From Rhynchobatus australiae (lineage: Eukaryota), in assembly GCA_034780895.1 (NCBI GenBank), contig JAUZTB010000042.1:10610975-10674974 (forward strand): a stretch of DNA of 64,000 bases, given 5' to 3'. Below, piece by piece: positions 1-64,000 of this stretch. Within the stretch, counting starts at the first letter, position 1; each line of letters begins with the position of its first letter. Under the pieces are notes generated by a model. It was not told where the DNA came from, did no database searches, and saw nothing but the letters and a program-made list of their open reading frames with translations. A program made the position numbers and the translations under genes.

Positions 1-300
1 GAGGGGAACAGCCACAGGGGTACTCTGCACTATTCGCCTATTCTGTCCTTCTGACAGTCACCCAGCTACCTGCCTCCTGCAGCCTGCAGCCCTGGAGTGA
101 CTGCTTCCCTGTAACTCTTGTCTATGTAGTATCCCATAGGAGCCAAAGGTCATCCAGCTGCAGCTCCAGTTCCCTAACATGGTCTGTAAGGTGCTGCAGT
201 TGGATACACCTCATGCAGATGTAGTTGTCAGGGAGACTGGATGTCTCCCAGAACCTCCACATCTCATAAGCTGAGCACACCACTGACCCCAAAGCCATTC
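1..300 (-). mobile_element. CR1-clade LINE 5'/ORF1 fragment
   Basis: ORF 122-394(-) contains VVCSAYEMW...LPDNYICMRCIQLQHLTDHVRELELQLDDL, a Cys-finger plus coiled-coil start typical of elasmobranch CR1 ORF1. A related copy lies at 8962-9105. Confidence 0.7.
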
Positions 301-1724
301 TCACTACACCACAATACAGGGAACACCAAACCAAAGAAAGGCACTTTACTGGAGACTTACCATTGCCTCTCCTCACAGAAGCCTCTTGAGCCAAAGCCTC
401 AGCTGGCCACTCTGCTTATACTTGCTTTATCTTTATTTGCTGTTATTGATAAAGCAATCAACAGGTAACAATTTGCAAATATGCCCCGTTTAGACTCTTG
501 CAAGGCAAATCTCAGCAGCTCAGGCACAAAAACTCACCTCTTTTCAGGCGTCCTGCTCTGTCCTGTCAGTTTCAGGTGATGTCACTCCCCATGCCACCCC
601 TCCCCCACCCAAATTTTTCAGTCCCATTCTGTCTTCTGCCCTCTACTGTCCAAATAATCCTTAGAAATGGTACCTCATTCCCTTGATTTTTTGACTGGAA
701 TTTAGAAACCTTGGACTTAACAATGTAGATCAAAACACTGACAATCTGGCACTTTTGGGACTTTGGCACCAGGCTAACAGATTTTGCAGATGATTGGATG
801 TTACTTCTGTTAATCCTCCAAAACACTTCTATTTCACTTTTTATAACACGTTATTGCAAGAGTATAATTTTTCTGTGAACCCAGTGGGTTAAAAGTGAGC
901 TGGAAAAAGGGCCTGACGGGTTCCAACTTGCATGTTTTGGCTTGCCAAAAAAAAAGCATAAAAGCACTTTGGACCCCTGCTTCAGCTGCAAATGTACCCA
1001 CATTCCTAATACCTGGTGTTCTGGAATCTGGTTCGCACTCCAGATCTCCCACTCACTCTGAGGACTAATGAGTCAACTTGATGTCGAACCATTGGGATTT
1101 CTGAAAAATCAGCATTATTAAAGCTTTACCATATTTCCATGGAACAGGAAGGCTATGAGAGATGCATGCTATATCGATTGATATGTGGGAAAGGAGAGGG
1201 AAATTCATGTTTTGGGGCTACGCACTTCATCTACGGGTAGTTCTGGCACAAATCTGCACCCGTAGATCTGTGTAAGGGAAAGCTTGATATTTTCATTGTC
1301 TTCTCATTATCCCGCCATTTGCATTTCTCTTAATTTCCCTAGTTTGTTGCCTTCCTTATGGAAGTCTTGGACTCTGTTATGTATTCTGTCCATGCCAATT
1401 CACTGCCTCACTTTGCTATTTTGTTTGTGTTCTGTCTTGGCCTTTTTATTAACCTAATGAGATAATTTTCATACCTTTGTACAGTTTGCATCCCTATCTT
1501 GCTATACAACTAAACACATTGATTGCTGTTGGTATTCAGTATAGTTCTACTTTTCCGCTCAATTTTAATTTAAGGGCTCACTTTTCTTCCATCCTGCGGT
1601 TCTAATGATTCATTAGAAATACTTCAATTACTGAATTTCAGCAAATTGGATATGAGAAAAAGTTCTGGCAATGATTAGGAAGTTGGGCAGTGGCTGTGGA
1701 AAGAGAATTGGAAAGAGAATGTAC

Positions 1725-3303
1725 AGCTGGAATTTGCTGGGAACTGCCAGCGTTTATCCCTTGGGTGTTCAAGAAGCTCAGGAGCCCCACTGCAAAATGC
1801 AGTTGTCCTGAAATTGATGGCCAGCCTCTGCTGGTGAATTCCTGGTTGTATCTTGGTGTNNNNNNNNNNNNNNNNNNNNNNNNNNNNNNNNNNNNNNNNN
1901 NNNNNNNNNNNNNNNNNNNNNNNNNNNNNNNNNNNNNNNNNNNNNNNNNNNNNNNNNNNTCAGGAGCCCCACTGCAAAATGCAGTTGTCCTGAAATTGAT
2001 GGTCAGCCTCTGCTGGTGAATTCCTGGTTGTATCTTGGTGTGAAATGCCTCGCGGGTTCAGTGGCATAGCATAAACATGCAGAATTAAATTAAATTATAT
2101 TACATTATTATTTTTAAAATTTAATTGAACTTAGCACAGGAAGCCCAAGCATCTCAGTGCAGATGAACAACTGTTAGAGAAGTATAATTATTACGCAGAT
2201 TCCATTTTAAAAAATCTTTTATTTAATGCTTTTGATTGTTTAAAGTTGTGTTTTATGATTGATTTTTATATTTATAGTTACTAATATATCTGAATAGCAG
2301 AAACATTCGGATGCACTCAGAGTCCTTGATGGATGATGACACCTGGCAAAGCTGAGTTGTCAGCTGTTAGAGATTTGTGGGGAGGGCTTGTTTTAGTCCA
2401 CCAGTGTAAGGGTATTAGCCTGGAACCTCTATCCCAACAACCATGCTAATGATAGGACTTAACTGAGTCCCACGAGGAAGCATGAACTTCCGCAGACTTG
2501 GTAACTCTCAGCTGGGAAGCTTGCATGTGGAGCCTGGCAACGTTAAAACTACAATGAGCATGGCAGTTCCCAGAGAAATGAGTGGGAAGCATTGACTTCC
2601 AGGAGAAAGGTAAATGAGTCAGCTTTCATTCTTTTTCTGTTACTCTTAAAATTTCTAATTGTTGTTTAGTATTTGAATGATTTTAGTCCATTAAAAAACA
2701 ATTTTATTTATACGGCATGGTAACAGGCCCTTTTGGCCCAATGAGTCCACGCTGACTCCCCCCCACCCGCCCAAGTTAACCTACCTGTATGTCTTTGGAA
2801 TGTGGGAGGAAACCAGAGCACCAGGAGGAAAGCCACACAGACTCAGGGAGATTGTACAAACTCCTTACAGACAGAAACGGGAATTGAACCCTGATTGCTG
2901 GCACTGTAATAGCGTCATGCTAACCGCTACACTACCAGACTAAATGTTGAACATTTCAATATTATTAATTTTTTAACAAGACGTATGTGTAACTAAGTGT
3001 CTTTGATTACTGGTGAGCCTGGGGCTGGGGTCTCACTGGCTGTCAAAGCCATTCTGTTGGTGCTGCACAGGATCACACTGAAGTGTGGGGAGCTGGGCTT
3101 CCTGCCGAGGTTGTGCCTCGGGGCAACTGAGGAACAAAAAGTGCAACCAGGGGCAGGTGGACAGTGATTTCAGGGCATCAGGGAGTAGACCTTGTTATGT
3201 TATGCAAAGCTGCTCCACCACCAGGGCCTTGTCATTTTGGATCAGTTCCTTACTCTCCAGTTTTGACATGTGGGTGGCAAGCCGCTGGCAGCAAGTTCTG
3301 GCC
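1725..3303. mobile_element. Putative non-autonomous TIR element with a nested SINE
   Basis: Imperfect inverted termini agctggaatttgctg (1725) and cagcaagttctggcc (3289), matching at 11/15 with transitions only. A similar start (gggctggatcttgctgg) occurs at 63728. Confidence 0.3.
2701..2936 (-). mobile_element. tRNA-derived HE1/V-type SINE (young subfamily)
   Basis: Reverse complement of the SINEs at 40663 and 53612: ggaatgtgggaggaaaccagagcacc, gggaattgaaccc (B box) and gctaaccgctacactacc (A box). Confidence 0.88.
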
Positions 3304-4539
3304 TATTGCTTCAGGCCAGTGATGTTTCATCAGAATTGATGCAAGGTTTTTGACCTCAAATATTGTCTCTTTCCATGGATGCTGGTGTGAACTTCTATGT
3401 CTTTCCAATATTCTCTGTTCTTCCAGTTCTGATAAATGCACTTTTCCCACTTCAGATGCTGATGGACCAGTTGTATATTTCTAGTGCTAACTGGCTAATT
3501 TCAGACACCGCTATTTAAGTTTTCTTTTGCGTCTCTCCCCCTCTTCCCCCTCTCTCCCTCCCTCCTTTACTTTTTTTCTGATTGTTACATGCACTTTCCC
3601 ACATAAAGATTAACAGCGATTTTAAAGAAGCTTCTCTTTTTGTGACTTCTTTAGCAAATTTTAACAAACCCCTGTCAGAGACATCGAAATGTATTTGTAC
3701 CTGGTTCCACACCATGCCATTGCTGTGGAAATGATAGTTCAACCTGCTACTGCTTTATCATTCCAGGAGCAATGCCTCTTTAAGTGCTGCTCAGTCTGGC
3801 AGCAATACAGCTGGTTTTGCTCTCAGGTATCTTCAGGTTTAACTCTCAAAATCCTTAGAGCAGCATTGCAATTTTGTAATTTGCTCAGGTAAATGTATGT
3901 GACAGATTTATAATAATATTGATCATCAGTAATGTGAATTGGTGATGATTGGGTTAATCTGAAGGGTCACCTTATGTTGAGTCTTGAGTTCTTAAGTTGG
4001 GTTCATTCTGGCTGTTCTGCTGTGAGGCCGTCGTGTTTTGTTTTCTTGTTCCTAACAAATGACCGTCCGTGCTTGATCAGTAGTGGAGAACTGCACTGGT
4101 ACTGGCATGTGTAAGAGGGTGATTTGTTGACAGACTTTCACATGTTATTGCCTCGTGAATGTTTACCCAATGTGGTTTGTTTGTGCACACTAGATTTAGT
4201 GTATCACTGAATTTTTAAAGTTCTGAATTTGAAGATTGATAAAATATTTTAATTTTTATATTTTTTCTTCAGATTTTGAATGGAAGCAACTCCAAAAAAA
4301 AATGCTATTTTGATTTTCCAATGTTACGTTGAAGGTTCCAGTGGATCCAGATTGAAAGCTCGAAATATTTCAGTGCTTTATATTACAGAGGGGCCAGAAA
4401 TAACTAACGTTGTTGATTTTTATTTGGAACTCTTCATGATATCAGGACATCCCAAAGTGTTTTTTTTTATCTTTAGCAGCTCAATAATTTGAAGTGTTGG
4501 GTTTTGTGGATTCTTGGCAACTCATCTGAACACAACAAA

Positions 4540-4720
4540 TCCAATACAGCAGACAGCAGTAAGATAAATGGGCAGCTGATCTGTTTGAATGCATTTGGTT
4601 GAGAGGATAAGTATTAGCCAGGGTATCATTGGAATTCTCTGCTCTTTGAATAATGTCATGAGACCATTTTACATCCCTAAAGGACTGATGGGGCCTTGCT
4701 TTAACATTTCATCCAAAATA
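4540..4720 (-). mobile_element. Decayed DeuSINE/SacSINE-like fragment
   Basis: ggttgagaggataagtattagccaggg...gggccttgctttaacatttcatccaaaa resembles the reverse complement of the core in the 19410 copy. Confidence 0.55.
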
Positions 4721-5369
4721 ACCTTATGAATCCAATATTGGTTTAACACTGCTTTGAATATTTTTGCACATACTTGACTGGTTAAAAAAAAAATGTTTTT
4801 TTGAGTGTGCTCAGTTGTCTCTTTTCTCATTATCTTTGGCTTGATGTGTTCTTCAGTCATCATTGGTTTGCTGTGGTTGCCTTCAGATGACATTTAAAAA
4901 AGATGCATCTCTCTTGTTTCTGTGACTGTTTCACTTTCTATACTTTGATATTTTTTGTGATTAACATCAGTTTGTTTTGATCTCTGATTTTCTGAAAGTG
5001 ATAGCAGTAGCTATTTTTCAATCTTTTAGGCCACCGAACATAAGAAAATATTGGAACATATAATATAGAGTGCAGTCAATCAAACATGCCGTGGCTACTT
5101 GCCCTTTGTACTATAAACGAGTTGATTGAGGAAAATCATGGTGGTGTTGCACCCGCAAGCATGTTTTTTTTTAAATGTGCAGCCAGGTTAAGGGAGGGAG
5201 CTCGTTTTGGTGCTTACCTCCGTTTAAGAAAAAAAAATGGGTTTCTGCCTGATGCATGTACAGAATAAAAAAGCGAATTGGTAGGGAGCACTTGAGAGTT
5301 GCCTTGTCCAGACAACAACAGTTGGAAAACAGCAGAGTTGAAGTGCTTTTCGAAGAAGAATTCTGACTT

Positions 5370-5710
5370 GCACAGTGTTCTCATCTGCAAAGACGCTTCA
5401 GAATACCACAGCCAATAGATTACTGCAGCACAGTCATAATCGCAGCATGTGGCAAAAGTGGCAGCTCATTTGGCTTCAGTAAATATGAAGATGAGTTTGA
5501 AATATCCGTTTGTTTTTGTAGCTTTGGTTATGCTGTAAATGAGTGCTTGAAATCTGTCTGAGAATGTTACCATGGGATTTTCTTATGCCCAGCTTGAGCA
5601 GCTCACAGGATCCTGCTTTAACATTGTGTTCAACACTGAAATTATTCAAATGTGGTCACATCTCACCACCAGTGCTTCAACCTCCTTACCTTCTGCCTTA
5701 AAGAACCACT
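5370..5710 (-). mobile_element. Decayed DeuSINE/SacSINE-like fragment
   Basis: caaagacgcttcaga...taccatgggattttcttatg...tgctttaacatt...accactgagccaaggctga, same family as 21330 and 30310. Confidence 0.45.
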
Positions 5711-7589
5711 GAGCCAAGGCTGAGGCGTTAGTGCTGCATCATGTTTTGAGGGGCCCACAGCAACGATTCCCAACACAGGTCATGCCAAACTGCTTGTTGG
5801 CAGGGGAGGACAAAGATTAAAAGGGTTTTGCAAAGCTCTATTAAAATATAGAGCTAATTTAGTAAGAAAATTCACTTAATGTTTTTTTAAAATATACTTG
5901 GCATGTTGCCTGATCTGGCTGTTAGTGTGCTACCAGTCCACAGGACAGCCCATTTCCTTAAAAGGATTGACTCATGACTGTCATCAAATTGACCAAATGC
6001 AAGTTGGCCTCTCATTCAAAAAGGTTTAGAACTGCTGGTCAACTGTCTTACCACTAAATATCTGTTGAGATATTAGTGTTCTGGCATCCAGCTGTCCAAA
6101 TGCTTGAAATTATTTTGCTGGTGTAAGCTTTGTGGTTTAAGTGACAATGTGTGGGTCTATGTTTTCTTGTTTCTCCCCTTTTACTGACCACATGAATGTA
6201 GGTCAGGTATGAACCACAAGTAACAGCATCATTCTGATGTCTTCTCAAATGAGTCTGTTTTTATCCTTCAGTACTGCAATGCATTTTCTGTTGGAGTTGC
6301 ATCAGGAACAGACAAGAAGATGAAGAGAGGTCTATTGTGCCCAGCGGTGCACTTCTGTATCAGAAGGAAACCACAAGAAGAAATCTGTGTGCATATGAGA
6401 TAAAAATGTGTTTAAAGGTTGCATTGTTTTTGAAATAATCTTGCCCATATTTCTCCATGCAACTTAAGCTGCTGCTATCATTTGTCCTGTTGGCCATCCG
6501 GATCCTTTGAAACAGTTTGAAGCTTGCACAACAGAATGTTAAAATTGCATTGTTTCTGACTTGCATCATAAGACTTCCATGCTTGCAATCATCACAAGGC
6601 TCTCAAATCAACAATGTGTGGCAAGCATCACTGACACCTCTTCAGTTTTTGATTTACAATGTTTTCTTTGCTCCCTATCTGAAATATTGACTGAGTGCTG
6701 GAATATTGCTCCACAAAACATTTCTTTCAGGTTACTGATGGGTGGCTGTTTTTACTGGTTGCACCAATATTTTTTAATGTTAAACTTAGCAAGGAAAAGA
6801 TGTAAATGATAAGCTGAATCAAAGGCAAAAAAATCCTGGTCATGGATATTAAATATCTCTAAAGGGAAAGACTTAAGTTCAAGCCTTCATGAGAATGCAT
6901 CGTTGCATTCAATTCTGAAGAAGAATTACACCTAAATGATTAACTATTTACTTTCCTTCTGGCCTCTTGTGTATTTTCAGTATTTTGGCATTATTAGCTG
7001 TGAAGCAGAGGAGTCCTGGGCTGTGGCAGAAGTGACCTACCCGGCAGCAGGCCGCAGTCCAGGGCTCCTGATTTTGTATTGTAGCCAAAACAACAATTTA
7101 TATGCAATTGCTTGGTCATGCTTCTACCTCCACACTTGAAGAGGGATTGAAGTTGAAACCAATTCCTGGCTTGGGAACCCACGGCAGTGGGGAAATTTCT
7201 GCTGGAATGTCACCTGAGCTCCCCAGTTGTGCATCTTTGGACTGAGCAGTCTCTTGCAATGTGGTCCTGGGCTCGGTCATCTGCTAGAGTCCTGCTCCAA
7301 GCTGATCAAGGCCCTGCAGAGCCTTTCCCACTGTATATGGTTGGCTCCTCTCCTGAAAACCCATCCTTCAAACCAGTGAAGCACCACCACCCCTGCATCT
7401 CCCCTTCCCCAGGCTTGCAGGCCGACTGTATTATGGAAGCTCACTGTTCCTTTTAACAACTTTTAGTACACCAGAAATATCTGGAAATTCTAAGATGAGG
7501 AAGAGTGTTGGAAACAGAGAACTTTTATTTTGTAACTGATGTCAATTTATTGATGTTTCCCCTTTAGTATTTCTTTCTTTCATCAGTTA

Positions 7590-7745
7590 CTAACCCACTT
7601 CTCTGCAACATAAAAGGTGCTTTCTTTCCCCTAACTTTTCATAGTTCTGATGCAAGTCAACAACCTGAAATATCACCTCAGTTTTTTTCCACAGAGGCTG
7701 TTTGATCTGCTAAGCATTTTACGGCATTTTCTGTTTTTATTTCCT
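7590..7745 (+). mobile_element. Penelope-like element terminal (pLTR) remnant
   Basis: gttctgatgcaagtcaacaacctgaaatatcacctcagtttttttccacagaggctgtttgatctgctaagc...cattttctgtttttatt, the same terminal motif as at 13690, 30920 and 40530. Confidence 0.6.
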
Positions 7746-7899
7746 TACTCATACTAACATTATCTTGAATTAGTTAATATTGTTGTCCATTTCTAATACC
7801 CTTTGAGTTGTACCTTCCCTGTTTTTCCCAAACCACCAAGATTAAGGAGTTCTGTGGAAAGGAGGCACTAGCTGTAGAATTGAATGTTGCAAGATCGTG

Positions 7900-8310
7900 G
7901 AATCACAGAAACGTACAGAACAGAAATGGGCCCATATGGTCCACTTTGTCTATGCCAACCGAGATGCCTCTCTATGGTAATCCCTTTTGTCTACATTAGA
8001 CCCATATCCTTCTACTCCCTTCCTATCCAATTACCTGTCTAAATGCCTTCTAAACATTGTAATTGTAACTGCCTCCACCACTCCTTCTGTCAGCCCATTT
8101 CAAATATTCACCTTTGTATTAAAGAAAATCTCCCCTCCGATCTCCTTTAAATTTCTCCCCTCTCACTTTCAACCTGTGCCTTCCAACTCTGGACACCCCT
8201 GCCCTGGGAAAAGGATTCTGACTACCTCTGCACCCCTCATAATTTTGTAAATCTCTACAAGTGCATCCCTCACCCTCCTACATTCCCGGTGAGAATAAAC
8301 ATAGTCTGTT
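7900..8310 (-). mobile_element. CR1/HER1-like LINE 3' end
   Basis: acagaaatgggcccatatggtccac...cctgtctaaatgccttctaaacattgtaattgtaactgcctccaccac..., the reverse complement of the 3' end seen at 48348-48990. Confidence 0.8.
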
Positions 8311-8961
8311 TGATCTTACTACAGCCCTGCTTCAGTGGTGTTTAGTTGTGAGTGTGGGCGGATCAGATCTTTATCATCAGGAGCTTGTTAAGAGAATGTG
8401 CCCTGTTCGTCTGAGCCTCTCACGGGCAAGATTGAAAAGGGAAGTAGAAATATGACTTGATGCCTTGCCTCCAATGACACATATTTCCAAGAATTCTGCT
8501 ACAGCAGAGATTGGTATAGCTGTAACCAAAATGTGCAAAGTCTGCCCCACCTGGGATCCAGTAGTTAATCATCTGTGAAGTCACACAGAATTTCTAAGAT
8601 TTCTTGCTGTGTGAATTCATTGGCCAAATGCATGAGTAGCTGAAATTCTGCTTTCTAGATCTCACCTGCTCCCCACAAATGCAGGCCAGAAGACAGACGA
8701 GTCAGTGCTGGAACATCGCATTCACTGGGGAGTTCACCAGTGTGGCACAGGAATAGGACTGAAGTACAATGGTTTGGATGCGACTAAGCTGGAGTGCTCA
8801 CTCTCCAAGCAGAAAAGCCTTGAAGTGCCGCTGGCAGTGACAGCCAGCAGACCTTCAGAGANNNNNNNNNNNNNNNNNNNNNNNNNNNNNNNNNNNNNNN
8901 NNNNNNNNNNNNNNNNNNNNNNNNNNNNNNNNNNNNNNNNNNNNNNNNNNNNNNNNNNNNN

Positions 8962-9105
8962 GGGGTGACTATCTCCCTGAAACTCCTATCTATGTCAGCC
9001 TCTACCTCCCGAATGATCCGAAGTTCATCCAGCTCCAGTTCCCTAACACGTTTTGTCAGGAGCTCCAGCTGGATGCACCTTTTACAGGTGTAGTCATCAG
9101 GGACC
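8962..9105 (-). mobile_element. CR1 ORF1 fragment
   Basis: catccagctccagttccctaacacg...gctccagctggatgcacc...gtagtcatcaggg is homologous to 90-235. Confidence 0.7.
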
Positions 9106-9429
9106 CCTATCTTCTGCTCCTCATTAAAGCAAGAAATTCACGCCAAAGACATGAACATTGCCTTCTCAAAAACAGAAGGCCCCATAAGATATTGTATTGT
9201 TCATTATGTATCAGAGCAGCGACACCTGATTGCTTTCAATGCAGAGTGGATGGATTTTCAGTTTGGCTCCCAGAATCTACCAGCCTCAATGCTGTTGGAT
9301 ATTTTTCCTTATTTTGGTTGCCTGGCTACCTTTGTGTTATGCCACTTGATATATCAAAACAAAGTGTTCTCACTGATATTTAAAAACCAGTTTGTTTGAG
9401 GATTGAGTTTTAGTTGTTTACTCGGATAC

Positions 9430-9770
9430 CTTGAGCATGTAATCTGCGGTGATAATTCAGCACAGTGAGGGTGCACTGCATTGTCAGAGGCATTCCCTTT
9501 GGATGAAATGATAAATCAGAGTCCTAACTGTCCATTCCCAGTCCATATTGATGAAGTGTTCCTTGAATAACAAGGAAGAGCAGAAAGTCCAGCATGTGTT
9601 TCAGCTTACATACCTCCCTTGATCAAAACCAACAAGAGCAGATTAACTGATCATTTATCTCATAGCAACATTCCACAAACAGCAATGAGCTAAATGATTG
9701 CTTTTGTTGATATATTCAGTGTCACTGCTCTGAAAAAATAACTAGCTTTAAACAGAGTCCGTAAGGTGAC
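9430..9770 (+). mobile_element. Decayed DeuSINE/SacSINE-like element
   Basis: ttgagcatgtaatc...gagggtgcactgcattgtcagaggc...ggatgaaatgataaatcagag...agcagattaactgatcatttatctcat parallels 19410-19840. Confidence 0.6.
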
Positions 9771-10179
9771 ATTGTGTTCATTCTTCAGCAGTAAGATTGA
9801 AGATTGTGACAAGTGGTGAAACTTGAACAGCTGAAAATATTTCAACTCCTCTGTTGTGTTCCTGTCTTAATTTTGCTCTCGCTAATGTCTTACATGTTGT
9901 AGGTATGGATATCACCTGAGGTCTGGTTCTCTGTGGGCAATCTGCCTTTTGCAAGCTTATCCAAGCTTTCGTTCTTCATGAATGGATTTAAGAAATGCAC
10001 TTTGGCAGGCAAGGGTGGTGTAGAAGTATCACAGGAGCATCTAAACTTAACCCCATCCAGAAATGTACCCTGTACATTGTTAATGTGTAGGCCAAGGTAT
10101 TCTCTACAATGGTTAAAAATTGGTTATACCATATAAAAGCCTTATACCACAGAATGCAGTCAATGAAAATGGGAAAAAA

Positions 10180-10330
10180 GAAGATGCAGATGCTGGAAAT
10201 CTGAAAAAAAACAGAACATCAGAACTGTTCGAGCAAGGGGTCTCCAACACGAATCATTAACTCTGTTTCTCTTTCCATGACCTGCTGAGTGTTTCCAAGG
10301 TTTTCTGTTTTTATTTCAGATTTCCAATTG
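10180..10330. mobile_element. Short Penelope-derived inverted-repeat element
   Basis: tggaaatctgaaaaaaaacagaa...ttctgtttttatttcagatttcca form inverted termini; internal ttaactctgtttctctttcca and gacctgctgagtgtttcca. Confidence 0.6.
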
Positions 10331-11027
10331 TTAACCATTATAGAGAAATCAAAATTTTAATATCTTGGCCTACACGTGAACAACATGCTGGGATTTTATT
10401 ACTGGATGGGAATAAATTTGTATACCTCTGTGATGCCTCCTTGCTACAATAGCCTGCAAACATGGGTTTCTTAAGTTACTGCACAAGCATGTGCTTGTTG
10501 TTATTGGCACATAATGCAGATGGCCTCCCTACCAATTTTGGTAGGTTACTAGACAATTGAAACTTACCAGAAAGTTTGGCCTATATTAGACATTTATTTG
10601 CTCACACATTTGATTTCAAATCTCCCATAGCTACAAGTGCACAGGATGTTAGAATCATTTTTTATATATCTCTGAAAACTGAGTTGAGTACCTTGAGGGT
10701 GTTTCACCATTGCAGACCTCTTGGAGGAGTCCAAAGTGGTACTTCTCTATATTCTAACCTGTCAGCCAAGTCACTGAAGAGCATATACTTGGGGTTCTAC
10801 TTTACTATGCTTTAAATATATCCTATCTTTTGTTTTAGTTATATTGGATCTCTTTTTTGTCATTGTTTCAGCAGATTAAATTCTGATCTTCTGCCCATTT
10901 TATAATCAGGTGACTGATGGTTAAATGTATTTGCAGCCGAAGAAGTAAATTCTAAATTTATTATGTGGGATTGTTACTGGTCTTTGAGGGATTACATTCT
11001 GTGATTTTAACTTTTTCTTATAGGCAG

Positions 11028-11520
11028 TCACTCTGAATTGAGGGTAATCTGGTTCCACTCAGATTCTGAGGGTTCTGAGGTGGCTAATGAGAGCAATGTG
11101 GGAACAGTGGACTCTTCTACAGATAGTGGCTGACAGGGCAGACAGTTTGTGAGGTGCTGTGCTCCTTCCATTGCTTCGATGAACTCAAAGCATCCTACTT
11201 CCTGACCTACGATAGAGCAGTGTTCAGGTTCGTCACTTTGGCAGTTGTCCATGAGGGGGCTGACATTCCAGGTTCTGAATTTCATGTTGTGAAGATATCT
11301 GTGTGTGGTTTTATTTAATGTCAGGAAGCCACCACACGGGCCAAATGTTGTGAAGATAGCTGTGCGTGGTTTTATTTAATGTCAGGAAGCCACCACATGG
11401 GCCAAATGAAACAAGGTCTTTATCCATTGGCAAGGGGGAGCAAGACAAATGGAAGCTGGGCTCTGCTGTGTGGGTGCTAATGGTCACACATGAAGGTGGG
11501 CACATGTGTAACCACTATCC
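11028..11520 (-). mobile_element. RTE-clade LINE 5' end (5' UTR plus start of the AP endonuclease)
   Basis: MKFRTWNVSPLMDNCQSDEPEHCSIVGQEV resembles the RTE APE N-terminus (TWNVRTLMD...DRPERRSA.VA.EL). Confidence 0.65.
11284..11405. repeat. Direct tandem duplication, 2 x 61 bp, 3 mismatches
   Basis: atgttgtgaagata(t/g)ctgtg(t/c)gtggttttatttaatgtcaggaagccaccaca(c/t)gggccaa is repeated at 11284 and 11345 with no N gap between the copies. Confidence 0.95.
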
Positions 11521-12329
11521 AGTACGTGCCACTCAATTGTATGCGTGCACAAAGATGCATGCACGCACGTGGGCTCAGGCACAGGAGCCTTTGCTCATTT
11601 GTTCCCTCACTTCTTACCCAGTCACCAACCCCCCAGCCAAGCTAGACGTAGGTCCTGTCCCTGGCACCCTACTCCGTCTGCACACATCCAAGTTCCCGAC
11701 CCTCAGCTCCGGCTGCATACCTGGCCCACATTCCCAACTCCAGCTTCCATTCACTTTCCCAGTACCAGCACAACATCTTAGCCTTTGTGAACCAGCAGAA
11801 GAAATATTCATTGTTTTGTTTTCCCTTTTGGGCTGAGTCATGTGGAGGACAATTGTACCTGCTTGACTTAGCTGATATCAAATACCACAGCATGCTATTT
11901 GGAACTGGTGTTCCTGGCCTGTTGGACAATATCCCAAGTGAAGCATCACATTTACTCAAAGAGGAATGCCTTCTTACTTTATACTCACAAATTAAATCAA
12001 ATACTATCTGAGTTAATNNNNNNNNNNNNNNNNNNNNNNNNNNNNNNNNNNNNNNNNNNNNNNNNNNNNNNNNNNNNNNNNNNNNNNNNNNNNNNNNNNN
12101 NNNNNNNNNNNNNNNNNCTTCTTACTTTATACTCTCAAATTAAATCAAATACTATCTGAGTTAATGAGCATTAGTTCAAAGTTTACAACAGCTCCATAAA
12201 TTTAAAGGACAATTCCTCAAAAATAAAAACTCAACCCAGACCAGAAAATAAAAGGTCAGTATCTCTGTTTCAACAGTGACTGTTAAATCTGGGACTGACT
12301 CATACATCCACTTATATTCTTGTATTTCT

Positions 12330-12580
12330 TTATGACAGAGAAGGAATCCATTCAGTCTATGCTGGCTCTCTGAACAATCTCATAATCCTGTTCCCCACTT
12401 AATTCCTTGTAACCTGTTTGCTTTCATTAACAAATGCTCACTTATTCTGGGGAGTTTACAGTAGAGAATTACCAGCATGTCTTTGTAATGTGGTAGGAAA
12501 CCAGGGCAGGTGGAGAAAACCCGCACGATCACAGGGACAAAGTATAAATTCCACACCCGCATCGCCACTGCACCATCCTG
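12330..12580 (-). mobile_element. Older V-type SINE
   Basis: accagcatgtctttgtaatgtggtaggaaaccagggcaggtggagaaaacccgcacgatcacagggacaaagtataaattccacac is the reverse of the V-domain. Confidence 0.7.
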
Positions 12581-12589
12581 TGCATTGCC

Positions 12590-13795
12590 CAGGTTTATTG
12601 ACAGATTCAGAAGGTTAAATCTGCCAGTTCACTCAGTTCAGTCTTCCAGAGGTTTTCCAGTGAAGGCAGGTGTGGGATCCAAGGCTGTATTAATTTCAGT
12701 GGGGATTGTGAGGCTGTGGATTAGGAGGCAAGTGGAAAGGTTTGTTACTTTGCATTCCCAGTTCCCCCATCTTCATTGCTTTCACACAGTTTCCACACAG
12801 ATGTATCTGAGATGCTTTCCTTCTTCCGGACCCACGGTGAATCAGTGGATCATCCCTTGTAATTTGCGTCTCTCCAAAAAGATTCCACCGCCAGATACAC
12901 TCCCTTCATAACTCCCTGGTCGTTCTTTTGTCTCCACTAATTACTCCTTTTGTTATGGCCCTTTTCCAAGCAGCTGCAGGAAATGCAATTTTTATCTCTT
13001 CCCACTTTGCAGGGACCTTAAGAGCCCTTCCAAACGAAGCAGTGATTCCAAACCAGTATGTTGCATTCAATGTTCATAATGTGGCTTTCTCTAAACTTGA
13101 GAAACCAAACACAGATTAAGTGTCAGCTTTCTGGAGCGCCAATGCCTAGTTGGTGGGGGGGACCTTGAGCTTCCTGTTGCGCTCCCACTTTCCATCCCGC
13201 TCTCACTCTGACCCAGTTGTCTGTGGCCTCCTGCACTATTATAACGAGGCCCAACATAAGGAACAGAACTTCATCCTTCTGGGCATCTTGCAGTCTTTTG
13301 GACTGAATATCAAACTTTATAACTTAAAGTAACTCACTTTTTCTGTCTGTGTCAAAACTGACCAGCATATCTGTGATTATTGGTTCAATTTTTCTCTCTC
13401 CATTAGCACCGTTTGATCTGCTGGGCTAGTCCTACAGCCTTGTATTTTGTAACTTTTATTCTGCTTTGTGTCCTCACTCTTGAACTGTCCTCATTGCATG
13501 GCTTTTATGTTTCCTTGTTCACAATCTCTCTCTCGCTCTTTCACTCTCACATCTCCCTCCCCTCCACCCTGCCCCCAATGTATCAGTGACTGTATGACCT
13601 CATATACATTGCAACCCTGGCCTTGCTAATTGGAGATATTCCCTTTGTGCTATCCATCCTTTCCATCTTGAACCCAATTAATTTTCTCTCTTTCCCAGTT
13701 CTGATCAAGGGTCTGACTGGAGTCGTTAATCGGATTCTCTTTCTAAGGATGCTGCCTGATCTGCAATTGTTTCCAGCATTTTCTGTTTTTATTAC
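12590..13795 (+). mobile_element. Degraded Penelope-like retroelement (GIY-YIG endonuclease remnant plus terminal repeat)
   Basis: Frameshifted remnants of CIQCS.CG.L...ETKHRL at about 13060-13120, and ORF 13150-13332 HF.SRSHSDPVVCGLLHYYNEAQHKEQNFI.LGILQSFGLNIKLYNL*, match the C-terminus of PLE GIY-YIG proteins. The terminal motif gttctgatcaagggtc...gatgctgcctgatctgc...tttccagcattttctgttttt follows. Confidence 0.75.
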
Positions 13796-13969
13796 TTAAA
13801 AGTAGTTTTGCTTTAATTTTATGTTCTTAGTTATTTTAGTGTTTTAGGCTTGTTTTTTAGTAGCTTTAAATAATTTTTACAGTTTGATTTTTCTTAAATT
13901 TTAGTAGTTTTTGATTGTCTCTGAATGTCAGAGGCTTTCATGTGCTATTAGAAATTCCTCATATAATAT

Positions 13970-14120
13970 AAAACAGAATGTTCTGGAAATAATCAAGTGG
14001 TCAGGCAGCATCTGTGGAGAGAGGATCAGAGTAAACCTTTCAGATTGATGATTTTTCATTAGAACGGAGTACACCCAGCACTTCCTATTTTATTCCAGTC
14101 TCTGCAATGTTTTGCTTTTT
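13970..14120 (-). mobile_element. Penelope-derived terminal repeat, inverted relative to the 13690 copy
   Basis: aaacagaatgttctggaaataatcaagtggtcaggcagcatctgtggagagaggatcagagtaaacctttcag. Confidence 0.7.
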
Positions 14121-14299
14121 GAATACTCCAGGGAGGGGGTCATTGCCTCATGTCAAAAGATGTCAGTGGTGTTTTGATCATGGGGTTTTCTCACTGAATT
14201 TCCAAAAACCTTGCCATCACAGACATCACAGCACTGAAGCCCTGCATGCTTCCAGCCTGCATGAATGATCATCTGATATGGATGGATCATTGGTGGTGT

Positions 14300-15200
14300 T
14301 TCTTGATGGAGGGACTGAGTCAACGAGATCTGGTCCAAAATACCCTAATCTTGACACCATCTCCTGCTTTGGCAATCCCTCAGGGGTTGAGGATGTCTGG
14401 CTTTCACTGAGATGGCTGATGAGGCCAATGTGGATCTCCAGACTCTGCCACAGTGGGCGCAGGTAGCGCTTGAAGAGTATGTGGTGGGTAGTATAGGAAT
14501 TGCTGCACTCCTTCTGCTGTTTTTATTGGGCTTTCGTGGGCTCGTGGTTCTCATTGCCTTTTTGGGAGTTCCTTCTCCATTGTAAGTAAGGGTGCTAAAT
14601 GTTTTTTCCAGAGGTTTTGAGAACACCTTGAAGCGTTTTCTGTCTTTCTAATTGTGTCTTACCGTGACAGAGCTTGATGTAGAATGGTTGTATTGGGAAT
14701 CTGGTGTCAGGCATGCAAACAATGCAGCCTGCCCCATTGGCACTGGTAAATGTAATTTGAACCTAGGGATGGTGTTCTGGCACATTATGGTAATATTAGT
14801 CCTGCCATTGCTTTGGGGGATATTACAGAGAATGTGTTGGCAGTACCTCCCCAGTGCTTTGATGTGCTAGCTGCAGATAGTCCATATCCCTGAAGCAGGG
14901 ATCACTTCTGCTTAGTTGAGCATGAGCTTTTTTATCTGGTTGGAGGTCTTCGTTTTCAAACACTTCTTCTCCAGTGTTGAAGGCCACATTGGCACATTGG
15001 ACACAGTGATGAATTCCATTGTCCTTGTCCTTTGAGCTGGCTGGTTCCAGCTTGCTGTCAAGAATAGCAATATCAATGTTAGAACATCTTGGTAACTGAT
15101 CTGTGAAATCAGAGTGACTTTCAGGTCTGTCGCTGCTGTGATTGTGATTAAATATTTCTTCTGTAACTCTGAGCACCAGCGTCGATTGTAGCGTCACTCT
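14300..15200 (-). mobile_element. Internally deleted RTE-clade LINE
   Basis: C-terminal zinc-knuckle remnant TCAHCGRVWRS in ORF 14345-14626, and APE-like SDRPESH...NIDIAIL in ORF 14823-15197. Confidence 0.65.
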
Positions 15201-15261
15201 TGTTGATTTGATAAAAGTACTGCTTCCTTGTCTACTAAATACCAGAATAGGAAGAACTTCC

Positions 15262-15605
15262 TGATAGAAGTTTATAAAATGATGAGAAACATAGATAGAG
15301 TAGGCAGCTGGTATCTTTTTCCCAGGGTCGAAATGTCTAATAATAGAGGGCGTGCATTTTAGGTGAGAAGGAGATAGTTCAAAAAAGACATGCGGGGCAA
15401 GTTTTTTTTACACAGGGTGGTGGATGGCTGGAATGTGCTGCCAGGGGTGGTGGTGGAGGCAGATACAATAGGGGCTCTTAAATAGGCACATGAATATGCA
15501 GAAAATGGAGGGATATGGACCATGTGCTTGGTCCATGAAGGTGTCATTTGCTTAATTAGTTCGGCACAACATCACAGGCCAAAGGGCCTGTTTCTGTGTT
15601 CTAAG
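15262..15605 (+). mobile_element. CR1/HER1-like LINE 3' end
   Basis: gaagtttataaaatgatgaga...ttttcccagggtcgaaatgtctaa...ttttttacacagggtggtggatggctggaatgtgctgccaggggtggtggtggaggcagatac...ggccaaagggcctgtttctgtg. Confidence 0.88.
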
Positions 15606-15619
15606 ATGAGATAAATGCA

Positions 15620-16320
15620 ATGAAGATAATGTTTTAATATTTTTGAAAGGTCTTTGAAAATGTGTTAGTTGTCTTATGGCTAAGCTCAGAACATGTGGAC
15701 TTGGGACAAAAGGAGTAGAAGGTGTCTCAGAAAATGAAGTACACAGATGCTAAAAACATGAAAAATCAGGTTGAAAGTGTTCAGCAGATCAGGTGGCAGT
15801 CTGGAAGAGGGATGGATATTAAGCTGACTACAAACAAGAGAGTCAGGGTTTATTATTTTCTAATCAGGCTGGTAAAAGATGGGAAATGATGTTCGACGAG
15901 GGTCAATGCAGTGAGCGATGTTCACCATTTAAATCAGTGATTTGGATTTGGAAAGCAGACACACAACTCAAAATTTGCAAGGGGTAACAAATAAACTGTG
16001 ATTTTTAAGGAGGAGTGATAAATGATCATGTTGATGGCAGATGAATTTCAATTATAACAAGTGTACAATGGTTTATTTTGACAGGAAGTTGAAAGGGCCA
16101 GATTAACTTTGGAGAGTAAATGTTTATTTGGGGCAGAAATGCACAAAAATCACACAGGTTTAACGTATCAATAAAGTAAACAAAGCACTGGTCCTTTACC
16201 AGAGGGGTAGAACTGAAAATTATAACATTTATTGTAAACCTTTACAACCTTGAATAATTTACATCTAGGGTACTGTGACATTCATACTGCAAAAGGGATA
16301 CTCAGGTTGTAGGGAAGGTG
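15620..16320 (+). mobile_element. Highly decayed CR1 reverse-transcriptase region with a short PLE-like insert
   Basis: gggtcaatgc...atttaaatcagtgatttggat...aaatttgca...tggcagatgaatttcaat...aagtgt..., residual RT-domain motifs. Confidence 0.5.
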
Positions 16321-16744
16321 CAGCTCTTTTTCCCCTGCAATTTTTTTTCTTTCTCAAAGCAAGAAAGTGATCAATCTCTTAAAAAAAACTTAGCATTTGA
16401 TACAGATCCAACATTTCTGTTCATGCTGCATGTTTTTCAGATTATATCACGGTACATGAAGACCATTTATCTGGAGCTAGAGTGTCCCTGACATCAAGGT
16501 TACTTTCAAAGTCTGATGCAGTGTGTGTTTTTGAGTAGTGGAGTAAGTTTGCAAGCATTACAGAGTCAGAACATTGGTATTTAAGTGAAGATGGGTGCAG
16601 CAACTCAAAAACAGGACTGGAAAATTGTACTTGGATGAATGTGTTCTGGTTTTCTCCTGCAGTATTATTGTTATTATTGTCACGACATAGAAGATGGCCA
16701 TTTGGCCCATCAAGTCTGTGCCGGTTCCCAGATCAATCCCATTT

Positions 16745-16990
16745 AAAAAAAAATTTATTTACAGCGTGGTAACAGGCCCTTCCGGCCCAACGAGTCCACA
16801 CTGCCCATTTTAAACCTCAAATTAACCTACCCGTATGTCTTTGGAATGTGGGAGGGAACCGGAGCACCCGGAGGAAACCCATGCAGACACGGGAGAACGT
16901 ACAAACTCCTTACGGGCAGCGGCGGGAATCGAACCCGGGTTGCTGGCGCTGTAATAGCATTGTGCTAACCACTACGCTACGTGTTTCCCC
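16745..16990 (-). mobile_element. tRNA-derived HE1/V-type SINE (young), nested in an older SINE spanning about 16686-17070
   Basis: ggaatgtgggagggaaccggagcacccggaggaaaccc...gggaatcgaacccggg...gctaaccactacgctac. The flanks gaagatggccatttggcccatcaagtc and cccacttattttccctgtaacc match the older family at 12330. Confidence 0.9.
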
Positions 16991-19409
16991 ACTTATTTTC
17001 CCTGTAACCTCTACTCTCTTACGTGCCCATCAGCTCTACCCTAATTCTCCAACTGCCCACCTACACTCTGAGAGGAGGGGGAAAGGAAGACAGAAGTAAT
17101 TCTTGTGTCTGCAGTTGTTCATTGTTTCTTTTTTCCTGCCTGCCTTCTGCATTTTGCTTTTATTTATTAGCAATGGGTACGTTATCCAGGCTTCATAAAT
17201 GACCCACCTCAGACTTCACCGAACATGATGCAAACCTTCTTGAACCACTGTAGTGTTTGTATGGATGGTGCTCCCGTGACTAGAATAAATGGGACTNNNN
17301 NNNNNNAGGATTTTGATCCAGTAACAATAAAAGATCACCGGGATTGTGTGTAACTTGGAGCCGATTGTATTCTCGAGGTATTGTTATTCTTTCCCCTGGT
17401 TGAGATCTCAGAGCTGAGCTGACATGTGATATAAAGTAAGTTCTATTGATCTATTGCAGCTCTTACATATTCAACTGGCAAGCTCTTGTCAATCTTATTA
17501 TTTCCTAAAAGCAGATTTCGTTGTGGCATTTCTTAAGGAGGGGAACTAAATGTTAACACTTTGTATCTGGAGATTNNNNNNNNNNNNNNNNNNNNNNNNN
17601 NNNNNNNNNNNNNNNNNNNNNNNNNNNNNNNNNNNNNNNNNNNNNNNNNNNNNNNNNNNNNNNNNNNNNNNNNNNNNNNNNNNNNNNNNNNNNNNNNNNN
17701 NNNNNNNNNNNNNNNNNNNNNNNNNNNNNNNNNNNNNNNNNNNNNNNNNNNNNNNNNNNNNNNNNNNNNNNNNNNNNNNNNNNNNNNNNNNNNNNNNNNN
17801 NNNNNNNNNNNNNNNNNNNNNNNNNNNNNNNNNNNNNNNNTACAGTATATTCAAGGACTTTTCCCCAGTTATGTTGCCCACCAGATTAAACCCATTATAA
17901 ACAGATTGAAGTTTGCTGTCAGTGATGTTTGCCATTGTCAGCTGAAAATTTGATGCTTGGATGAAATAGTCTTCCTGCAGAGCATAACCTTGTTTGACTG
18001 TGGCCAGTAGCCATGTCACTGTGTCAGTTTGCTTCTTTTAGAAGCCGTTGCTATGTTTAGAAATTCTTCCATTTCTTAAAGTAACTCCTTTTAAATATTC
18101 CAGATATGTGATTTTCACATCCAGCAGCCACTTAACACCACACCACAATACTATGTCTGGAATTGGCAGTCTAGTGACTAGAGCTGAGATGGTGGATATT
18201 GTTGTTTCAATTTGCTACATCACCACTGATTCAACATTATTTAAAATGCATCTGTGCTTTGTATTGAGCACGTTTATCATTGGGCACAAATTGGGTTTGT
18301 CTCTATCTCAACAGCAAGCCACTTATTCTTCACTGTGGTAGCACATGTCAGTATCTCAGTGTTATGCTGTATAGGCTGCTGCTTAAGCTTGTATTGCTTT
18401 GGCAGTACTGAGGGAGAGTTACACTGATTGTGGTGCTGTCTTTTTGTTAAAGTACTATACAGAGGCTCCTTGCAGCCTATCACTGAACTATTTAAAAGGC
18501 ACCATAGTTATCCTGTGATCCTGGTCAGTACTTATCTTCCATCTAACCACAAAAATAAAGTGCTTACTTTGTTNNNNNNNNNNNNNNNNNNNNNNNNNNN
18601 NNNNNNNNNNNNNNNNNNNNNNNNNNNNTACATTGAGAATATCTTAACCTTTAAAGTTGTGTACTTTTAAAAAGCATACTGTCTGTGTTTAAACAACATG
18701 CATTTTGAAATGCTCTAACATTGGTTACTTTTGCAAGCTAGAGGTCACATGTTGAACTGGGGCAGTGCAGTGTGTGATTGAGAGAGCTGCCATTAGTTTT
18801 CTAACCCACAAACAGTCCTGCTCACTGGTCCAATGAGGCAATGCCCAGATTGCCAACAGCCTCATTCCTGGTGCCAGAGGCTTGACACCTGTTTCATTGT
18901 TAAGCTTACTCCAAGCCCAGAGGACTAGTACGCGCCTCACTATCAACTCCTAATATACTGTAAAAAGGTTGGGTGGTAATGAATAGGATATCAGCAGTCC
19001 CTTTTAACACTAAATTTAACACTAAATTTCTGTGTAAACAGAACCTCTTGCTACACTGCAGAAGTACTTTGTTGGTTACAAAGTTCTTCACAGTGTTCTG
19101 TGATGCACTTTATTAATGTGAGCCTTCATTTCATTTTGACAGTGCTTATACACGGTAAAGCAGCAGTTGTCATGCAAACTGGTTCACATTGCTCCAACGT
19201 GAGGAGGAACTCTTAGGTGTGGTGTATCACTGCCAGATTCAAGTGCTCCATTTGTGTCTGAAATCTGATGGGGAACAACACTGAACTTAAAAAATGAGAA
19301 GAGTGGAATGAAATTGGTAGAGATCTCTAGCTGCATAAAACCCACTTTCTTAATTCCACTCAGAACGTCACAACTGTCAGAGATTGGTGGTTTTTATCTC
19401 GTTTTTCAG

Positions 19410-19840
19410 CCTGGAGTTGTGCCTCAGCGATAGCATTCTTGCCTGTGAGTTGGAACATCATGTGATCAAATGATACTTCAGAGATTTGAGCGGATAATCC
19501 AGACTAATGCTCCAGTGCTGTAGTGAGGGAAGTGCTGCACTTTCAGAGGTGCTGTCCTTCAGATGATGTGTTAAACCAAGGATTCATCTGCCCTCTTGAA
19601 TGGATGTGAAAGATCCCACAGCACAAGTTGAAGAAGTGCATGGAATTGACCATGGTGTTGTACATAATATTTATCTCTCAACCGTCACTCAAAACAGATG
19701 ACCTAGTCGTTATCTCATTACCGTTTGGGTTGAGAGGACTTGCTGTGTATAATTTGACTCCTGAGTCATCCACATTACCACGGTGACCACAGCTTCTCAA
19801 TTACGGTTTGACTGTAAAACGCTTTGCGAGGTCCTGAGGA
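19410..19840 (+). mobile_element. Near full-length DeuSINE/SacSINE-like element
   Basis: Deu-domain-like core agaggtgctgtccttcagatgatgtgttaaaccaagg...ggatgtgaaagatcccacagcac...gaagaag...aatatttatctctcaacc, decayed tRNA head, and LINE-like tail aaaacgctttg...gtcctgagg. Confidence 0.72.
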
Positions 19841-20447
19841 AGACGCTTTGTCTTTTGAATTGTGGCCACCTCACACAAGTAAAAAGATGGTACGCTAACC
19901 CTTTGCACCTCCCAAAGAATGTTAGTGTATACAGATGATTAAAAGCCCGGATTTATTTAGTCACTCTATCTTTTCTGAATAAATATTGTAAGTTAATTAA
20001 GTTTGCAAATTAAATTGTTTCTCTATTTGAGAGCCGTACTTGAATCCAGATAGTCCCTTTGATCTATCAGCTTTCTGGTCTGCTCCACTTGTTAAATTGT
20101 TACAATTGTTGGGTTATGTCTTTTTCATTGCTCTTCCCCACTATTACAATGCTTCTACTGCTTGGAGTCAGTAATGACTGAGAATCTCACTCTGCAACAG
20201 GACAAGAACTTTATGTTGTTTCATGTCAGAAATTGTGTGTGCCATCTGTAAATGGAATTTATTTGTTGTTTTATAAAGCTTATTTTTACTCTATAATAAA
20301 ACTGAAGTAAAATAGCAAGTCATTCTTTGATTTTTTTTTGTTGCTTTTTTGGCCTAAATGTGTGGGTCAAAAAAGTGTGTTTAAACCTTTGTTTTTTCTC
20401 ACCCTCACATTTTTAATGAATTTTTTTTCTTCTCCCCCTCTTTTTAG

Positions 20448-20489
20448 GTCTCCCCATGCCACACACCATTCCCCGGCCAAAAGGGCAAG
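20448..20489 (+). CDS. ATXN7L1: Candidate 42-nt alternative cassette (micro)exon of ATXN7L1, phase 1/1, encoding (G)LPMPHTIPRPKGQ(E)
   Basis: Long polypyrimidine tract ttttttttcttctccccctctttttag, branch-like ccctcac at about 20402-20408, donor CAAG|gtaggt. Length is a multiple of 3, there is no stop codon, and the phase equals that of the 31317 acceptor. No transcript evidence. Confidence 0.6.
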
Positions 20490-21329
20490 GTAGGTGATGT
20501 GCTCCCAGGCCTTTGCCACTGCTGCTCTTGAACCAGTTACTGGGTGGTGTGTGAGAGCAGCCTTGAGCTGACTCATTCAGTAACTTTCAATTTCTCTCAC
20601 TCCCTCCCTCTGGGGGAATTCACCTGATTCCTGGCTACCTAGTTGTGGGAGGGGAGTTGCACATGCTTGCCTGTGTATGGGTTGGGGACATGTACATACT
20701 AATCCAGCACTGAGCTATTAATGATTAACTATGAGCTTTTAGTTGATGGGACACGCTTTTAGTGGGCAAATGAACTGTGCCATTTATTTCCTGACTGTTC
20801 CTTGCTCCTGCTTAGCTCCCCCATTGATATGTAGTCTTATTTTCCTTAAAATACATGGCTTGGGTACTTTGCCAAAGAATTGCCAAGGCTCTTTCAAAGA
20901 ACTAGTATAAGCACATTGAGACATATGACTCTTATCTGTTCTGTATCATTGTGTTTTTTTTAAATGTTGAACTTGCTCATATAAGGCAGTCAAATTTCTC
21001 CCCCTTTCCTTTCTCCACCCCCTCCCCTTCCCTCTCCCCCCAGCATTCTCATCTTCATCCCCACTTTTCCTGAAGGTCCATTGTCATGATTGGGCAACAT
21101 TTTCATTGGCTCCAGTGCATTCCTGGTTCCTTTTCCTGTTGGAGCCTGGAAACTAATTGCTGGCAAGTTATTTGTCCAAAGGTGGCCTAACAGTCCAGTC
21201 TTTGGTTCTTTATATAACATGCACAATAAGAGTACTGGTTATAAATTGGGAGCAAAAATTGCTGTCTTATCGCCTGCCTAATCTAAGAGATACTAAAGTT
21301 GATTGTAAAAGAAATAAAGAAATTGCTTG

Positions 21330-21700
21330 CATGTAGTGTTTTTAACAACTTCAAGATGTCCTGAAGTATTTTGTATCCAATGACATTAAAAGTATACAGT
21401 TATGAAGGGTAACAATATTATTTACATCACTCTCCCACAAACATCAAATAAATTGCTTTAAATGTTGAGGCACAAATATTGGCCAGTACCCTGAGGAGAG
21501 AAGGTTCTTGATCATCTTAGAATAACGCCATGGGATCTTTTGCGACCATTTGAGAGGCCAGCTGGCTCCTCTTTTTAATGTCTGACTTGGAGGATAGAGT
21601 GCTAACATTCTTGTAGCATTCAATGGCTGCCATTGGTGAAGTTAGCACATCCCTCACTGACTTGGGATTGAACCTGATAACGTTTGGCTTGTGCTGCTAA
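21330..21700 (-). mobile_element. Decayed DeuSINE/SacSINE-like element
   Basis: gttgaggcacaaatattggccagtacc...aataacgccatgggatcttttgcgaccatttgagagg...gggattgaacctg. Confidence 0.65.
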
Positions 21701-23088
21701 ATGCATTGACTTGTGAGTGCTTCAGAGACCCCCGGTGATCAGATTTCTTAAAAAGGGAGCACTGTGCTGCTAGGCTGCGGAAATACAGGTTTCATTTGAT
21801 TCTAACGCCTTTCAGGCTGCAAGTGCTTAATTTGTACCATTGATCCAAAAATAAAAATTCGAAGAACTCTTTTCCACAGGATATAAATGTGTCACTGTAT
21901 TTTGTGACTGTAGTTGTGCCAATAATAATTATAGAAAATCAGTGCACCAAGAAATGGAGTTCCCTGGAACAGCAAAACTGATTCAATCTTCAGTCTTCCG
22001 GAAATGTTAAATTCTGTTGAACAGTGTGCTAGTATCATAATCTCTATAAAATCACAGTATTTACCTGTGCTTGACCCATGACTGTATCTGCTTATACCAA
22101 CAGGACTAAATAGTTGTATTAGAAACATTTTTTTAAATTGCTTTTCCATGGCATTTTTCACCATCCTGACATGTTCCTCAATGTGTTACAACCACTGTTT
22201 TAAGGTAGAACCAAGTCTTAAACTGTTAATTTGAAATGGAATTTAAAAAAGTCACAACCTGCTTTTATCTCCAGGCTCCCCACTTCACAGTTGTGTAGAT
22301 TATTAAAGTATTTGTTATGGAATGGAAATGTTTGTCTTTTTTAGCTACTGATTGATAGTTAATAAATTTACACATTTCACACATTTTTTACCCATTAAGT
22401 GTCAACAGCTTTGCAGTGTTAAGTTGACTAACAAGTTTAGTTTAGTTGTGTTGNNNNNNNNNNNNNNNNNNNNNNNNNNNNNNNNNNNNNNNNATATGGT
22501 TTGTGGTAGTTGGGATTGAGTAGTTGAGAAGCTAGATCAGGTGATTCTGTCAGCTGTTTTTATTTCTCGTTCTGGTTTTCTTCATGATCACATAGTTCTT
22601 GGCCTGACAGCCTAACTTTATAACTCTGACCTCATTTCCAATCCATTTGAACCCTGGTACAAGTCTCGGTATTGAACGTGAGCAAATAAGCAGATGTGAG
22701 GAAAGCATTCTTTCCTTTTTGGCTCTTGGTGCATAATGTATTGGTTTGAGAAAAACTGAATTCCTTGCATGATGTCCCACGGACTCTCTGTTAGCAATTA
22801 AAATTATTTTCTTGTAATTCCTGGACTTAAAAGAGCAAATATAGTAGTAAACATGCTTTGTGAAACCTGCCATTCAGATCAAACAGTCTTTTACCAATGC
22901 AGCTTCTAAAAGTAAGCAATATAATTTGCTTATTTGTACTCTGATTTAAAGTTGTCTTACTTCTAATCCCATTGACAGTTAAAATAAAGTGATACATTTC
23001 TGTAAAAATGCATGAGGGAAGGCTTCTCATATGTGCTAACTAAATGAGCAAAGTGCAAGTGTTTGCTCTGTTTCCTGTGTGTTTGCAG

Positions 23089-23171
23089 CATTGTAAATGA
23101 AGCATGAGAATTTGCACTGGTTGCTGCGTGTTGGTGCTATTCTATCCAATGCATGAGTGTATCCCTGGTTG
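23089..23171 (+). other. Candidate alternative exon of ATXN7L1 (alternative 5' exon supplying MSVSLV-E, or poison cassette)
   Basis: Strong donor TTG|gtaagt at 23171/23172. ATG AGT GTA TCC CTG GTT G (23153-23171) is in phase 1 with the 31317 exon. Possible acceptor tttcctgtgtgtttgcag at 23088. Confidence 0.35.
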
Positions 23172-24279
23172 GTAAGTGTTAATGATATTGTATTTAAAAT
23201 CGTGAGGGTGTCCACTGGTCACAGCATTTTAATGATATTCTAATCATAGTGGGTTGGTTTCTGGTATCATCTTGTGCTAGTGATATTGTAATCTCAGCAG
23301 CTGCCAGAAATTTCCTACTGTGTTCATGATTTTCATAACTATTAATGCAAGATTTCCTCTGATCACTTTCTTGCTTGAGTTATAAATGTATTTATTTAGC
23401 ACACTTTTGCAGTTCCACTGGAAGTATTGTGCAATGTGAATCTCTTCCTCTGTATTCAGATCCTCTGTTGTGATTAAGTTTCCTTCCACACCACCAGCTA
23501 TGGCATATGGCTGTCTCTCATGAAGCAGACTCTCATATTTGGTGTGAAGTATGCAGGCTGCATATTTGGGGGCTATGCATAATCATAATTTGCTATGCCT
23601 AGCCCCAGGCTGAGCTAGCTTTCAAAGAGCAGAAGTGTTTATGGATGTCTCTGGCATACACAAATGCTTTAAAATAAAAGTTGAAAAAATATTTAATAAG
23701 TAAATACTATCAAATTTTCATAAAATGTTGAAGTACAATATATTAAAACACTTCAAAAACTCCAGAAAATATTAAATTTAAATTAACAGTTCAATCGGAA
23801 ATATGTATTCCTTCTTGCTCACAGCTAGTCCTCTCAATTCAAATAAGTGGGTTCTCCGTTCCTGTGCCTTGTCTAAGCTGATGTAGGTTTGTAGATATGA
23901 AGCATAAGTGCTGGAAAACTGCAGGCATTTATGCACTGTCACTATAAACTCTGAGGAGTCTAACGCCACAGGATAATCAGGAAACCCTCACAATCATGTA
24001 TGGAAATTTAGGACTCTTGTGTTTATCCAGAGTTATAAATTTGGTTTCAGGGCTCTGTAAAAATGTCAGCATTCCCATGCAATGCTACCAGTATTTCTGT
24101 AGAATATTCAGACCATCACTGTACAAGATGCTGACTCTGCAGCCACCTCATTGAATATTTACTTAGTGCACAAGTACAGTTCTGTATATTCAGTCCTATA
24201 ATTCGGAATACGTACATCATTCATTTGCAGTTCCTAGTAGACGGGCACGATTGTTTTTTGTAGAATAGTTCAAGAATAT

Positions 24280-25250
24280 TTCAAGAATGTGAACAGAATA
24301 CAAGCAGGTCCCTCCAACCTGCTCTGCCATTCAGCAAGGTTGTAGCTGATCTGACCTCAACTCCATTTTCCTGCCTGTTTCCCAACACCCTTGATTTTCC
24401 AATAAAACATGTCTGTCTTGACTTAGAACATAGTAAGTGATTCAGCCTTCCTGGGTGAGGGAATTCCAAAGGTACACAAACTTCTGAGAGAAGAGATTCC
24501 TCTTCATTTCTCACCTAAGTGGGTGTCCCTTATTATGAGGTTCTACAATCCCCCATCAGGGGAAAGGTCCTCTCAGCATGATCCTTGTCAAGCCCCCTCA
24601 GGACCTTGGGGTTTCAATAAGATTGCCTCTCCTTTTTGAATATAGGCCCATTTTACTTGACCTTCACCCACATAATCCCTTCAGCCCAGTAACCAGTCCA
24701 GTGAACCCTGTCTGAATTGCCTCCATTGCAGGTATAGAGACTAAACTGTACTCAATGTTGTAAATTTGGTCTCATTAAAGTCCTCTACAATTTTAAAAAT
24801 GGTTGTGCTCCATCCCTCTTGCAATCATAATCAGCATTCCATTTGCCTTCTTAATTACCTGTGTCTGCATTGCTAACTTTCCGTGTATCATGTACAATGA
24901 CACCTAGATTACTGCACAGTCATATCCTTTAATCTCTTTCCATTTAAACTTCCATACTTCCTACTAAAATATGGAAGTTTACATACTTCGGTAGGAAGAA
25001 TGGAAAAGTTCTGCTTTTCCATATTTCCTACTAAAGTGGATAACCTCTTATTTCTCCACATTTTACTTCATCTGCCTGATTGTGGTCCATTCGCTCAACC
25101 TACCTATATCCTTTGTGGTCCCTGTGCATTCTCCTCACAACTTGTTTTCCAGCCCTGCCTGACATTGTACCATCAGCAAGTTCAGCTACGACACAGTAGG
25201 TCCCTTGATCTAAGTTACAAAATCAATTTAAAAAAAATAGTTGTGGCTCC
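24280..25250 (-). mobile_element. Decayed CR1 LINE 3' portion
   Basis: cctgctctgccattcagcaagg...gctgatctgacctcaactcca...gggaattccaaagg...gaagagattcctcttcatttc. Confidence 0.75.
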
Positions 25251-25259
25251 AGCCTTGTA

Positions 25260-25900
25260 GATCTGAAGATTGCCAGTGAGGCCAATCAAGGATTAGCATG
25301 CTCTGTTGCCATTTCGGCATTCATTTCCAGCTGTGATAGCATAAGCTTGTGTTGTTGATCCGGTCCACAACACAAGCTTCCTGTCAATTTTACTTTCCAT
25401 TTGCTGTCACTGCTGTGTAGTTTTAGCTCAGAGTTCCTTGAAATGGGTTCTCACTGAGTGATAAACTCGTATGATTTGGTGGTAATGTTGAGTTCTTCAT
25501 GTTTGTCTTGAAGACATCTTTGAAATGCTTCTTCTGCTTTTCTGTTGAAATGTCTGCCAGGACTGAAACCAGAGAAGCAGATTTGCTTTGGGATCTGGAG
25601 CTCTGTCAATATGACGTGCCAAGCCCTGTGAAGATGATTGTAGCATTGTCATGTTGATGTATTTGCCAAGGTATATGGTAAAATGTGATTATTTGCTTAA
25701 GACTTGAGATCCTCTGCCAGAAAGCTCCCAATTAGCAGCCTCCAGCTGTGGTAATTCAGGTTTGTGTGGAATCCCTGGAGAGCACTAAGCACCTCCCACA
25801 GCTCGGAAGACATCTCTCACAAATGACTGGCGTTGACTAAGAAACCAACCCATGTGTGCAAATGCTTCTGCTGGTTGCTTGAGGAAACTGGATTTTGATC
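25260..25900 (-). mobile_element. Decayed RTE-like LINE fragment
   Basis: agtgaggccaatc...ttgaagacatctttgaaatgcttcttctgc...gagcactaagcacctcccacagc parallels 14400-14900. Confidence 0.45.
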
Positions 25901-25944
25901 ACAGTGTTAGATTCAGAACCAAGCTTGTGGTTCATCATGGAGTC

Positions 25945-26830
25945 AAAGAAAATTTACAACATGTAAGGAGGCCAGTTGGCCATTTTGTTTGTGCTGGTTG
26001 TAAAGGAGTTAATTTAACCATCCAGTATTTGGCCTTTAACCATGCATGTTATGGCTCTTCCAAATGCTTCATAAATTTGATGAATACTTCTGCCTCTTCT
26101 ATCATGTCAGACAGTGAATGATCTCAGTGAATGACCTTTTCATCTCCTGTATATCAATTACTGTAAATCTATTCCTGCTGGTTTTCTTCCCCTCTGCTTA
26201 GTTTTTTCTATTTATTCAATTTAAGCAATTTATAATTTTTTTGGTTCAATTTTTTGTCAGCCCCCTCTGTTCCAAAGGAGAGGACCTTGGCTCTCCTCAT
26301 AGATACATTTCTCCAGTCCTATTTAGAACTTTGTAAACTTCCTTTGCACCTTCTACAGTCTTTCCTGTAATGTAATGACGAGAACAGTATGGTATGCAGT
26401 ATTGAAGCGGTGCCTAACTAGAGTTGTGTGTAGTTCTAACAGAACCTCCTTGCTTACTTGCTGTTTCCTGACCAATAAAGGAAACCTTCCTTCTGCCTTT
26501 TCAATCACCTTATTAACCTGCCCTGCTGTCTTTAAGGATCTATGAATGTACAGTACAGGGTCCCTTTGTTCCTCCACATAACTCAATATCCTGCCACTTA
26601 TTGTATATTCAATAACTTTGTGCTTCCCCAGATGCATTATTTCACTTCTCTAGATTAAATACCAATGTTCATTTTCTTACACAACTGACCAGACCATTTA
26701 TATCTTCCTATTGTCCAAAGCATTTCTTCTTACAGCCAAAGAAATGATTAATTTTTTTTATCCACTGCACATTTCTTTATCATTATCCCAACTATTCAAG
26801 TCCAACTTATATAATACAAAAAGAATAAAG
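25945..26830 (-). mobile_element. Decayed CR1 LINE (ORF2 3' region)
   Basis: ORF 26353-26637(-) MHLGKHK...YTISGRILSYVEEQRD.VL.IHRSLKTAGQVNKVIEKA...ELHTTLVR is the CR1 post-RT segment. Confidence 0.8.
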
Positions 26831-28169
26831 GACTGACCTGTGTTTATTCAGATATATGGTCCTCTCCCTATTCTGCAGAATTCGGATATGGACAGTGCGC
26901 TGGAGATGCTTTAAGGCACTGGAGAAGTATCAGCAGTGCTATCTGTGGAAGATCTAAAATGTGCATAGATAACATAAGTATCCTCCCCGAAGTGTACATT
27001 GAAGCATAATATGCCTTAGATGTTTTATGTAGCCATACAATACATTGCATACCATTTTAAATTGTGCTTTTTTAAATGCTGTTTCTATTTACTTCTGCTC
27101 CTTTCTCATCATCTACTGATAAATTAAGCATGTGCTTGAACAGTTTGGTGTTTCACAATTTTACATTGAATACTTTCATCTTGAGAATGTTTAAACTACG
27201 AAATATCCTTTACTAGTGGGGAGGCTCCAGGAACCCTCTCAGAGTACACTTCCTGGTTCAGTGGTAGCATTCTTGTGGGTTCACCTTTCAGTCCAAATGC
27301 TTGAGCATGTTTTCAATACAGTTCTTGCTCTGTAGTTTCTGTATTCTGCATGCATTTTATTATGCACCTGACATTTATTACATGCTGTCCTTTTAATCTT
27401 TTAGCTATTTAAGGAGAACTAACTTTGGATGCCCCTTTCCCTTTCATTGCAATATGCCCACGTGTTTCCAACTTATTTTCGCTCACTTCGCAGTTAACCT
27501 GCCAATTTTTGTTTTCACTCTACTTATGTCAGACCTCTAGTCACCTGACTGAAATCAACCCACTTCCAGTGGAATATCGTCACTTTTGAACATTCCAGAC
27601 ATTTCCCATTACCATTCTAGGTCAAATATTATTGTGACCACTTTTTCCAAAATGTTCTCTCACTGAAGTGTTTTACTCTTGCGCTCCTCATTCACCATAT
27701 ATCTGTTGTCTAAATTGTTGAGAGCACTTCTCACCCATCAGAAGTCAAAATGTCAAAGATGCAAAAGGGAGCCATGCCATTCTGGTAGCTTGCTAACCGG
27801 TGGTTTAAATTTTTAAAGCACTGATATGTGGAAACGACTGTCACCAGCAATTAACTTATAATTATTACATGGTGTTCCTGTTAACGGCAGCTAGGCATTG
27901 TTGTATTCAAATGACAGCTCAGCCTAAACATAAGCTTCACCGTAGCTGTGGAATAATAGGTTTTCAGTTGCATGGTACAATGTTTCTGTTGCTACAAAAC
28001 AGCATTGGTATAAGCTGCTGTGAGCTGTGTTATGTAGACCTGTTAAAACATTCGAACTACGAGGTATGTGTGTTTAAATTTACGTTATATGTCAGCTTAA
28101 TTCTGAAATATCTTCTATTTAAGTGGTAGTATCAAGAGTTTTTAGTGGGACAGTACTGGAAGCAGGGTG

Positions 28170-28630
28170 GACAAGGAAATTCCATCACTGATTCTTTGAC
28201 ATCAGCAAATAAAAAAGTGGCCTGCTTGATGGGTATCCCATCTATCACTAAACATTCATTCCTTCTACCATTAGCAGCATACACCATCAACAAAATGCAC
28301 TGCAGTTTCTAGACTGGGCTGCTCTCGACCGCACCTCCCAAACCAGCGACTTTCACCAATAAGAAGGATAAGGGCAACAGGTGCATTTGTACATCACCAC
28401 CTACTGGTTCCCTTCCAAGTTGCACGCCATCCTGATTTGGAAATATATTGCCATACTTTCATTGTCACTCAGTCCAAATCTGGATACTCCCTCCACAACA
28501 GCAATGTGGAGTACCTTCCCCAGAAGTATTGCAGTGGTTCAGTAAACAGCTTGTCATCACCTTCTCAAGGGTAATTAGGGATGGGCAATAAATGCGGGCC
28601 TTGCTTGTGATACCCGTGTCCTGAAAATCG
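28170..28630 (+). mobile_element. LINE 3' end (elasmobranch CR1/L2-type family)
   Basis: acattcattccttctacca...aaaatgcactgcag...cacctcccaaacc...tgcagtggttcag...caccttctcaagggtaattagggatgggcaataaatgc. The same tail occurs in reverse at about 17160 and 58200. Confidence 0.75.
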
Positions 28631-29309
28631 ATAAATTTTAAAAAAAATCGTGATAACCTGCAAAGCACCTTTAGTGTGCTAAAATGTTGCAGTGCACTTC
28701 ACAGGGGCATAATCATTTAGAAATTGATATGAAGTGAAGAATGGATGTATTGTAAGGGATGGATGTGAGGTGCAGAGGCAGGGATTTAAAGAAAAAATTC
28801 CAGAAGTTTGGCACAGAATGCATGACTGCCCATAGTGGAAGGAGGAAAAGGGACTTGGGCAAAACTGTAGCAGAGTTGTTCTTGGCAGAGTCCACAAAAG
28901 GAATTGAACCCAAGGATAAGAATTTTTAAATTAAGCCCATGAAGGAACCGTAGTGGTCAACAAGCTGAGGGATGATTGTGAGCAAAATCTGTTTTGACAC
29001 AGGACTGATCACTTGAGCATTTATTGGTTATGATCCTTCTGCAGTATCCTGTTGTTCTGCAACAGACATTATGTACAATAGTAGGAGTAAATGAGTGGAC
29101 ACTAAGGGGGGTGGGTGGGACACTGGGGAAGGGCATAAATTCTTCAGTGGCATTCATCACATTTAAAGCAGTCAAGAAACTGTTTAATAAGGGCAGGATT
29201 GTTACAGATGGGAAAGTTTTTTCCATTTTCCCTGACGTCCTTAATGTTCAAAAATTCATTGATATACTGAACAACTAAGTGCCATTATGGGGTTTGATGG
29301 GATTGGTGA

Positions 29310-29630
29310 GCAGGACAGGCAGCTTTGTTGGAGTTGAGAAAAATATGAGAAGGATTTGGAGGAAGTTAGCAGATTTGGGAACAACAATAGAGCAGTTTGG
29401 GGTGGTTGGAAACAGCTGAAGGGAGGTTTGAAAACAATTAGAGGAAGTTTAAGGTGTGCTGGGAAAAGTTGGAGGAAGGATCCAAGTTTAGGAATAGTTG
29501 GAGGAAGCTTTGGGAAAAGTATTGTAGTTTGGTGGTTAAAATATTAAGGGAGGAACCTTGGGGTGTTCACAATGGGAAGGAAGTTTGTCAGTGAAGATAA
29601 GGTTTGGTAGCAATACTGTGGATTGGTTAG
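29310..29630 (+). repeat. G/A-rich degenerate low-complexity tract
   Basis: Recurrent gtttgg/ggaag/tgggaaaagt units with very few C. Confidence 0.5.
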
Positions 29631-30309
29631 GAACATTTAAGTGGCTTTTAGCTCTACAAGCATTTGAAAATTGATGGTGGGTCCATGAATTGGGTTGAGA
29701 GAGCAATGGCATTGCATTGAAGGATTTGGCTTAATTAAAAAATGCCTCCCAGGTGTAATAGCTATGGAAATGGATTCTGGAATTGTGAGGGAGGAAATGC
29801 CACAGGCTAGGATAATTCTGGGTGATAACATTTGAAGTTATTATATTGTAGGATTGACACGTTGATGTTTCTAGCACAGTGTGTCAAATAGTTACATTAT
29901 AGGAAATGTTAAAGAAAAGTAAAAGCTGCGAACCTCCTCCCACCTCTATTCCTTTTTCTGGACAAGTATTCCAAAGGTATTTTACCAGCACCTTGCCATG
30001 CAGTCTGTTTGATTGTTCAGAGCACTTGTGCGGTAATTGTTCCCTTCATATAGTAAGCAAAACACTTGAGTTTTCGTTTGATTTTACTCTTGGTCTCTAG
30101 GGGAGTAAAAATGAAAAGCCCATTCCTGGAACAGTAACAGGGCCTTCGCTGCAGGAGGTCTCCTGGCAGTGGGGGTGACAGAAACATATTCTCTTCAGAA
30201 TGGGGAGAGCGGCAAGTAGGAAGGAGAGGTGAACATGGCCCCCACAAGCAATAAGGCAGGAAGCAGTATTTCAACTAGTTTTTGAATTCAAAGAGAGAAA
30301 TTCAGAAAT

Positions 30310-30700
30310 TCACATCACATCTTTCATAGACTCAGAAATTCTCAACACGCTTTGGATTGAAAACATATTTCATTGAATGTAGTCAACTGGAAAATGTTAC
30401 TACCAATTTGTACACAGCAAGTTCCCAAAAGCAGAAACAAAGTACAGGCCATATAATCTGTTCTTAGCAAGGCTATTTGAGAAGTACACAGGTGTCAGAA
30501 GATGTTCTATGTATACCTGAGAGAACTCTCAGTTTAACATCTCATCTGAAAGATAGCACAGCAAACTGCACCTTCCTTCAGTGTCGTATAAGTGTCAGGC
30601 CAGATAGTGTCAGGTGAGTTCAGATATCTGGAAAGAGTCTTGATTTTCAGACTTCTCATTCAGTGGCAAAAGTGTGTGACCACCAAGCCAACTGACACCT
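30310..30700 (-). mobile_element. Decayed DeuSINE/SacSINE-like element
   Basis: accaatttgtacacagcaagttccca...cagtttaacatctcatctgaaagatagcac...tgaccaccaagccaactgacacc. Confidence 0.65.
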
Positions 30701-30914
30701 AATATGCAAGTGAAGCTAATAAGAACTACTGGGTGGCCTTGACCTTTCAACCTGAAAGTTCCACTTAGAAATGCTGACTTTTACAAATCTAACTGGGTTG
30801 AAGTTCATCACTCCCTAACAAAGGTGGAAATTCAGAACTACTGCTCAGCTGATTGTCAGTAACAGGACGAATGTAATATTTCATGCACGGCTCCCTACAG
30901 TTTAATCAGCCTGT

Positions 30915-31015
30915 AATGTTAACTATGTTTCTCTCCCCGCAGATGCGGCCTGACCTGCTATTTCCAGCATTTTCTGATTATATTTTAGATTTCCAGCATC
31001 TGCAGTTTTTTTATT
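30915..31015 (+). mobile_element. Penelope-like terminal repeat remnant about 300 bp upstream of the 31317 exon
   Basis: aatgttaactatgtttctctccccgcagatgcggcctgacctgctatttccagcattttctg...gatttccagcatctgcag. Confidence 0.72.
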
Positions 31016-31316
31016 TTAATAATTCATGCATAGAGCCCATAGTGAAATGCCAATTGTTAATAATACCATCATACTTTATAATCCTACGCCCATAGGACCA
31101 AACAACTCATTTAGTCATGAGTATGCAGAATGTCTCATCCACAAGAACAACCCATATATTTTTTTCAATAAAAGTGTGGAAAATTGAGTCTACAATTTTT
31201 GTACCTCAGTGCATTTGCTTTTGATTTGTTGACACTGTCAAGTTTTACAGAAAAATTAAATGAAACATTTATGCAGTTGTGTCATTCAGTCTATTCACTG
31301 TTCTCTATATTTTCAG

Positions 31317-31539
31317 AAAGAAGACATGGTTCTTCATGTAAGGCGACCCTCTCACCAGCTTCATCAACCTCCAATTCCACAACGTCACCAATCCCAATGA
31401 AATCCAAAGCCTGCAGTAGCCATACCACAATTGGTAGCAACTCCAAGCCATTCAAGCCACCAAAAGACAATCTACATACCTCCAATAATAAGCAGCACCA
31501 GGCAGTCTTTCCTTCCAAAGTAACAAGAGAGAAATCATG
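31317..31539 (+). CDS. ATXN7L1: ATXN7L1 internal coding exon, 223 nt, phase 1 to phase 2; encodes (E)RRHGSSCKATLSPASSTSNSTTSPIPMKSKACSSHTTIGSNSKPFKPPKDNLHTSNNKQHQAVFPSKVTREKS(C)
   Basis: Acceptor ttctctatattttcag|AA at 31316/31317 and donor TG|gtgagt at 31539/31540. The translation resembles the vertebrate ATXN7L1 segment ERRHG...SKPFKxPKDNL...KQH.VFP.K..R.K.C that follows the first zinc finger (recalled, not searched). Its end phase matches the next exon (TG+T = Cys). Confidence 0.93.
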
Positions 31540-34500
31540 GTGAGTACTTATAGTTTGATTACATTTATCAGGATGGTCTTTTGGTTATTGCTTTTAAAAA
31601 GGAGATCATTAAAATTATATTTCTCAATTTTGTTCACCTAAGGTATAATGGATTTTTCAGAGCACTCTTAACAGTTTTACTATTAGTTTGAAACCATCCT
31701 CAGTAATTTGTTGAAATGCTGAACGAGCAAGTGCAGTTTGAATCTGTTATGAATCACATAGTAGCTTGATTTAAAAAAAAGCTTTGTGAATAGGCTGTCC
31801 TTAAGCTGAAGAAATGATGCTTAAATTGACTCTATTTACATAAGTTCATAAAGATTTTTTTTATTGCAAAAGGAAAGTTAATCTATTTTTCCATAATTGC
31901 CTTTCTTTCACTTATATTTCCTGTTGCTAATTTGGAAGTGCAATGTACTGGAACATCTACTGAAAAAATCTGTCTTTGATGGAACTAAGTTTCTAGTTTT
32001 CATGAGATTAATTTGTTTAGAAGGGGAAATGGGCCAGTGTTGCTAATATTCAGAAGGTCTGTTTCTAAAGTACTTCAGAAACCCAGAACAGACTTGCCTA
32101 CCTTGAAATCCCTGTTATGCCAGCAAACTTAAAAAAAAGTGCTCCTCTTTATGTTGTGAGCAAGCCTGCAGCTCATCGTGGTGTGACAAAACCAACTTCC
32201 GAGTGTATTCGTGAAAGCCGCTTTAATATATTACCCTCTCCTCTGTTTTCCTAGTCTTACTTCAGAAGCTAACTCCATTTCTGGCTCTACAGAATCAGCT
32301 GCCCTTCAATTTCTCATCTGAGAACAATGTTTCACCTGTGAGGCTAGATAATGAGTATTGGCAGATGATCTGTAAGGAAAATTATCCAACAGAAGTCCCT
32401 GAATTGCAAAGCATCTTATCGTTGAAATGAATTACAGTTGCAATGTCATCAGTCCAGTATAAATAAGTACAACTCAGGCCTGCAGATTTCTTGGTTGTAA
32501 GGTCATCATAATGATTTTATTAACTCTACCACCTGCAATTAAAGTATTTTGCTAATTGAAGTGAACCCTTTTGCATCAATGCTTTTTTCCAAACAAGGAA
32601 TGGATACTGTTTTCCAGTCTATTTTGTCATGGTTTACTTTCATTAGTCGTTCATTGTTACCTCTGCGGGACATTGAGGCAGGAGAGTTCTTGTGGAATGC
32701 ACAACTGGAAACTTGAAAAAATTGGCCATCCAGCCTTGTAATTTGTTTTGGAAATGAAGGCGAATGTTGTCTGTGCTGCTGAGATATTTTTGTTCACAAT
32801 TCTGTAACACCAGATATAGTTCTGGCACTGATGCCTGCACAACATTTGCTGTGCAATCTATAAGTGTGGCAGTGTCATGTATTGTCATGGTTTGAAAATA
32901 CTGACTAAGTGAAATACTAAAATCAGGGGCACAGTAGGGCCGTGGTTAAGTTACTGGCCAGCAGTGGGTAATTTCTGCATCATTGATCCAGACACAGGTT
33001 CAAATCCCACTCTGATAACCTGGAATTTAAGTTGTGTTAAATAAATCTGGAATTTTAAATGTTACTGTCAGTATTGGAAACTCATCTCGTTCACTCATGC
33101 CCTTTCCCAATATGGTATATTATGACCTCAGACCTGCCNNNNNNNNNNCTTAACTCCCTCTGCCGAGGATTAGACTATAAATTCTGATATTCTATTGATA
33201 ACCATGTCTTATGATAAAGTGAATAAAATTGTTTTTTTCCATTTAAATTATTTGGGAATAAATACCTTTTTTTATGTATGTTTTTATTTGGGAATAATTT
33301 ATAAGTTAGGAGCTTTATTAAGCCATTTAGCTCTTAAAGCACATTCTAGTGTTCAGATCAGGATTGAACTGTATCCTAATTCTATTTAAGCACATTGGTT
33401 CGATAAGCTTAATTTAGTCATTAAGTCTATAAATCTTTGTTTCAGTTATGAAATCTTGAAATAAGTTAGCTCAGTTTTGGGAGAAGGGTTCTGAATTTCC
33501 ATCGCCTTTGCAGGGAGGGTGGGGGGAGGGGGGAATGGTTCCTGAATCCATCCCAAAATAGCACAGCTTTTTAGTCTCTCTTATCCTCATGTTCTCAGCT
33601 TCCCAACCTAGAGGACAAGAAACACTCTCAGCTGTGCCATTTTGCAGTGTTATCTTGAGGGACAATAATGTGCAAGGCTTTGAGTAATAAGGCTGATTAA
33701 TTAGATTGCTCTGTGAGGAACTAGCATTGGCTTGATGGACCAAGTGGCTTGCTTTTGTGCTGTAATAATTCTATGACCTTATTGAATCTCATAATCATCT
33801 ACCATTAGATTACCCCTCAATCTTCGATACTAGAGGAAATTCATTGATATTACAGAAAGAGTCTGATAATTGGCTATGTGATTGTTTGGAAATCCGTTTC
33901 GCATGCTCCCTTTGAACTCACTAGGGCTCTGTTTCCAATGGTCTCTTTAAACTCTTCTGGTTTGTTGGAAAATTTATTCTACTGTGTAACACCTTAAAGC
34001 AAAAAGTGTATTAAATGTGTGTAGGAGTATCAGTAGGGATAACATCCAATAGTCCAGAAAATCTGGCCAGTCCAGTACCACAAATCTTGAGGATGTAGGA
34101 TTATTGTTTTACTGTAGTTGTGGACAAATTATTGAAGCAAGTATTGTGATAACTAAAAATATGGGGAGACAAAACCAGACTATAGATGCAGAAATCTTAC
34201 AAGGTCAACAGAAGTGTGTATTTCTATTGTTAAATATCTGATTCAGTTTTTTTTTAAGTTCCAAAATAGCCTTCAGTGAAATGAACTTCTCAGTCATAAA
34301 CTCGGTAACTGAACATCCATCACCCTCTGAACAGAGAATGCCAAAGATTCATAACTTTGTGATTGAAACTCATCCCAGTCCTAAATGGCTGATATTGTGA
34401 TCCTTGGTGTCAACCAGCCCTCAGGAATTCTGTACATTTCAGTAAAGTCACCTTTCATTCTTTAACATGCAGAATAGAGATACATTCTCCTCAGTATGAA

Positions 34501-36909
34501 CTGAAGGAATCAATCCAACAAACCTTCATTGCAGCCTCAACTGCGGCTCCAAGCACAGTCTCACAAAATTCTATGTAATTGCAGCAAGATTTCCTTATTT
34601 CTTTTTTCCAAACTACTTGCAAAAATAACTGGTGTTTGATTTTCCTTTCTGTTTGCTGAACCTACATGTTAATTTTCTTTAACTAATGTCCAAGGGGCTT
34701 CAAATCCCTCTGTATACCGTGATTTACTAGTCCATCCCCTTTTTTATGAAAACAAGTATGCTTTGCTGTTCATCCAACCAAAGTAGACATGTTTGTATTT
34801 CCCCAGATGATAATTCCACTTGCTACCATTTTGCATAACTTGTCCCAATCCCTTCTTATTATTTATAAGATTCCCAGTTTAAATCTGCCATGAATTCTGT
34901 CCTTTGCTGTTTAACTTCAACATTCCAATGAAACCAGTGCATTTCTGGTTTCAAATTCAAATTACAGTGAGGCCAGTTTGAACCTGGTTTAAGATTGAAA
35001 TTACAATGACGCTGGATCATTTCCATTTTGAAATAGAAGAACTAGAATGGTACTTGCCATCATGTGCAATATTATTTACATGCCACTAAAGACCTGGAAA
35101 AGATTTTGTTTATTTCATATAAGAGATTCAAAGGCAGGTAAAGCTATTGAAGGATACAACTGAATGGCTTTGAAGTTAGGTTGATTTNNNNNNNNNNNNN
35201 NNNNNNNNNNNNNNNNNNNNNNNNNNNNNNNNNNNNNNNNNNNNNNNNNNNNNNNNNNNNNNNNNNNNNNNNNNNNNNNNNNNNNNNNNNNNNNNNNNNN
35301 NNNNNNNNNNNNNNNNNNNNNNNNNNNNNNNNNNNNNNNNNNNNNNNNNNNNNNNNNNNNNNNNNNNNNNNNNNNNNNNNNNNNNNNNNNNNNNNNNNNN
35401 NNNNNNNNNNNNNNNNNNNNNNNNNNNNNNNNNNNNNNNNNNNNNNNNNNNNNNNNNNGTAAAACAGGATTAGTGTAAATGGATGCTTGATGGTTGGTGC
35501 ACGGTCAGGCCGAAAGGTCTGTCTTTACATTGTATGATTCTGATTTTATGAAATTGAATCTTATTACAGCACAGGTATCTCCAGAGAGAGAGCAGCTCAT
35601 GAAGTGACAGCAGCTGTCCTATTTATCATTTATTCCTCATGACTGCTGAGGTTTCAACATGTATTCATATGCAGTCATCATGATCTTGTCAAATACAATC
35701 CACAGTATATATGGGATGAAAGTTAGCAAACTAAGAATGCTTCCACTGTTAGCAGATAAGGAATATGAATAGGTCAATAAATGTAATTTTCTTACTGGGT
35801 TCTATTATGGTTAAACACACTCCTGCAGCAAGATGGTGAATTGTCAGGCTTACTTACAGCTGCCATAAGTATGCTTTTGTGATTCCAGTCGGGTCTTTAT
35901 ACAGTAGGCTCATTTTTCCAGTTTTTTATTGACCCTAGCCTTGTTTGAGCTTGAGCCAGCAAAGCTCATAACATTTGGAGATCAGAATCAAATTCATACC
36001 CACCTCTTGCTCATCAAGGTAATGAATGCCTTACCTCTAGACAAAGTGCTCTAAATGATTGGTTAAATACCATTTGCCACTGGAATATTCATTGAATTCA
36101 GGACCTGTCTAAAACCCTGAGGACCTAAACAGTATACCAACTCATTGTCGTTGATTTTGTTTAATCGGTTTGTTAACATTTTACATTAATGTTTTGATGC
36201 TTCCTTTGATAATCTTCTGGGTATGCACTGACTGTTACAGACTCATGAAGAGCTCTATAATGCATTGACCTTCTCTAAATCTGTTCAATGCTCCGCATGT
36301 TTTCTAGATTGACAGAGAATCTCAATTTATGTCTATTCCATGAGAGAGGAGCAAGTAAAACATGATGTGGGGAAACAGTGAAAAAAATTCTTTTTCTGTC
36401 TTTCACTTTACATGAAGAAAATCATAATTTCTCTTTATTTTTTAAAGGTGTATCATCCTCTTTGTTCCCTTGTGGTCTCACTAGAACATGCTTCTCCTTC
36501 TGCTGCGGTCATAAGGAAGGATAGGTGAGCTGGTCCAACATCTCCACCTATACCATTCTTCAACTGGCTGTTCACAAGCATTGATAGCAGCCTATTGGCA
36601 ACTCCATCACTTTTTTTCTTTCAATCCACCCAACACTTATAGTGGGCTGTTTGGCTTCTACTTGATGCTTTGGCACAGCAGCACAACTGAGATTTGGAAG
36701 TCCAAAATATGGACAAAATTACCCTGCATTATCATGATATAGAATTACCAAGAAACTGTTACACATTCGACCCAATCAATCTGTGTTTGTACTGTACATA
36801 AGCAATAATAATCCCATATACTCACCTTGTTCTCATGTCTCTATATTCTCTCCTTCAACCAATTCTTTAACCAATGCTTAAATGTTGACGGGGTCTGTTT
36901 CAGTCACTG

Positions 36910-37410
36910 GAGAAATAAAGGACTGCAGATGCTGGAATCTAGATGAAAAACACAATGATGCTGGAGGACCTCAGCAGGCCATTCAGCATCCGTGGAGAAA
37001 AGTAGGTAGTCGGCGTTTCGGGTCAGGACCTTTCTTCCATGTTGGTCTTTCATGACCCAGCTAAGGAGAAATTTCATCACAGATGTCTGTGCATTTTGGA
37101 TTCTGAAGAAGGGTCCTGACCCGAAATGTTGACCGCCTGCTTTTCTCCACGGCTGCTGNNNNNNNNNNNNNNNNNNNNNNNNNNNNNNNNNNNNNNNNNN
37201 NNNNNNNNNNNNNNNNNNNNNNNNNNNNNNNNNNNNNNNNNNNNNNNNNNNNNNNNNNTCACTGCTCTGCTTTTCCCCTATATATTGGACTTCCCCTTTT
37301 CCTACTTTCATTCCTGAAGGGTCCTGACCCGAAATGTTGACCGCCTGCTTTTCTCCACGGATGCTGCCTGGCCTGCCGAGTTCCTCCAGCATCATCGTGT
37401 TTTTCATCTG
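36910..37410. mobile_element. Young Penelope-derived element with about 90-bp inverted terminal arms and hammerhead-like cores, inserted in a decayed CR1
   Basis: 36943-37030 is the reverse complement of 37320-37408. CTGAAGA-A-GGGT-CCTG-ACCC-GAAA-TG-TT at 37103-37130. Contains an N gap. Confidence 0.8.
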
Positions 37411-38044
37411 TTTCAATCACAATGGATTCCCTGTTCTTGCGATACTTTCATTGAAGTGGTTTCTCATGCTTTGGCCCAAATCCCATGCATTCAGTCTGGT
37501 ATATATGTCCCTCTGCTCTCTGCTACTCATTCCTCTATTTCTGTCAATTCCCCCTCTTATTTTAAACACTTATGAAATTCTTCAGTGGTAATTAAAACAG
37601 CCTTAATTTTTCCACGCCTTTCTTTTCATTAGTGGCAAGCAGCATCCAAGTGAATTTACCCGATGCCTTCCCTTGGCCTCGTACCTTTGCTGTCAAACAA
37701 AGCTCAAAATGTTGCACAATACTTCATCTTACAGAGATGTGGACAACTGCACATTAATTTTGTGTACTATACCTCTTGCCGTAAAACTCAGTGTTCTATT
37801 AGCAGATTATGACCATATCCACTTAAACTGCTGCTTTAATGTCTCATGAACCAGACCACCAAAATCATATTCTTTTCCACATCACCAGTTCTTTGTCATT
37901 CAAAGTACCAAAATTTATCGATTCACACTGAATTGACATTTGGCACTTTTTTGCTCATTCTCATTTCTGCCTCTGTACAGCTTATTTTGGTCCTCAAACT
38001 TATTTATAATGCCTGTTTTAGTTCCATTCAGAGGTTTGGTTAGG

Positions 38045-40260
38045 AACATAAGGAAAAGGACCAGAGGTAAGGCACTAAAACCTCGTATTTGCTCCACCTT
38101 TTGTTAAGATCATATCTGATTTTTCAGAACTCCCACCTTCCCCATTACCTCCACATCCACTGATCTCCTTAGTGTCTAAAACGCTATTGATCTGAGCCTT
38201 GAATATATTCAATGAGTTAAGATACACGGAGTAGAAAAATCCAAAAATGCACAGGCCTCTGTGATGAAATTTCTCCTTAGCTAGGTCATGAAAGACCAAC
38301 CCTTTATTGATTCTCGGACTGTCCTGATGTCAGTCCCCCAGCAAGGTGAAGCATCATCTCTGTCTCTACTCTTTCAAGCTCCTTAAAAAAAATTAAATGG
38401 AGGATATACTGTAGGCTTAGTCCACTCAATCACTCCTCATTGGACAATTTCTGCATCCTGGGAATTGGGCAAGTGAACCATGTTTGCGCTTTTAAGAAGA
38501 AGGGGGTATCTTGCGTTTGGTTAGTAGACCAGACTGCAACACAGTACTTTAGATGTAATCTCTCCATGGCCCTTTATAATTGCAGTCAGACTTACTTATG
38601 TATTGTTCCAACATTCCTGCTTCAAAGATGAACGTACTTTGTTTTTTCTAATCGCTTCCAGTGCCTGCCAACTTGCTTCGTTATATTTGAATATTTAGTT
38701 CTCTCTGGGTACCAATGTTTTCTCACCATTTTGGAATGGTGTCCTTTGCCACTTAAAAAAACAGATTTTGGTGTTCCCTACCAATCTTGACAAGTTCACA
38801 TTTCTGCACATTTATATTTCATATGTGGTGTTATTGCAGATTCACTTCAGCAGCCTGCATCTGCTTGCAGTCTGCATCTGCTTGCAGTCAGTTTGCAACC
38901 TTCTTGCCTTATTCCCTCACCCAGCTCCAGATTGCCAATAATCTTGGATGTATCACACTCAGCCCCTTCATTTATTGCTATTGACATAGATTGTAAATAC
39001 CTGGGTCTCAATGTGCAACTGTTCTGTGCTCTTTTAATAAAGTAGTGTTCAATCAATGCTAATGTATTATTCCAAGGCTGGGAGTCCATTTTTGTGTAAT
39101 AGCATTTTATGTGGTATCTTCGTGTAAAGTCAAAATACACTCCATCCACTGAGTTCCCTTTACTTTCCTTGCTGGTTACAACACCAAAACCCTTTTAACT
39201 AATTTGTCAAATATAATATTCTTTCATAAAACCTTGTGACCCTGTCCAACTCTTTTATAATTTACTAGGTGCCCTTTATCATGTTTTAATGAGACTCTGG
39301 TATTTTCTCTATTTCTTTTATCAAGCTGATCTGCCTGCAGTGGGTATACTGAAGTCTTTAGAATAATGGGAGATCAGAACCAGTTCCCCCCAGCTCTTTT
39401 TAAATCCAAGATTGTGGGTTATCAAGTCTAAGAAATTTCTCAGCTTTAGACTTTTGATTTGCTCAGTATTTCTACCTTACGGATAACAATTGTTTTTTTA
39501 TCCCTTATTCTAACTTTATCTTTGGTTTCATGCTACTTATAATTTTTTTGTATACTGCCACAAAGGTGATTGCAAAATTGATATTTTGATAGCTTTGCCA
39601 TTTCCTTGTACATCAGTGTAATATCTTGTGCTTCTGCCTTAAGGAGTCCATGTTCACTTTTACTAACCTCTTTCTACATCATTATGGATGATTTTACAAA
39701 GTGTTAACATGTCTCTTGATGATTTACTCTGAGTCTGTTCTCGCTCTTCCTTTCTGTCAATTTTGTGGCAACCTTTGGCTGAATTCTGAAATACTCCTAA
39801 TCCTCAATTTGGTAATATAAACCTCTTCCTTTTCGGTTGTCTCTAAATTAACTTGGTAGTTGCAGTTGGGTTACTTTTTCTGTGGGATGTTTAATTATTT
39901 AAATGTTTATTTGTGGCAAATTATTGTTTAGTTCTTAAAGTGTTTCCTTTGCTTTCCTGTCATTCTATCTATTAATCTCGTATTCTAATCTACTTTACTT
40001 GAATCTCACACCTATGCAATTTGTTTTGTAGAGATTTAAGATTATTTTCAGATTTAATTAAGTCAACCTCAAACTCAATATCAATCTATGAGTGCTCTTC
40101 TCCCTTTTATTGCACAATACTAGATGTAAAATGGTCTGTTCTTAACCTGGTTCTTTGAAATACACATAAAACTGTTTCCTCCAGACTATTATTTGCTTTG
40201 TGCAGTCCGTATGAAAGTTGAAGTGCTCCATGATTATTCTGTTATCCTTGTGGCAGGCAA
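38045..40260 (-). mobile_element. Long, heavily decayed CR1 LINE
   Basis: 3' end ggaacataaggaaaagg...gagccttgaatatattcaatga; RT remnant DGVYFDF in ORF 38847-39149(-). Confidence 0.7.
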
Positions 40261-40404
40261 GTCATGATCCTCACAACTGTGCAGTACTAATCAGTGCAGA
40301 CCAGAGTCCAGCAAAGCTATGTCGTTCCCCTGATCCTTGTTTCAATCTTTCTCGCCACAATTCTGCACCTTGTCTCCAACAAGTTTCCTGCTAGGGTGTT
40401 AAAA

Positions 40405-40628
40405 AATCAAAAAGCTGGGGAGGCTGCAAATCTTAAACAAAAGGAGAAAATGCTGGAAACGTTCAGCAAATCAGGCATCATCTTTAGAAGGAGAAACAGA
40501 GTGAATGTTACATCAGAGTTGATCAGTCCTGGTGAAGGGTTTTAGACCTGAAATGTTAACTCAGTTTTCCTTTCCACTGATGCTCCCTGACAAGCTGAGT
40601 ACTTCCAGCATTTTCTGTTGTATTCCAG
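40405..40628. mobile_element. Penelope-derived inverted-repeat (MITE-like) element
   Basis: gaaaatgctggaaacgttcagcaaatcaggcatc...gaaacagagtgaatgtt versus aatgttaactcagttttc...gatgctccctgacaagctgagtacttccagcattttc; decayed core ctggtga-agggttttagacct-gaaa-tgtt. Confidence 0.72.
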
Positions 40629-40662
40629 CTGGAGGAGAACTAATATACAATGGGAATAATAA

Positions 40663-40905
40663 GGGCGGCACGGTAGTGTAGCGGTTAGCGTTACACTATT
40701 ACAGCGCCAGCGATCAGGGTTCGATTCCCGACACTGTCTGTAAGGAGTTTGTACGTTCTCCCATGTCTGTGTGGTCTTCCTCCGGGTGCTCCGGTTTCCT
40801 CCCATGTTCCAAAGACATACGGGTAGGTTAACGTGGGTTTAAAAAAAAATGGGTGGCATGGACTCGTTGGGCCAGAAGGGCCTGTTACCAAGCTGTAAAT
40901 AAAAA
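40663..40905 (+). mobile_element. tRNA-derived HE1/V-type SINE (young) with Pol III A and B boxes
   Basis: A box TAGTGTAGCGG 40674-40684, B box GGTTCGATTCC 40718-40728, V-domain ccgggtgctccggtttcctccca, CR1-type tail gggccagaagggcctgtt. Confidence 0.92.
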
Positions 40906-41024
40906 ATTTTAAATTCAAATAATTTAAAAAAAATTTAAGGAATTCAAAATGTTCCACCCATGTTGCCTGTACTCTGAACCGAGGTCACCTGAACCTCAGT
41001 AGCTGAGCTGCAGTATGAAGGTGA

Positions 41025-41360
41025 TGTTTGCATTATGAAGGGCATAAGGTGAATGATCACAGTCATGTTCCCAGGGTAGGGGAGTCTAAAACAAGAGGGC
41101 ATTGATTTAAGGTGAGGGAGGAAAGACTTAAATGGGACATGAAGGGCAACTGTTACATACAGAGGGTGCTGGGTACGTGGAACAAGCTGCCAGAGGAAGC
41201 TGTAGAGGTGGGTACAATTATAGTGTTTAAAAGATATTTAGACTGAGAAACTTAGTGGGATGTGGACCAAATGCAAACAAGTGGGACCAGCTCAGGTGGA
41301 CAACTTGGTTGGCATGGATGAGTTGAGCCGAAGGGCCTGTTTTCCGTGCTGCATGACTTT
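41025..41360 (+). mobile_element. CR1/HER1-like LINE 3' end
   Basis: ttcccagggtaggggagtctaaaacaagagggcat...tggaacaagctgccagaggaag...ggatgagttgagccgaagggcctgtttccgtgctg. Confidence 0.85.
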
Positions 41361-41379
41361 AAGCACGTTTGGAGCTGAG

Positions 41380-42550
41380 CTCACTGACCTCGCACTCGAC
41401 TTCTGCGAAGGAAGTTCCTTTACCAACCTGTCCCCACTGCTACAACACTGCCGCCTGACTATAAAGGTTCACTGAGACCCTGGAGACCCACATCCCCGAT
41501 GTCAGGAGCCATCTCAGGAGGGTGGTGAAATTCACCCTTCCTTTCAAGGTGCCAAGACGGTCTTTTTGCCATCTGAGGATGAAGTCATCAATTCTGGCAC
41601 AAAAATCATGGTCCAGAGGGCAGCAGTGATCCCTCCAAGATGCTTCTGAAACGGGAACTAACTATATTTGGAATTTAAAGGCACAGAAGAGATAGCACCA
41701 TTGCTGTCTCAGCAGAATTCTCCAAATAAGCAAACCAATGAAAGGGTCAGTTCATAGTCCCAGCACTGAAGCCCTAAATGCCCTCAGTTTGCTCTATTCG
41801 CTGGTCACATTGTTTGCAAGCCCAACTAGACTCCCAAAATGGGCACTCTGTTCAGAGATTATCAACTAGACAGAGGAAAACAATGTAGTCAAAGCTTCTC
41901 AAAGAAATGCAATATCCCCACTGACTCCTGGGCAGACCTTGACCATGACCCCTCAGAGTAGAGAACGAGCACTTGGAATGGCACTGAGACCTTGAGCCTA
42001 TTCATCAGGAGCACACGGAAACCCAGAATAAATGCTAGAAGGAGTGTACCACCTCACAAAATGCCCACCCATCCAAGTAAGAGCGGCACAATGGTGCAGA
42101 TAGCAGAGCTGTTGCCTCACAGCTCCAGGCTCCTGATCTCCAGTGTTATCTGTGTGGAGTTTGCCTGATCCCTGTGACCACATGGGTTTCCCTGAATGCT
42201 CCAGTTTCCTCCCATATCCAAACAGTAAGTTGGTTGTCAGTTTAATTGGCCACTATGAATTGATCCTGGTGTGCAGGTGAGTACTAGAACATGCAGGGGA
42301 AGGGGGGGCTGGGGGGTGCGATTGATGAAAGCCTAGGGAGAATAAGATAGGATTAATGTGAATGGGTACATGATGGCCAGAGTGGACTTGGTAGGCTGAA
42401 GACCCTGTTTCTGTCCTCTATGACTCTGAATACCTCCTGCCCATCTCTTATGGGTTCTGCAGGTCCCACTTCACCTCCTCATTCAAACCAGAAGCCACAG
42501 AATTGGAGTGGAACCAAGACATCCTCAATTTGAAGGACTGTCTAAGATTA
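41380..42550 (+). mobile_element. Decayed RTE-like LINE 3' region, interrupted by a SINE at 42084-42425
   Basis: ggcacaaaaatcatggtccagagggcagcagtgatccc...gactcccaaaatgggcactctgttc...cccactgactcctggg...ggagtgtacc, resuming after the SINE with cctcctgcccatc...ggagtggaaccaagacatcctcaa. Confidence 0.55.
42084..42425 (+). mobile_element. Older HE1-like SINE
   Basis: gcggcacaatggtgcagatagcagagctgttgcctcacagctccagg...ctgtgtggagtttg...tgctccagtttcctcccatatcca...ggctgaagaccctgtttc. Confidence 0.8.
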
Positions 42551-42559
42551 CTCTTATTA

Positions 42560-44030
42560 CGCACACCTCAAATGTTATACTTTGCCCTACACTACAATTG
42601 TTAGAGTGGTTTATAACCTACCCTCACCAATGTTTTCAGCCAATGCTTCATCATAGCCCCACCCTTTCTGATACTAGATCTTAATTTTCCAAGTTTCGTC
42701 GTCTTTTCTATGGCCTTTATCCCATCTTTATTATTAGGGGTACCACTTGTATCCTAACTCTCCTTTTCCATTTTGACTACCTATTTTAAAAGTCAAGTAT
42801 TCCAGAATATTCAGTTCTTACTTATGGCCACTCTCCAACTACATCTCAATGACAGCTAATAGGTCAATCCATTCATTTCTATTTTTGCTGTCCTGTCATC
42901 TATTTTGATGTAATTGTTTTGTCTACTTGAAATTAATACCTCTTTCTAGTTTTTTTTATGATGCCAGCTTAGTCACTGTGGTGTTAAGGTCAATGTCCCT
43001 TCTTGAACCAATCTACTTATTTTTATCCATATCAGTGCTCAACCACCTTGACATTTTTCTTGCTGCTTCTGAATATTGCCTTTCCTTGGTCCTTCTCCCA
43101 ACTCTCTCCCTCCCCAGCTAGTTTAAAGTCCTGTCAGTTGTCAAAGTTGGCTAATTCACCAGAACACTTGTCCCAGTCCAGTTTCAGTAGCACGTATCCC
43201 AGTAGTAGAGCTCGTTCCTCCCCCAGTACTGATGTCTTTATTCTATGAATCAAAACCCTTGTTTCCTGCATCATTCTCTCAGACACATTTATCCTTGGAA
43301 TCTGTTATTCAAAGCAAATTGACACGTGGCTTGGGTTACAATACGGGGATTAAATCATGCAGTCATCTGTGGTTTAATGTTAACCATAACTCCTTAAAAC
43401 TCTGTTCAGCAGAAATTCATTCCTGGTTCAACTTCTATCATGGACNNNNNNNNCTGGAACCTCCCCATCACATCTCTTCAGTCATGAGGATCTGTCATTA
43501 ATATTGTGAACCTTTGGCTGCAGAGAATAGTATTTTTCCTTTTGACTGTCCTGCCTTGTAACAAGAAAATTCTTCTGCTCTCTTACCACTTGAATCTCTT
43601 CCTGTATCATTGGGCTGTGATAAATTTTGTCACCATCCTCTCGACTTTACTTTCATTCACATAGACAAAAAGGATCCTATACTTGTTGGTAAAGAGCAAA
43701 TGTTGAGGCTCTTCAAGCACTTCACCAGGGGCATCCCTACCTGGCTAGCTCACAATCATGCCCCTTGACCGCACATCCAGTCTGTTTCACAACCTGACCT
43801 GCTTCCTGGTTTAAGGTTTCTTGATAACTACATTTTTCTGGTGTCTTTGACCTTTCTGCACTTTAGACACCTGCCCATTAACTAAGTCTCAGGGTTCCTC
43901 AAGTTGCAGACATTTACTGCATTTGTGTGTCTTCTGGGATTGTGGTCCAAACCATAAAATTCCACATGCTACAATTGTGACACATCACCTGCACTGATAT
44001 CCCTTTCATCCCTTATTTTGTTTATTTAGT
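42560..44030 (-). mobile_element. Decayed CR1 5'/ORF1-endonuclease region
   Basis: ccctccccagctagtttaaag...cacttgtcccagtccagtttcag...cctcccccagtactgatg, typical reverse-strand CR1 ORF1 (esterase-like) sequence; similar to 61400-62090. Confidence 0.55.
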
Positions 44031-44139
44031 CAATATATTTCATCAACAATCTTTTTAAGATTAATTACTCATCTAGTTCAAGTGGGTGACTCATTCACAT
44101 ATTGATGTAATTTCCACCTCCCCTCCATGAGATTTGATA

Positions 44140-44600
44140 TGCAGGTTCGAATGGGTTCTGTTTTACAGAATTTGTCCATAAGTTGGAAAATGCACAAAAT
44201 CACTTGGTACGGTAATTATACCTCCTCAATATTGTAATGAATGGTATCAATAAGAGCATTTAACATGAACATTTATTTATCGTCTTCCCTTTCCTAGTTA
44301 GAGCGCTGCAGAATCAGGATGGCCCATGTTACATTGTTTAATAAGGGTATCATTGTGCAAGAAGTAATAGAAGTGATTGCTTGTCAATTACCAAATCAAC
44401 TCCTTAAGTGGCCTCCCACAGTGAAACTGGAAGCCCGTGTTCTTAAGAGAGAATGGTGTCTGATTACTGGGGAGGTTACATGTAAACAGGGTTTTTTTTT
44501 GCAATACGGCTTCTTGTTTGAACTTAGTAATATTTATGGGAGCTCATTCGTATGTACAAGGTGTCCATAAGTCAGGCATGCATAATCTGAGGAGGTCTAT
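44140..44600. mobile_element. Possible Tc1/mariner-pogo-type non-autonomous DNA element
   Basis: Repeated sub-terminal gtccataagt motifs at about 44174 and 44563 and a Tigger-like end cataatctgaggagg; termini degraded. Confidence 0.3.
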
Positions 44601-47600
44601 AATTTTTTTTCCCGTGCTGCTGACAGACCTGCAGCAGCTCACTGCTATGTTCCCTTTATAAACTGATGCTGGTCAGTATTCATTTTTGTTAAGTCAATGT
44701 AAGAAATTTGCAAGCTAGTTGTTTTCAGATTTATAGCAAGGAAATTCTGTGACCATGAATTTATTAAATATTCAAATGAGCTGTTAATAATTATAAGAAA
44801 ATAATATATATTTTGGAGGGCTACATCTCCCTTTGGTCCAATGTCCAAATCATTCATGTATACTGAAATGAAAGCAATTCTAGAATCAAACCTTGTAAGA
44901 CATAGCTCTCTCTTTCCAGCCATTCAAAGTCTGTTCTTGACTCATGTTTACTGCATCATTCTTTCTGATTAGAACTCAATTATTTTCTGTATTTTCTTGC
45001 CCCCTGATGCTCAGGAGTGGTTTATGTGGTAAACTGTAAAAAGGATTTCCAGGATTTCACATGCATCACATTATCAATGTTCCCCTCTCTTTAACCATAT
45101 CCTTCACTGACTCAAAGACTTCAGTCTCCTTCAGTGCTTATCTCTGATCCTCAGGTGTTCCTTGGCCCTAATCTAGCACCTATCTTCCCAGAACTTTTCA
45201 TGTCTACCAGCTACCAGCCCCACTGACCCAAGGGATCCAATCTGTCCAGATTGACTGAAATGTGCAGAGAAGAGCTCACTAGTGTAACATTCATTAGTGT
45301 CCTGCTGCAATGCTAGATTGGTACACCCAATTGGGTGCAGTAGGTTTTCAAGGCTGTGCATGGATACTATCTGACTTCTAAGTCGATGACTACAATAATA
45401 GATTTCTAGTTTCAATAGTCCCCTTATTTCCCCCTAATTTCCTTCAGGAACCTTGGATTTATCCAGTGATCAGAGTTTATCCTTTAATTAACCTTTACCT
45501 CTAACAATCCTGTCCTCTCTGAATCGTGTGTGACATACATTATTTTTCTAATTTAGGATATGCTTTTTACATTCAAATAAAGTATTGTTTTGAGATTTTG
45601 TACTCGTAGTCTGTCCCTGCTTTTCCTCTCCCTTAATCTGTTCTTTTTCCATATTATTTTTCCATATTCTTTCTTCATATTATTCCTCCTCAAGTACAGT
45701 CTTTTACTATACATGGAATTCTGAAAGCTGTTTTTTTAAACAGAGAAGTAATTTGCAATTTTCTAATCTTTGTTTTGGAAGTAAATGTTCTTTTGTTGAT
45801 CTGCAACCCTGTGCAGCAATGTCATACAACACCTCACCTAGTCATCCTTAAAATTTGCCCTCTTTCAGTCTAATGTCCTTGACATTTTGCATTTAAACAT
45901 CGTTAAATGCTGACAAAGTGCTCGCCCATGTTTAATTGTCTGGTCAAATTTCATCAGATCCGGATCTGGCGATGCCTTTCTACAGGTGTGTAATGATACT
46001 AAGGAAGGAGTTCTGCATACGTTTTAGGAATTCCAATGCATTACCTCCCTGTCATGATCAATGAATGGATAATTGCAGTCTTCTAGAACTGTAATATTGT
46101 TATTCCTCCTCATTTTATCGGCAGTCAGTCAGGATTGAACAAGGCTGGTGCTGCTTCCTAAAGGACTTAACTGGGGACATCAAAAAATGAAAAAGTTTGA
46201 GATGATAGGCATTAAGAAGATGTTTGGATTTATGGCGTATCCAAAAGTCGGGGTCATGAATCACTCCCAGAATGATTAGAATGTGGAATTCACTGCCACT
46301 TGAAATGGTTGAGGTGAAGAGCAAAGTCATTTTTGTGGAAGCTAGGCCAACAGATGAGGAAGAATTCAGTGTATGGGTGTGCTGAAAGGATAAGTTGAGG
46401 TAGAATGGTAGCATTATCACCAGTGTGGGCCAAATAACCCATTTCTGTGCTGTAAGTTCTTCCATCTGAGAATGCAGATTTTCTTGGCCATTTCCCTTCC
46501 ACAGTTTAGGACTCTGCAGTACAACCTCACTAATGAAACAGTACCTTTTTTATAAAACATCTGACTGACCGTATTAACTCTGTATTCTTGTTGTTATCCA
46601 CACAATTTCTCTCTGCTGCGTGTATTTCCTCCTTGATATTGACACTACCCTTATCCTGTTCTGTCTTTACTGCTGTCCAGTTTGCAGCCAAGCTTCAGCT
46701 GTTGATTCTACATTTTCCTGTGTTGTCATTTGCATCGTAGTTTATTTCCCACACCCCAGCGCAGTACAATATATGCATTTTTTTTCTTTGTCGTGCACAT
46801 ATTAATGTCACTCCTTTACATTCAAACTTTCTGTGATCCTGTTTGAAAGTTCTCCACCGGCTTCATTTCCAAATCATCAAATTATTTTGCTCCATTGTAA
46901 ATCTGTGACAGACTTATTGATCATATAATGGACATGTCTTTGGCAAACTTGTCAGAGGGAAGATGTTTTCTCTGTTAACGGCATATGAAACAATCACTTG
47001 ATATACTGTGCATCTTCAACAATAGTGGAGCATATTGTTCAATAAATTTCTTATTGGGAGTATAGTTTTGTATTGACTGTAGAAAAGGACCTTTCAAGTC
47101 ACTTAGTTGGAGGAATGGATTGCACTGCCATTGATAAGTGCCAGTCCTTTCATTTAAAATGGCTGAAATAACTAGAGAGGAAATTTTATCTGTGGTGAGA
47201 TTTAAACACCTTTCCAAAATGGAAATCCCAGAACTGTAACAGTAACATTAACAAATCCCTTCAGTATTCTGATGCTTGTAATTTTCCCTTGCAGAACAAT
47301 TGACAAGAAACACTGTAGCAGTTTTTAGTAGCATGTTACAGTCACAGGGGAATCAAGGATGTACTACAAAATAAACAAAACACGCAATGGATTTTGTCAC
47401 ATGATTAAAAGAATATCAGCCAGTTTAGATGTCAGCCTAGAACAGAGGATAGCTGCCACTTTGAACTACTCAGCACCAGATTATAGAATTTCTGCTTAAT
47501 CTCAAACCCATTAACTCTCTGACAACATTCAAGGCACAACTTGGTAAGTGCTTGTATTTATTCCTGTCTTCTGAGTGAAAACTCAAAGTCACTGCAGCAA

Positions 47601-48347
47601 GTATAATTTATCTTTCATGCACCACAATATGAGGGATGTTATTTAAATGGATTTATATATGTAAGTTAGTAATTGATTCAGTTTCCCCATATTCATTATT
47701 TTGGTAATGAAATGAGTGATTCCACTAATGCTGGACTTCCTAACAACATGAGCATTTTTTTTGTTGTCAATGGCTGTTGGATTACATCCAAAGAAAGGAA
47801 TGAAGCATGTTTTAGCTAACTTGAGTACTAGTTAAATGTGGACACTCAGTACATATGCAGTTGCCACCCAGACGGACAGCACTCATGCCGACCATGCCAC
47901 TTGCATTGGGTACCAGCTCCTTGTGGGTACTGCTCTGTGGGGAAACAATGACAATAGTGGAGTTCCGAGAGACACTTGTTTGAAGCCCCAAACATTTGGA
48001 AGCCAGAAGGAATAGTGAATTTCTATAGACCCAGCAGCATGTTTGACAGAAATTGTCCATAGGTTAAAGCAAAAGGGAAGGGAAATCAACCAAGATTTAG
48101 CTATGACTCAATAACACTGCAGTTAATCATGTAGATGGGAATACTTTAGCCATGGTGCCAGTTACACTTAGTTGTACGTATTCATGGAATGTATCATTGG
48201 CTTCTCTTTTTTTTCATCTAGTATGATGAGTAAACTTCATTTAAGACTGCCTTGTCAAGCATAGATCAATTGTAGTGGCAGCTCTGATCTCTTTTTCCTA
48301 GACCCTTGTTTCATTTCAGGTGTTTCCGTTCTGTCAGGTTTCCACCA

Positions 48348-48992
48348 TTAAGAAGACGTATGGTGTGTTGGCCTTCATTAGTTGGGATATTAAGTTCAAG
48401 AGCCACGAGGTGATGTTGCAGCTCTATAGAACTCTGGTTCGAACACACTTGGAGTATTGTATCCACTTCTGGTTGCCTCATTATAGAAAAGATGTGGCAG
48501 CTTTAGAGAGGGTGTAGAGGAGATTTACCAGGATGTTACCTGGATTGGAGAGCATGTCTTATGAGGATAGGCTGAGTGAGTTAGGGCTTTTGTCTTTGGA
48601 GAGGAGGAGGATGAGAGGCGACTTGATAGGGGTGTACCAGATAATAAGAGGCATAGATCAAGTGGACAGTCAGAGACATTTTCCCAGGGTGACCGTGGCT
48701 AACACAAGGGGACATAATTTTAAGGTGATTGGAGGAAGATATAAGGGGAATGTCAGGGGTAAGTTCTTTACACAGAGAGTGGTAGGTGCATGCAACGCAC
48801 TGCCAGTAAAGGTTGTGGGGGCAGGTACATTAGGGACATTTAGGAGACACTTGGATATACACATGAATGATACAGAAATAGGGGGCTATGTGGGAGGGAA
48901 GGGTTAGATAGACCTTAGAGCAGGATAAAATGTCAGCACAATATTGTGGGCCGAAGGGCCTGTAACTGTGCTGAAATGTTCAATGTTCTAAC
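48348..48992 (+). mobile_element. Well-preserved 5'-truncated CR1/HER1-like LINE (ORF2 C-terminus plus 3' UTR)
   Basis: YGVLAFIS..IKFKSHEVMLQLYRTLVRTHLEYCIHFWLPHYRKDVAALERV*RRFTRMLPGLESMSYEDRLSELGLLSLERRRMRGDLIGVYQIIRG...FFTQRVVGACNALP with one in-frame stop; tail gtgggccgaagggcctgt...aatgttcaatgttcta. Confidence 0.93.
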
Positions 48993-49249
48993 ACCTCACT
49001 TTTGGAGAAACCTCCTTGCATATGTTTAATTTGCTTCAGCCTTCCAGTTCTTACTAATCTGCCAAGGAATCCGAGATGAAAGAGAAAGCTCTAAATCAAG
49101 CACCCGAATAAACAGAGCCCTGCTTTTGTAGCTGGCTGGATGTAGGGATCAACCTGGGTATTTGGTCCTATATTGAGGTTCTTTGTTCCTTAGCTGGGGC
49201 CATCAGATTCATTTTAAGAATAGGATTAACTGATATATGTTTTGTAGAT

Positions 49250-49410
49250 TCACAGAATAATGTAGCACAGAAAAAGGCCCTTCGGCCCAACTTATCCATA
49301 CTGACAAAGATGCCTATCTACGCTAATCCCATTTGCCTGCCTTTGGCCAAAATTCGTCTAAACCTTTCCAATCCATGAACCTGTCCAAATGTCTTTTCAA
49401 TATTGTAATT
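49250..49410 (-). mobile_element. CR1 3' tail fragment
   Basis: gcacagaaaaaggcccttcggcccaacttatccat...aatcccatttgcctgc...cctgtccaaatgtctttt. Confidence 0.85.
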
Positions 49411-49509
49411 GTATTGTAAGGATGATGTCTTTGTGTACTTCACTAATAGATGCAGAGCACCTACTGCTCCTGCTCTTGAATGTGCACCATTGATTTTGGT
49501 CAATAGTAC

Positions 49510-49770
49510 ACAGATCACTTCAGTCTCCAACAGCAGCAAAACTTCCTAAAGTCCCTCACTGCAACATTACCAAAATCAAAATTGACATCAAGCCATGAAA
49601 GAAATTAAGCCAGACCAGAAGTCTGATCAGATAGATGAGTTTTAAGGAGTGTTTTAAAGAAGGAAAAGGAGGCAGCAATGCAGAGATATTTAAGTAGAGA
49701 ATTGCAGCGGTTGGGGCCTTGACAACTGAGGCACAACAGTCAACAGTAGAAAGATTAAAATTGGAGACAA
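49510..49770 (-). mobile_element. Decayed L2-like LINE 3' end
   Basis: ttttaaggagtgttttaaagaaggaaaaggagg...agagaattgcagcggttggggccttgacaactgaggcac; similar to 28690-28930. Confidence 0.5.
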
Positions 49771-50482
49771 GAACTCAGGAGGGCAGGATGGGGTGACATA
49801 GACACCAAATTAAAATCATGATGTAGTGACTTGTGCTAAATTTTCAAAAGAAAAGTTTTTAGGCCATTTTGTGATCTTGTTTTGTTTCAGTGTGCAATTT
49901 TTGTTTTGTGTTAACCCATTGGTATACCTGCTCATGATCATTTTTGAGAGAGGAAATATTATGAAAAGTGTTAAATTGAAATAATCTGGTTATGGCAAAG
50001 GATGGATTGAATTAAATTTGAACAATATGTGACATGGCAAAATTAGGTTGTGCTAATTTGCATATCAACAGATTTTAAAAAATAAGGAACAAGGGGGGAA
50101 ATACTTATTTTTAAAAGCTTTGAATTTTTGGCATCTTGGTTCTGTTGATCAGCAAATTTGCTAAACTTCAGAAATATTTTATAATATTTCTTATGATGTT
50201 CAGTGTGAACATTAGAATACACNNNNNNNNNNNNNNNNNNNNNNNNNNNNNNNNNNNNNNNNNNNNNNNNNNNNNNNNNNNNNNNNNNNNNNNNNNNNNN
50301 NNNNNNNNNNNNNNNNNNNNNNTAATATTTCTTATGATGTTCAGGGTGAACATTAGAATACACAGCATGATTGTTACAATTGGCTTTCTGGGCAGTTATT
50401 ACTCGACCACCTTTACCTGGACTTATCTAGGTTAAGATAACCAAACAGTCTAGGGCCTTAAACGCCTCAGTAAGGTTGCCAA

Positions 50483-50630
50483 GGCACAAGAGACTGCTGA
50501 TGCTGGGATTTGGAGCAACATACAATCTGCTGGAGGAACTCATCAGGTCGAGCAGCATCTGGGGAGGTGGGAAGGAATTGACAATCAACCCACTGAATTC
50601 CTCTGGGAGATTGTTTATTGCCTCAGTAGG
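50483..50630. mobile_element. Penelope-derived terminal remnant
   Basis: caagagactgctgatgctgggatttggagcaacatacaatctgctggaggaactcatcaggtcgagcagcatctg parallels 36920-36990. Confidence 0.6.
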
Positions 50631-52759
50631 ATACCCTCTCAGGTTTGGTCTTACCTTTGTCGTAAATGAATGGTCTATAAATTCTCTCTCAATCGTTTTG
50701 GCAGAGCAATCAACTTGGTTTGATTAAGATATTGCTCAGGAAGAGGCTTTCTTTCCAAAACTAACCTAGAATCAAATTGCCAGAGAGTCACAGAAGTATA
50801 TTTTTCAACCTACATTATATAAACTATCACTTGCAAATCTAATCAGAGCTCAGTTTTTCTAAGTATATCTTTAAACGTTAATATTTTGTGTTACATCCTG
50901 TATTTTCTTCATGGTGAGAGTGCATAGGAAGTTCTTTGTCAGAAGTGTTGATGAATATAAAGTTGAAGAAAATATTGAACAAATTTGTGTTTTGCTTCCT
51001 ATAGGATACCTTTGGGGTATTAAGCACAAATAATGGCAAAGCTGAGGGGCACATCTAGTTCTGTGGACTAAATAACCTATTTCTGTGCAGTATATTCTTT
51101 AATATTTTCAGAAACTGCCACCTGCTTTGCTAAAATAAATAAAATAAATCCAGTTCTTAAAATATTTTTTAAAATTTCTGTTTCATTGATCACATAATAT
51201 GCTGTGTTCACTAATTTAAAGGATGCTTGAGTTAGTCAGTCACTTGCATTGAATTCCAATGAAAGTTACCTTGTATTTAAAAGAAGCCAAACTTATTTGT
51301 TGGTGATTTCATGCAAGGAATTCCAAACTAGCATTAAATTGGCAACTTTATTAAAAGTTTCTTAATGGACATCAGTTTTCAGAATTTACATAAAGCAGAA
51401 GACAGAAGGGTGTAAGTCCTCTAACACTTGGATTGGCCTGTCCACCTGTTCAGTATTTGTTTTAAGTTCTGGAAGTTCAAGAGTTAAGTATACAGTGGTT
51501 GCTGCTCAATCAGTGGATTCTTCAGCTGTTATGGATCCAAAATTACATCAAAAAGTTGGACCAACTTTCTTGTCGTCATTGTCCTTAGTCAGTCACCATT
51601 GCTGCCAAAACATTATTAGTTCCTACTTGATTAAATGAGTTTATAAATTATTTATCAGCTCACGATTAGCAGATTATTATCCATTAGCTCTAACTTATCA
51701 CTCTGTTGAAAATATGAAATGTGTATCAATCAGATGCATCATGTCTTTTATAAACTTGACAAAATTGTGCTCTCATAGCAAGCAAATCTCCTGNNNNNNN
51801 NNNNNNNNNNNNNNNNNNNNNNNNNNNNNNNNNNNNNNNNNNNNNNNNNNNNNNNNNNNNNNNNNNNNNNNNNNNNNNNNNNNNNNNNNNNNNAGCAAAT
51901 CTCCTGTGGTGTTGCTTATGATAAATATTAATGACCTGACTGTCATATCATGTAATGTGATATGATAACTCTTCATTAGCAGCAGAGTTGTGTTTAAAAC
52001 TAGAAACCCTCCAATTGCTAATAGTCAACACTATCTGGAGTCGCAAAATATTTTCACTATTTGTCAAATACTGCTGCTGATTTGCATGTACTTGGCAGTT
52101 TGAGGCTATACAAAGAACTACCAAGCATCTCCAGATAGGTTTGTCTCCTTAACTAGGTCTAACTTCTGGAATTATTAAATGCAGAAAAACATGTAACATC
52201 TTTAACGTGTTAATTCATAAATCTCCTAACCTGCTGCACAAAATGGGTTAGATTTTGTAATCAGTGGCTTGGCAGCAATCTTTTGGAGCAAAGCAAATTG
52301 CTTCCCCCACCTCCCTCACACCCATCACCACCACTACCAAGATCATCTCTCTCAACAAAATTAGTGGAATGAAATTTGAACTTTGGATAAAAGGGGGGGG
52401 GGGGGGGTGATTTGCCCTGCCAATTTATGAGGGAATGAAGTTCCGTTCTGCCCATTTACTACCAAGGCACTGAAGATCAAACTCTACTCTGGTATATCAA
52501 AGAAGATATTACGCCAAGGCTTTTGTGTTGTTTGTTTCCTTTGTTCTACTCAGGATTGCTTTTCCTCCTCACTTGTATAGTGTGTGTGGTGTCAGCTATA
52601 GATCACTGAGGACATAAAAATCCCATGACTGGTTTCTGCGCAACACATGGATGGGTCACTTGCTCCAGATGGCATGTCTCTTGGGTTGATGGAGGAAGCC
52701 ATGCTGGGGATGGCAGGAGGCCTAAGACGTGGGAGAGATGACAGAATTAGTGAGTGGCA

Positions 52760-54165
52760 AATGTTCAAGAAAGGGTTTAAGAAAGTTCCATCTCATTCAA
52801 GGCCAGTCAGTTTAGCATCAGTGATAGGTAAGGTTTTAGTAATAATCAGGGAAAAAATACAGGCATTTNNNNNNNNNNNNNNNNNNCTAATTGAATTTTC
52901 TGATCAAGTAATGAGAGGTATGTGGTTGTTTTTCAGACTGGGGAGTAGGAGACAGTGGTCTTTCTTGAGGGTCGGTACTGGGACCATTGCTTTTTTTTGA
53001 TTAAATATAAATGACCTAGACATTGGAATAAAGAGTAAAAATTCATAAGTTCTCCATGATGCCAAACTTGGAGTTGTGGCATTCAGTGGGGATGATCCCA
53101 CTTGACTGTGGCAGGACTTGTGCAAGCAGATTGGGCAGACAGTGGTCAGATGGAATTTATTGCAGAGAAGCAGAGGGACGGGGGGAGAAAAAAAGTCGAT
53201 GACAGTTCTAAAGAGTGTGCTACAACTGAGGGATGTGAGGGTTCATTTGAATGTATCTTTGAAGTTGATAGCCATGTTGAGAGAGTGTTAGCAAAATATT
53301 TGGGATCGTGGGCTTTATAAGTTGAAGTAAATTGTGTACAGAAGCAGGGAGGTTTTGTCAAACCTTTGTCAAACTCTGGTAAAGCTGCAGCTGGGGCATT
53401 GTGTCCATTTCTGGTCACCACAGTTTGGTGGATGTGCTGGTCATTGAGAACAAGAGTTGAGCTAACAGAATGGTTCCAGGGATGAGGGATTTTACTACAA
53501 GGGTACGTTGGAAAAACTGTGGTTGTTCTCCTTGAATTAAAGGAGGCTGAAGGGAAGTTTTATACACGTGTGCAACATTATGACAGGTTTAGAAATTTCA
53601 GCGTTATGACAGGGTGGCACAGTAGCATAGTGGTTAGCGCAACGCTATTACAGCACCAGCGACCTGGGTTCAATTCCTGCCGCTGTCTGTAAGGAGTTTA
53701 TACGTTCTCCCGTGTCTGTGTGGGTTTCCTCCGGGTGCTCCGGTTTCCCCCCACATTCCAAAGATGTACGGGTAGGTTAATATGGGTTTTAAAATGGGCG
53801 GTGCGGACTCGTTGGGCCGGAAGGACCTGTTACCACACTGTAAATAATTTTTTTTAAATTTAAAATTTAGAAATGCTGCTTCTATTAGCTGATGCTACAA
53901 TGACAAGGGGTTGTATATTTAAGGTCCAGGGCAAGAGACACAGCATTGTGAGGAAGAACTTTTTTTTAGAAATCTACAATTTGCTGCCTATGAGGATGGT
54001 AGAAACCGAGAATTTTAAAAAAAATTTAAGAAGTAGAAAATGAGAAAGAAATTGAATAGGCATTGGAGAGAAATAAACTGGCAGGGTTGGGGGACAGAAC
54101 AGGGAATGGGACCGAGTGCCAGCATGAATTTGATGGGCCCAATAACGTCATCTGTACTGAAGTAA
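52760..54165 (+). mobile_element. Decayed CR1 LINE (RT to 3' end) with a nested young SINE
   Basis: FKKG...SRPVSLASVIGKVL..IIREKI...LIEFSDQV, then INDLD..KF..DAKLG remnants, and 3' tail agcatgaatttgatgggccc. Confidence 0.78.
53612..53850 (+). mobile_element. tRNA-derived HE1/V-type SINE (young) with intact Pol III boxes
   Basis: A box TAGCATAGTGG 53623-53633, B box GGTTCAATTCC 53667-53677, V-domain, CR1-type tail; flanked by TTTAGAAAT direct repeats (53588 and 53866). Confidence 0.92.
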
Positions 54166-56221
54166 CTCTTTTAAAATAAGAGCAGAGGAATATTTATTCT
54201 TTGGTTATTTTCTCTAAAATCTGGTTATTTTGTTGATACTTGATTGCAATAGATGAGACATTGTGGTGCACAAGTAGGTTGCTGCTTCTGTTACATTGCA
54301 CTTCAAATGGATTTAATTGATATTTAAAGCAATCCAGGGTCATGAAATTGTGAAAAGTGCCATAAAGATTCTTCTTAATATTTGCTTATCAGTTTTTTTT
54401 TAGCTTTTTACATGTTTGTGTAAGTATGATTTTAATGGGAATGGAGGGGTGAATATGCTGTGCTGGGTCTGGAATGTATTTCAGCTTTGTCCTTTATTAA
54501 GGTACCCATCATAACCATTATTTCCCAGTCTTGCCTTGGACCCAGTACCAGTTTGTAACTTGCCACTTAATGGAAATTATATGATATACTGACTTTTGCT
54601 GAAACTTTGTGACTAAACAAAAACATTGGATTGATGCCTTTTAGAGTCAACTTTCACAAAATGATCATAGAGCAGGAGATATAGCTTCATGATGCAGGTT
54701 ACCAATGGCTGCCATTTTTTTGGGGGGGGGCGGGGAGGAGCTGTTTTCATCTGATCTATAATCCTACTTTTGTTCTGTTTGAATCCTGTTAGAGAAGTTC
54801 TGTATCCAGAAAAGTAACATCATCTATAGTTTGCACCATTGTTATTTGCATAGTTGTTTCAGTGATGCTCAAGGGCAAGCTGCAAATCATCCCCTGTAAG
54901 TTCTGCCAGCACCAGCAGCTTTACCATTATTATACAATATCAGATCAGTTTAACTTCCAACCAATCGTCAGATCTTATTTTGCTTGCTTACTTCCTCAAC
55001 CTCTGTTCAGATTGAATATTTACTTTGGCATCAGTGAACAACATTTTGCACTCGTGACATTCCAGCAAGCTTTTGCAATGCCTTCACTGCCAGATAATGT
55101 AATATCTGTATTTTGTTTTCAACAATGAACAATGGTGATATGCGTCCTCATTGTTATTAAAGTGTTCCGTACTTATGCCATCATTAAATGTGCTGAAGTT
55201 TTAGTGGTGTGTCATTGCAGTAATTCCACACCATTTGCAGTTTGCAAATTCCATTTTGTTGTTACATCACTTTAGTGCCTTTNNNNNNNNNNNNNNNNNN
55301 NNNNNNNNNNNNNNNNNNNNNNNNNNNNNNNNNNNNNNNNNNNNNNNNNNNNNNNNNNNNNNNNNNNNNNNNNNNNNNNNNNNNNNNNNNNNNNNNNNNN
55401 NNNNNNNNNNNNNNNNNNNNNNNNNNNNNNNNNNNNNNNNNNNNNNNNNNNNNNNNNNNNNNNNNNNNNNNNNNNNNNNNNNNNNNNNNNNNNNNNNNNN
55501 NNNNNNNNNNNNNNNNNNNNNNNNNNNNNNNNNNNNNNNNNNNNNNNNNNNNNNNNNNNNNNNNNNNNNNNNNNNNNNNNNNNNNNNNNNNNNNNNNNNN
55601 NNNNNNNNNNNNNNNNNNNNNNNNNNNNNNNNNNNNNNNNNNNNNNNNNNNNNNNNNNNNNNNNNNNNNNNNNNNNNNNNNNNNNNNNNNAGGTTGATGC
55701 ATAAAATCATTTAATTTGGTGTAACAATGCAATTTCTTGAACACTTTGTCATACCATTATTTTTGAAAGGTCTTGGCTAGTCAACAAAACTGATGTGTGG
55801 GTGTATCTATAAAGAGTGTTAATTATTGATTGAATTAAGTTTTGAAATCAAACCTAATAGTATCAAATCATCACACTTAGCTCTTTTCATTTGCTATTCT
55901 AGCCTTGTTAGTTGAACTCAGAAATTCAAAAGTTATGGACCTGCTGAATATTTTCTATTGCTCATTACAAATTAGAAATTGGCTATGTCTTGTTTTGCTT
56001 AAGCACTGAATGCATCCATTTCGTTCACAGAGGATCCCATATTGTGAAGCTCTATCATATGATTTAAAAAGTGCAGTCACAGTACCAAAAATGTTGAGTG
56101 AATATTGCCTGGGGTAATTTATTCACTTCTAAGTTTATTTTCCATTTGTGCCAGTGAAAGGGTTAACACACAAAAAGAATACATGAGCTATTTCTAATTA
56201 GTGGGACTGTTTTTCTTGCAG

Positions 56222-56514
56222 TGTTCCTGTCCCAGTAGTCAGCCTTGAGAAGATCCCGAACCTGGTGAAAACAGATGGTGCCAATGTTAAAATGAGTTCC
56301 ACCACTGCTACCACCTCGACCACCTCTTCTTCCTCTTCATCCTCCACATCTTCTGCAAGTTTGGTTAAGTCTGGTTTGACATCAACAACATCAAAGTCTG
56401 TGCCACCTTCACCTGAGAAGATTTTGAATGGGAAAGCAATAGTACCACCTGTGATAGACAAGAAACATCAGAATGGTACTAAAAGCAGTAACAAGTCTCA
56501 CAAAAGACTTTCTG
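56222..56514 (+). CDS. ATXN7L1: ATXN7L1 internal coding exon, 293 nt, phase 2 to phase 1; encodes VPVPVVSLEKIPNLVKTDGANVKMSSTTATTSTTSSSSSSSTSSASLVKSGLTSTTSKSVPPSPEKILNGKAIVPPVIDKKHQNGTKSSNKSHKRLS, just upstream of the SCA7 domain exon
   Basis: Acceptor gtttttcttgcag|T at 56221/56222 and donor TCTG|gtgagc at 56514/56515. The motifs VPVPVVSLEKIPNLVK.DGANVKM, SKSVPPSPEKILNGK and IDKKHQNGTK are characteristic of ATXN7L1. It is in frame with the upstream exon. Confidence 0.95.
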
Positions 56515-57299
56515 GTGAGCATTTCTGTCTACCTTCTTCTGTCATAAAGTTACCATTCGTCATTGCGTACAATAATCATGAGCAGGAAATCGACAGCAGG
56601 GAAACTGATAATCTGTGGAGTTTAAGAAAGCTGGTTTGTACATTGATATGATATACATGTTGAAATTGAAATTTAAGGCAATGTATCATGAATTCTTGGA
56701 AGAAGTTGCATATTGCAGTCTGTCATGCCAGTGGATGTATTCCAGAGCTCACGTTCATAGTCATTGGCAATTTTGGGGGATGGGGAAGAATAAAACTGTG
56801 CAAAATAGGTTTTGAACAATTAATGTAATTTAACATTTTAAAAAATAAATATTGATGTAAATAGTGTGTGTGCACTTGTGTGCTCAAATGAAAACTTGGG
56901 GATTTGGAGGAAGTATGCCTTGGTGTCCATGGGCTGAGGAGGAAACAAATTAGCCGGAGTTGCTGTTATGATTGGTATTCAGGGTGCCCTTCTGGAATGT
57001 GCATTAATGGATCTTCAAAGAGGACACATTGCTCAGCTGCACAATCATCCTTTGCCAAACCACATTGGTGTTGACTGCCTTGATTCTGATATGAAGACTG
57101 GTGACTTGAGCTAGGTACTGTACCAGAGCTTTCCTGTTGCCATTGGATAATGAACATGTTAATGCTTTCAGCAAAGGAAACTTGTGCCACAGAAGAAGCA
57201 GTAGCACAGTGGGTACAAAGTTGACCAATAGCCAGGAGAGCTTTGATGTAAAGTTATTTTTCAGAATTGAGGGGAAACAGTTGTGCCTCTTGTGTGTCG

Positions 57300-57720
57300 T
57301 TATTAGGGTGAGATTTTTTCGATATAAATGGATACAAAGTTCTCAGTGTCCAGGTGAGACAAGTAGTAAAGAGGGAGGAGGAACTGACAACACAAGCGAT
57401 AAATTGGTAGATGGGTGGCAGATGAAACTGAATACAGAAAAATGTGAAATGATACTTTTGGAAGGAAAGATGATGTAAACGGAATGGTACAACTTTCAAG
57501 CAGCATGGGAATGGAAAGGCCCCTTGGACTTTTCAATACAAATCTTGGGGAAGTGGCTNNNNNNNNNNTGATTAAAAACAGGATTCTTAACTCCATAAAT
57601 GGAGTCAGAAAGTATAAAAGGAAAAACTTTATGACAAACATTAGTCACTGATAAGCCTCAACTGCAACATTCTTCTCAACTTTGGACACCAGACAGGAAA
57701 ATTGCCAAGGCTTTGATCAA
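57300..57720 (+). mobile_element. Decayed CR1 fragment
   Basis: DKLVDGWQMKLNTEKCEMI in ORF 57137-57478 matches the CR1 W.M.FN..KC motif. Confidence 0.65.
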
Positions 57721-58189
57721 ATGTTAATCTGGTAAATAGGAGGGAGAGGAAGGGTAAGAGCTCTAAAGGAAAAAGAAGAAATTATAGTGGTTGTCAGAAG
57801 TTGTACTTCAGGCAGTACAAGGTAAAAATAAATCTGAAAAATGTTATCTTACTAAAATGAAAGAAAAAAGTAAGAAATATGCAAGTTCTAGAGAAGAAAG
57901 CATTAGGTTATGTGACTAGAATAATGTTCTTTGCACAACTACATGGAGGGTTAGCAGCAAATGAATGAATTACAGGTCTGGACTCAAAACTGTGAAGAAC
58001 TAAAACTAAATACAGCGAGATATAAAGTTGACCTGGAAAATGGTGGAGGACGAAGAGTAGTCTGTATGATTGAGGATGAAATAACTTCAGTGATTTCAGG
58101 AGATATAACAAATGGTAAGTAGGCTGTATAGGCTTTATGGGTAGAGTTAAGAAATGTGTATTTTTATAAATTCTTAAATGGGATGTGTA

Positions 58190-59280
58190 TGTTTGTTGCC
58201 AAGGCTGGCATTTATTGTATGTGCCTAATTCCTCTTTGAAGATTTCAAAGACAAAATTAGAGGAAACTACATTGATGTGTCTGGAGTTATGTAAAGGTCA
58301 GACCAGGTGAGATGGGCATATTTCCTTCCCTGAAGAGCCTTTGTGAAATATTTTTGTACAACCACCTGATAGTTTCATGGACAACATAAGAGACTGTAGC
58401 ATTCATTTAATGGTGGGCTTTAGTGCAAGAGGGATGGAGTAGAAAAGTAGTAACATGTTGCTACTACTGCGCAAGGCCTTGGTGAGACCAAAATGGAGTC
58501 CTTAATANNNNNNNNNNTGAGGTTTATATACTGGAGACAATCCAGAGGTTCAGTAAGCTGATTCCTGGAATGAAGTGATTATCGTATGAGGAAATTATGA
58601 GCAGATTTCAAATCACTTCACGTGATATCAAGGATTGACTGAGAATACTGAATACTGAAGAGTCCATGAGATCTGACCTGTGCTTCAGAACTAGCTTGCA
58701 CTTCTAGCTATGACATTCCAGTACACTTATAGCACTGGCACCTACTGTACAATGTGGAAAATTGCCCAGATAAGTTGTGTTCACGAAAAGCAGGATAAAT
58801 CCTAACCAGCTAANNNNNNNNNNNNNNNNNNNNNNNNNNNNNNNNNNNNCACCAACAATCTACTCCCCAATGTATAATTTGGGTTTCACCAGGAGGACCA
58901 CTCAGCTCCAGACCTGCGCAGCCTTCGTCCAGACATATTCCAAGATTTGAATTCCAAAGTGACTGCCCTAGCTATCGAGGCAGCATTTGACTGAGTGTGG
59001 CATCAAGATGCCCAGGTGAAAGTAAAGAGGGCATCAAAGAGGAAGTAGTCCAATGGATAGAGTCAGATTTCGCACAAAGGAAGATGTTTGTGTTTGTCGA
59101 ATGTCAAGTCATCACACCCCCAGAACATCAGTGTAGAAGTTCCCCAGGACAGCACCTTGGGGCTTAACCATTTTCAGTTTCTTCATCAATGACATTTCTT
59201 CTATTAAAAGGTCAGAAATCAGGATGTTCATTAATGATTGCACCTTATTTAATTCTATTTGCAAATGAAACAGTCCACAC
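58190..59280. mobile_element. Cluster of LINE fragments, including an RT remnant at about 58700-59280 (+)
   Basis: tggaaaattgcccag...cacgaaaagcaggataaatcctaacccagc...aggcagcatttgactgagtgtggcatc...gttccccaggacagc...ttcatcaatgac...gctgatgattg-like motifs. Confidence 0.7.
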
Positions 59281-59589
59281 CTTTACTATTTTCTTTCTTA
59301 ATTGTTTGTTGTGCCTGCGTATTAATTTTTAGTGATTTGTTTACATCAATAAATACAAAAAACTCCTGGGTTTTCACTACATAGATGCCCTACTTTTCTA
59401 TTTTTTCTACTGCAGTAAATAACTTTATATTTCTCCACATTATCGGCCACATTTTTTCTCCATTAACATTCCAATTACTTTTCCGCCCTCTTCATGCTTT
59501 ATTTTCCCAACTTCAAGTTAAGGTTGACTCAGTCAGTGCTGTTGTTTCCATGCCACTTGGTGATGGATGTTGAAGTCTCCCACTCAGAA

Positions 59590-59930
59590 TAGACTAGAAC
59601 AGAGGAGCATTTCAACCCTGCTCAGCCATTTATTATGATCATGGCTGATCTATGCTGGCCTCAGCTCCTCTTCTGTGCCACTTCTCCACACTTATAATGA
59701 TCCACCACCCACCGGGGCAGAGAATTGCAGAGATTTCCACCTAGTGCAAGAAGAAATTTCTATATACCTCAGCTTTAAATGACTGGCCCCTTATAGTTAT
59801 GACCACTTGTTCGAGGCTCTCCCACTAGTGAACACATTCGAACATCTACTCTGTCAAGCCCCCTTAGGATATTATGTATTTGAATAAGCTCACCTTTCTT
59901 TCTTCTAAATTCCTAGGAATACAGCTAGGA
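59590..59930 (-). mobile_element. CR1 3' end
   Basis: gccatttattatgatcatggctgatct...ggggcagagaattgcagagatt...aagaaatttc...ctctgtcaagcccc. Confidence 0.78.
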
Positions 59931-59939
59931 ATATAGGCT

Positions 59940-60935
59940 GGTCAGAAAAATAAAGAGAGAGTGGGAAATACGATCCAAAATTGGCAGGAAGCAAAGGATA
60001 ATGGTTGATGACTGTTCTTATGATTGGAAGGCTGTTCTACAGGGCTTAATACTCAATCAATGTTTTTATAAGTATAAATTAATAATTTACACTAAAATGT
60101 AGGGAGCATGATAAAGACGTTTGAAGGTGCAGTTAGTCTTTGTATATGGTTGACAGAAAAAGGAAAGCTTTGGACTGAGGAAGATGTTGATGATCAACTC
60201 AGTTTGGCAGAAAATAGCAGAAGGAATTTAATCCCGTGAAGTGCAAGGTGCAACAAGGCCACGAAATTTATGATGAAGGGGAGGATATTGAGGGACACAG
60301 AAGAACATTGGAAATTTGTCCACTGTCCTTGAAGGTAGCAGGACAGGACAAGAAGGTGATTAAAAGGCATACAGGACAGGATGCTTTTCTTTAGCTGAGG
60401 CATGGACTGTAAGAGCTTGGAGGTTATTGTGGAATTATATGCAATACTAGTTAGACCAGAGCTTGAGTACAGCATACAGTTCTGGTCACCACATTACAAG
60501 AATCAAGCGATAAGGTGCAGAAAAGATTTAAGAAAATATTGCCAGGACTGGAAAATTGTAGCTTCAAGGAAAGATTGGATTGGCTGGGTTTGTTTTTCTC
60601 TGGTGCAGAGGAGACTGAGGGAGATCTTAATTGAGGGGCCCAGGTATGGGCCTATATACCTTAGCTGAAAGGTTGAAAACCAGGAAACATAAATTTACAG
60701 TCATTGGTCAAAAAAACTTTTGCAGGAAGATGAGGAAAAAAGTTTTCAGGTGGTGGGGGTTTGGAACTCACTACCTGAAGGGGAAATGGAAGCAGAAAGC
60801 ATAAAATTTACAAAGTACTTGCATGTGTGCCTGAAGAGTTATGCCTTTGTAGGGACCCAGCCTAATGTTGGAAGGAGGGATTAGGCTCCCTTGTGATCAG
60901 CGCAGACATGATAGACTGAATGATTGCTTCCTGTG
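59940..60935 (+). mobile_element. Decayed CR1 LINE 3' portion
   Basis: ORF 60402-60668 KSLEVIVELYAILVRPELEYSIQFWSPHYK..., the CR1 ORF2 C-terminal motif. Confidence 0.85.
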
Positions 60936-61039
60936 AAATATATTTTAAATAATTTTCAAAAATGTTCATGTTGTGCNNNNNNNNNNNNNNNNNNNNNNNN
61001 NNNNNNNNNNNNNNNNNNNNNNNNNNNNNNNNNCTAAGT

Positions 61040-62090
61040 CATTTCTATAGGCAGCTGAACCCCCAGTATGATCCTGACAGTACCTATTACAATCTGGCTA
61101 TTTCTCAATAAGCTGCTTGTTCCAACTCTTATTTTCAGATCGTTAACTAATCCTCAAGCTAGGCTAATATATTACTCTCTGTTCTCTGAGGTATAATCTT
61201 GTGTAACATCCTTTTGAATGGTACTTCACTGAATGGCTCTTGAAAATCTAAATATTGTACATCCATTTACACCCCCTTCACCATCCTGTTAGTTACACCT
61301 ACAAAAAAAACTCCTTCCTGCCTTATTCATTTTTGGTCAAATCATTACTGTTATGCAGTTTTGACATTACTCATGGGGCTTTTGAATGTACCTTTCCTGT
61401 TTCCAAATATATCCCCACCATGTCCCTTCCCTCCCACCACGTCCCTTCAGTCAGTTTAAAATCCTGCATACCACTTTTTGATTTGTCAAAGGACTGGCCC
61501 CAGTCTGGTTTAGGTGGGGTCATCCTAGTGGAATAGCTCCCTCTTTTGACATTGCTGGGTGTCAGTGTTGCATGAATTGAAACTCTTGACTCTTACCATT
61601 CTTCCGGTCTCACAGTTAATCATCTAATCTGTTAGTAATTTGCATATGTTTTGGGAGTGATACAAGACTTCTTCCATTGCGATTCTGTAGCTTAGTGGCC
61701 TTTTCTACCATGGCCCCATGGTGAGACCGCTCATTGGTCTTGCAGAGTCTGGCCCAGCTATGCAGTCAACCTTGTACCTTTTGCGTGTGGGCAAAGGCTG
61801 AGGCTCCTCTAATACAGCAATGAGGGTGCCTATACCTTACCCTTGCATTCACATGCCCCTGTCCTTGATCATAAGCAGGTCCTTCACACTTAGTCTCCAA
61901 AGGGTCCAAGCAATGCCTTGTTCCATTTCCCACCATCCACATCCGGCCTTTAGTCTCCCTCTGATACTCCAGAAACCCAGCACACCAGACTCAAGTTGCA
62001 GACACAGCAAATTGCTGGTTTGCCGTGAAATCAGAAGCTCCCCATTGGCAGCTGTTGATACACATCACCTACACAACCATTGCTATTTAC
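61040..62090 (-). mobile_element. Decayed CR1 mosaic (RT and ORF1 fragments)
   Basis: tcagtttaaaatcctgcatacc...actggccccagtctggtttaggtgggg...tcccattggcagc parallels 43100-43950. Confidence 0.5.
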
Positions 62091-62729
62091 ACCAGTTTTG
62101 ATTGTGTAACTGATTGGAAGTTTTGAATTTAACTGGCAACTTTTATGTTTTTTTCGCTGAATACATTGATCCTGTTTGACATGCAAGTTGATTGAGATGA
62201 ATGTTGAGTTGTAACTCTACCCACCCACTTCTCATTGTACTGTGGTGTTACTTTACCGATTCTTCTTCAACTGCACTCAGCCTTGCTCGTTTCTGGTGCT
62301 CCATTGTGCTCTTGCTTTGGTTAGTCACCATTATCCTTTCTTCATTGCGGGCTTCCACCATCAATTCTGCACTGACTGCTCAAGTGAAAATGTGATCATG
62401 TGTTGATAACATTCGAAGGTGGAGCTTTGTTGTAAATTAGGGAGGGCAATAAAGCAATTACGGAGATTGATACCCTTCTGCCAGCCTCACAAAGACGTAA
62501 TTTTGATGTGTGTGGCTTAGCACTACACTGAGCAGTCTCCTTACTTGAACAGACTAAATAGCAAAGCACGATAAACGTGCAAACTACTGCCTACCTCTGT
62601 CCCAAGATCTATCCAGCACAGTTCTGCCTGAAAGCATCCTTCAGCATTGTTGCTGCGGTAACCATTTACTCATATGGAGAATAGTTTATTATGGCTCTTA
62701 TCTCCAGTGGTTAAACCTGCTTAGATGCT

Positions 62730-63490
62730 GTGAGTCATAGAGCTACACAGCACGGAAACAGGCCCTTCGGCCCAACTCGTCCATGCCAACCAAATTGCTT
62801 TACTGAGCTAGTCCCTGCTATGAAGAGAAATTAACAGTAGCATTAGATTAGAAAATGCTCGCAGTGTTCCCAAACAAATAAAAACTAAGTCTGAAGATTG
62901 GGAAAATTTCAGAATTCAGCAAAGGANNNNNNNNNNNNNNNNNNNNNNNNNNNNNNNNNNNNNNNNNNNNNNNNNNNNNNNNNNNNNNNNNNNNNNNNNN
63001 NNNNNNNNNNNNNNNNNNNNNNNNNNAGAAAATGCTCGCAGTGTTCCCAAACAAATAAAAACTAAGTCTGAAGATTGGGAAAATTTCAGAATTCAGCAAA
63101 GGAAGACAGAGGCACTAAAAAAGAAAAGGGAAGGGGAAGGAAGGATACCAGAGTGTTTCAGCACAAAACATTAAAATGAACAACTTCCTTAGATACGTAG
63201 AAAGGAAAAGATTGGCTGGTGAGTGTCCCTCACAGACTGAGGCAGGAGCAATTACACTGGGGAATAAGGAGTTGGCAGAGAAATTAAATAAATATTTTGT
63301 GTCAACCTTCAGAGGAGACACTGAAACATCCGGAAAATAGTGAATATTATAGGTATAGAGCAAATAAGGAGCTGGAAGAAATTATGTCAATCAACAGACA
63401 TTTGAAATTCCCCCCACAATTAATTTCAGATACAAACACAAATCAGGAGTTTGTTGAAAGATCCCACTATTTATTTTTAAGAGATGAACA
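62730..63490. mobile_element. CR1 3' tail (-, 62730-62815) abutting a CR1 ORF2 linker fragment (+)
   Basis: acagcacggaaacaggcccttcggcccaactcgtccatgcc; then gaagattgggaaaatttcagaattcagcaaagg...ttccttagatacgtagaaagg...gggaataaggagttggcagagaaattaaataaatattttgtgtc. Confidence 0.8.
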
Positions 63491-64000
63491 AGTTCAGAAT
63501 CCTTTCCCAAATGTTGGCATGGATGACAAACGTGTGGAATTTGTTGCAGTTGAGGTAAATATAACTGACTGTCCGCTGTCAGTAGGGCACTGCTGACTTG
63601 TAATTTATGGATGAACTGAAGTTTGTATTTCAAGGTCTCATTGACAGTCCTTCTGCATTCACAGAACATACAATACTGGACTTGAATCATGGGCCACTAT
63701 AATTACAATGAACTGAGGAGAGACTTTGGGCTGGATCTTGCTGGCTGTTGCTAGAAGTTACAAATATAGTTGCCTGCATTTTAGCTAAAGAAAGACCAGA
63801 AAGTTTGAAATGTTTGTAAATGTGATGTCAATTCTCAACTTCCAAACTTACGGACAAATTTGGGTAATTTCAGTCTGCTGCAGGACACTCGGGAGCCGAG
63901 CCCAGTATTACTAATTCTTCAGCATTTCCTGGGAGAATTGCCTCTTGGATCCTGTACCCATCAGGTCAAACCTGATGCGGGATCCAAGAACTCTTTGATT

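Follow-up and report, generated by a model that had tools for sequence, protein, structure and literature searches.

Introduction

ATXN7, ATXN7L1 and ATXN7L2 are regarded as interchangeable adaptors. The zinc finger of yeast Sgf73 and human ATXN7 carries the domain name ZnF-Sgf73 (PMC13631227, accessible text). According to a review (PMC7863924), removal of the finger from yeast Sgf73 causes the protein to dissociate, and activity is lost entirely. Excerpts of a second source (PMC8080568) give a minimal yeast module that contains Sgf73 1-104 and describe a metazoan module that is reportedly stable without Atxn7 while H2Bub falls; the excerpted text of PMC2657900 contains no finger mutants. Human ATXN7L1 binds the zf-UBP domain of USP22 through an FLGxPWxxW motif (residues 36-57) with a Kd of 0.1 uM, according to the accessible text of PMC13376213, and ATXN7(3-151) went into a human module that proved active in assays (bioRxiv 10.1101/2021.05.13.444038). 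On the 892-aa numbering this construct stops between the two Cys and is apparently without most of the finger, with the proviso that construct numbering may differ. A review excerpt (PMC10676324) describes the ATXN7 paralogues as barely characterized.

Two known splicing systems are close to the exon described here. Rodent ATXN7L1 isoform 2 (146 aa; NP_082415.2, AT7L1_MOUSE; cluster P0181) leaves the finger before its last His, at the very junction used by the shark exon, and like the shark included form it retains the USP22 motif. However, isoform 2 ends in a terminal exon and has neither the SCA7 domain nor the SAGA-core segment, whereas the shark exon keeps the protein at full length, and the rodent tail and the shark exon are unrelated in sequence. 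Rodent-like tails also occur in sheep and in one tortoise model. The second system is that of the SRRM3/4 neural microexons. In the portion consulted of bioRxiv 10.1101/2024.09.17.613571, the SRRM3/4 library holds microexons of 6-27 nt with 42-nt exons as constitutive controls, and a UGC lies between branch point and AG in 74-79% of the microexons. The shark exon resembles these in being short, in-frame and conserved, in having a strong pyrimidine tract and donor and in remodeling an interaction domain, but differs in its 42 nt and in lacking a UGC near the acceptor.

The same exon, peptide and junctions that we describe are found in RefSeq ATXN7L1 isoforms of elasmobranchs, among them XP_051885908.1 (Pristis pectinata X1) and XP_067855933.1 (Heptranchias perlo X1). 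Unlike the present analysis, these are automated models without functional comment. Here we examine the exon in a 64-kb stretch of Rhynchobatus australiae DNA (the window), together with its use, its conservation and its predicted effect on the zinc finger.

Results

A 42-nt frame-preserving exon in ATXN7L1

A sequence-only reading of the window had proposed a hidden 42-nt cassette exon in ATXN7L1 that interrupts the N-terminal zinc finger. The features that bear on this proposal are given below in window coordinates; exon numbers are nominal, from junctions seen between isoforms.

20405-20409 and 20413-20417, plus strand: candidate branch-point pentamers read from sequence, the former being that of the sequence-only reading
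20421-20445, plus strand: pure pyrimidine run of 25 nt in the sequence (20421..20447 including the AG)
20446-20447, plus strand: AG acceptor dinucleotide, read from sequence
20448..20489, plus strand: cassette exon encoding GLPMPHTIPRPKGQ (42 nt, 14 aa), from sequence, RNA reads and isoform models
20456..20458, plus strand: in-frame ATG inside the 42-nt exon, its context weak, with a C both at -3 and at +4
20490-20495, plus strand: donor GTAGGT, which RNA reads connect to 31317
20500..20526, plus strand: YGCY cluster (four motifs, none more than 37 nt past the donor), a candidate MBNL-type element
31317..31539, plus strand: downstream exon, nominal exon 4, 223 nt, opening with ERRHG, in matching phase
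56222..56514, plus strand: next ATXN7L1 coding exon, beginning VPVPVVSLEKIPNL, from sequence

On re-reading the sequence, the coordinates, AG, 42-nt length, GTAGGT donor and stop-free frame, phase 1 at both ends (20448-20489, plus strand), were as proposed. The claimed 27-nt pyrimidine run is present, but its pure part measures 25 nt and it reaches 27 only when the AG is counted. Both candidate pentamers match yUnAy, the branch-point consensus, and the second lies 32 nt 5' of the exon. We also applied an exon-like filter to the window (strong pyrimidine tract, YAG, donor matching at least 6 of 7 consensus positions, 9-60 nt, a multiple of 3, stop-free): one segment passed on the plus strand, 20448-20489, and none on the minus strand. 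The thresholds were chosen knowing the exon, so this uniqueness is descriptive.

The best protein match of the flanking exon is P. pectinata ATXN7L1 (97% identity), followed by other rays and sharks at 85-92% and by amphibians or gar at 59-66%, an order that would most probably place the source among rays close to the sawfishes. All of its named matches are ATXN7L1 and the remainder are hypothetical proteins, which identifies the gene as an ATXN7L1 orthologue; a Pfam search of this exon returned no match. The upstream zinc-finger exon lies beyond the 64-kb window.

The stretch from the branch candidates to the AG is free of UGC, a usual but not obligatory mark of SRRM3/4 microexons; the nearest upstream TGC is at 20342, 106 nt away. 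At 42 nt the exon also exceeds the 27-nt limit of that class. These sequence features set it apart from typical SRRM3/4 neural microexons. The 300 nt after the donor contain 8 YGCY motifs where 3.55 would be expected (uncorrected p 0.03; nine motifs were tested), and the cluster at 20500..20526, a candidate MBNL-type element, weakly hints at MBNL regulation. A single ACTAAT, presumably a QKI-type motif, stands at 20698-20703, 209 nt past the donor, with 0.12 expected per 300 nt.

Several other elements of the window were recorded. Between exons 4 and 5 a second AG..GT segment (36448-36524, plus strand, 77 nt) shifts the frame and, when read in the main frame, runs into a stop (TAG, 36482-36484), which gives it the look of a poison exon. 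Its other-frame peptide appears in Amblyraja and two Mobula models, with the ATG at the very end of exon 4 as its start. An interspersed repeat of about 250 nt is present in four copies, 77-89% alike and in both orientations (2690-2936, 16741-17002, 40652-40930 and 53611-53873). A near-identical 82-nt pair (1778-1859 and 1960-2041) flanks a 100-N gap and is probably an assembly overlap.

The exon is spliced to exon 4 in RNA

Three raw RNA runs (X21, X22 and X23; 18-24% of each) and the contig set X17 were aligned to 17900-32500 at 88% likeness; these derive from related organisms and are not established as R. australiae. The sequence-only reading had pointed to reads joining 20489 to 31317 as a check, and such reads exist: the GT..AG junction is crossed by six reads in two of the three runs, two in X21 (two starts) and four in X23 (two starts), and by one X17 contig of 2728 nt (depth 18.2). 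In all six reads the first mate is on the minus strand, as expected of plus-strand RNA. X22 gave no junction read at a depth of 1 at 31336. The summed depth at that position over the three runs is about 21, which suggests that inclusion is substantial, though these figures are not a PSI. The contig aligns 40 letters on the side of the 42-nt exon and has 235 nt preceding exon 4, the exon upstream being outside the window, and protein records (isoform models and a Logan-encoded form) join HC directly to the insert. The cassette exon is real and used, 20489 being spliced to 31317.

Service mainly as an alternative first exon was considered and rejected: the reads and contig cover 35-42 letters here, and most records join the exon to upstream coding exons. 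Repeat remnants at 30959-31012 and about 28550-28605 attract most of the aligned RNA reads, which come from elsewhere in the transcriptome; these remnants are not ATXN7L1 exons.

Included and skipped forms across sharks and rays

Among the records listed, 107 are from elasmobranchs (103 named, from 20 species, and 4 Logan). The junction is not spanned in 19; the other 88 include the insert in 59 cases and skip it in 29. The 14-aa peptide is present in RefSeq-type isoform models of at least 18 of the 20 species, and both forms in at least 11 of the 20, these being annotation records and not reads of this genome; Cetorhinus and Rhincodon are represented by fragments only among the listed records. 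With at most 15 members covered per cluster, a missing skipped form carries no weight, nor do numbers of records measure expression. RefSeq isoform models are built on aligned RNA. Since public models already contain the peptide, the exon is part of automated annotation and the description of it as hidden does not hold.

Over 15 aligned sequences, mean pairwise identity is 0.99 for the insert, 1.00 for the finger exon and 0.88 for the next exon, and the sole substitution among the inserts is Pro-to-Ala in Pristiophorus. The full 830-aa spliced form, insert included, is encoded by a 2927-nt Logan contig (P0081).

The 35-aa finger exon, which lies outside the window, is itself skipped whole and in frame in shark, ray, gar and frog models (P0002, P0010, P0013, P0014, P0026, P0031, P0039 and P0161). 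Judged from these sequences, such skipping is a putative second way of removing the same zinc finger.

The zinc finger with and without the insert

In the skipped form the finger reads C-x2-C-x11-H-x4-H and aligns with C150, C153, H165 and H170 of human ATXN7; H-x4-H spacing is shared by 66 of the 68 family representatives of at least 300 aa that show the finger. The fourth ligand position is the His of ERRHG in exon 31317..31539. The insert GLPMPHTIPRPKGQ, with four prolines and one His, is placed between HC and ERRHG and starts one residue past the first His, that is, between the two histidines of the finger. The spacing becomes H-x18-H, or H-x6-H to the insert's own His. Protein matches, RNA, alignment and model thus agree with the sequence-only reading on gene, exon, frame, peptide and placement within the N-terminal zinc finger.

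Modeling the finger with and without the insert had likewise been proposed, and we did so with AlphaFold on the Heptranchias isoform pair, in models that contain no zinc or partners. In the skipped form residues 91-120 have pLDDT values of 74/83/78 and form two strands and a helix (106-117) that carries both His, and in the included form the finger falls to 37/34/30 and the helix is absent. Overall quality is low in both models (mean pLDDT 39 and 36), neither of which recovers even the SCA7 domain, and 40 of the 56 rows in the included-form alignment are gapped at the insert, a gap that may itself depress confidence. Read with these limits, the pair supports a predicted unfolding of the finger by the insert. 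The skipped isoform has the ZnF-Sgf73 hallmarks (C-x2-C-x11-H-x4-H, two strands and a helix) and so shares the finger of yeast Sgf73 and human ATXN7, whereas in the included isoform the motif is interrupted and H-x4-H on one helix is lost.

No Pfam model exceeded the cut-off on the zinc finger, and fold searches with the skipped model gave no Foldseek match at E<=0.001 and no VIA match at Z>=5. The highest-ranked Foldseek row, at E 0.0014 and 77% identity, is ATXN7 from the human SAGA core, which fits a SAGA-anchoring segment left untouched by the exon. Weak Foldseek and VIA rows were zinc fingers and Sgf73/Sgf11, with Sgf73 chains of DUB structures at Foldseek E 0.4-6; we do not use them as proof.

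The same junction outside elasmobranchs

Our non-elasmobranch set comprises 171 records, partly drawn from the best 120 of 674 matches. The canonical +5 His is present in 153 and absent in 8, and in 10 the finger is missing. Six of the 153 are Xenopus laevis isoforms (P0025, P0171-P0174 and P0176) in which a 36-aa insert, found on both gene copies, supplies the His at the canonical H-x4-H position. This insert resembles a LINE reverse-transcriptase motif, a putative likeness for which Pfam and Atlas searches gave no support. Sporadic inserts unrelated to the shark exon, 28-37 aa long, are found at the junction in koala, Saccopteryx and armadillo as well as X. laevis.

The core M-x-H-x-x-P-R was found in one of the 171 records, an alligator-gar model (P0022) with a 9-aa insert; nine Lepisosteus records examined have no insert of this type. 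Its local score against the shark exon is 25, a value attained 143 times in 200000 random window peptides and 68 times in 30000 pyrimidine-rich ones, and the X. laevis, koala and bat inserts, with scores of 15, 15, 8 and 17, were rejected as homologues. The gar score suggests homology with the shark exon, from a single model, and a homology-guided predictor could pick a gar-like match from a long intron; that the gar insert is a true homologue we consider possible but on balance doubtful. No tetrapod record among those retrieved carries the 14-aa peptide, and among the matches listed chimaera and human ATXN7L1 are unrepresented, while none of the named teleost records has an insert. Nor was a like insert present in the ATXN7, ATXN7L2-like or invertebrate representatives retrieved. 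The conservation in bony vertebrates for which the sequence-only reading had suggested looking comes down, among the listed records, to the one gar model, and by sequence the exon seems limited to elasmobranchs.

Discussion

The sequence-only reading had held that the finger anchors the DUB module and that the exon could remodel or disable its coupling. The placement of the exon within the finger was right. However, ATXN7L1 also docks USP22 through FLGxPWxxW (PMC13376213), a motif that is present upstream of the finger in full-length shark isoforms and is unaffected by the exon, and in the portion consulted of bioRxiv 10.1101/2021.05.13.444038 the module with ATXN7(3-151) is active, which leaves "disable" unsupported. 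With this upstream motif left in place, "retunes" describes the inferred effect better than "disables" does.

Our favored reading, held with modest confidence and partly on predicted structures, is that a full-length adaptor bearing the insert would dock USP22 and SAGA without a folded finger and so retune the DUB module. The frame-preserving, alternatively spliced exon, common to sharks and rays, places 14 residues between the two histidines; its four prolines are predicted to break the ligand helix, the fourth ligand would shift from H-x4-H to H-x18-H, and the finger would unfold. The included adaptor would likely still bind USP22 and SAGA but support the H2B deubiquitinase module less tightly. 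Because the upstream USP22 motif and the downstream SAGA-core segment both remain, we infer that inclusion would act as a splicing switch tuning module activity or stability, and in-frame skipping of the finger exon in the same species would have an equal outcome.

Several points sit poorly with this reading: the ATXN7(3-151) module is active, the metazoan module is reportedly stable without Atxn7, a mere disruptor would not need a near-invariant sequence (99%), and 38 of the 59 listed records that contain the insert are without the finger exon directly upstream. In the listed elasmobranch records the insert is preceded by 12 different six-residue upstream ends; it is joined to exon 2 in 11 records and to other 5' exons in 14, and in 13 of the 107 records the exon ATG (20456..20458) is the first Met. 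These facts suit a peptide that is functional in itself, either as a proline-rich basic short motif or, through its own ATG, as the N-terminus of finger-less isoforms from internal promoters, with damage to the finger incidental and the finger perhaps dispensable in the vertebrate module. Insert conservation that equals that of the finger exon and exceeds that of the next exon agrees with this, as does the activity reported for the ATXN7(3-151) module in the extract cited above. However, the peptide has no known partner, the ATG context is weak, and records that begin at its Met may stem from truncated models or contigs. Short alternative exons often owe their conservation to splicing signals alone, and the same may hold here. 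We regard a function of the peptide itself as fairly unlikely.

Less probable again, and in our view unlikely, is that the insert's own His replaces the displaced fourth ligand at H-x6-H and rebuilds the finger with a new C-terminal surface. That His is invariant in 15 of 15 aligned sequences, the gar insert retains M-x-H-x-x-P-R (H-x5-H), the unrelated-looking X. laevis insert also brings a His to the ligand position, and of 2645 YAG sites across the window with a stop-free continuation just 2 lead into a GL-x(1-3)-H start, this exon being one. Yet x6 spacing with two prolines falls outside the family pattern, the included AlphaFold model has no helix, the pattern was noticed post hoc and in gar rests on one model, and the koala, bat and armadillo inserts are without it. 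An extension of the idea, to which we give slightly less credence still, is an ancient switch that would predate the split of cartilaginous and bony fishes, swap the fourth zinc ligand and set H2B-ubiquitin turnover by tissue, and that would now persist unchanged in sharks and rays and as a vestige in gar, with other splicing events at the same junction taking its place elsewhere.

The exon might also be tolerated at a low level without serving any selected function, comparable to the sporadic 28-37 aa inserts by which several lineages show that this junction accepts new exons. This would agree with the lack of junction reads in one of three runs (X22), but is very improbable given a fixed length and frame, a near-identical peptide across sharks and rays, and six reads over the junction where the three runs together reach a depth of about 21, with X22 at a depth of 1.

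The reach of these findings is limited: the exon is seemingly confined to elasmobranchs and already in automated annotation, and short exons that split domains are a known theme. We found no published description of it in titles and abstract openings, a search weighted towards openly available papers, and supplementary splicing tables could list it; the cassette exon is lineage-specific, strongly conserved and annotated, yet apparently undescribed. The included and skipped forms offer a natural isoform pair for asking what the finger does in vertebrates, where published hints conflict. Taken together, the conserved exon that cuts the finger, the skipping of the finger exon in sharks, gar and frogs, and the rodent isoform suggest that this junction of ATXN7L1 is a point at which splicing has repeatedly come to control the SAGA DUB module.

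Follow-up and report, generated by a model that had tools for sequence, protein, structure and literature searches.

Does a stretch of Rhynchobatus australiae DNA that reads like a minimal hammerhead ribozyme still specify a ribozyme, and what kind of element brought it there? The question was raised by an earlier note, made from the sequence alone, on the 64,000-nt piece of contig JAUZTB010000042.1 that is called the window here and to which all positions refer. The note described a minimal hammerhead-like core in a Penelope-derived element, sense to a host pre-mRNA. The analysis favors, with a probability of roughly 0.8, the reading that the motif is a decayed minimal type I hammerhead within a short dispersed repeat, that this repeat is likely the terminal fragment of a Penelope-like element (PLE), and that the copy at this locus is predicted not to self-cleave.

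Results

The motif lies in the sense orientation in an atxn7l1 intron

The exon at 56222-56514 (+) belongs to ataxin-7-like protein 1, with Pristis pectinata as the best match (100% over the stretch searched), and the exon at 31317-31539 (+) is 97% identical (72/74 residues). These two exons are consecutive in named elasmobranch isoforms and enclose the 24.7-kb intron that carries the insertion (Table 1). Since the gene is on the + strand, the motif is sense to the atxn7l1 pre-mRNA, as had been proposed; the elasmobranch origin suggested for the family agrees with the matches of the host exons to elasmobranch atxn7l1. A small in-frame exon at 20448-20489 (42 nt) is an alternative exon present in several elasmobranch isoforms. 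No other atxn7l1 exon maps within the window and therefore all repeat copies would be intronic. An exon-like AG...GT stretch near 36449-36525 was absent from the 21 named isoforms tested.

The core agrees in part with the published descriptor

The motif was compared with the published descriptor of minimal hammerheads (Cervera and De la Pena; PMC4209133, Fig. S7). The descriptor consists of CUGANGA with an optional extra nucleotide before stem II, a stem II of 3-7 bp with a loop of 3-10 nt, G10.1-C11.1, GAAA-NN-UH, and a stem I of at least 3 bp; a further mark of the class is a palindromic 15.2/16.2 for helix III of the dimer. Every letter described in the earlier note was found, in the same order and at the same positions: CUGAAGA at 37103-37109, A at 37110, stem II at 37111-37122 (4 bp, 4-nt loop, G10.1-C11.1), GAAA at 37123-37126, UG and UU at 37127-37130, and then GA. 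The triplet is GUU, and cleavage would occur after 37130. The repeat copy that holds this core (copy 1) agrees with the descriptor in the CUGANGA box and the extra nucleotide, in stem II, its loop and G10.1-C11.1, and in GAAA-NN-UH. It is the sole descriptor core in the 64-kb window on either strand. The extra A had been listed as a defect; 54/56 motifs listed in PMC4209133 have a nucleotide between 9 and 10.1, which is thus conserved in these ribozymes (counts over the 56 motifs were made by hand). Stem I of copy 1 has 2 bp (U-G and U-A), made with host DNA, and falls short of the 3-bp minimum. Among the 56 listed motifs a 2-bp stem I occurs in six, with G-C pairs in all of them (PMC4209133).

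Taken alone, the motif exceeds chance only slightly. When the window was shuffled 300 times with dinucleotide composition preserved, at least one core was present in 12.3% of the shuffles if stem I was not required, in 2.3% with a stem I of at least 2 bp and in 0.7% with at least 3 bp. Rfam gave 0 matches on the whole window at the gathering score, and no hammerhead family matched 36800-37600 at E values up to 10. Weak Rfam matches to Ocean-VII and MIR1515 were discarded, their scores being far under the respective cut-offs; the latter arises from the inverted repeat. With a core in 12.3% of the shuffles and no Rfam match, a single motif is thus weak by itself, and it is the family context that makes the hammerhead motif credible.

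The motif is part of a composite insertion

Copy 1 is one component of a single block at 36908-37409, in which copy 2 (-), a filler, copy 1 (+), a 100-N gap, a pyrimidine-rich stretch and copy 3 (+) follow one another inside a target-site duplication (TSD). The features are collected in Table 1. The TSD core is identical at 13/14 positions; an equal score was reached by 2/5000 random pairs and by 0/5000 in the anchored test. The tail of copy 2 is present in other long family copies as well, and is missing from copy 3.

Table 1. Coordinates of the motif, the surrounding insertion and the host intron (positions in the window)
Feature	Position	Strand	Remarks
atxn7l1 intron with the insertion, 24.7 kb	31540..56221	+	GT at 31540, AG at 56220-56221
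Left target-site duplication	36894..36911	+	14-nt core 36894-36907; 18/20 columns match 37407-37426
3' tail of copy 2, ~30 nt	36908..36940	-	copy 2/copy 3 alignment stops at 36941/37409
Copy 2, inverted	36941..37039	-	antisense in pre-mRNA; 82/94 nt identical to copy 3
Filler, captured host DNA, 62 nt	37041..37102	-	inverted duplicate of 38238-38300; 93.7% over 63 columns
Minimal type I hammerhead core	37103..37130	+	descriptor scan
Copy 1	37103..37158	+	begins at C3 of the core, ends at assembly gap
Assembly gap between direct copies	37159..37258	.	100 N, not a measured length
Pyrimidine-rich stretch upstream of copy 3, 51 nt	37259..37309	+	80% pyrimidine in last 25 nt
Copy 3, direct	37310..37409	+	3-nt core deletion; own stem I strand half decayed; no tail
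Right target-site duplication	37407..37426	+	overlaps last 3 nt of copy 3
Host source of filler	38238..38300	+	1.15 kb downstream

Both neighboring copies were as the earlier note had them. The inverted copy keeps GAAACG and is without CUGA; it has also lost U16.1 (it reads GAAACG-CC) and therefore offers no NUH triplet. The copy seen at 37314 lacks three nucleotides of the core.

The filler reaches the last base before CUGA and supplies a non-cognate 5' strand for stem I of copy 1. The stem I of about 2 bp that had been remarked upon was found, and its shortness is due to a 5' strand made of captured host DNA; at the level of the family, stem I has 4 bp. The filler differs from its host source at 4/63 columns and so is probably old and no library chimera; on this ground, a fresh chimera was rejected as its origin. 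The source of the filler is contained in a region (38040-38500) that, together with 48518-48907, we take to resemble decayed CR1/L2 LINE ends; Pfam gave no match in either.

The 51-nt pyrimidine-rich stretch has no homology to the sequence upstream of other family copies. In several copies (13696-13700, 7642-7646 and 37309-37313), the 5' strand of stem I has a pyrimidine tract and then AG. An intron of Penelope in D. virilis is also reported to end at the 5' strand of stem I (PMC4209133).

Copies 1 and 3 are identical at 50/51 nt downstream of the 3-nt deletion, and agree with each other against copy 2 at 7 states in 51 nt, including TG at 15.2/16.2. A single insertion followed by independent decay leaves these shared states unaccounted for; different templates, later duplication or conversion, or assembly duplication are possible sources. 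Duplicated flanks lie flush at 5/7 of the 100-N gaps in the window (at 1860, 12018, 50223, 51794 and 62927; 13-82 nt). Such flush duplications are an assembler overlap artefact, which could mimic tandem repeats. At the 37159 gap the duplication is instead offset by 57 nt, and a flush-overlap artefact was rejected as a complete account of copy 1.

The majority sequence of older copies reads as a complete minimal hammerhead

Profiles built from the copies in the window gave 15-16 matches and none in the reversed window; 13 were recovered with a sequence-only model. The ribozyme region is kept in 11 copies. A majority sequence was derived from six older copies, leaving out three young ones and two with core deletions. 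It reads CUGAUGA-A and GAAA-NN-UU, matching CUGANGA and GAAANNUH, an agreement that is partly by construction since the copies were anchored on the CUGANGA box. Stem I, which was not used for anchoring, pairs in 4/4 Watson-Crick columns (U-A, U-A, G-C, A-U), with the fifth column unpaired. The older-copy majority is thus a complete minimal hammerhead, and the older subfamily from which it comes is only 40-62% identical to copy 1. The hammerhead ancestry of the family, anticipated in the earlier note, was supported in this form by the six older window copies.

Hand-anchored stem I cells were paired in 23/32 cases over 8 copies (copies 1 and 2 and one with a deleted strand were left out). Sliding the 3' strand by 1-4 columns gave 3-16/32 paired cells, except for 22/32 at -4. 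Between old and young copies, the first stem I pair varies between U-A and C-G, and 10.1-11.1 between A-U and G-C; these compensatory-looking changes are single events and do not demonstrate covariation. On an automatic alignment (A1), 47% of the cells were paired, which is under the shuffles (483/500 as high); an additional base in the stem II loop of the older copies puts them one column out of register there.

The dinucleotide at 15.2/16.2 in the 11 copies is CG in 2, TG in 5, CA in 1, TA in 2 and GG in 1. This spectrum is that of CpG decay and supports an ancestral ACGU palindrome, as had been suggested from the inverted copy. Both core boxes are intact in copy 1 only (1/11), and a complete hammerhead is found in 0/11 copies. 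Core columns match the majority at 65/82 cells (79%) vs 131/164 (80%) for downstream columns. There is no sign of selection on the core after insertion, and it decays like neutral DNA. The family lies sense to the gene in 10 cases and antisense in 6, so that sense copies show no depletion, the numbers being small. These figures lend no support to the idea that intact intronic copies could cut host pre-mRNA.

Copies share a uniform start and a two-step 3' end

The sequence common to all 11 core-bearing copies begins at the 5' strand of stem I. Upstream of stem I, 0/55 copy pairs were similar at p<0.01 (5 at p<0.05); downstream, 31 and 40 of the 55 pairs were similar. The 3' ends are bimodal, at profile positions 99-106 in six copies and 128-136 in six others, and a single copy ends at 114; three fragments were left out of this count. 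Four head-to-head pairs are found near 10.2, 14.0, 37.1 and 40.5 kb, and in 4/4 of these the full tail is present in only one member; no TSD was found for the three older pairs. Among the junction partners of these pairs, 7/8 begin within about 7 nt of C3. The starts do not track the cleavage site (1/16 matches begins near it), so that self-cleaved monomers are unlikely to have served as templates. No tandem array with complete units was found in the window.

Host capture at insertion is seen a second time at 9988-10123 / 10324-10474, where ~115-150 nt of host DNA, duplicated in inverted orientation, lie on either side of an old head-to-head pair. At 3336-3490, two decayed copies stand head to tail, ~95 nt apart, and are joined at the foot of stem I. 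An additional repeat of ~250 nt, A/T-rich at one end and resembling a tRNA at its head, occurs in four copies that are 77-89% alike (2688-2936, 16739-17002, 40652-40930 and 53611-53873). It is probably a tRNA-derived SINE; ARAGORN found no tRNA.

Copy 1 is predicted to be unable to self-cleave

The verdicts on cleavage rest on secondary-structure predictions. The predicted probability of stem II is 0.04 for copy 1 alone, 0.01 with the filler and 0.00 with copy 2 in the transcript, the last owing to a long hairpin between copies 2 and 1. That hairpin is predicted at -114 kcal/mol (z -12.8); for the duplexes of copy 2, the values are -96 (copy 1) and -164.5 (copy 3). Folding predicts no cleavage by the dimer route. 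Copies 1 and 3 carry U-G at the palindrome, where C-G survives in 2/11 copies, and the forced 4-bp self-duplex gives +2.6 kcal/mol for AUGU vs -1.7 kcal/mol for ACGU. A forced double hammerhead of copies 1 and 3 gives 0.0 vs an MFE of -34.0 kcal/mol; of its two cuts, one would depend on the broken core of copy 3 and the other on the 2-bp stem that comes from host DNA. Copy 1 is thus predicted to be unable to self-cleave. The earlier suspicion that it may be inactive was well placed, judging from the descriptor, the decayed palindrome, the broken partners and the sequestering hairpin.

The inverted copies are predicted to pair at 36984-37037 / 37105-37158 and at 36941-37034 / 37316-37409. In the atxn7l1 pre-mRNA they are predicted to form 54-94 bp of dsRNA, a likely editing substrate. 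The likeliest effect on the host transcript would be such a double-stranded hairpin rather than a cut, with the copy itself a passive relic.

Two Pristis pectinata RefSeq models, P0121 (TEN1 isoform X3) and P0122, switch into the reading frame of the repeat at the same residue. A cryptic 3' splice site lying ~20 nt 3' of the cleavage site could account for the switch. An AG at this position is present in several older window copies and absent from the three copies at 37 kb. These predicted RefSeq models suggest exonization as a host effect of the repeat.

Discussion

Probable assignment to Penelope-like elements

The repeat is likely the terminal (pseudo-LTR, pLTR) fragment of a Penelope-like retroelement. 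The link is architectural, and is not a sequence match to a curated element or a linked ORF. Direct and inverted pLTR copies lie inside one TSD, an optional ~30-nt 3' tail is present at one end, and the hammerhead sits in the terminal repeat. Penelope insertions are described with two direct pLTRs and an inverted one, a TSD, an optional ~31-nt tail, head-to-head geometry and captured DNA (PMC3846280; PMC8557442; PMC11167929). An inverted, 5'-truncated copy beside direct pLTRs, with a 30-40-bp tail at one end, is reported as the insertion signature of these elements (PMC8557442; PMC3846280; PMC8969392). The tail is explained as the distance between two internal reverse transcriptase (RT) start sites (PMC11167929). 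PLEs have also been reported in whale shark introns (bioRxiv 443036). The Penelope derivation claimed earlier therefore stands as far as the architecture (TSD, tail, inverted and direct copies) is concerned and lacks a linked ORF. A Pfam scan of the ORFs of at least 55 codons near the copies found no RT or GIY-YIG remnant in 81/81, all in sequence outside the assembly gap, as expected for terminal fragments. Protein searches with the 46-codon open frame of the repeat found no Penelope protein; one such search gave four matches, two named sawfish models with the repeat spliced in and two unnamed low-complexity proteins, none with RT or GIY-YIG.

With the EN+ PLEs (Penelope/Poseidon, Neptune), as far as these are described, the locus shares head-to-head direct and inverted terminal copies, the optional ~30-nt tail, a TSD, captured host DNA and trouble in assembly. 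It differs in having no visible RT/GIY-YIG sequence, in a TSD of 14-20 nt vs the 8-10 bp cited for rotifer elements, and in the unusually uniform 5' ends of the ray family, which random 5' truncation does not predict.

A mechanism may be proposed along these lines. A Penelope RT/endonuclease would have inserted the block by target-primed reverse transcription with template jumps. The RT could start at either of two internal sites, which would explain why a copy does or does not carry the tail. If priming took place ~105-135 nt from the 5' end of the RNA, as in the anole element, immediate run-off would yield uniform short copies, and fold-back or template jumps would happen at the run-off boundary. 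According to the literature, such ribozymes work weakly in the RNA of the source element, and only as dimers through the ACGU palindrome or with the element protein. At the present locus stem I is without a cognate 5' strand, the palindrome now reads AUGU, both neighboring cores are broken, and the inverted copy 2 is predicted to pair with the whole core in the pre-mRNA.

Alternative explanations

Run-off need not be invoked if the unit is itself a short element of 105/135 nt that is non-autonomous, has the ribozyme at its head and is mobilized by Penelope proteins in trans, retrozyme- or SINE-like, rather than a set of truncated full elements. We hold this possible but doubtful. It would fit the fact that the sequence common to the 11 core-bearing copies always begins at stem I, the closeness of 7/8 head-to-head partners to C3, the ~16 copies in 64 kb and the absence of an ORF remnant near them. 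A preprint (bioRxiv 10.64898/2026.07.22.740005) moreover reports non-LTR retrozymes in 1/1 chondrichthyan sampled and derives animal retrozymes from pLTRs. The retrozyme-like nature proposed in the earlier note was nevertheless not upheld. A retrozyme, as defined in the same preprint, comprises at least two consecutive complete units, whereas here 0/11 copies are complete and no tandem array is seen; the starts lie off the cleavage site, unlike those of self-cleaved monomers. The helix sizes are not those of the canonical type I fold with loop-loop contact (stem I has 4 bp at best, with no closing helix or loop 1 identified), and solitary motifs are given in PMC4209133 as the usual state of truncated PLEs. 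Copy 1 is dead under this reading as well. That copy 1 is partly a product of assembly, either copy 3 rendered a second time or a pair of haplotypes joined across the 100-N gap, seems unlikely. It does stop at the gap, it resembles copy 3 at 50/51 nt with both only 82-87% like copy 2, and duplicated flanks mark 5/7 of the gaps. Its duplication is however offset by 57 nt with a 3-nt indel and wholly different upstream contexts, the filler appears old, and a direct pair with an inverted copy is the textbook Penelope layout (PMC3846280).

A chance match inside an unrelated repeat would sit well with the frequency of such cores in shuffled windows (12%), with the silence of Rfam and with the poor pairing on the automatic alignment. 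We consider it very improbable, given that the divergent older subfamily yields the complete motif, including a 4-bp stem I unused for anchoring, and that the family comes with Penelope-type tails and inversions. Even less credence is given to copy 1 as an active ribozyme that cuts the atxn7l1 pre-mRNA, either as a monomer or together with copy 3. In favor of this reading, copy 1 has kept both core boxes, stem II and the GUU triplet, the motif is sense to the transcript, and an efficient engineered hammerhead placed in an intron can silence a gene (PMC12069562). Against this stand the departure from the descriptor and the folding predictions given above. Intact minimal hammerheads are reported to show no cleavage as monomers and low cleavage as dimers (PMC4209133), 8/9 Xenopus dimers were uncleaved and 1/9 cleaved (bioRxiv 10.64898/2026.07.22.740005), and the PLE ribozyme of the anole requires its protein for cleavage and is dispensable for insertion in vitro (PMC11167929). 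The reading of a decayed minimal hammerhead in a likely PLE terminal fragment is therefore retained.

Relation to known hammerheads

The closest relatives are the minimal hammerheads of PLEs described in PMC4209133. The likeness extends to CUGANGA with one extra nucleotide, G10.1-C11.1, a short stem II and GAAA-N-N-U-H with no helix III loop, and further to the ancestral palindromic 15.2/16.2, a pyrimidine-rich 5' side, opposite-strand pairs and mostly solitary copies. Copy 1 differs in its U-G at 15.2/16.2, its non-cognate 2-bp stem I and the absence of a linked ORF; among the 41 listed motifs that lack loop 3, 29 have C-G and 0 have U-G at 15.2/16.2. In coelacanth and Xenopus, thousands of such copies, mostly solitary, are reported in the same source. 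Animal non-LTR retrozymes (PMC7229834; bioRxiv 10.64898/2026.07.22.740005) are likewise described as short, non-coding and pLTR-related, with a type I hammerhead and many dispersed monomers; the ray family differs from them in having no tandem run of complete units, a minimal rather than canonical ribozyme, and ends that do not track the cleavage site. Amniote intronic hammerheads of the RECK/HH9 type are also type I and sense in an intron (PMC6155905). They are described as canonical, conserved and single-copy, whereas the ray motif belongs to a repeat copy that decays neutrally, and Rfam gave no match to it.

A literature search found no description of the ray family, and a text search with a stretch of the repeat sequence returned 0 papers; Lunse et al. 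2017 and the supplements of the 2026 preprint, which may name chondrichthyan families, were beyond the scope of the search. The kind of element is already known, and the finding is mildly new for batoids. A single copy matters little, since thousands of such relics per genome have already been described in fish, coelacanth and frogs. Its modest taxonomic value lies in the fact that rays and sharks are missing from the 2014 survey (PMC4209133), which lists 56 motifs of 40 species. Its mechanistic value lies in the start that the copies share at stem I and in their two classes of 3' end, which offer a handle on how the ends of Penelope RNA are set and on the role of the ribozyme.
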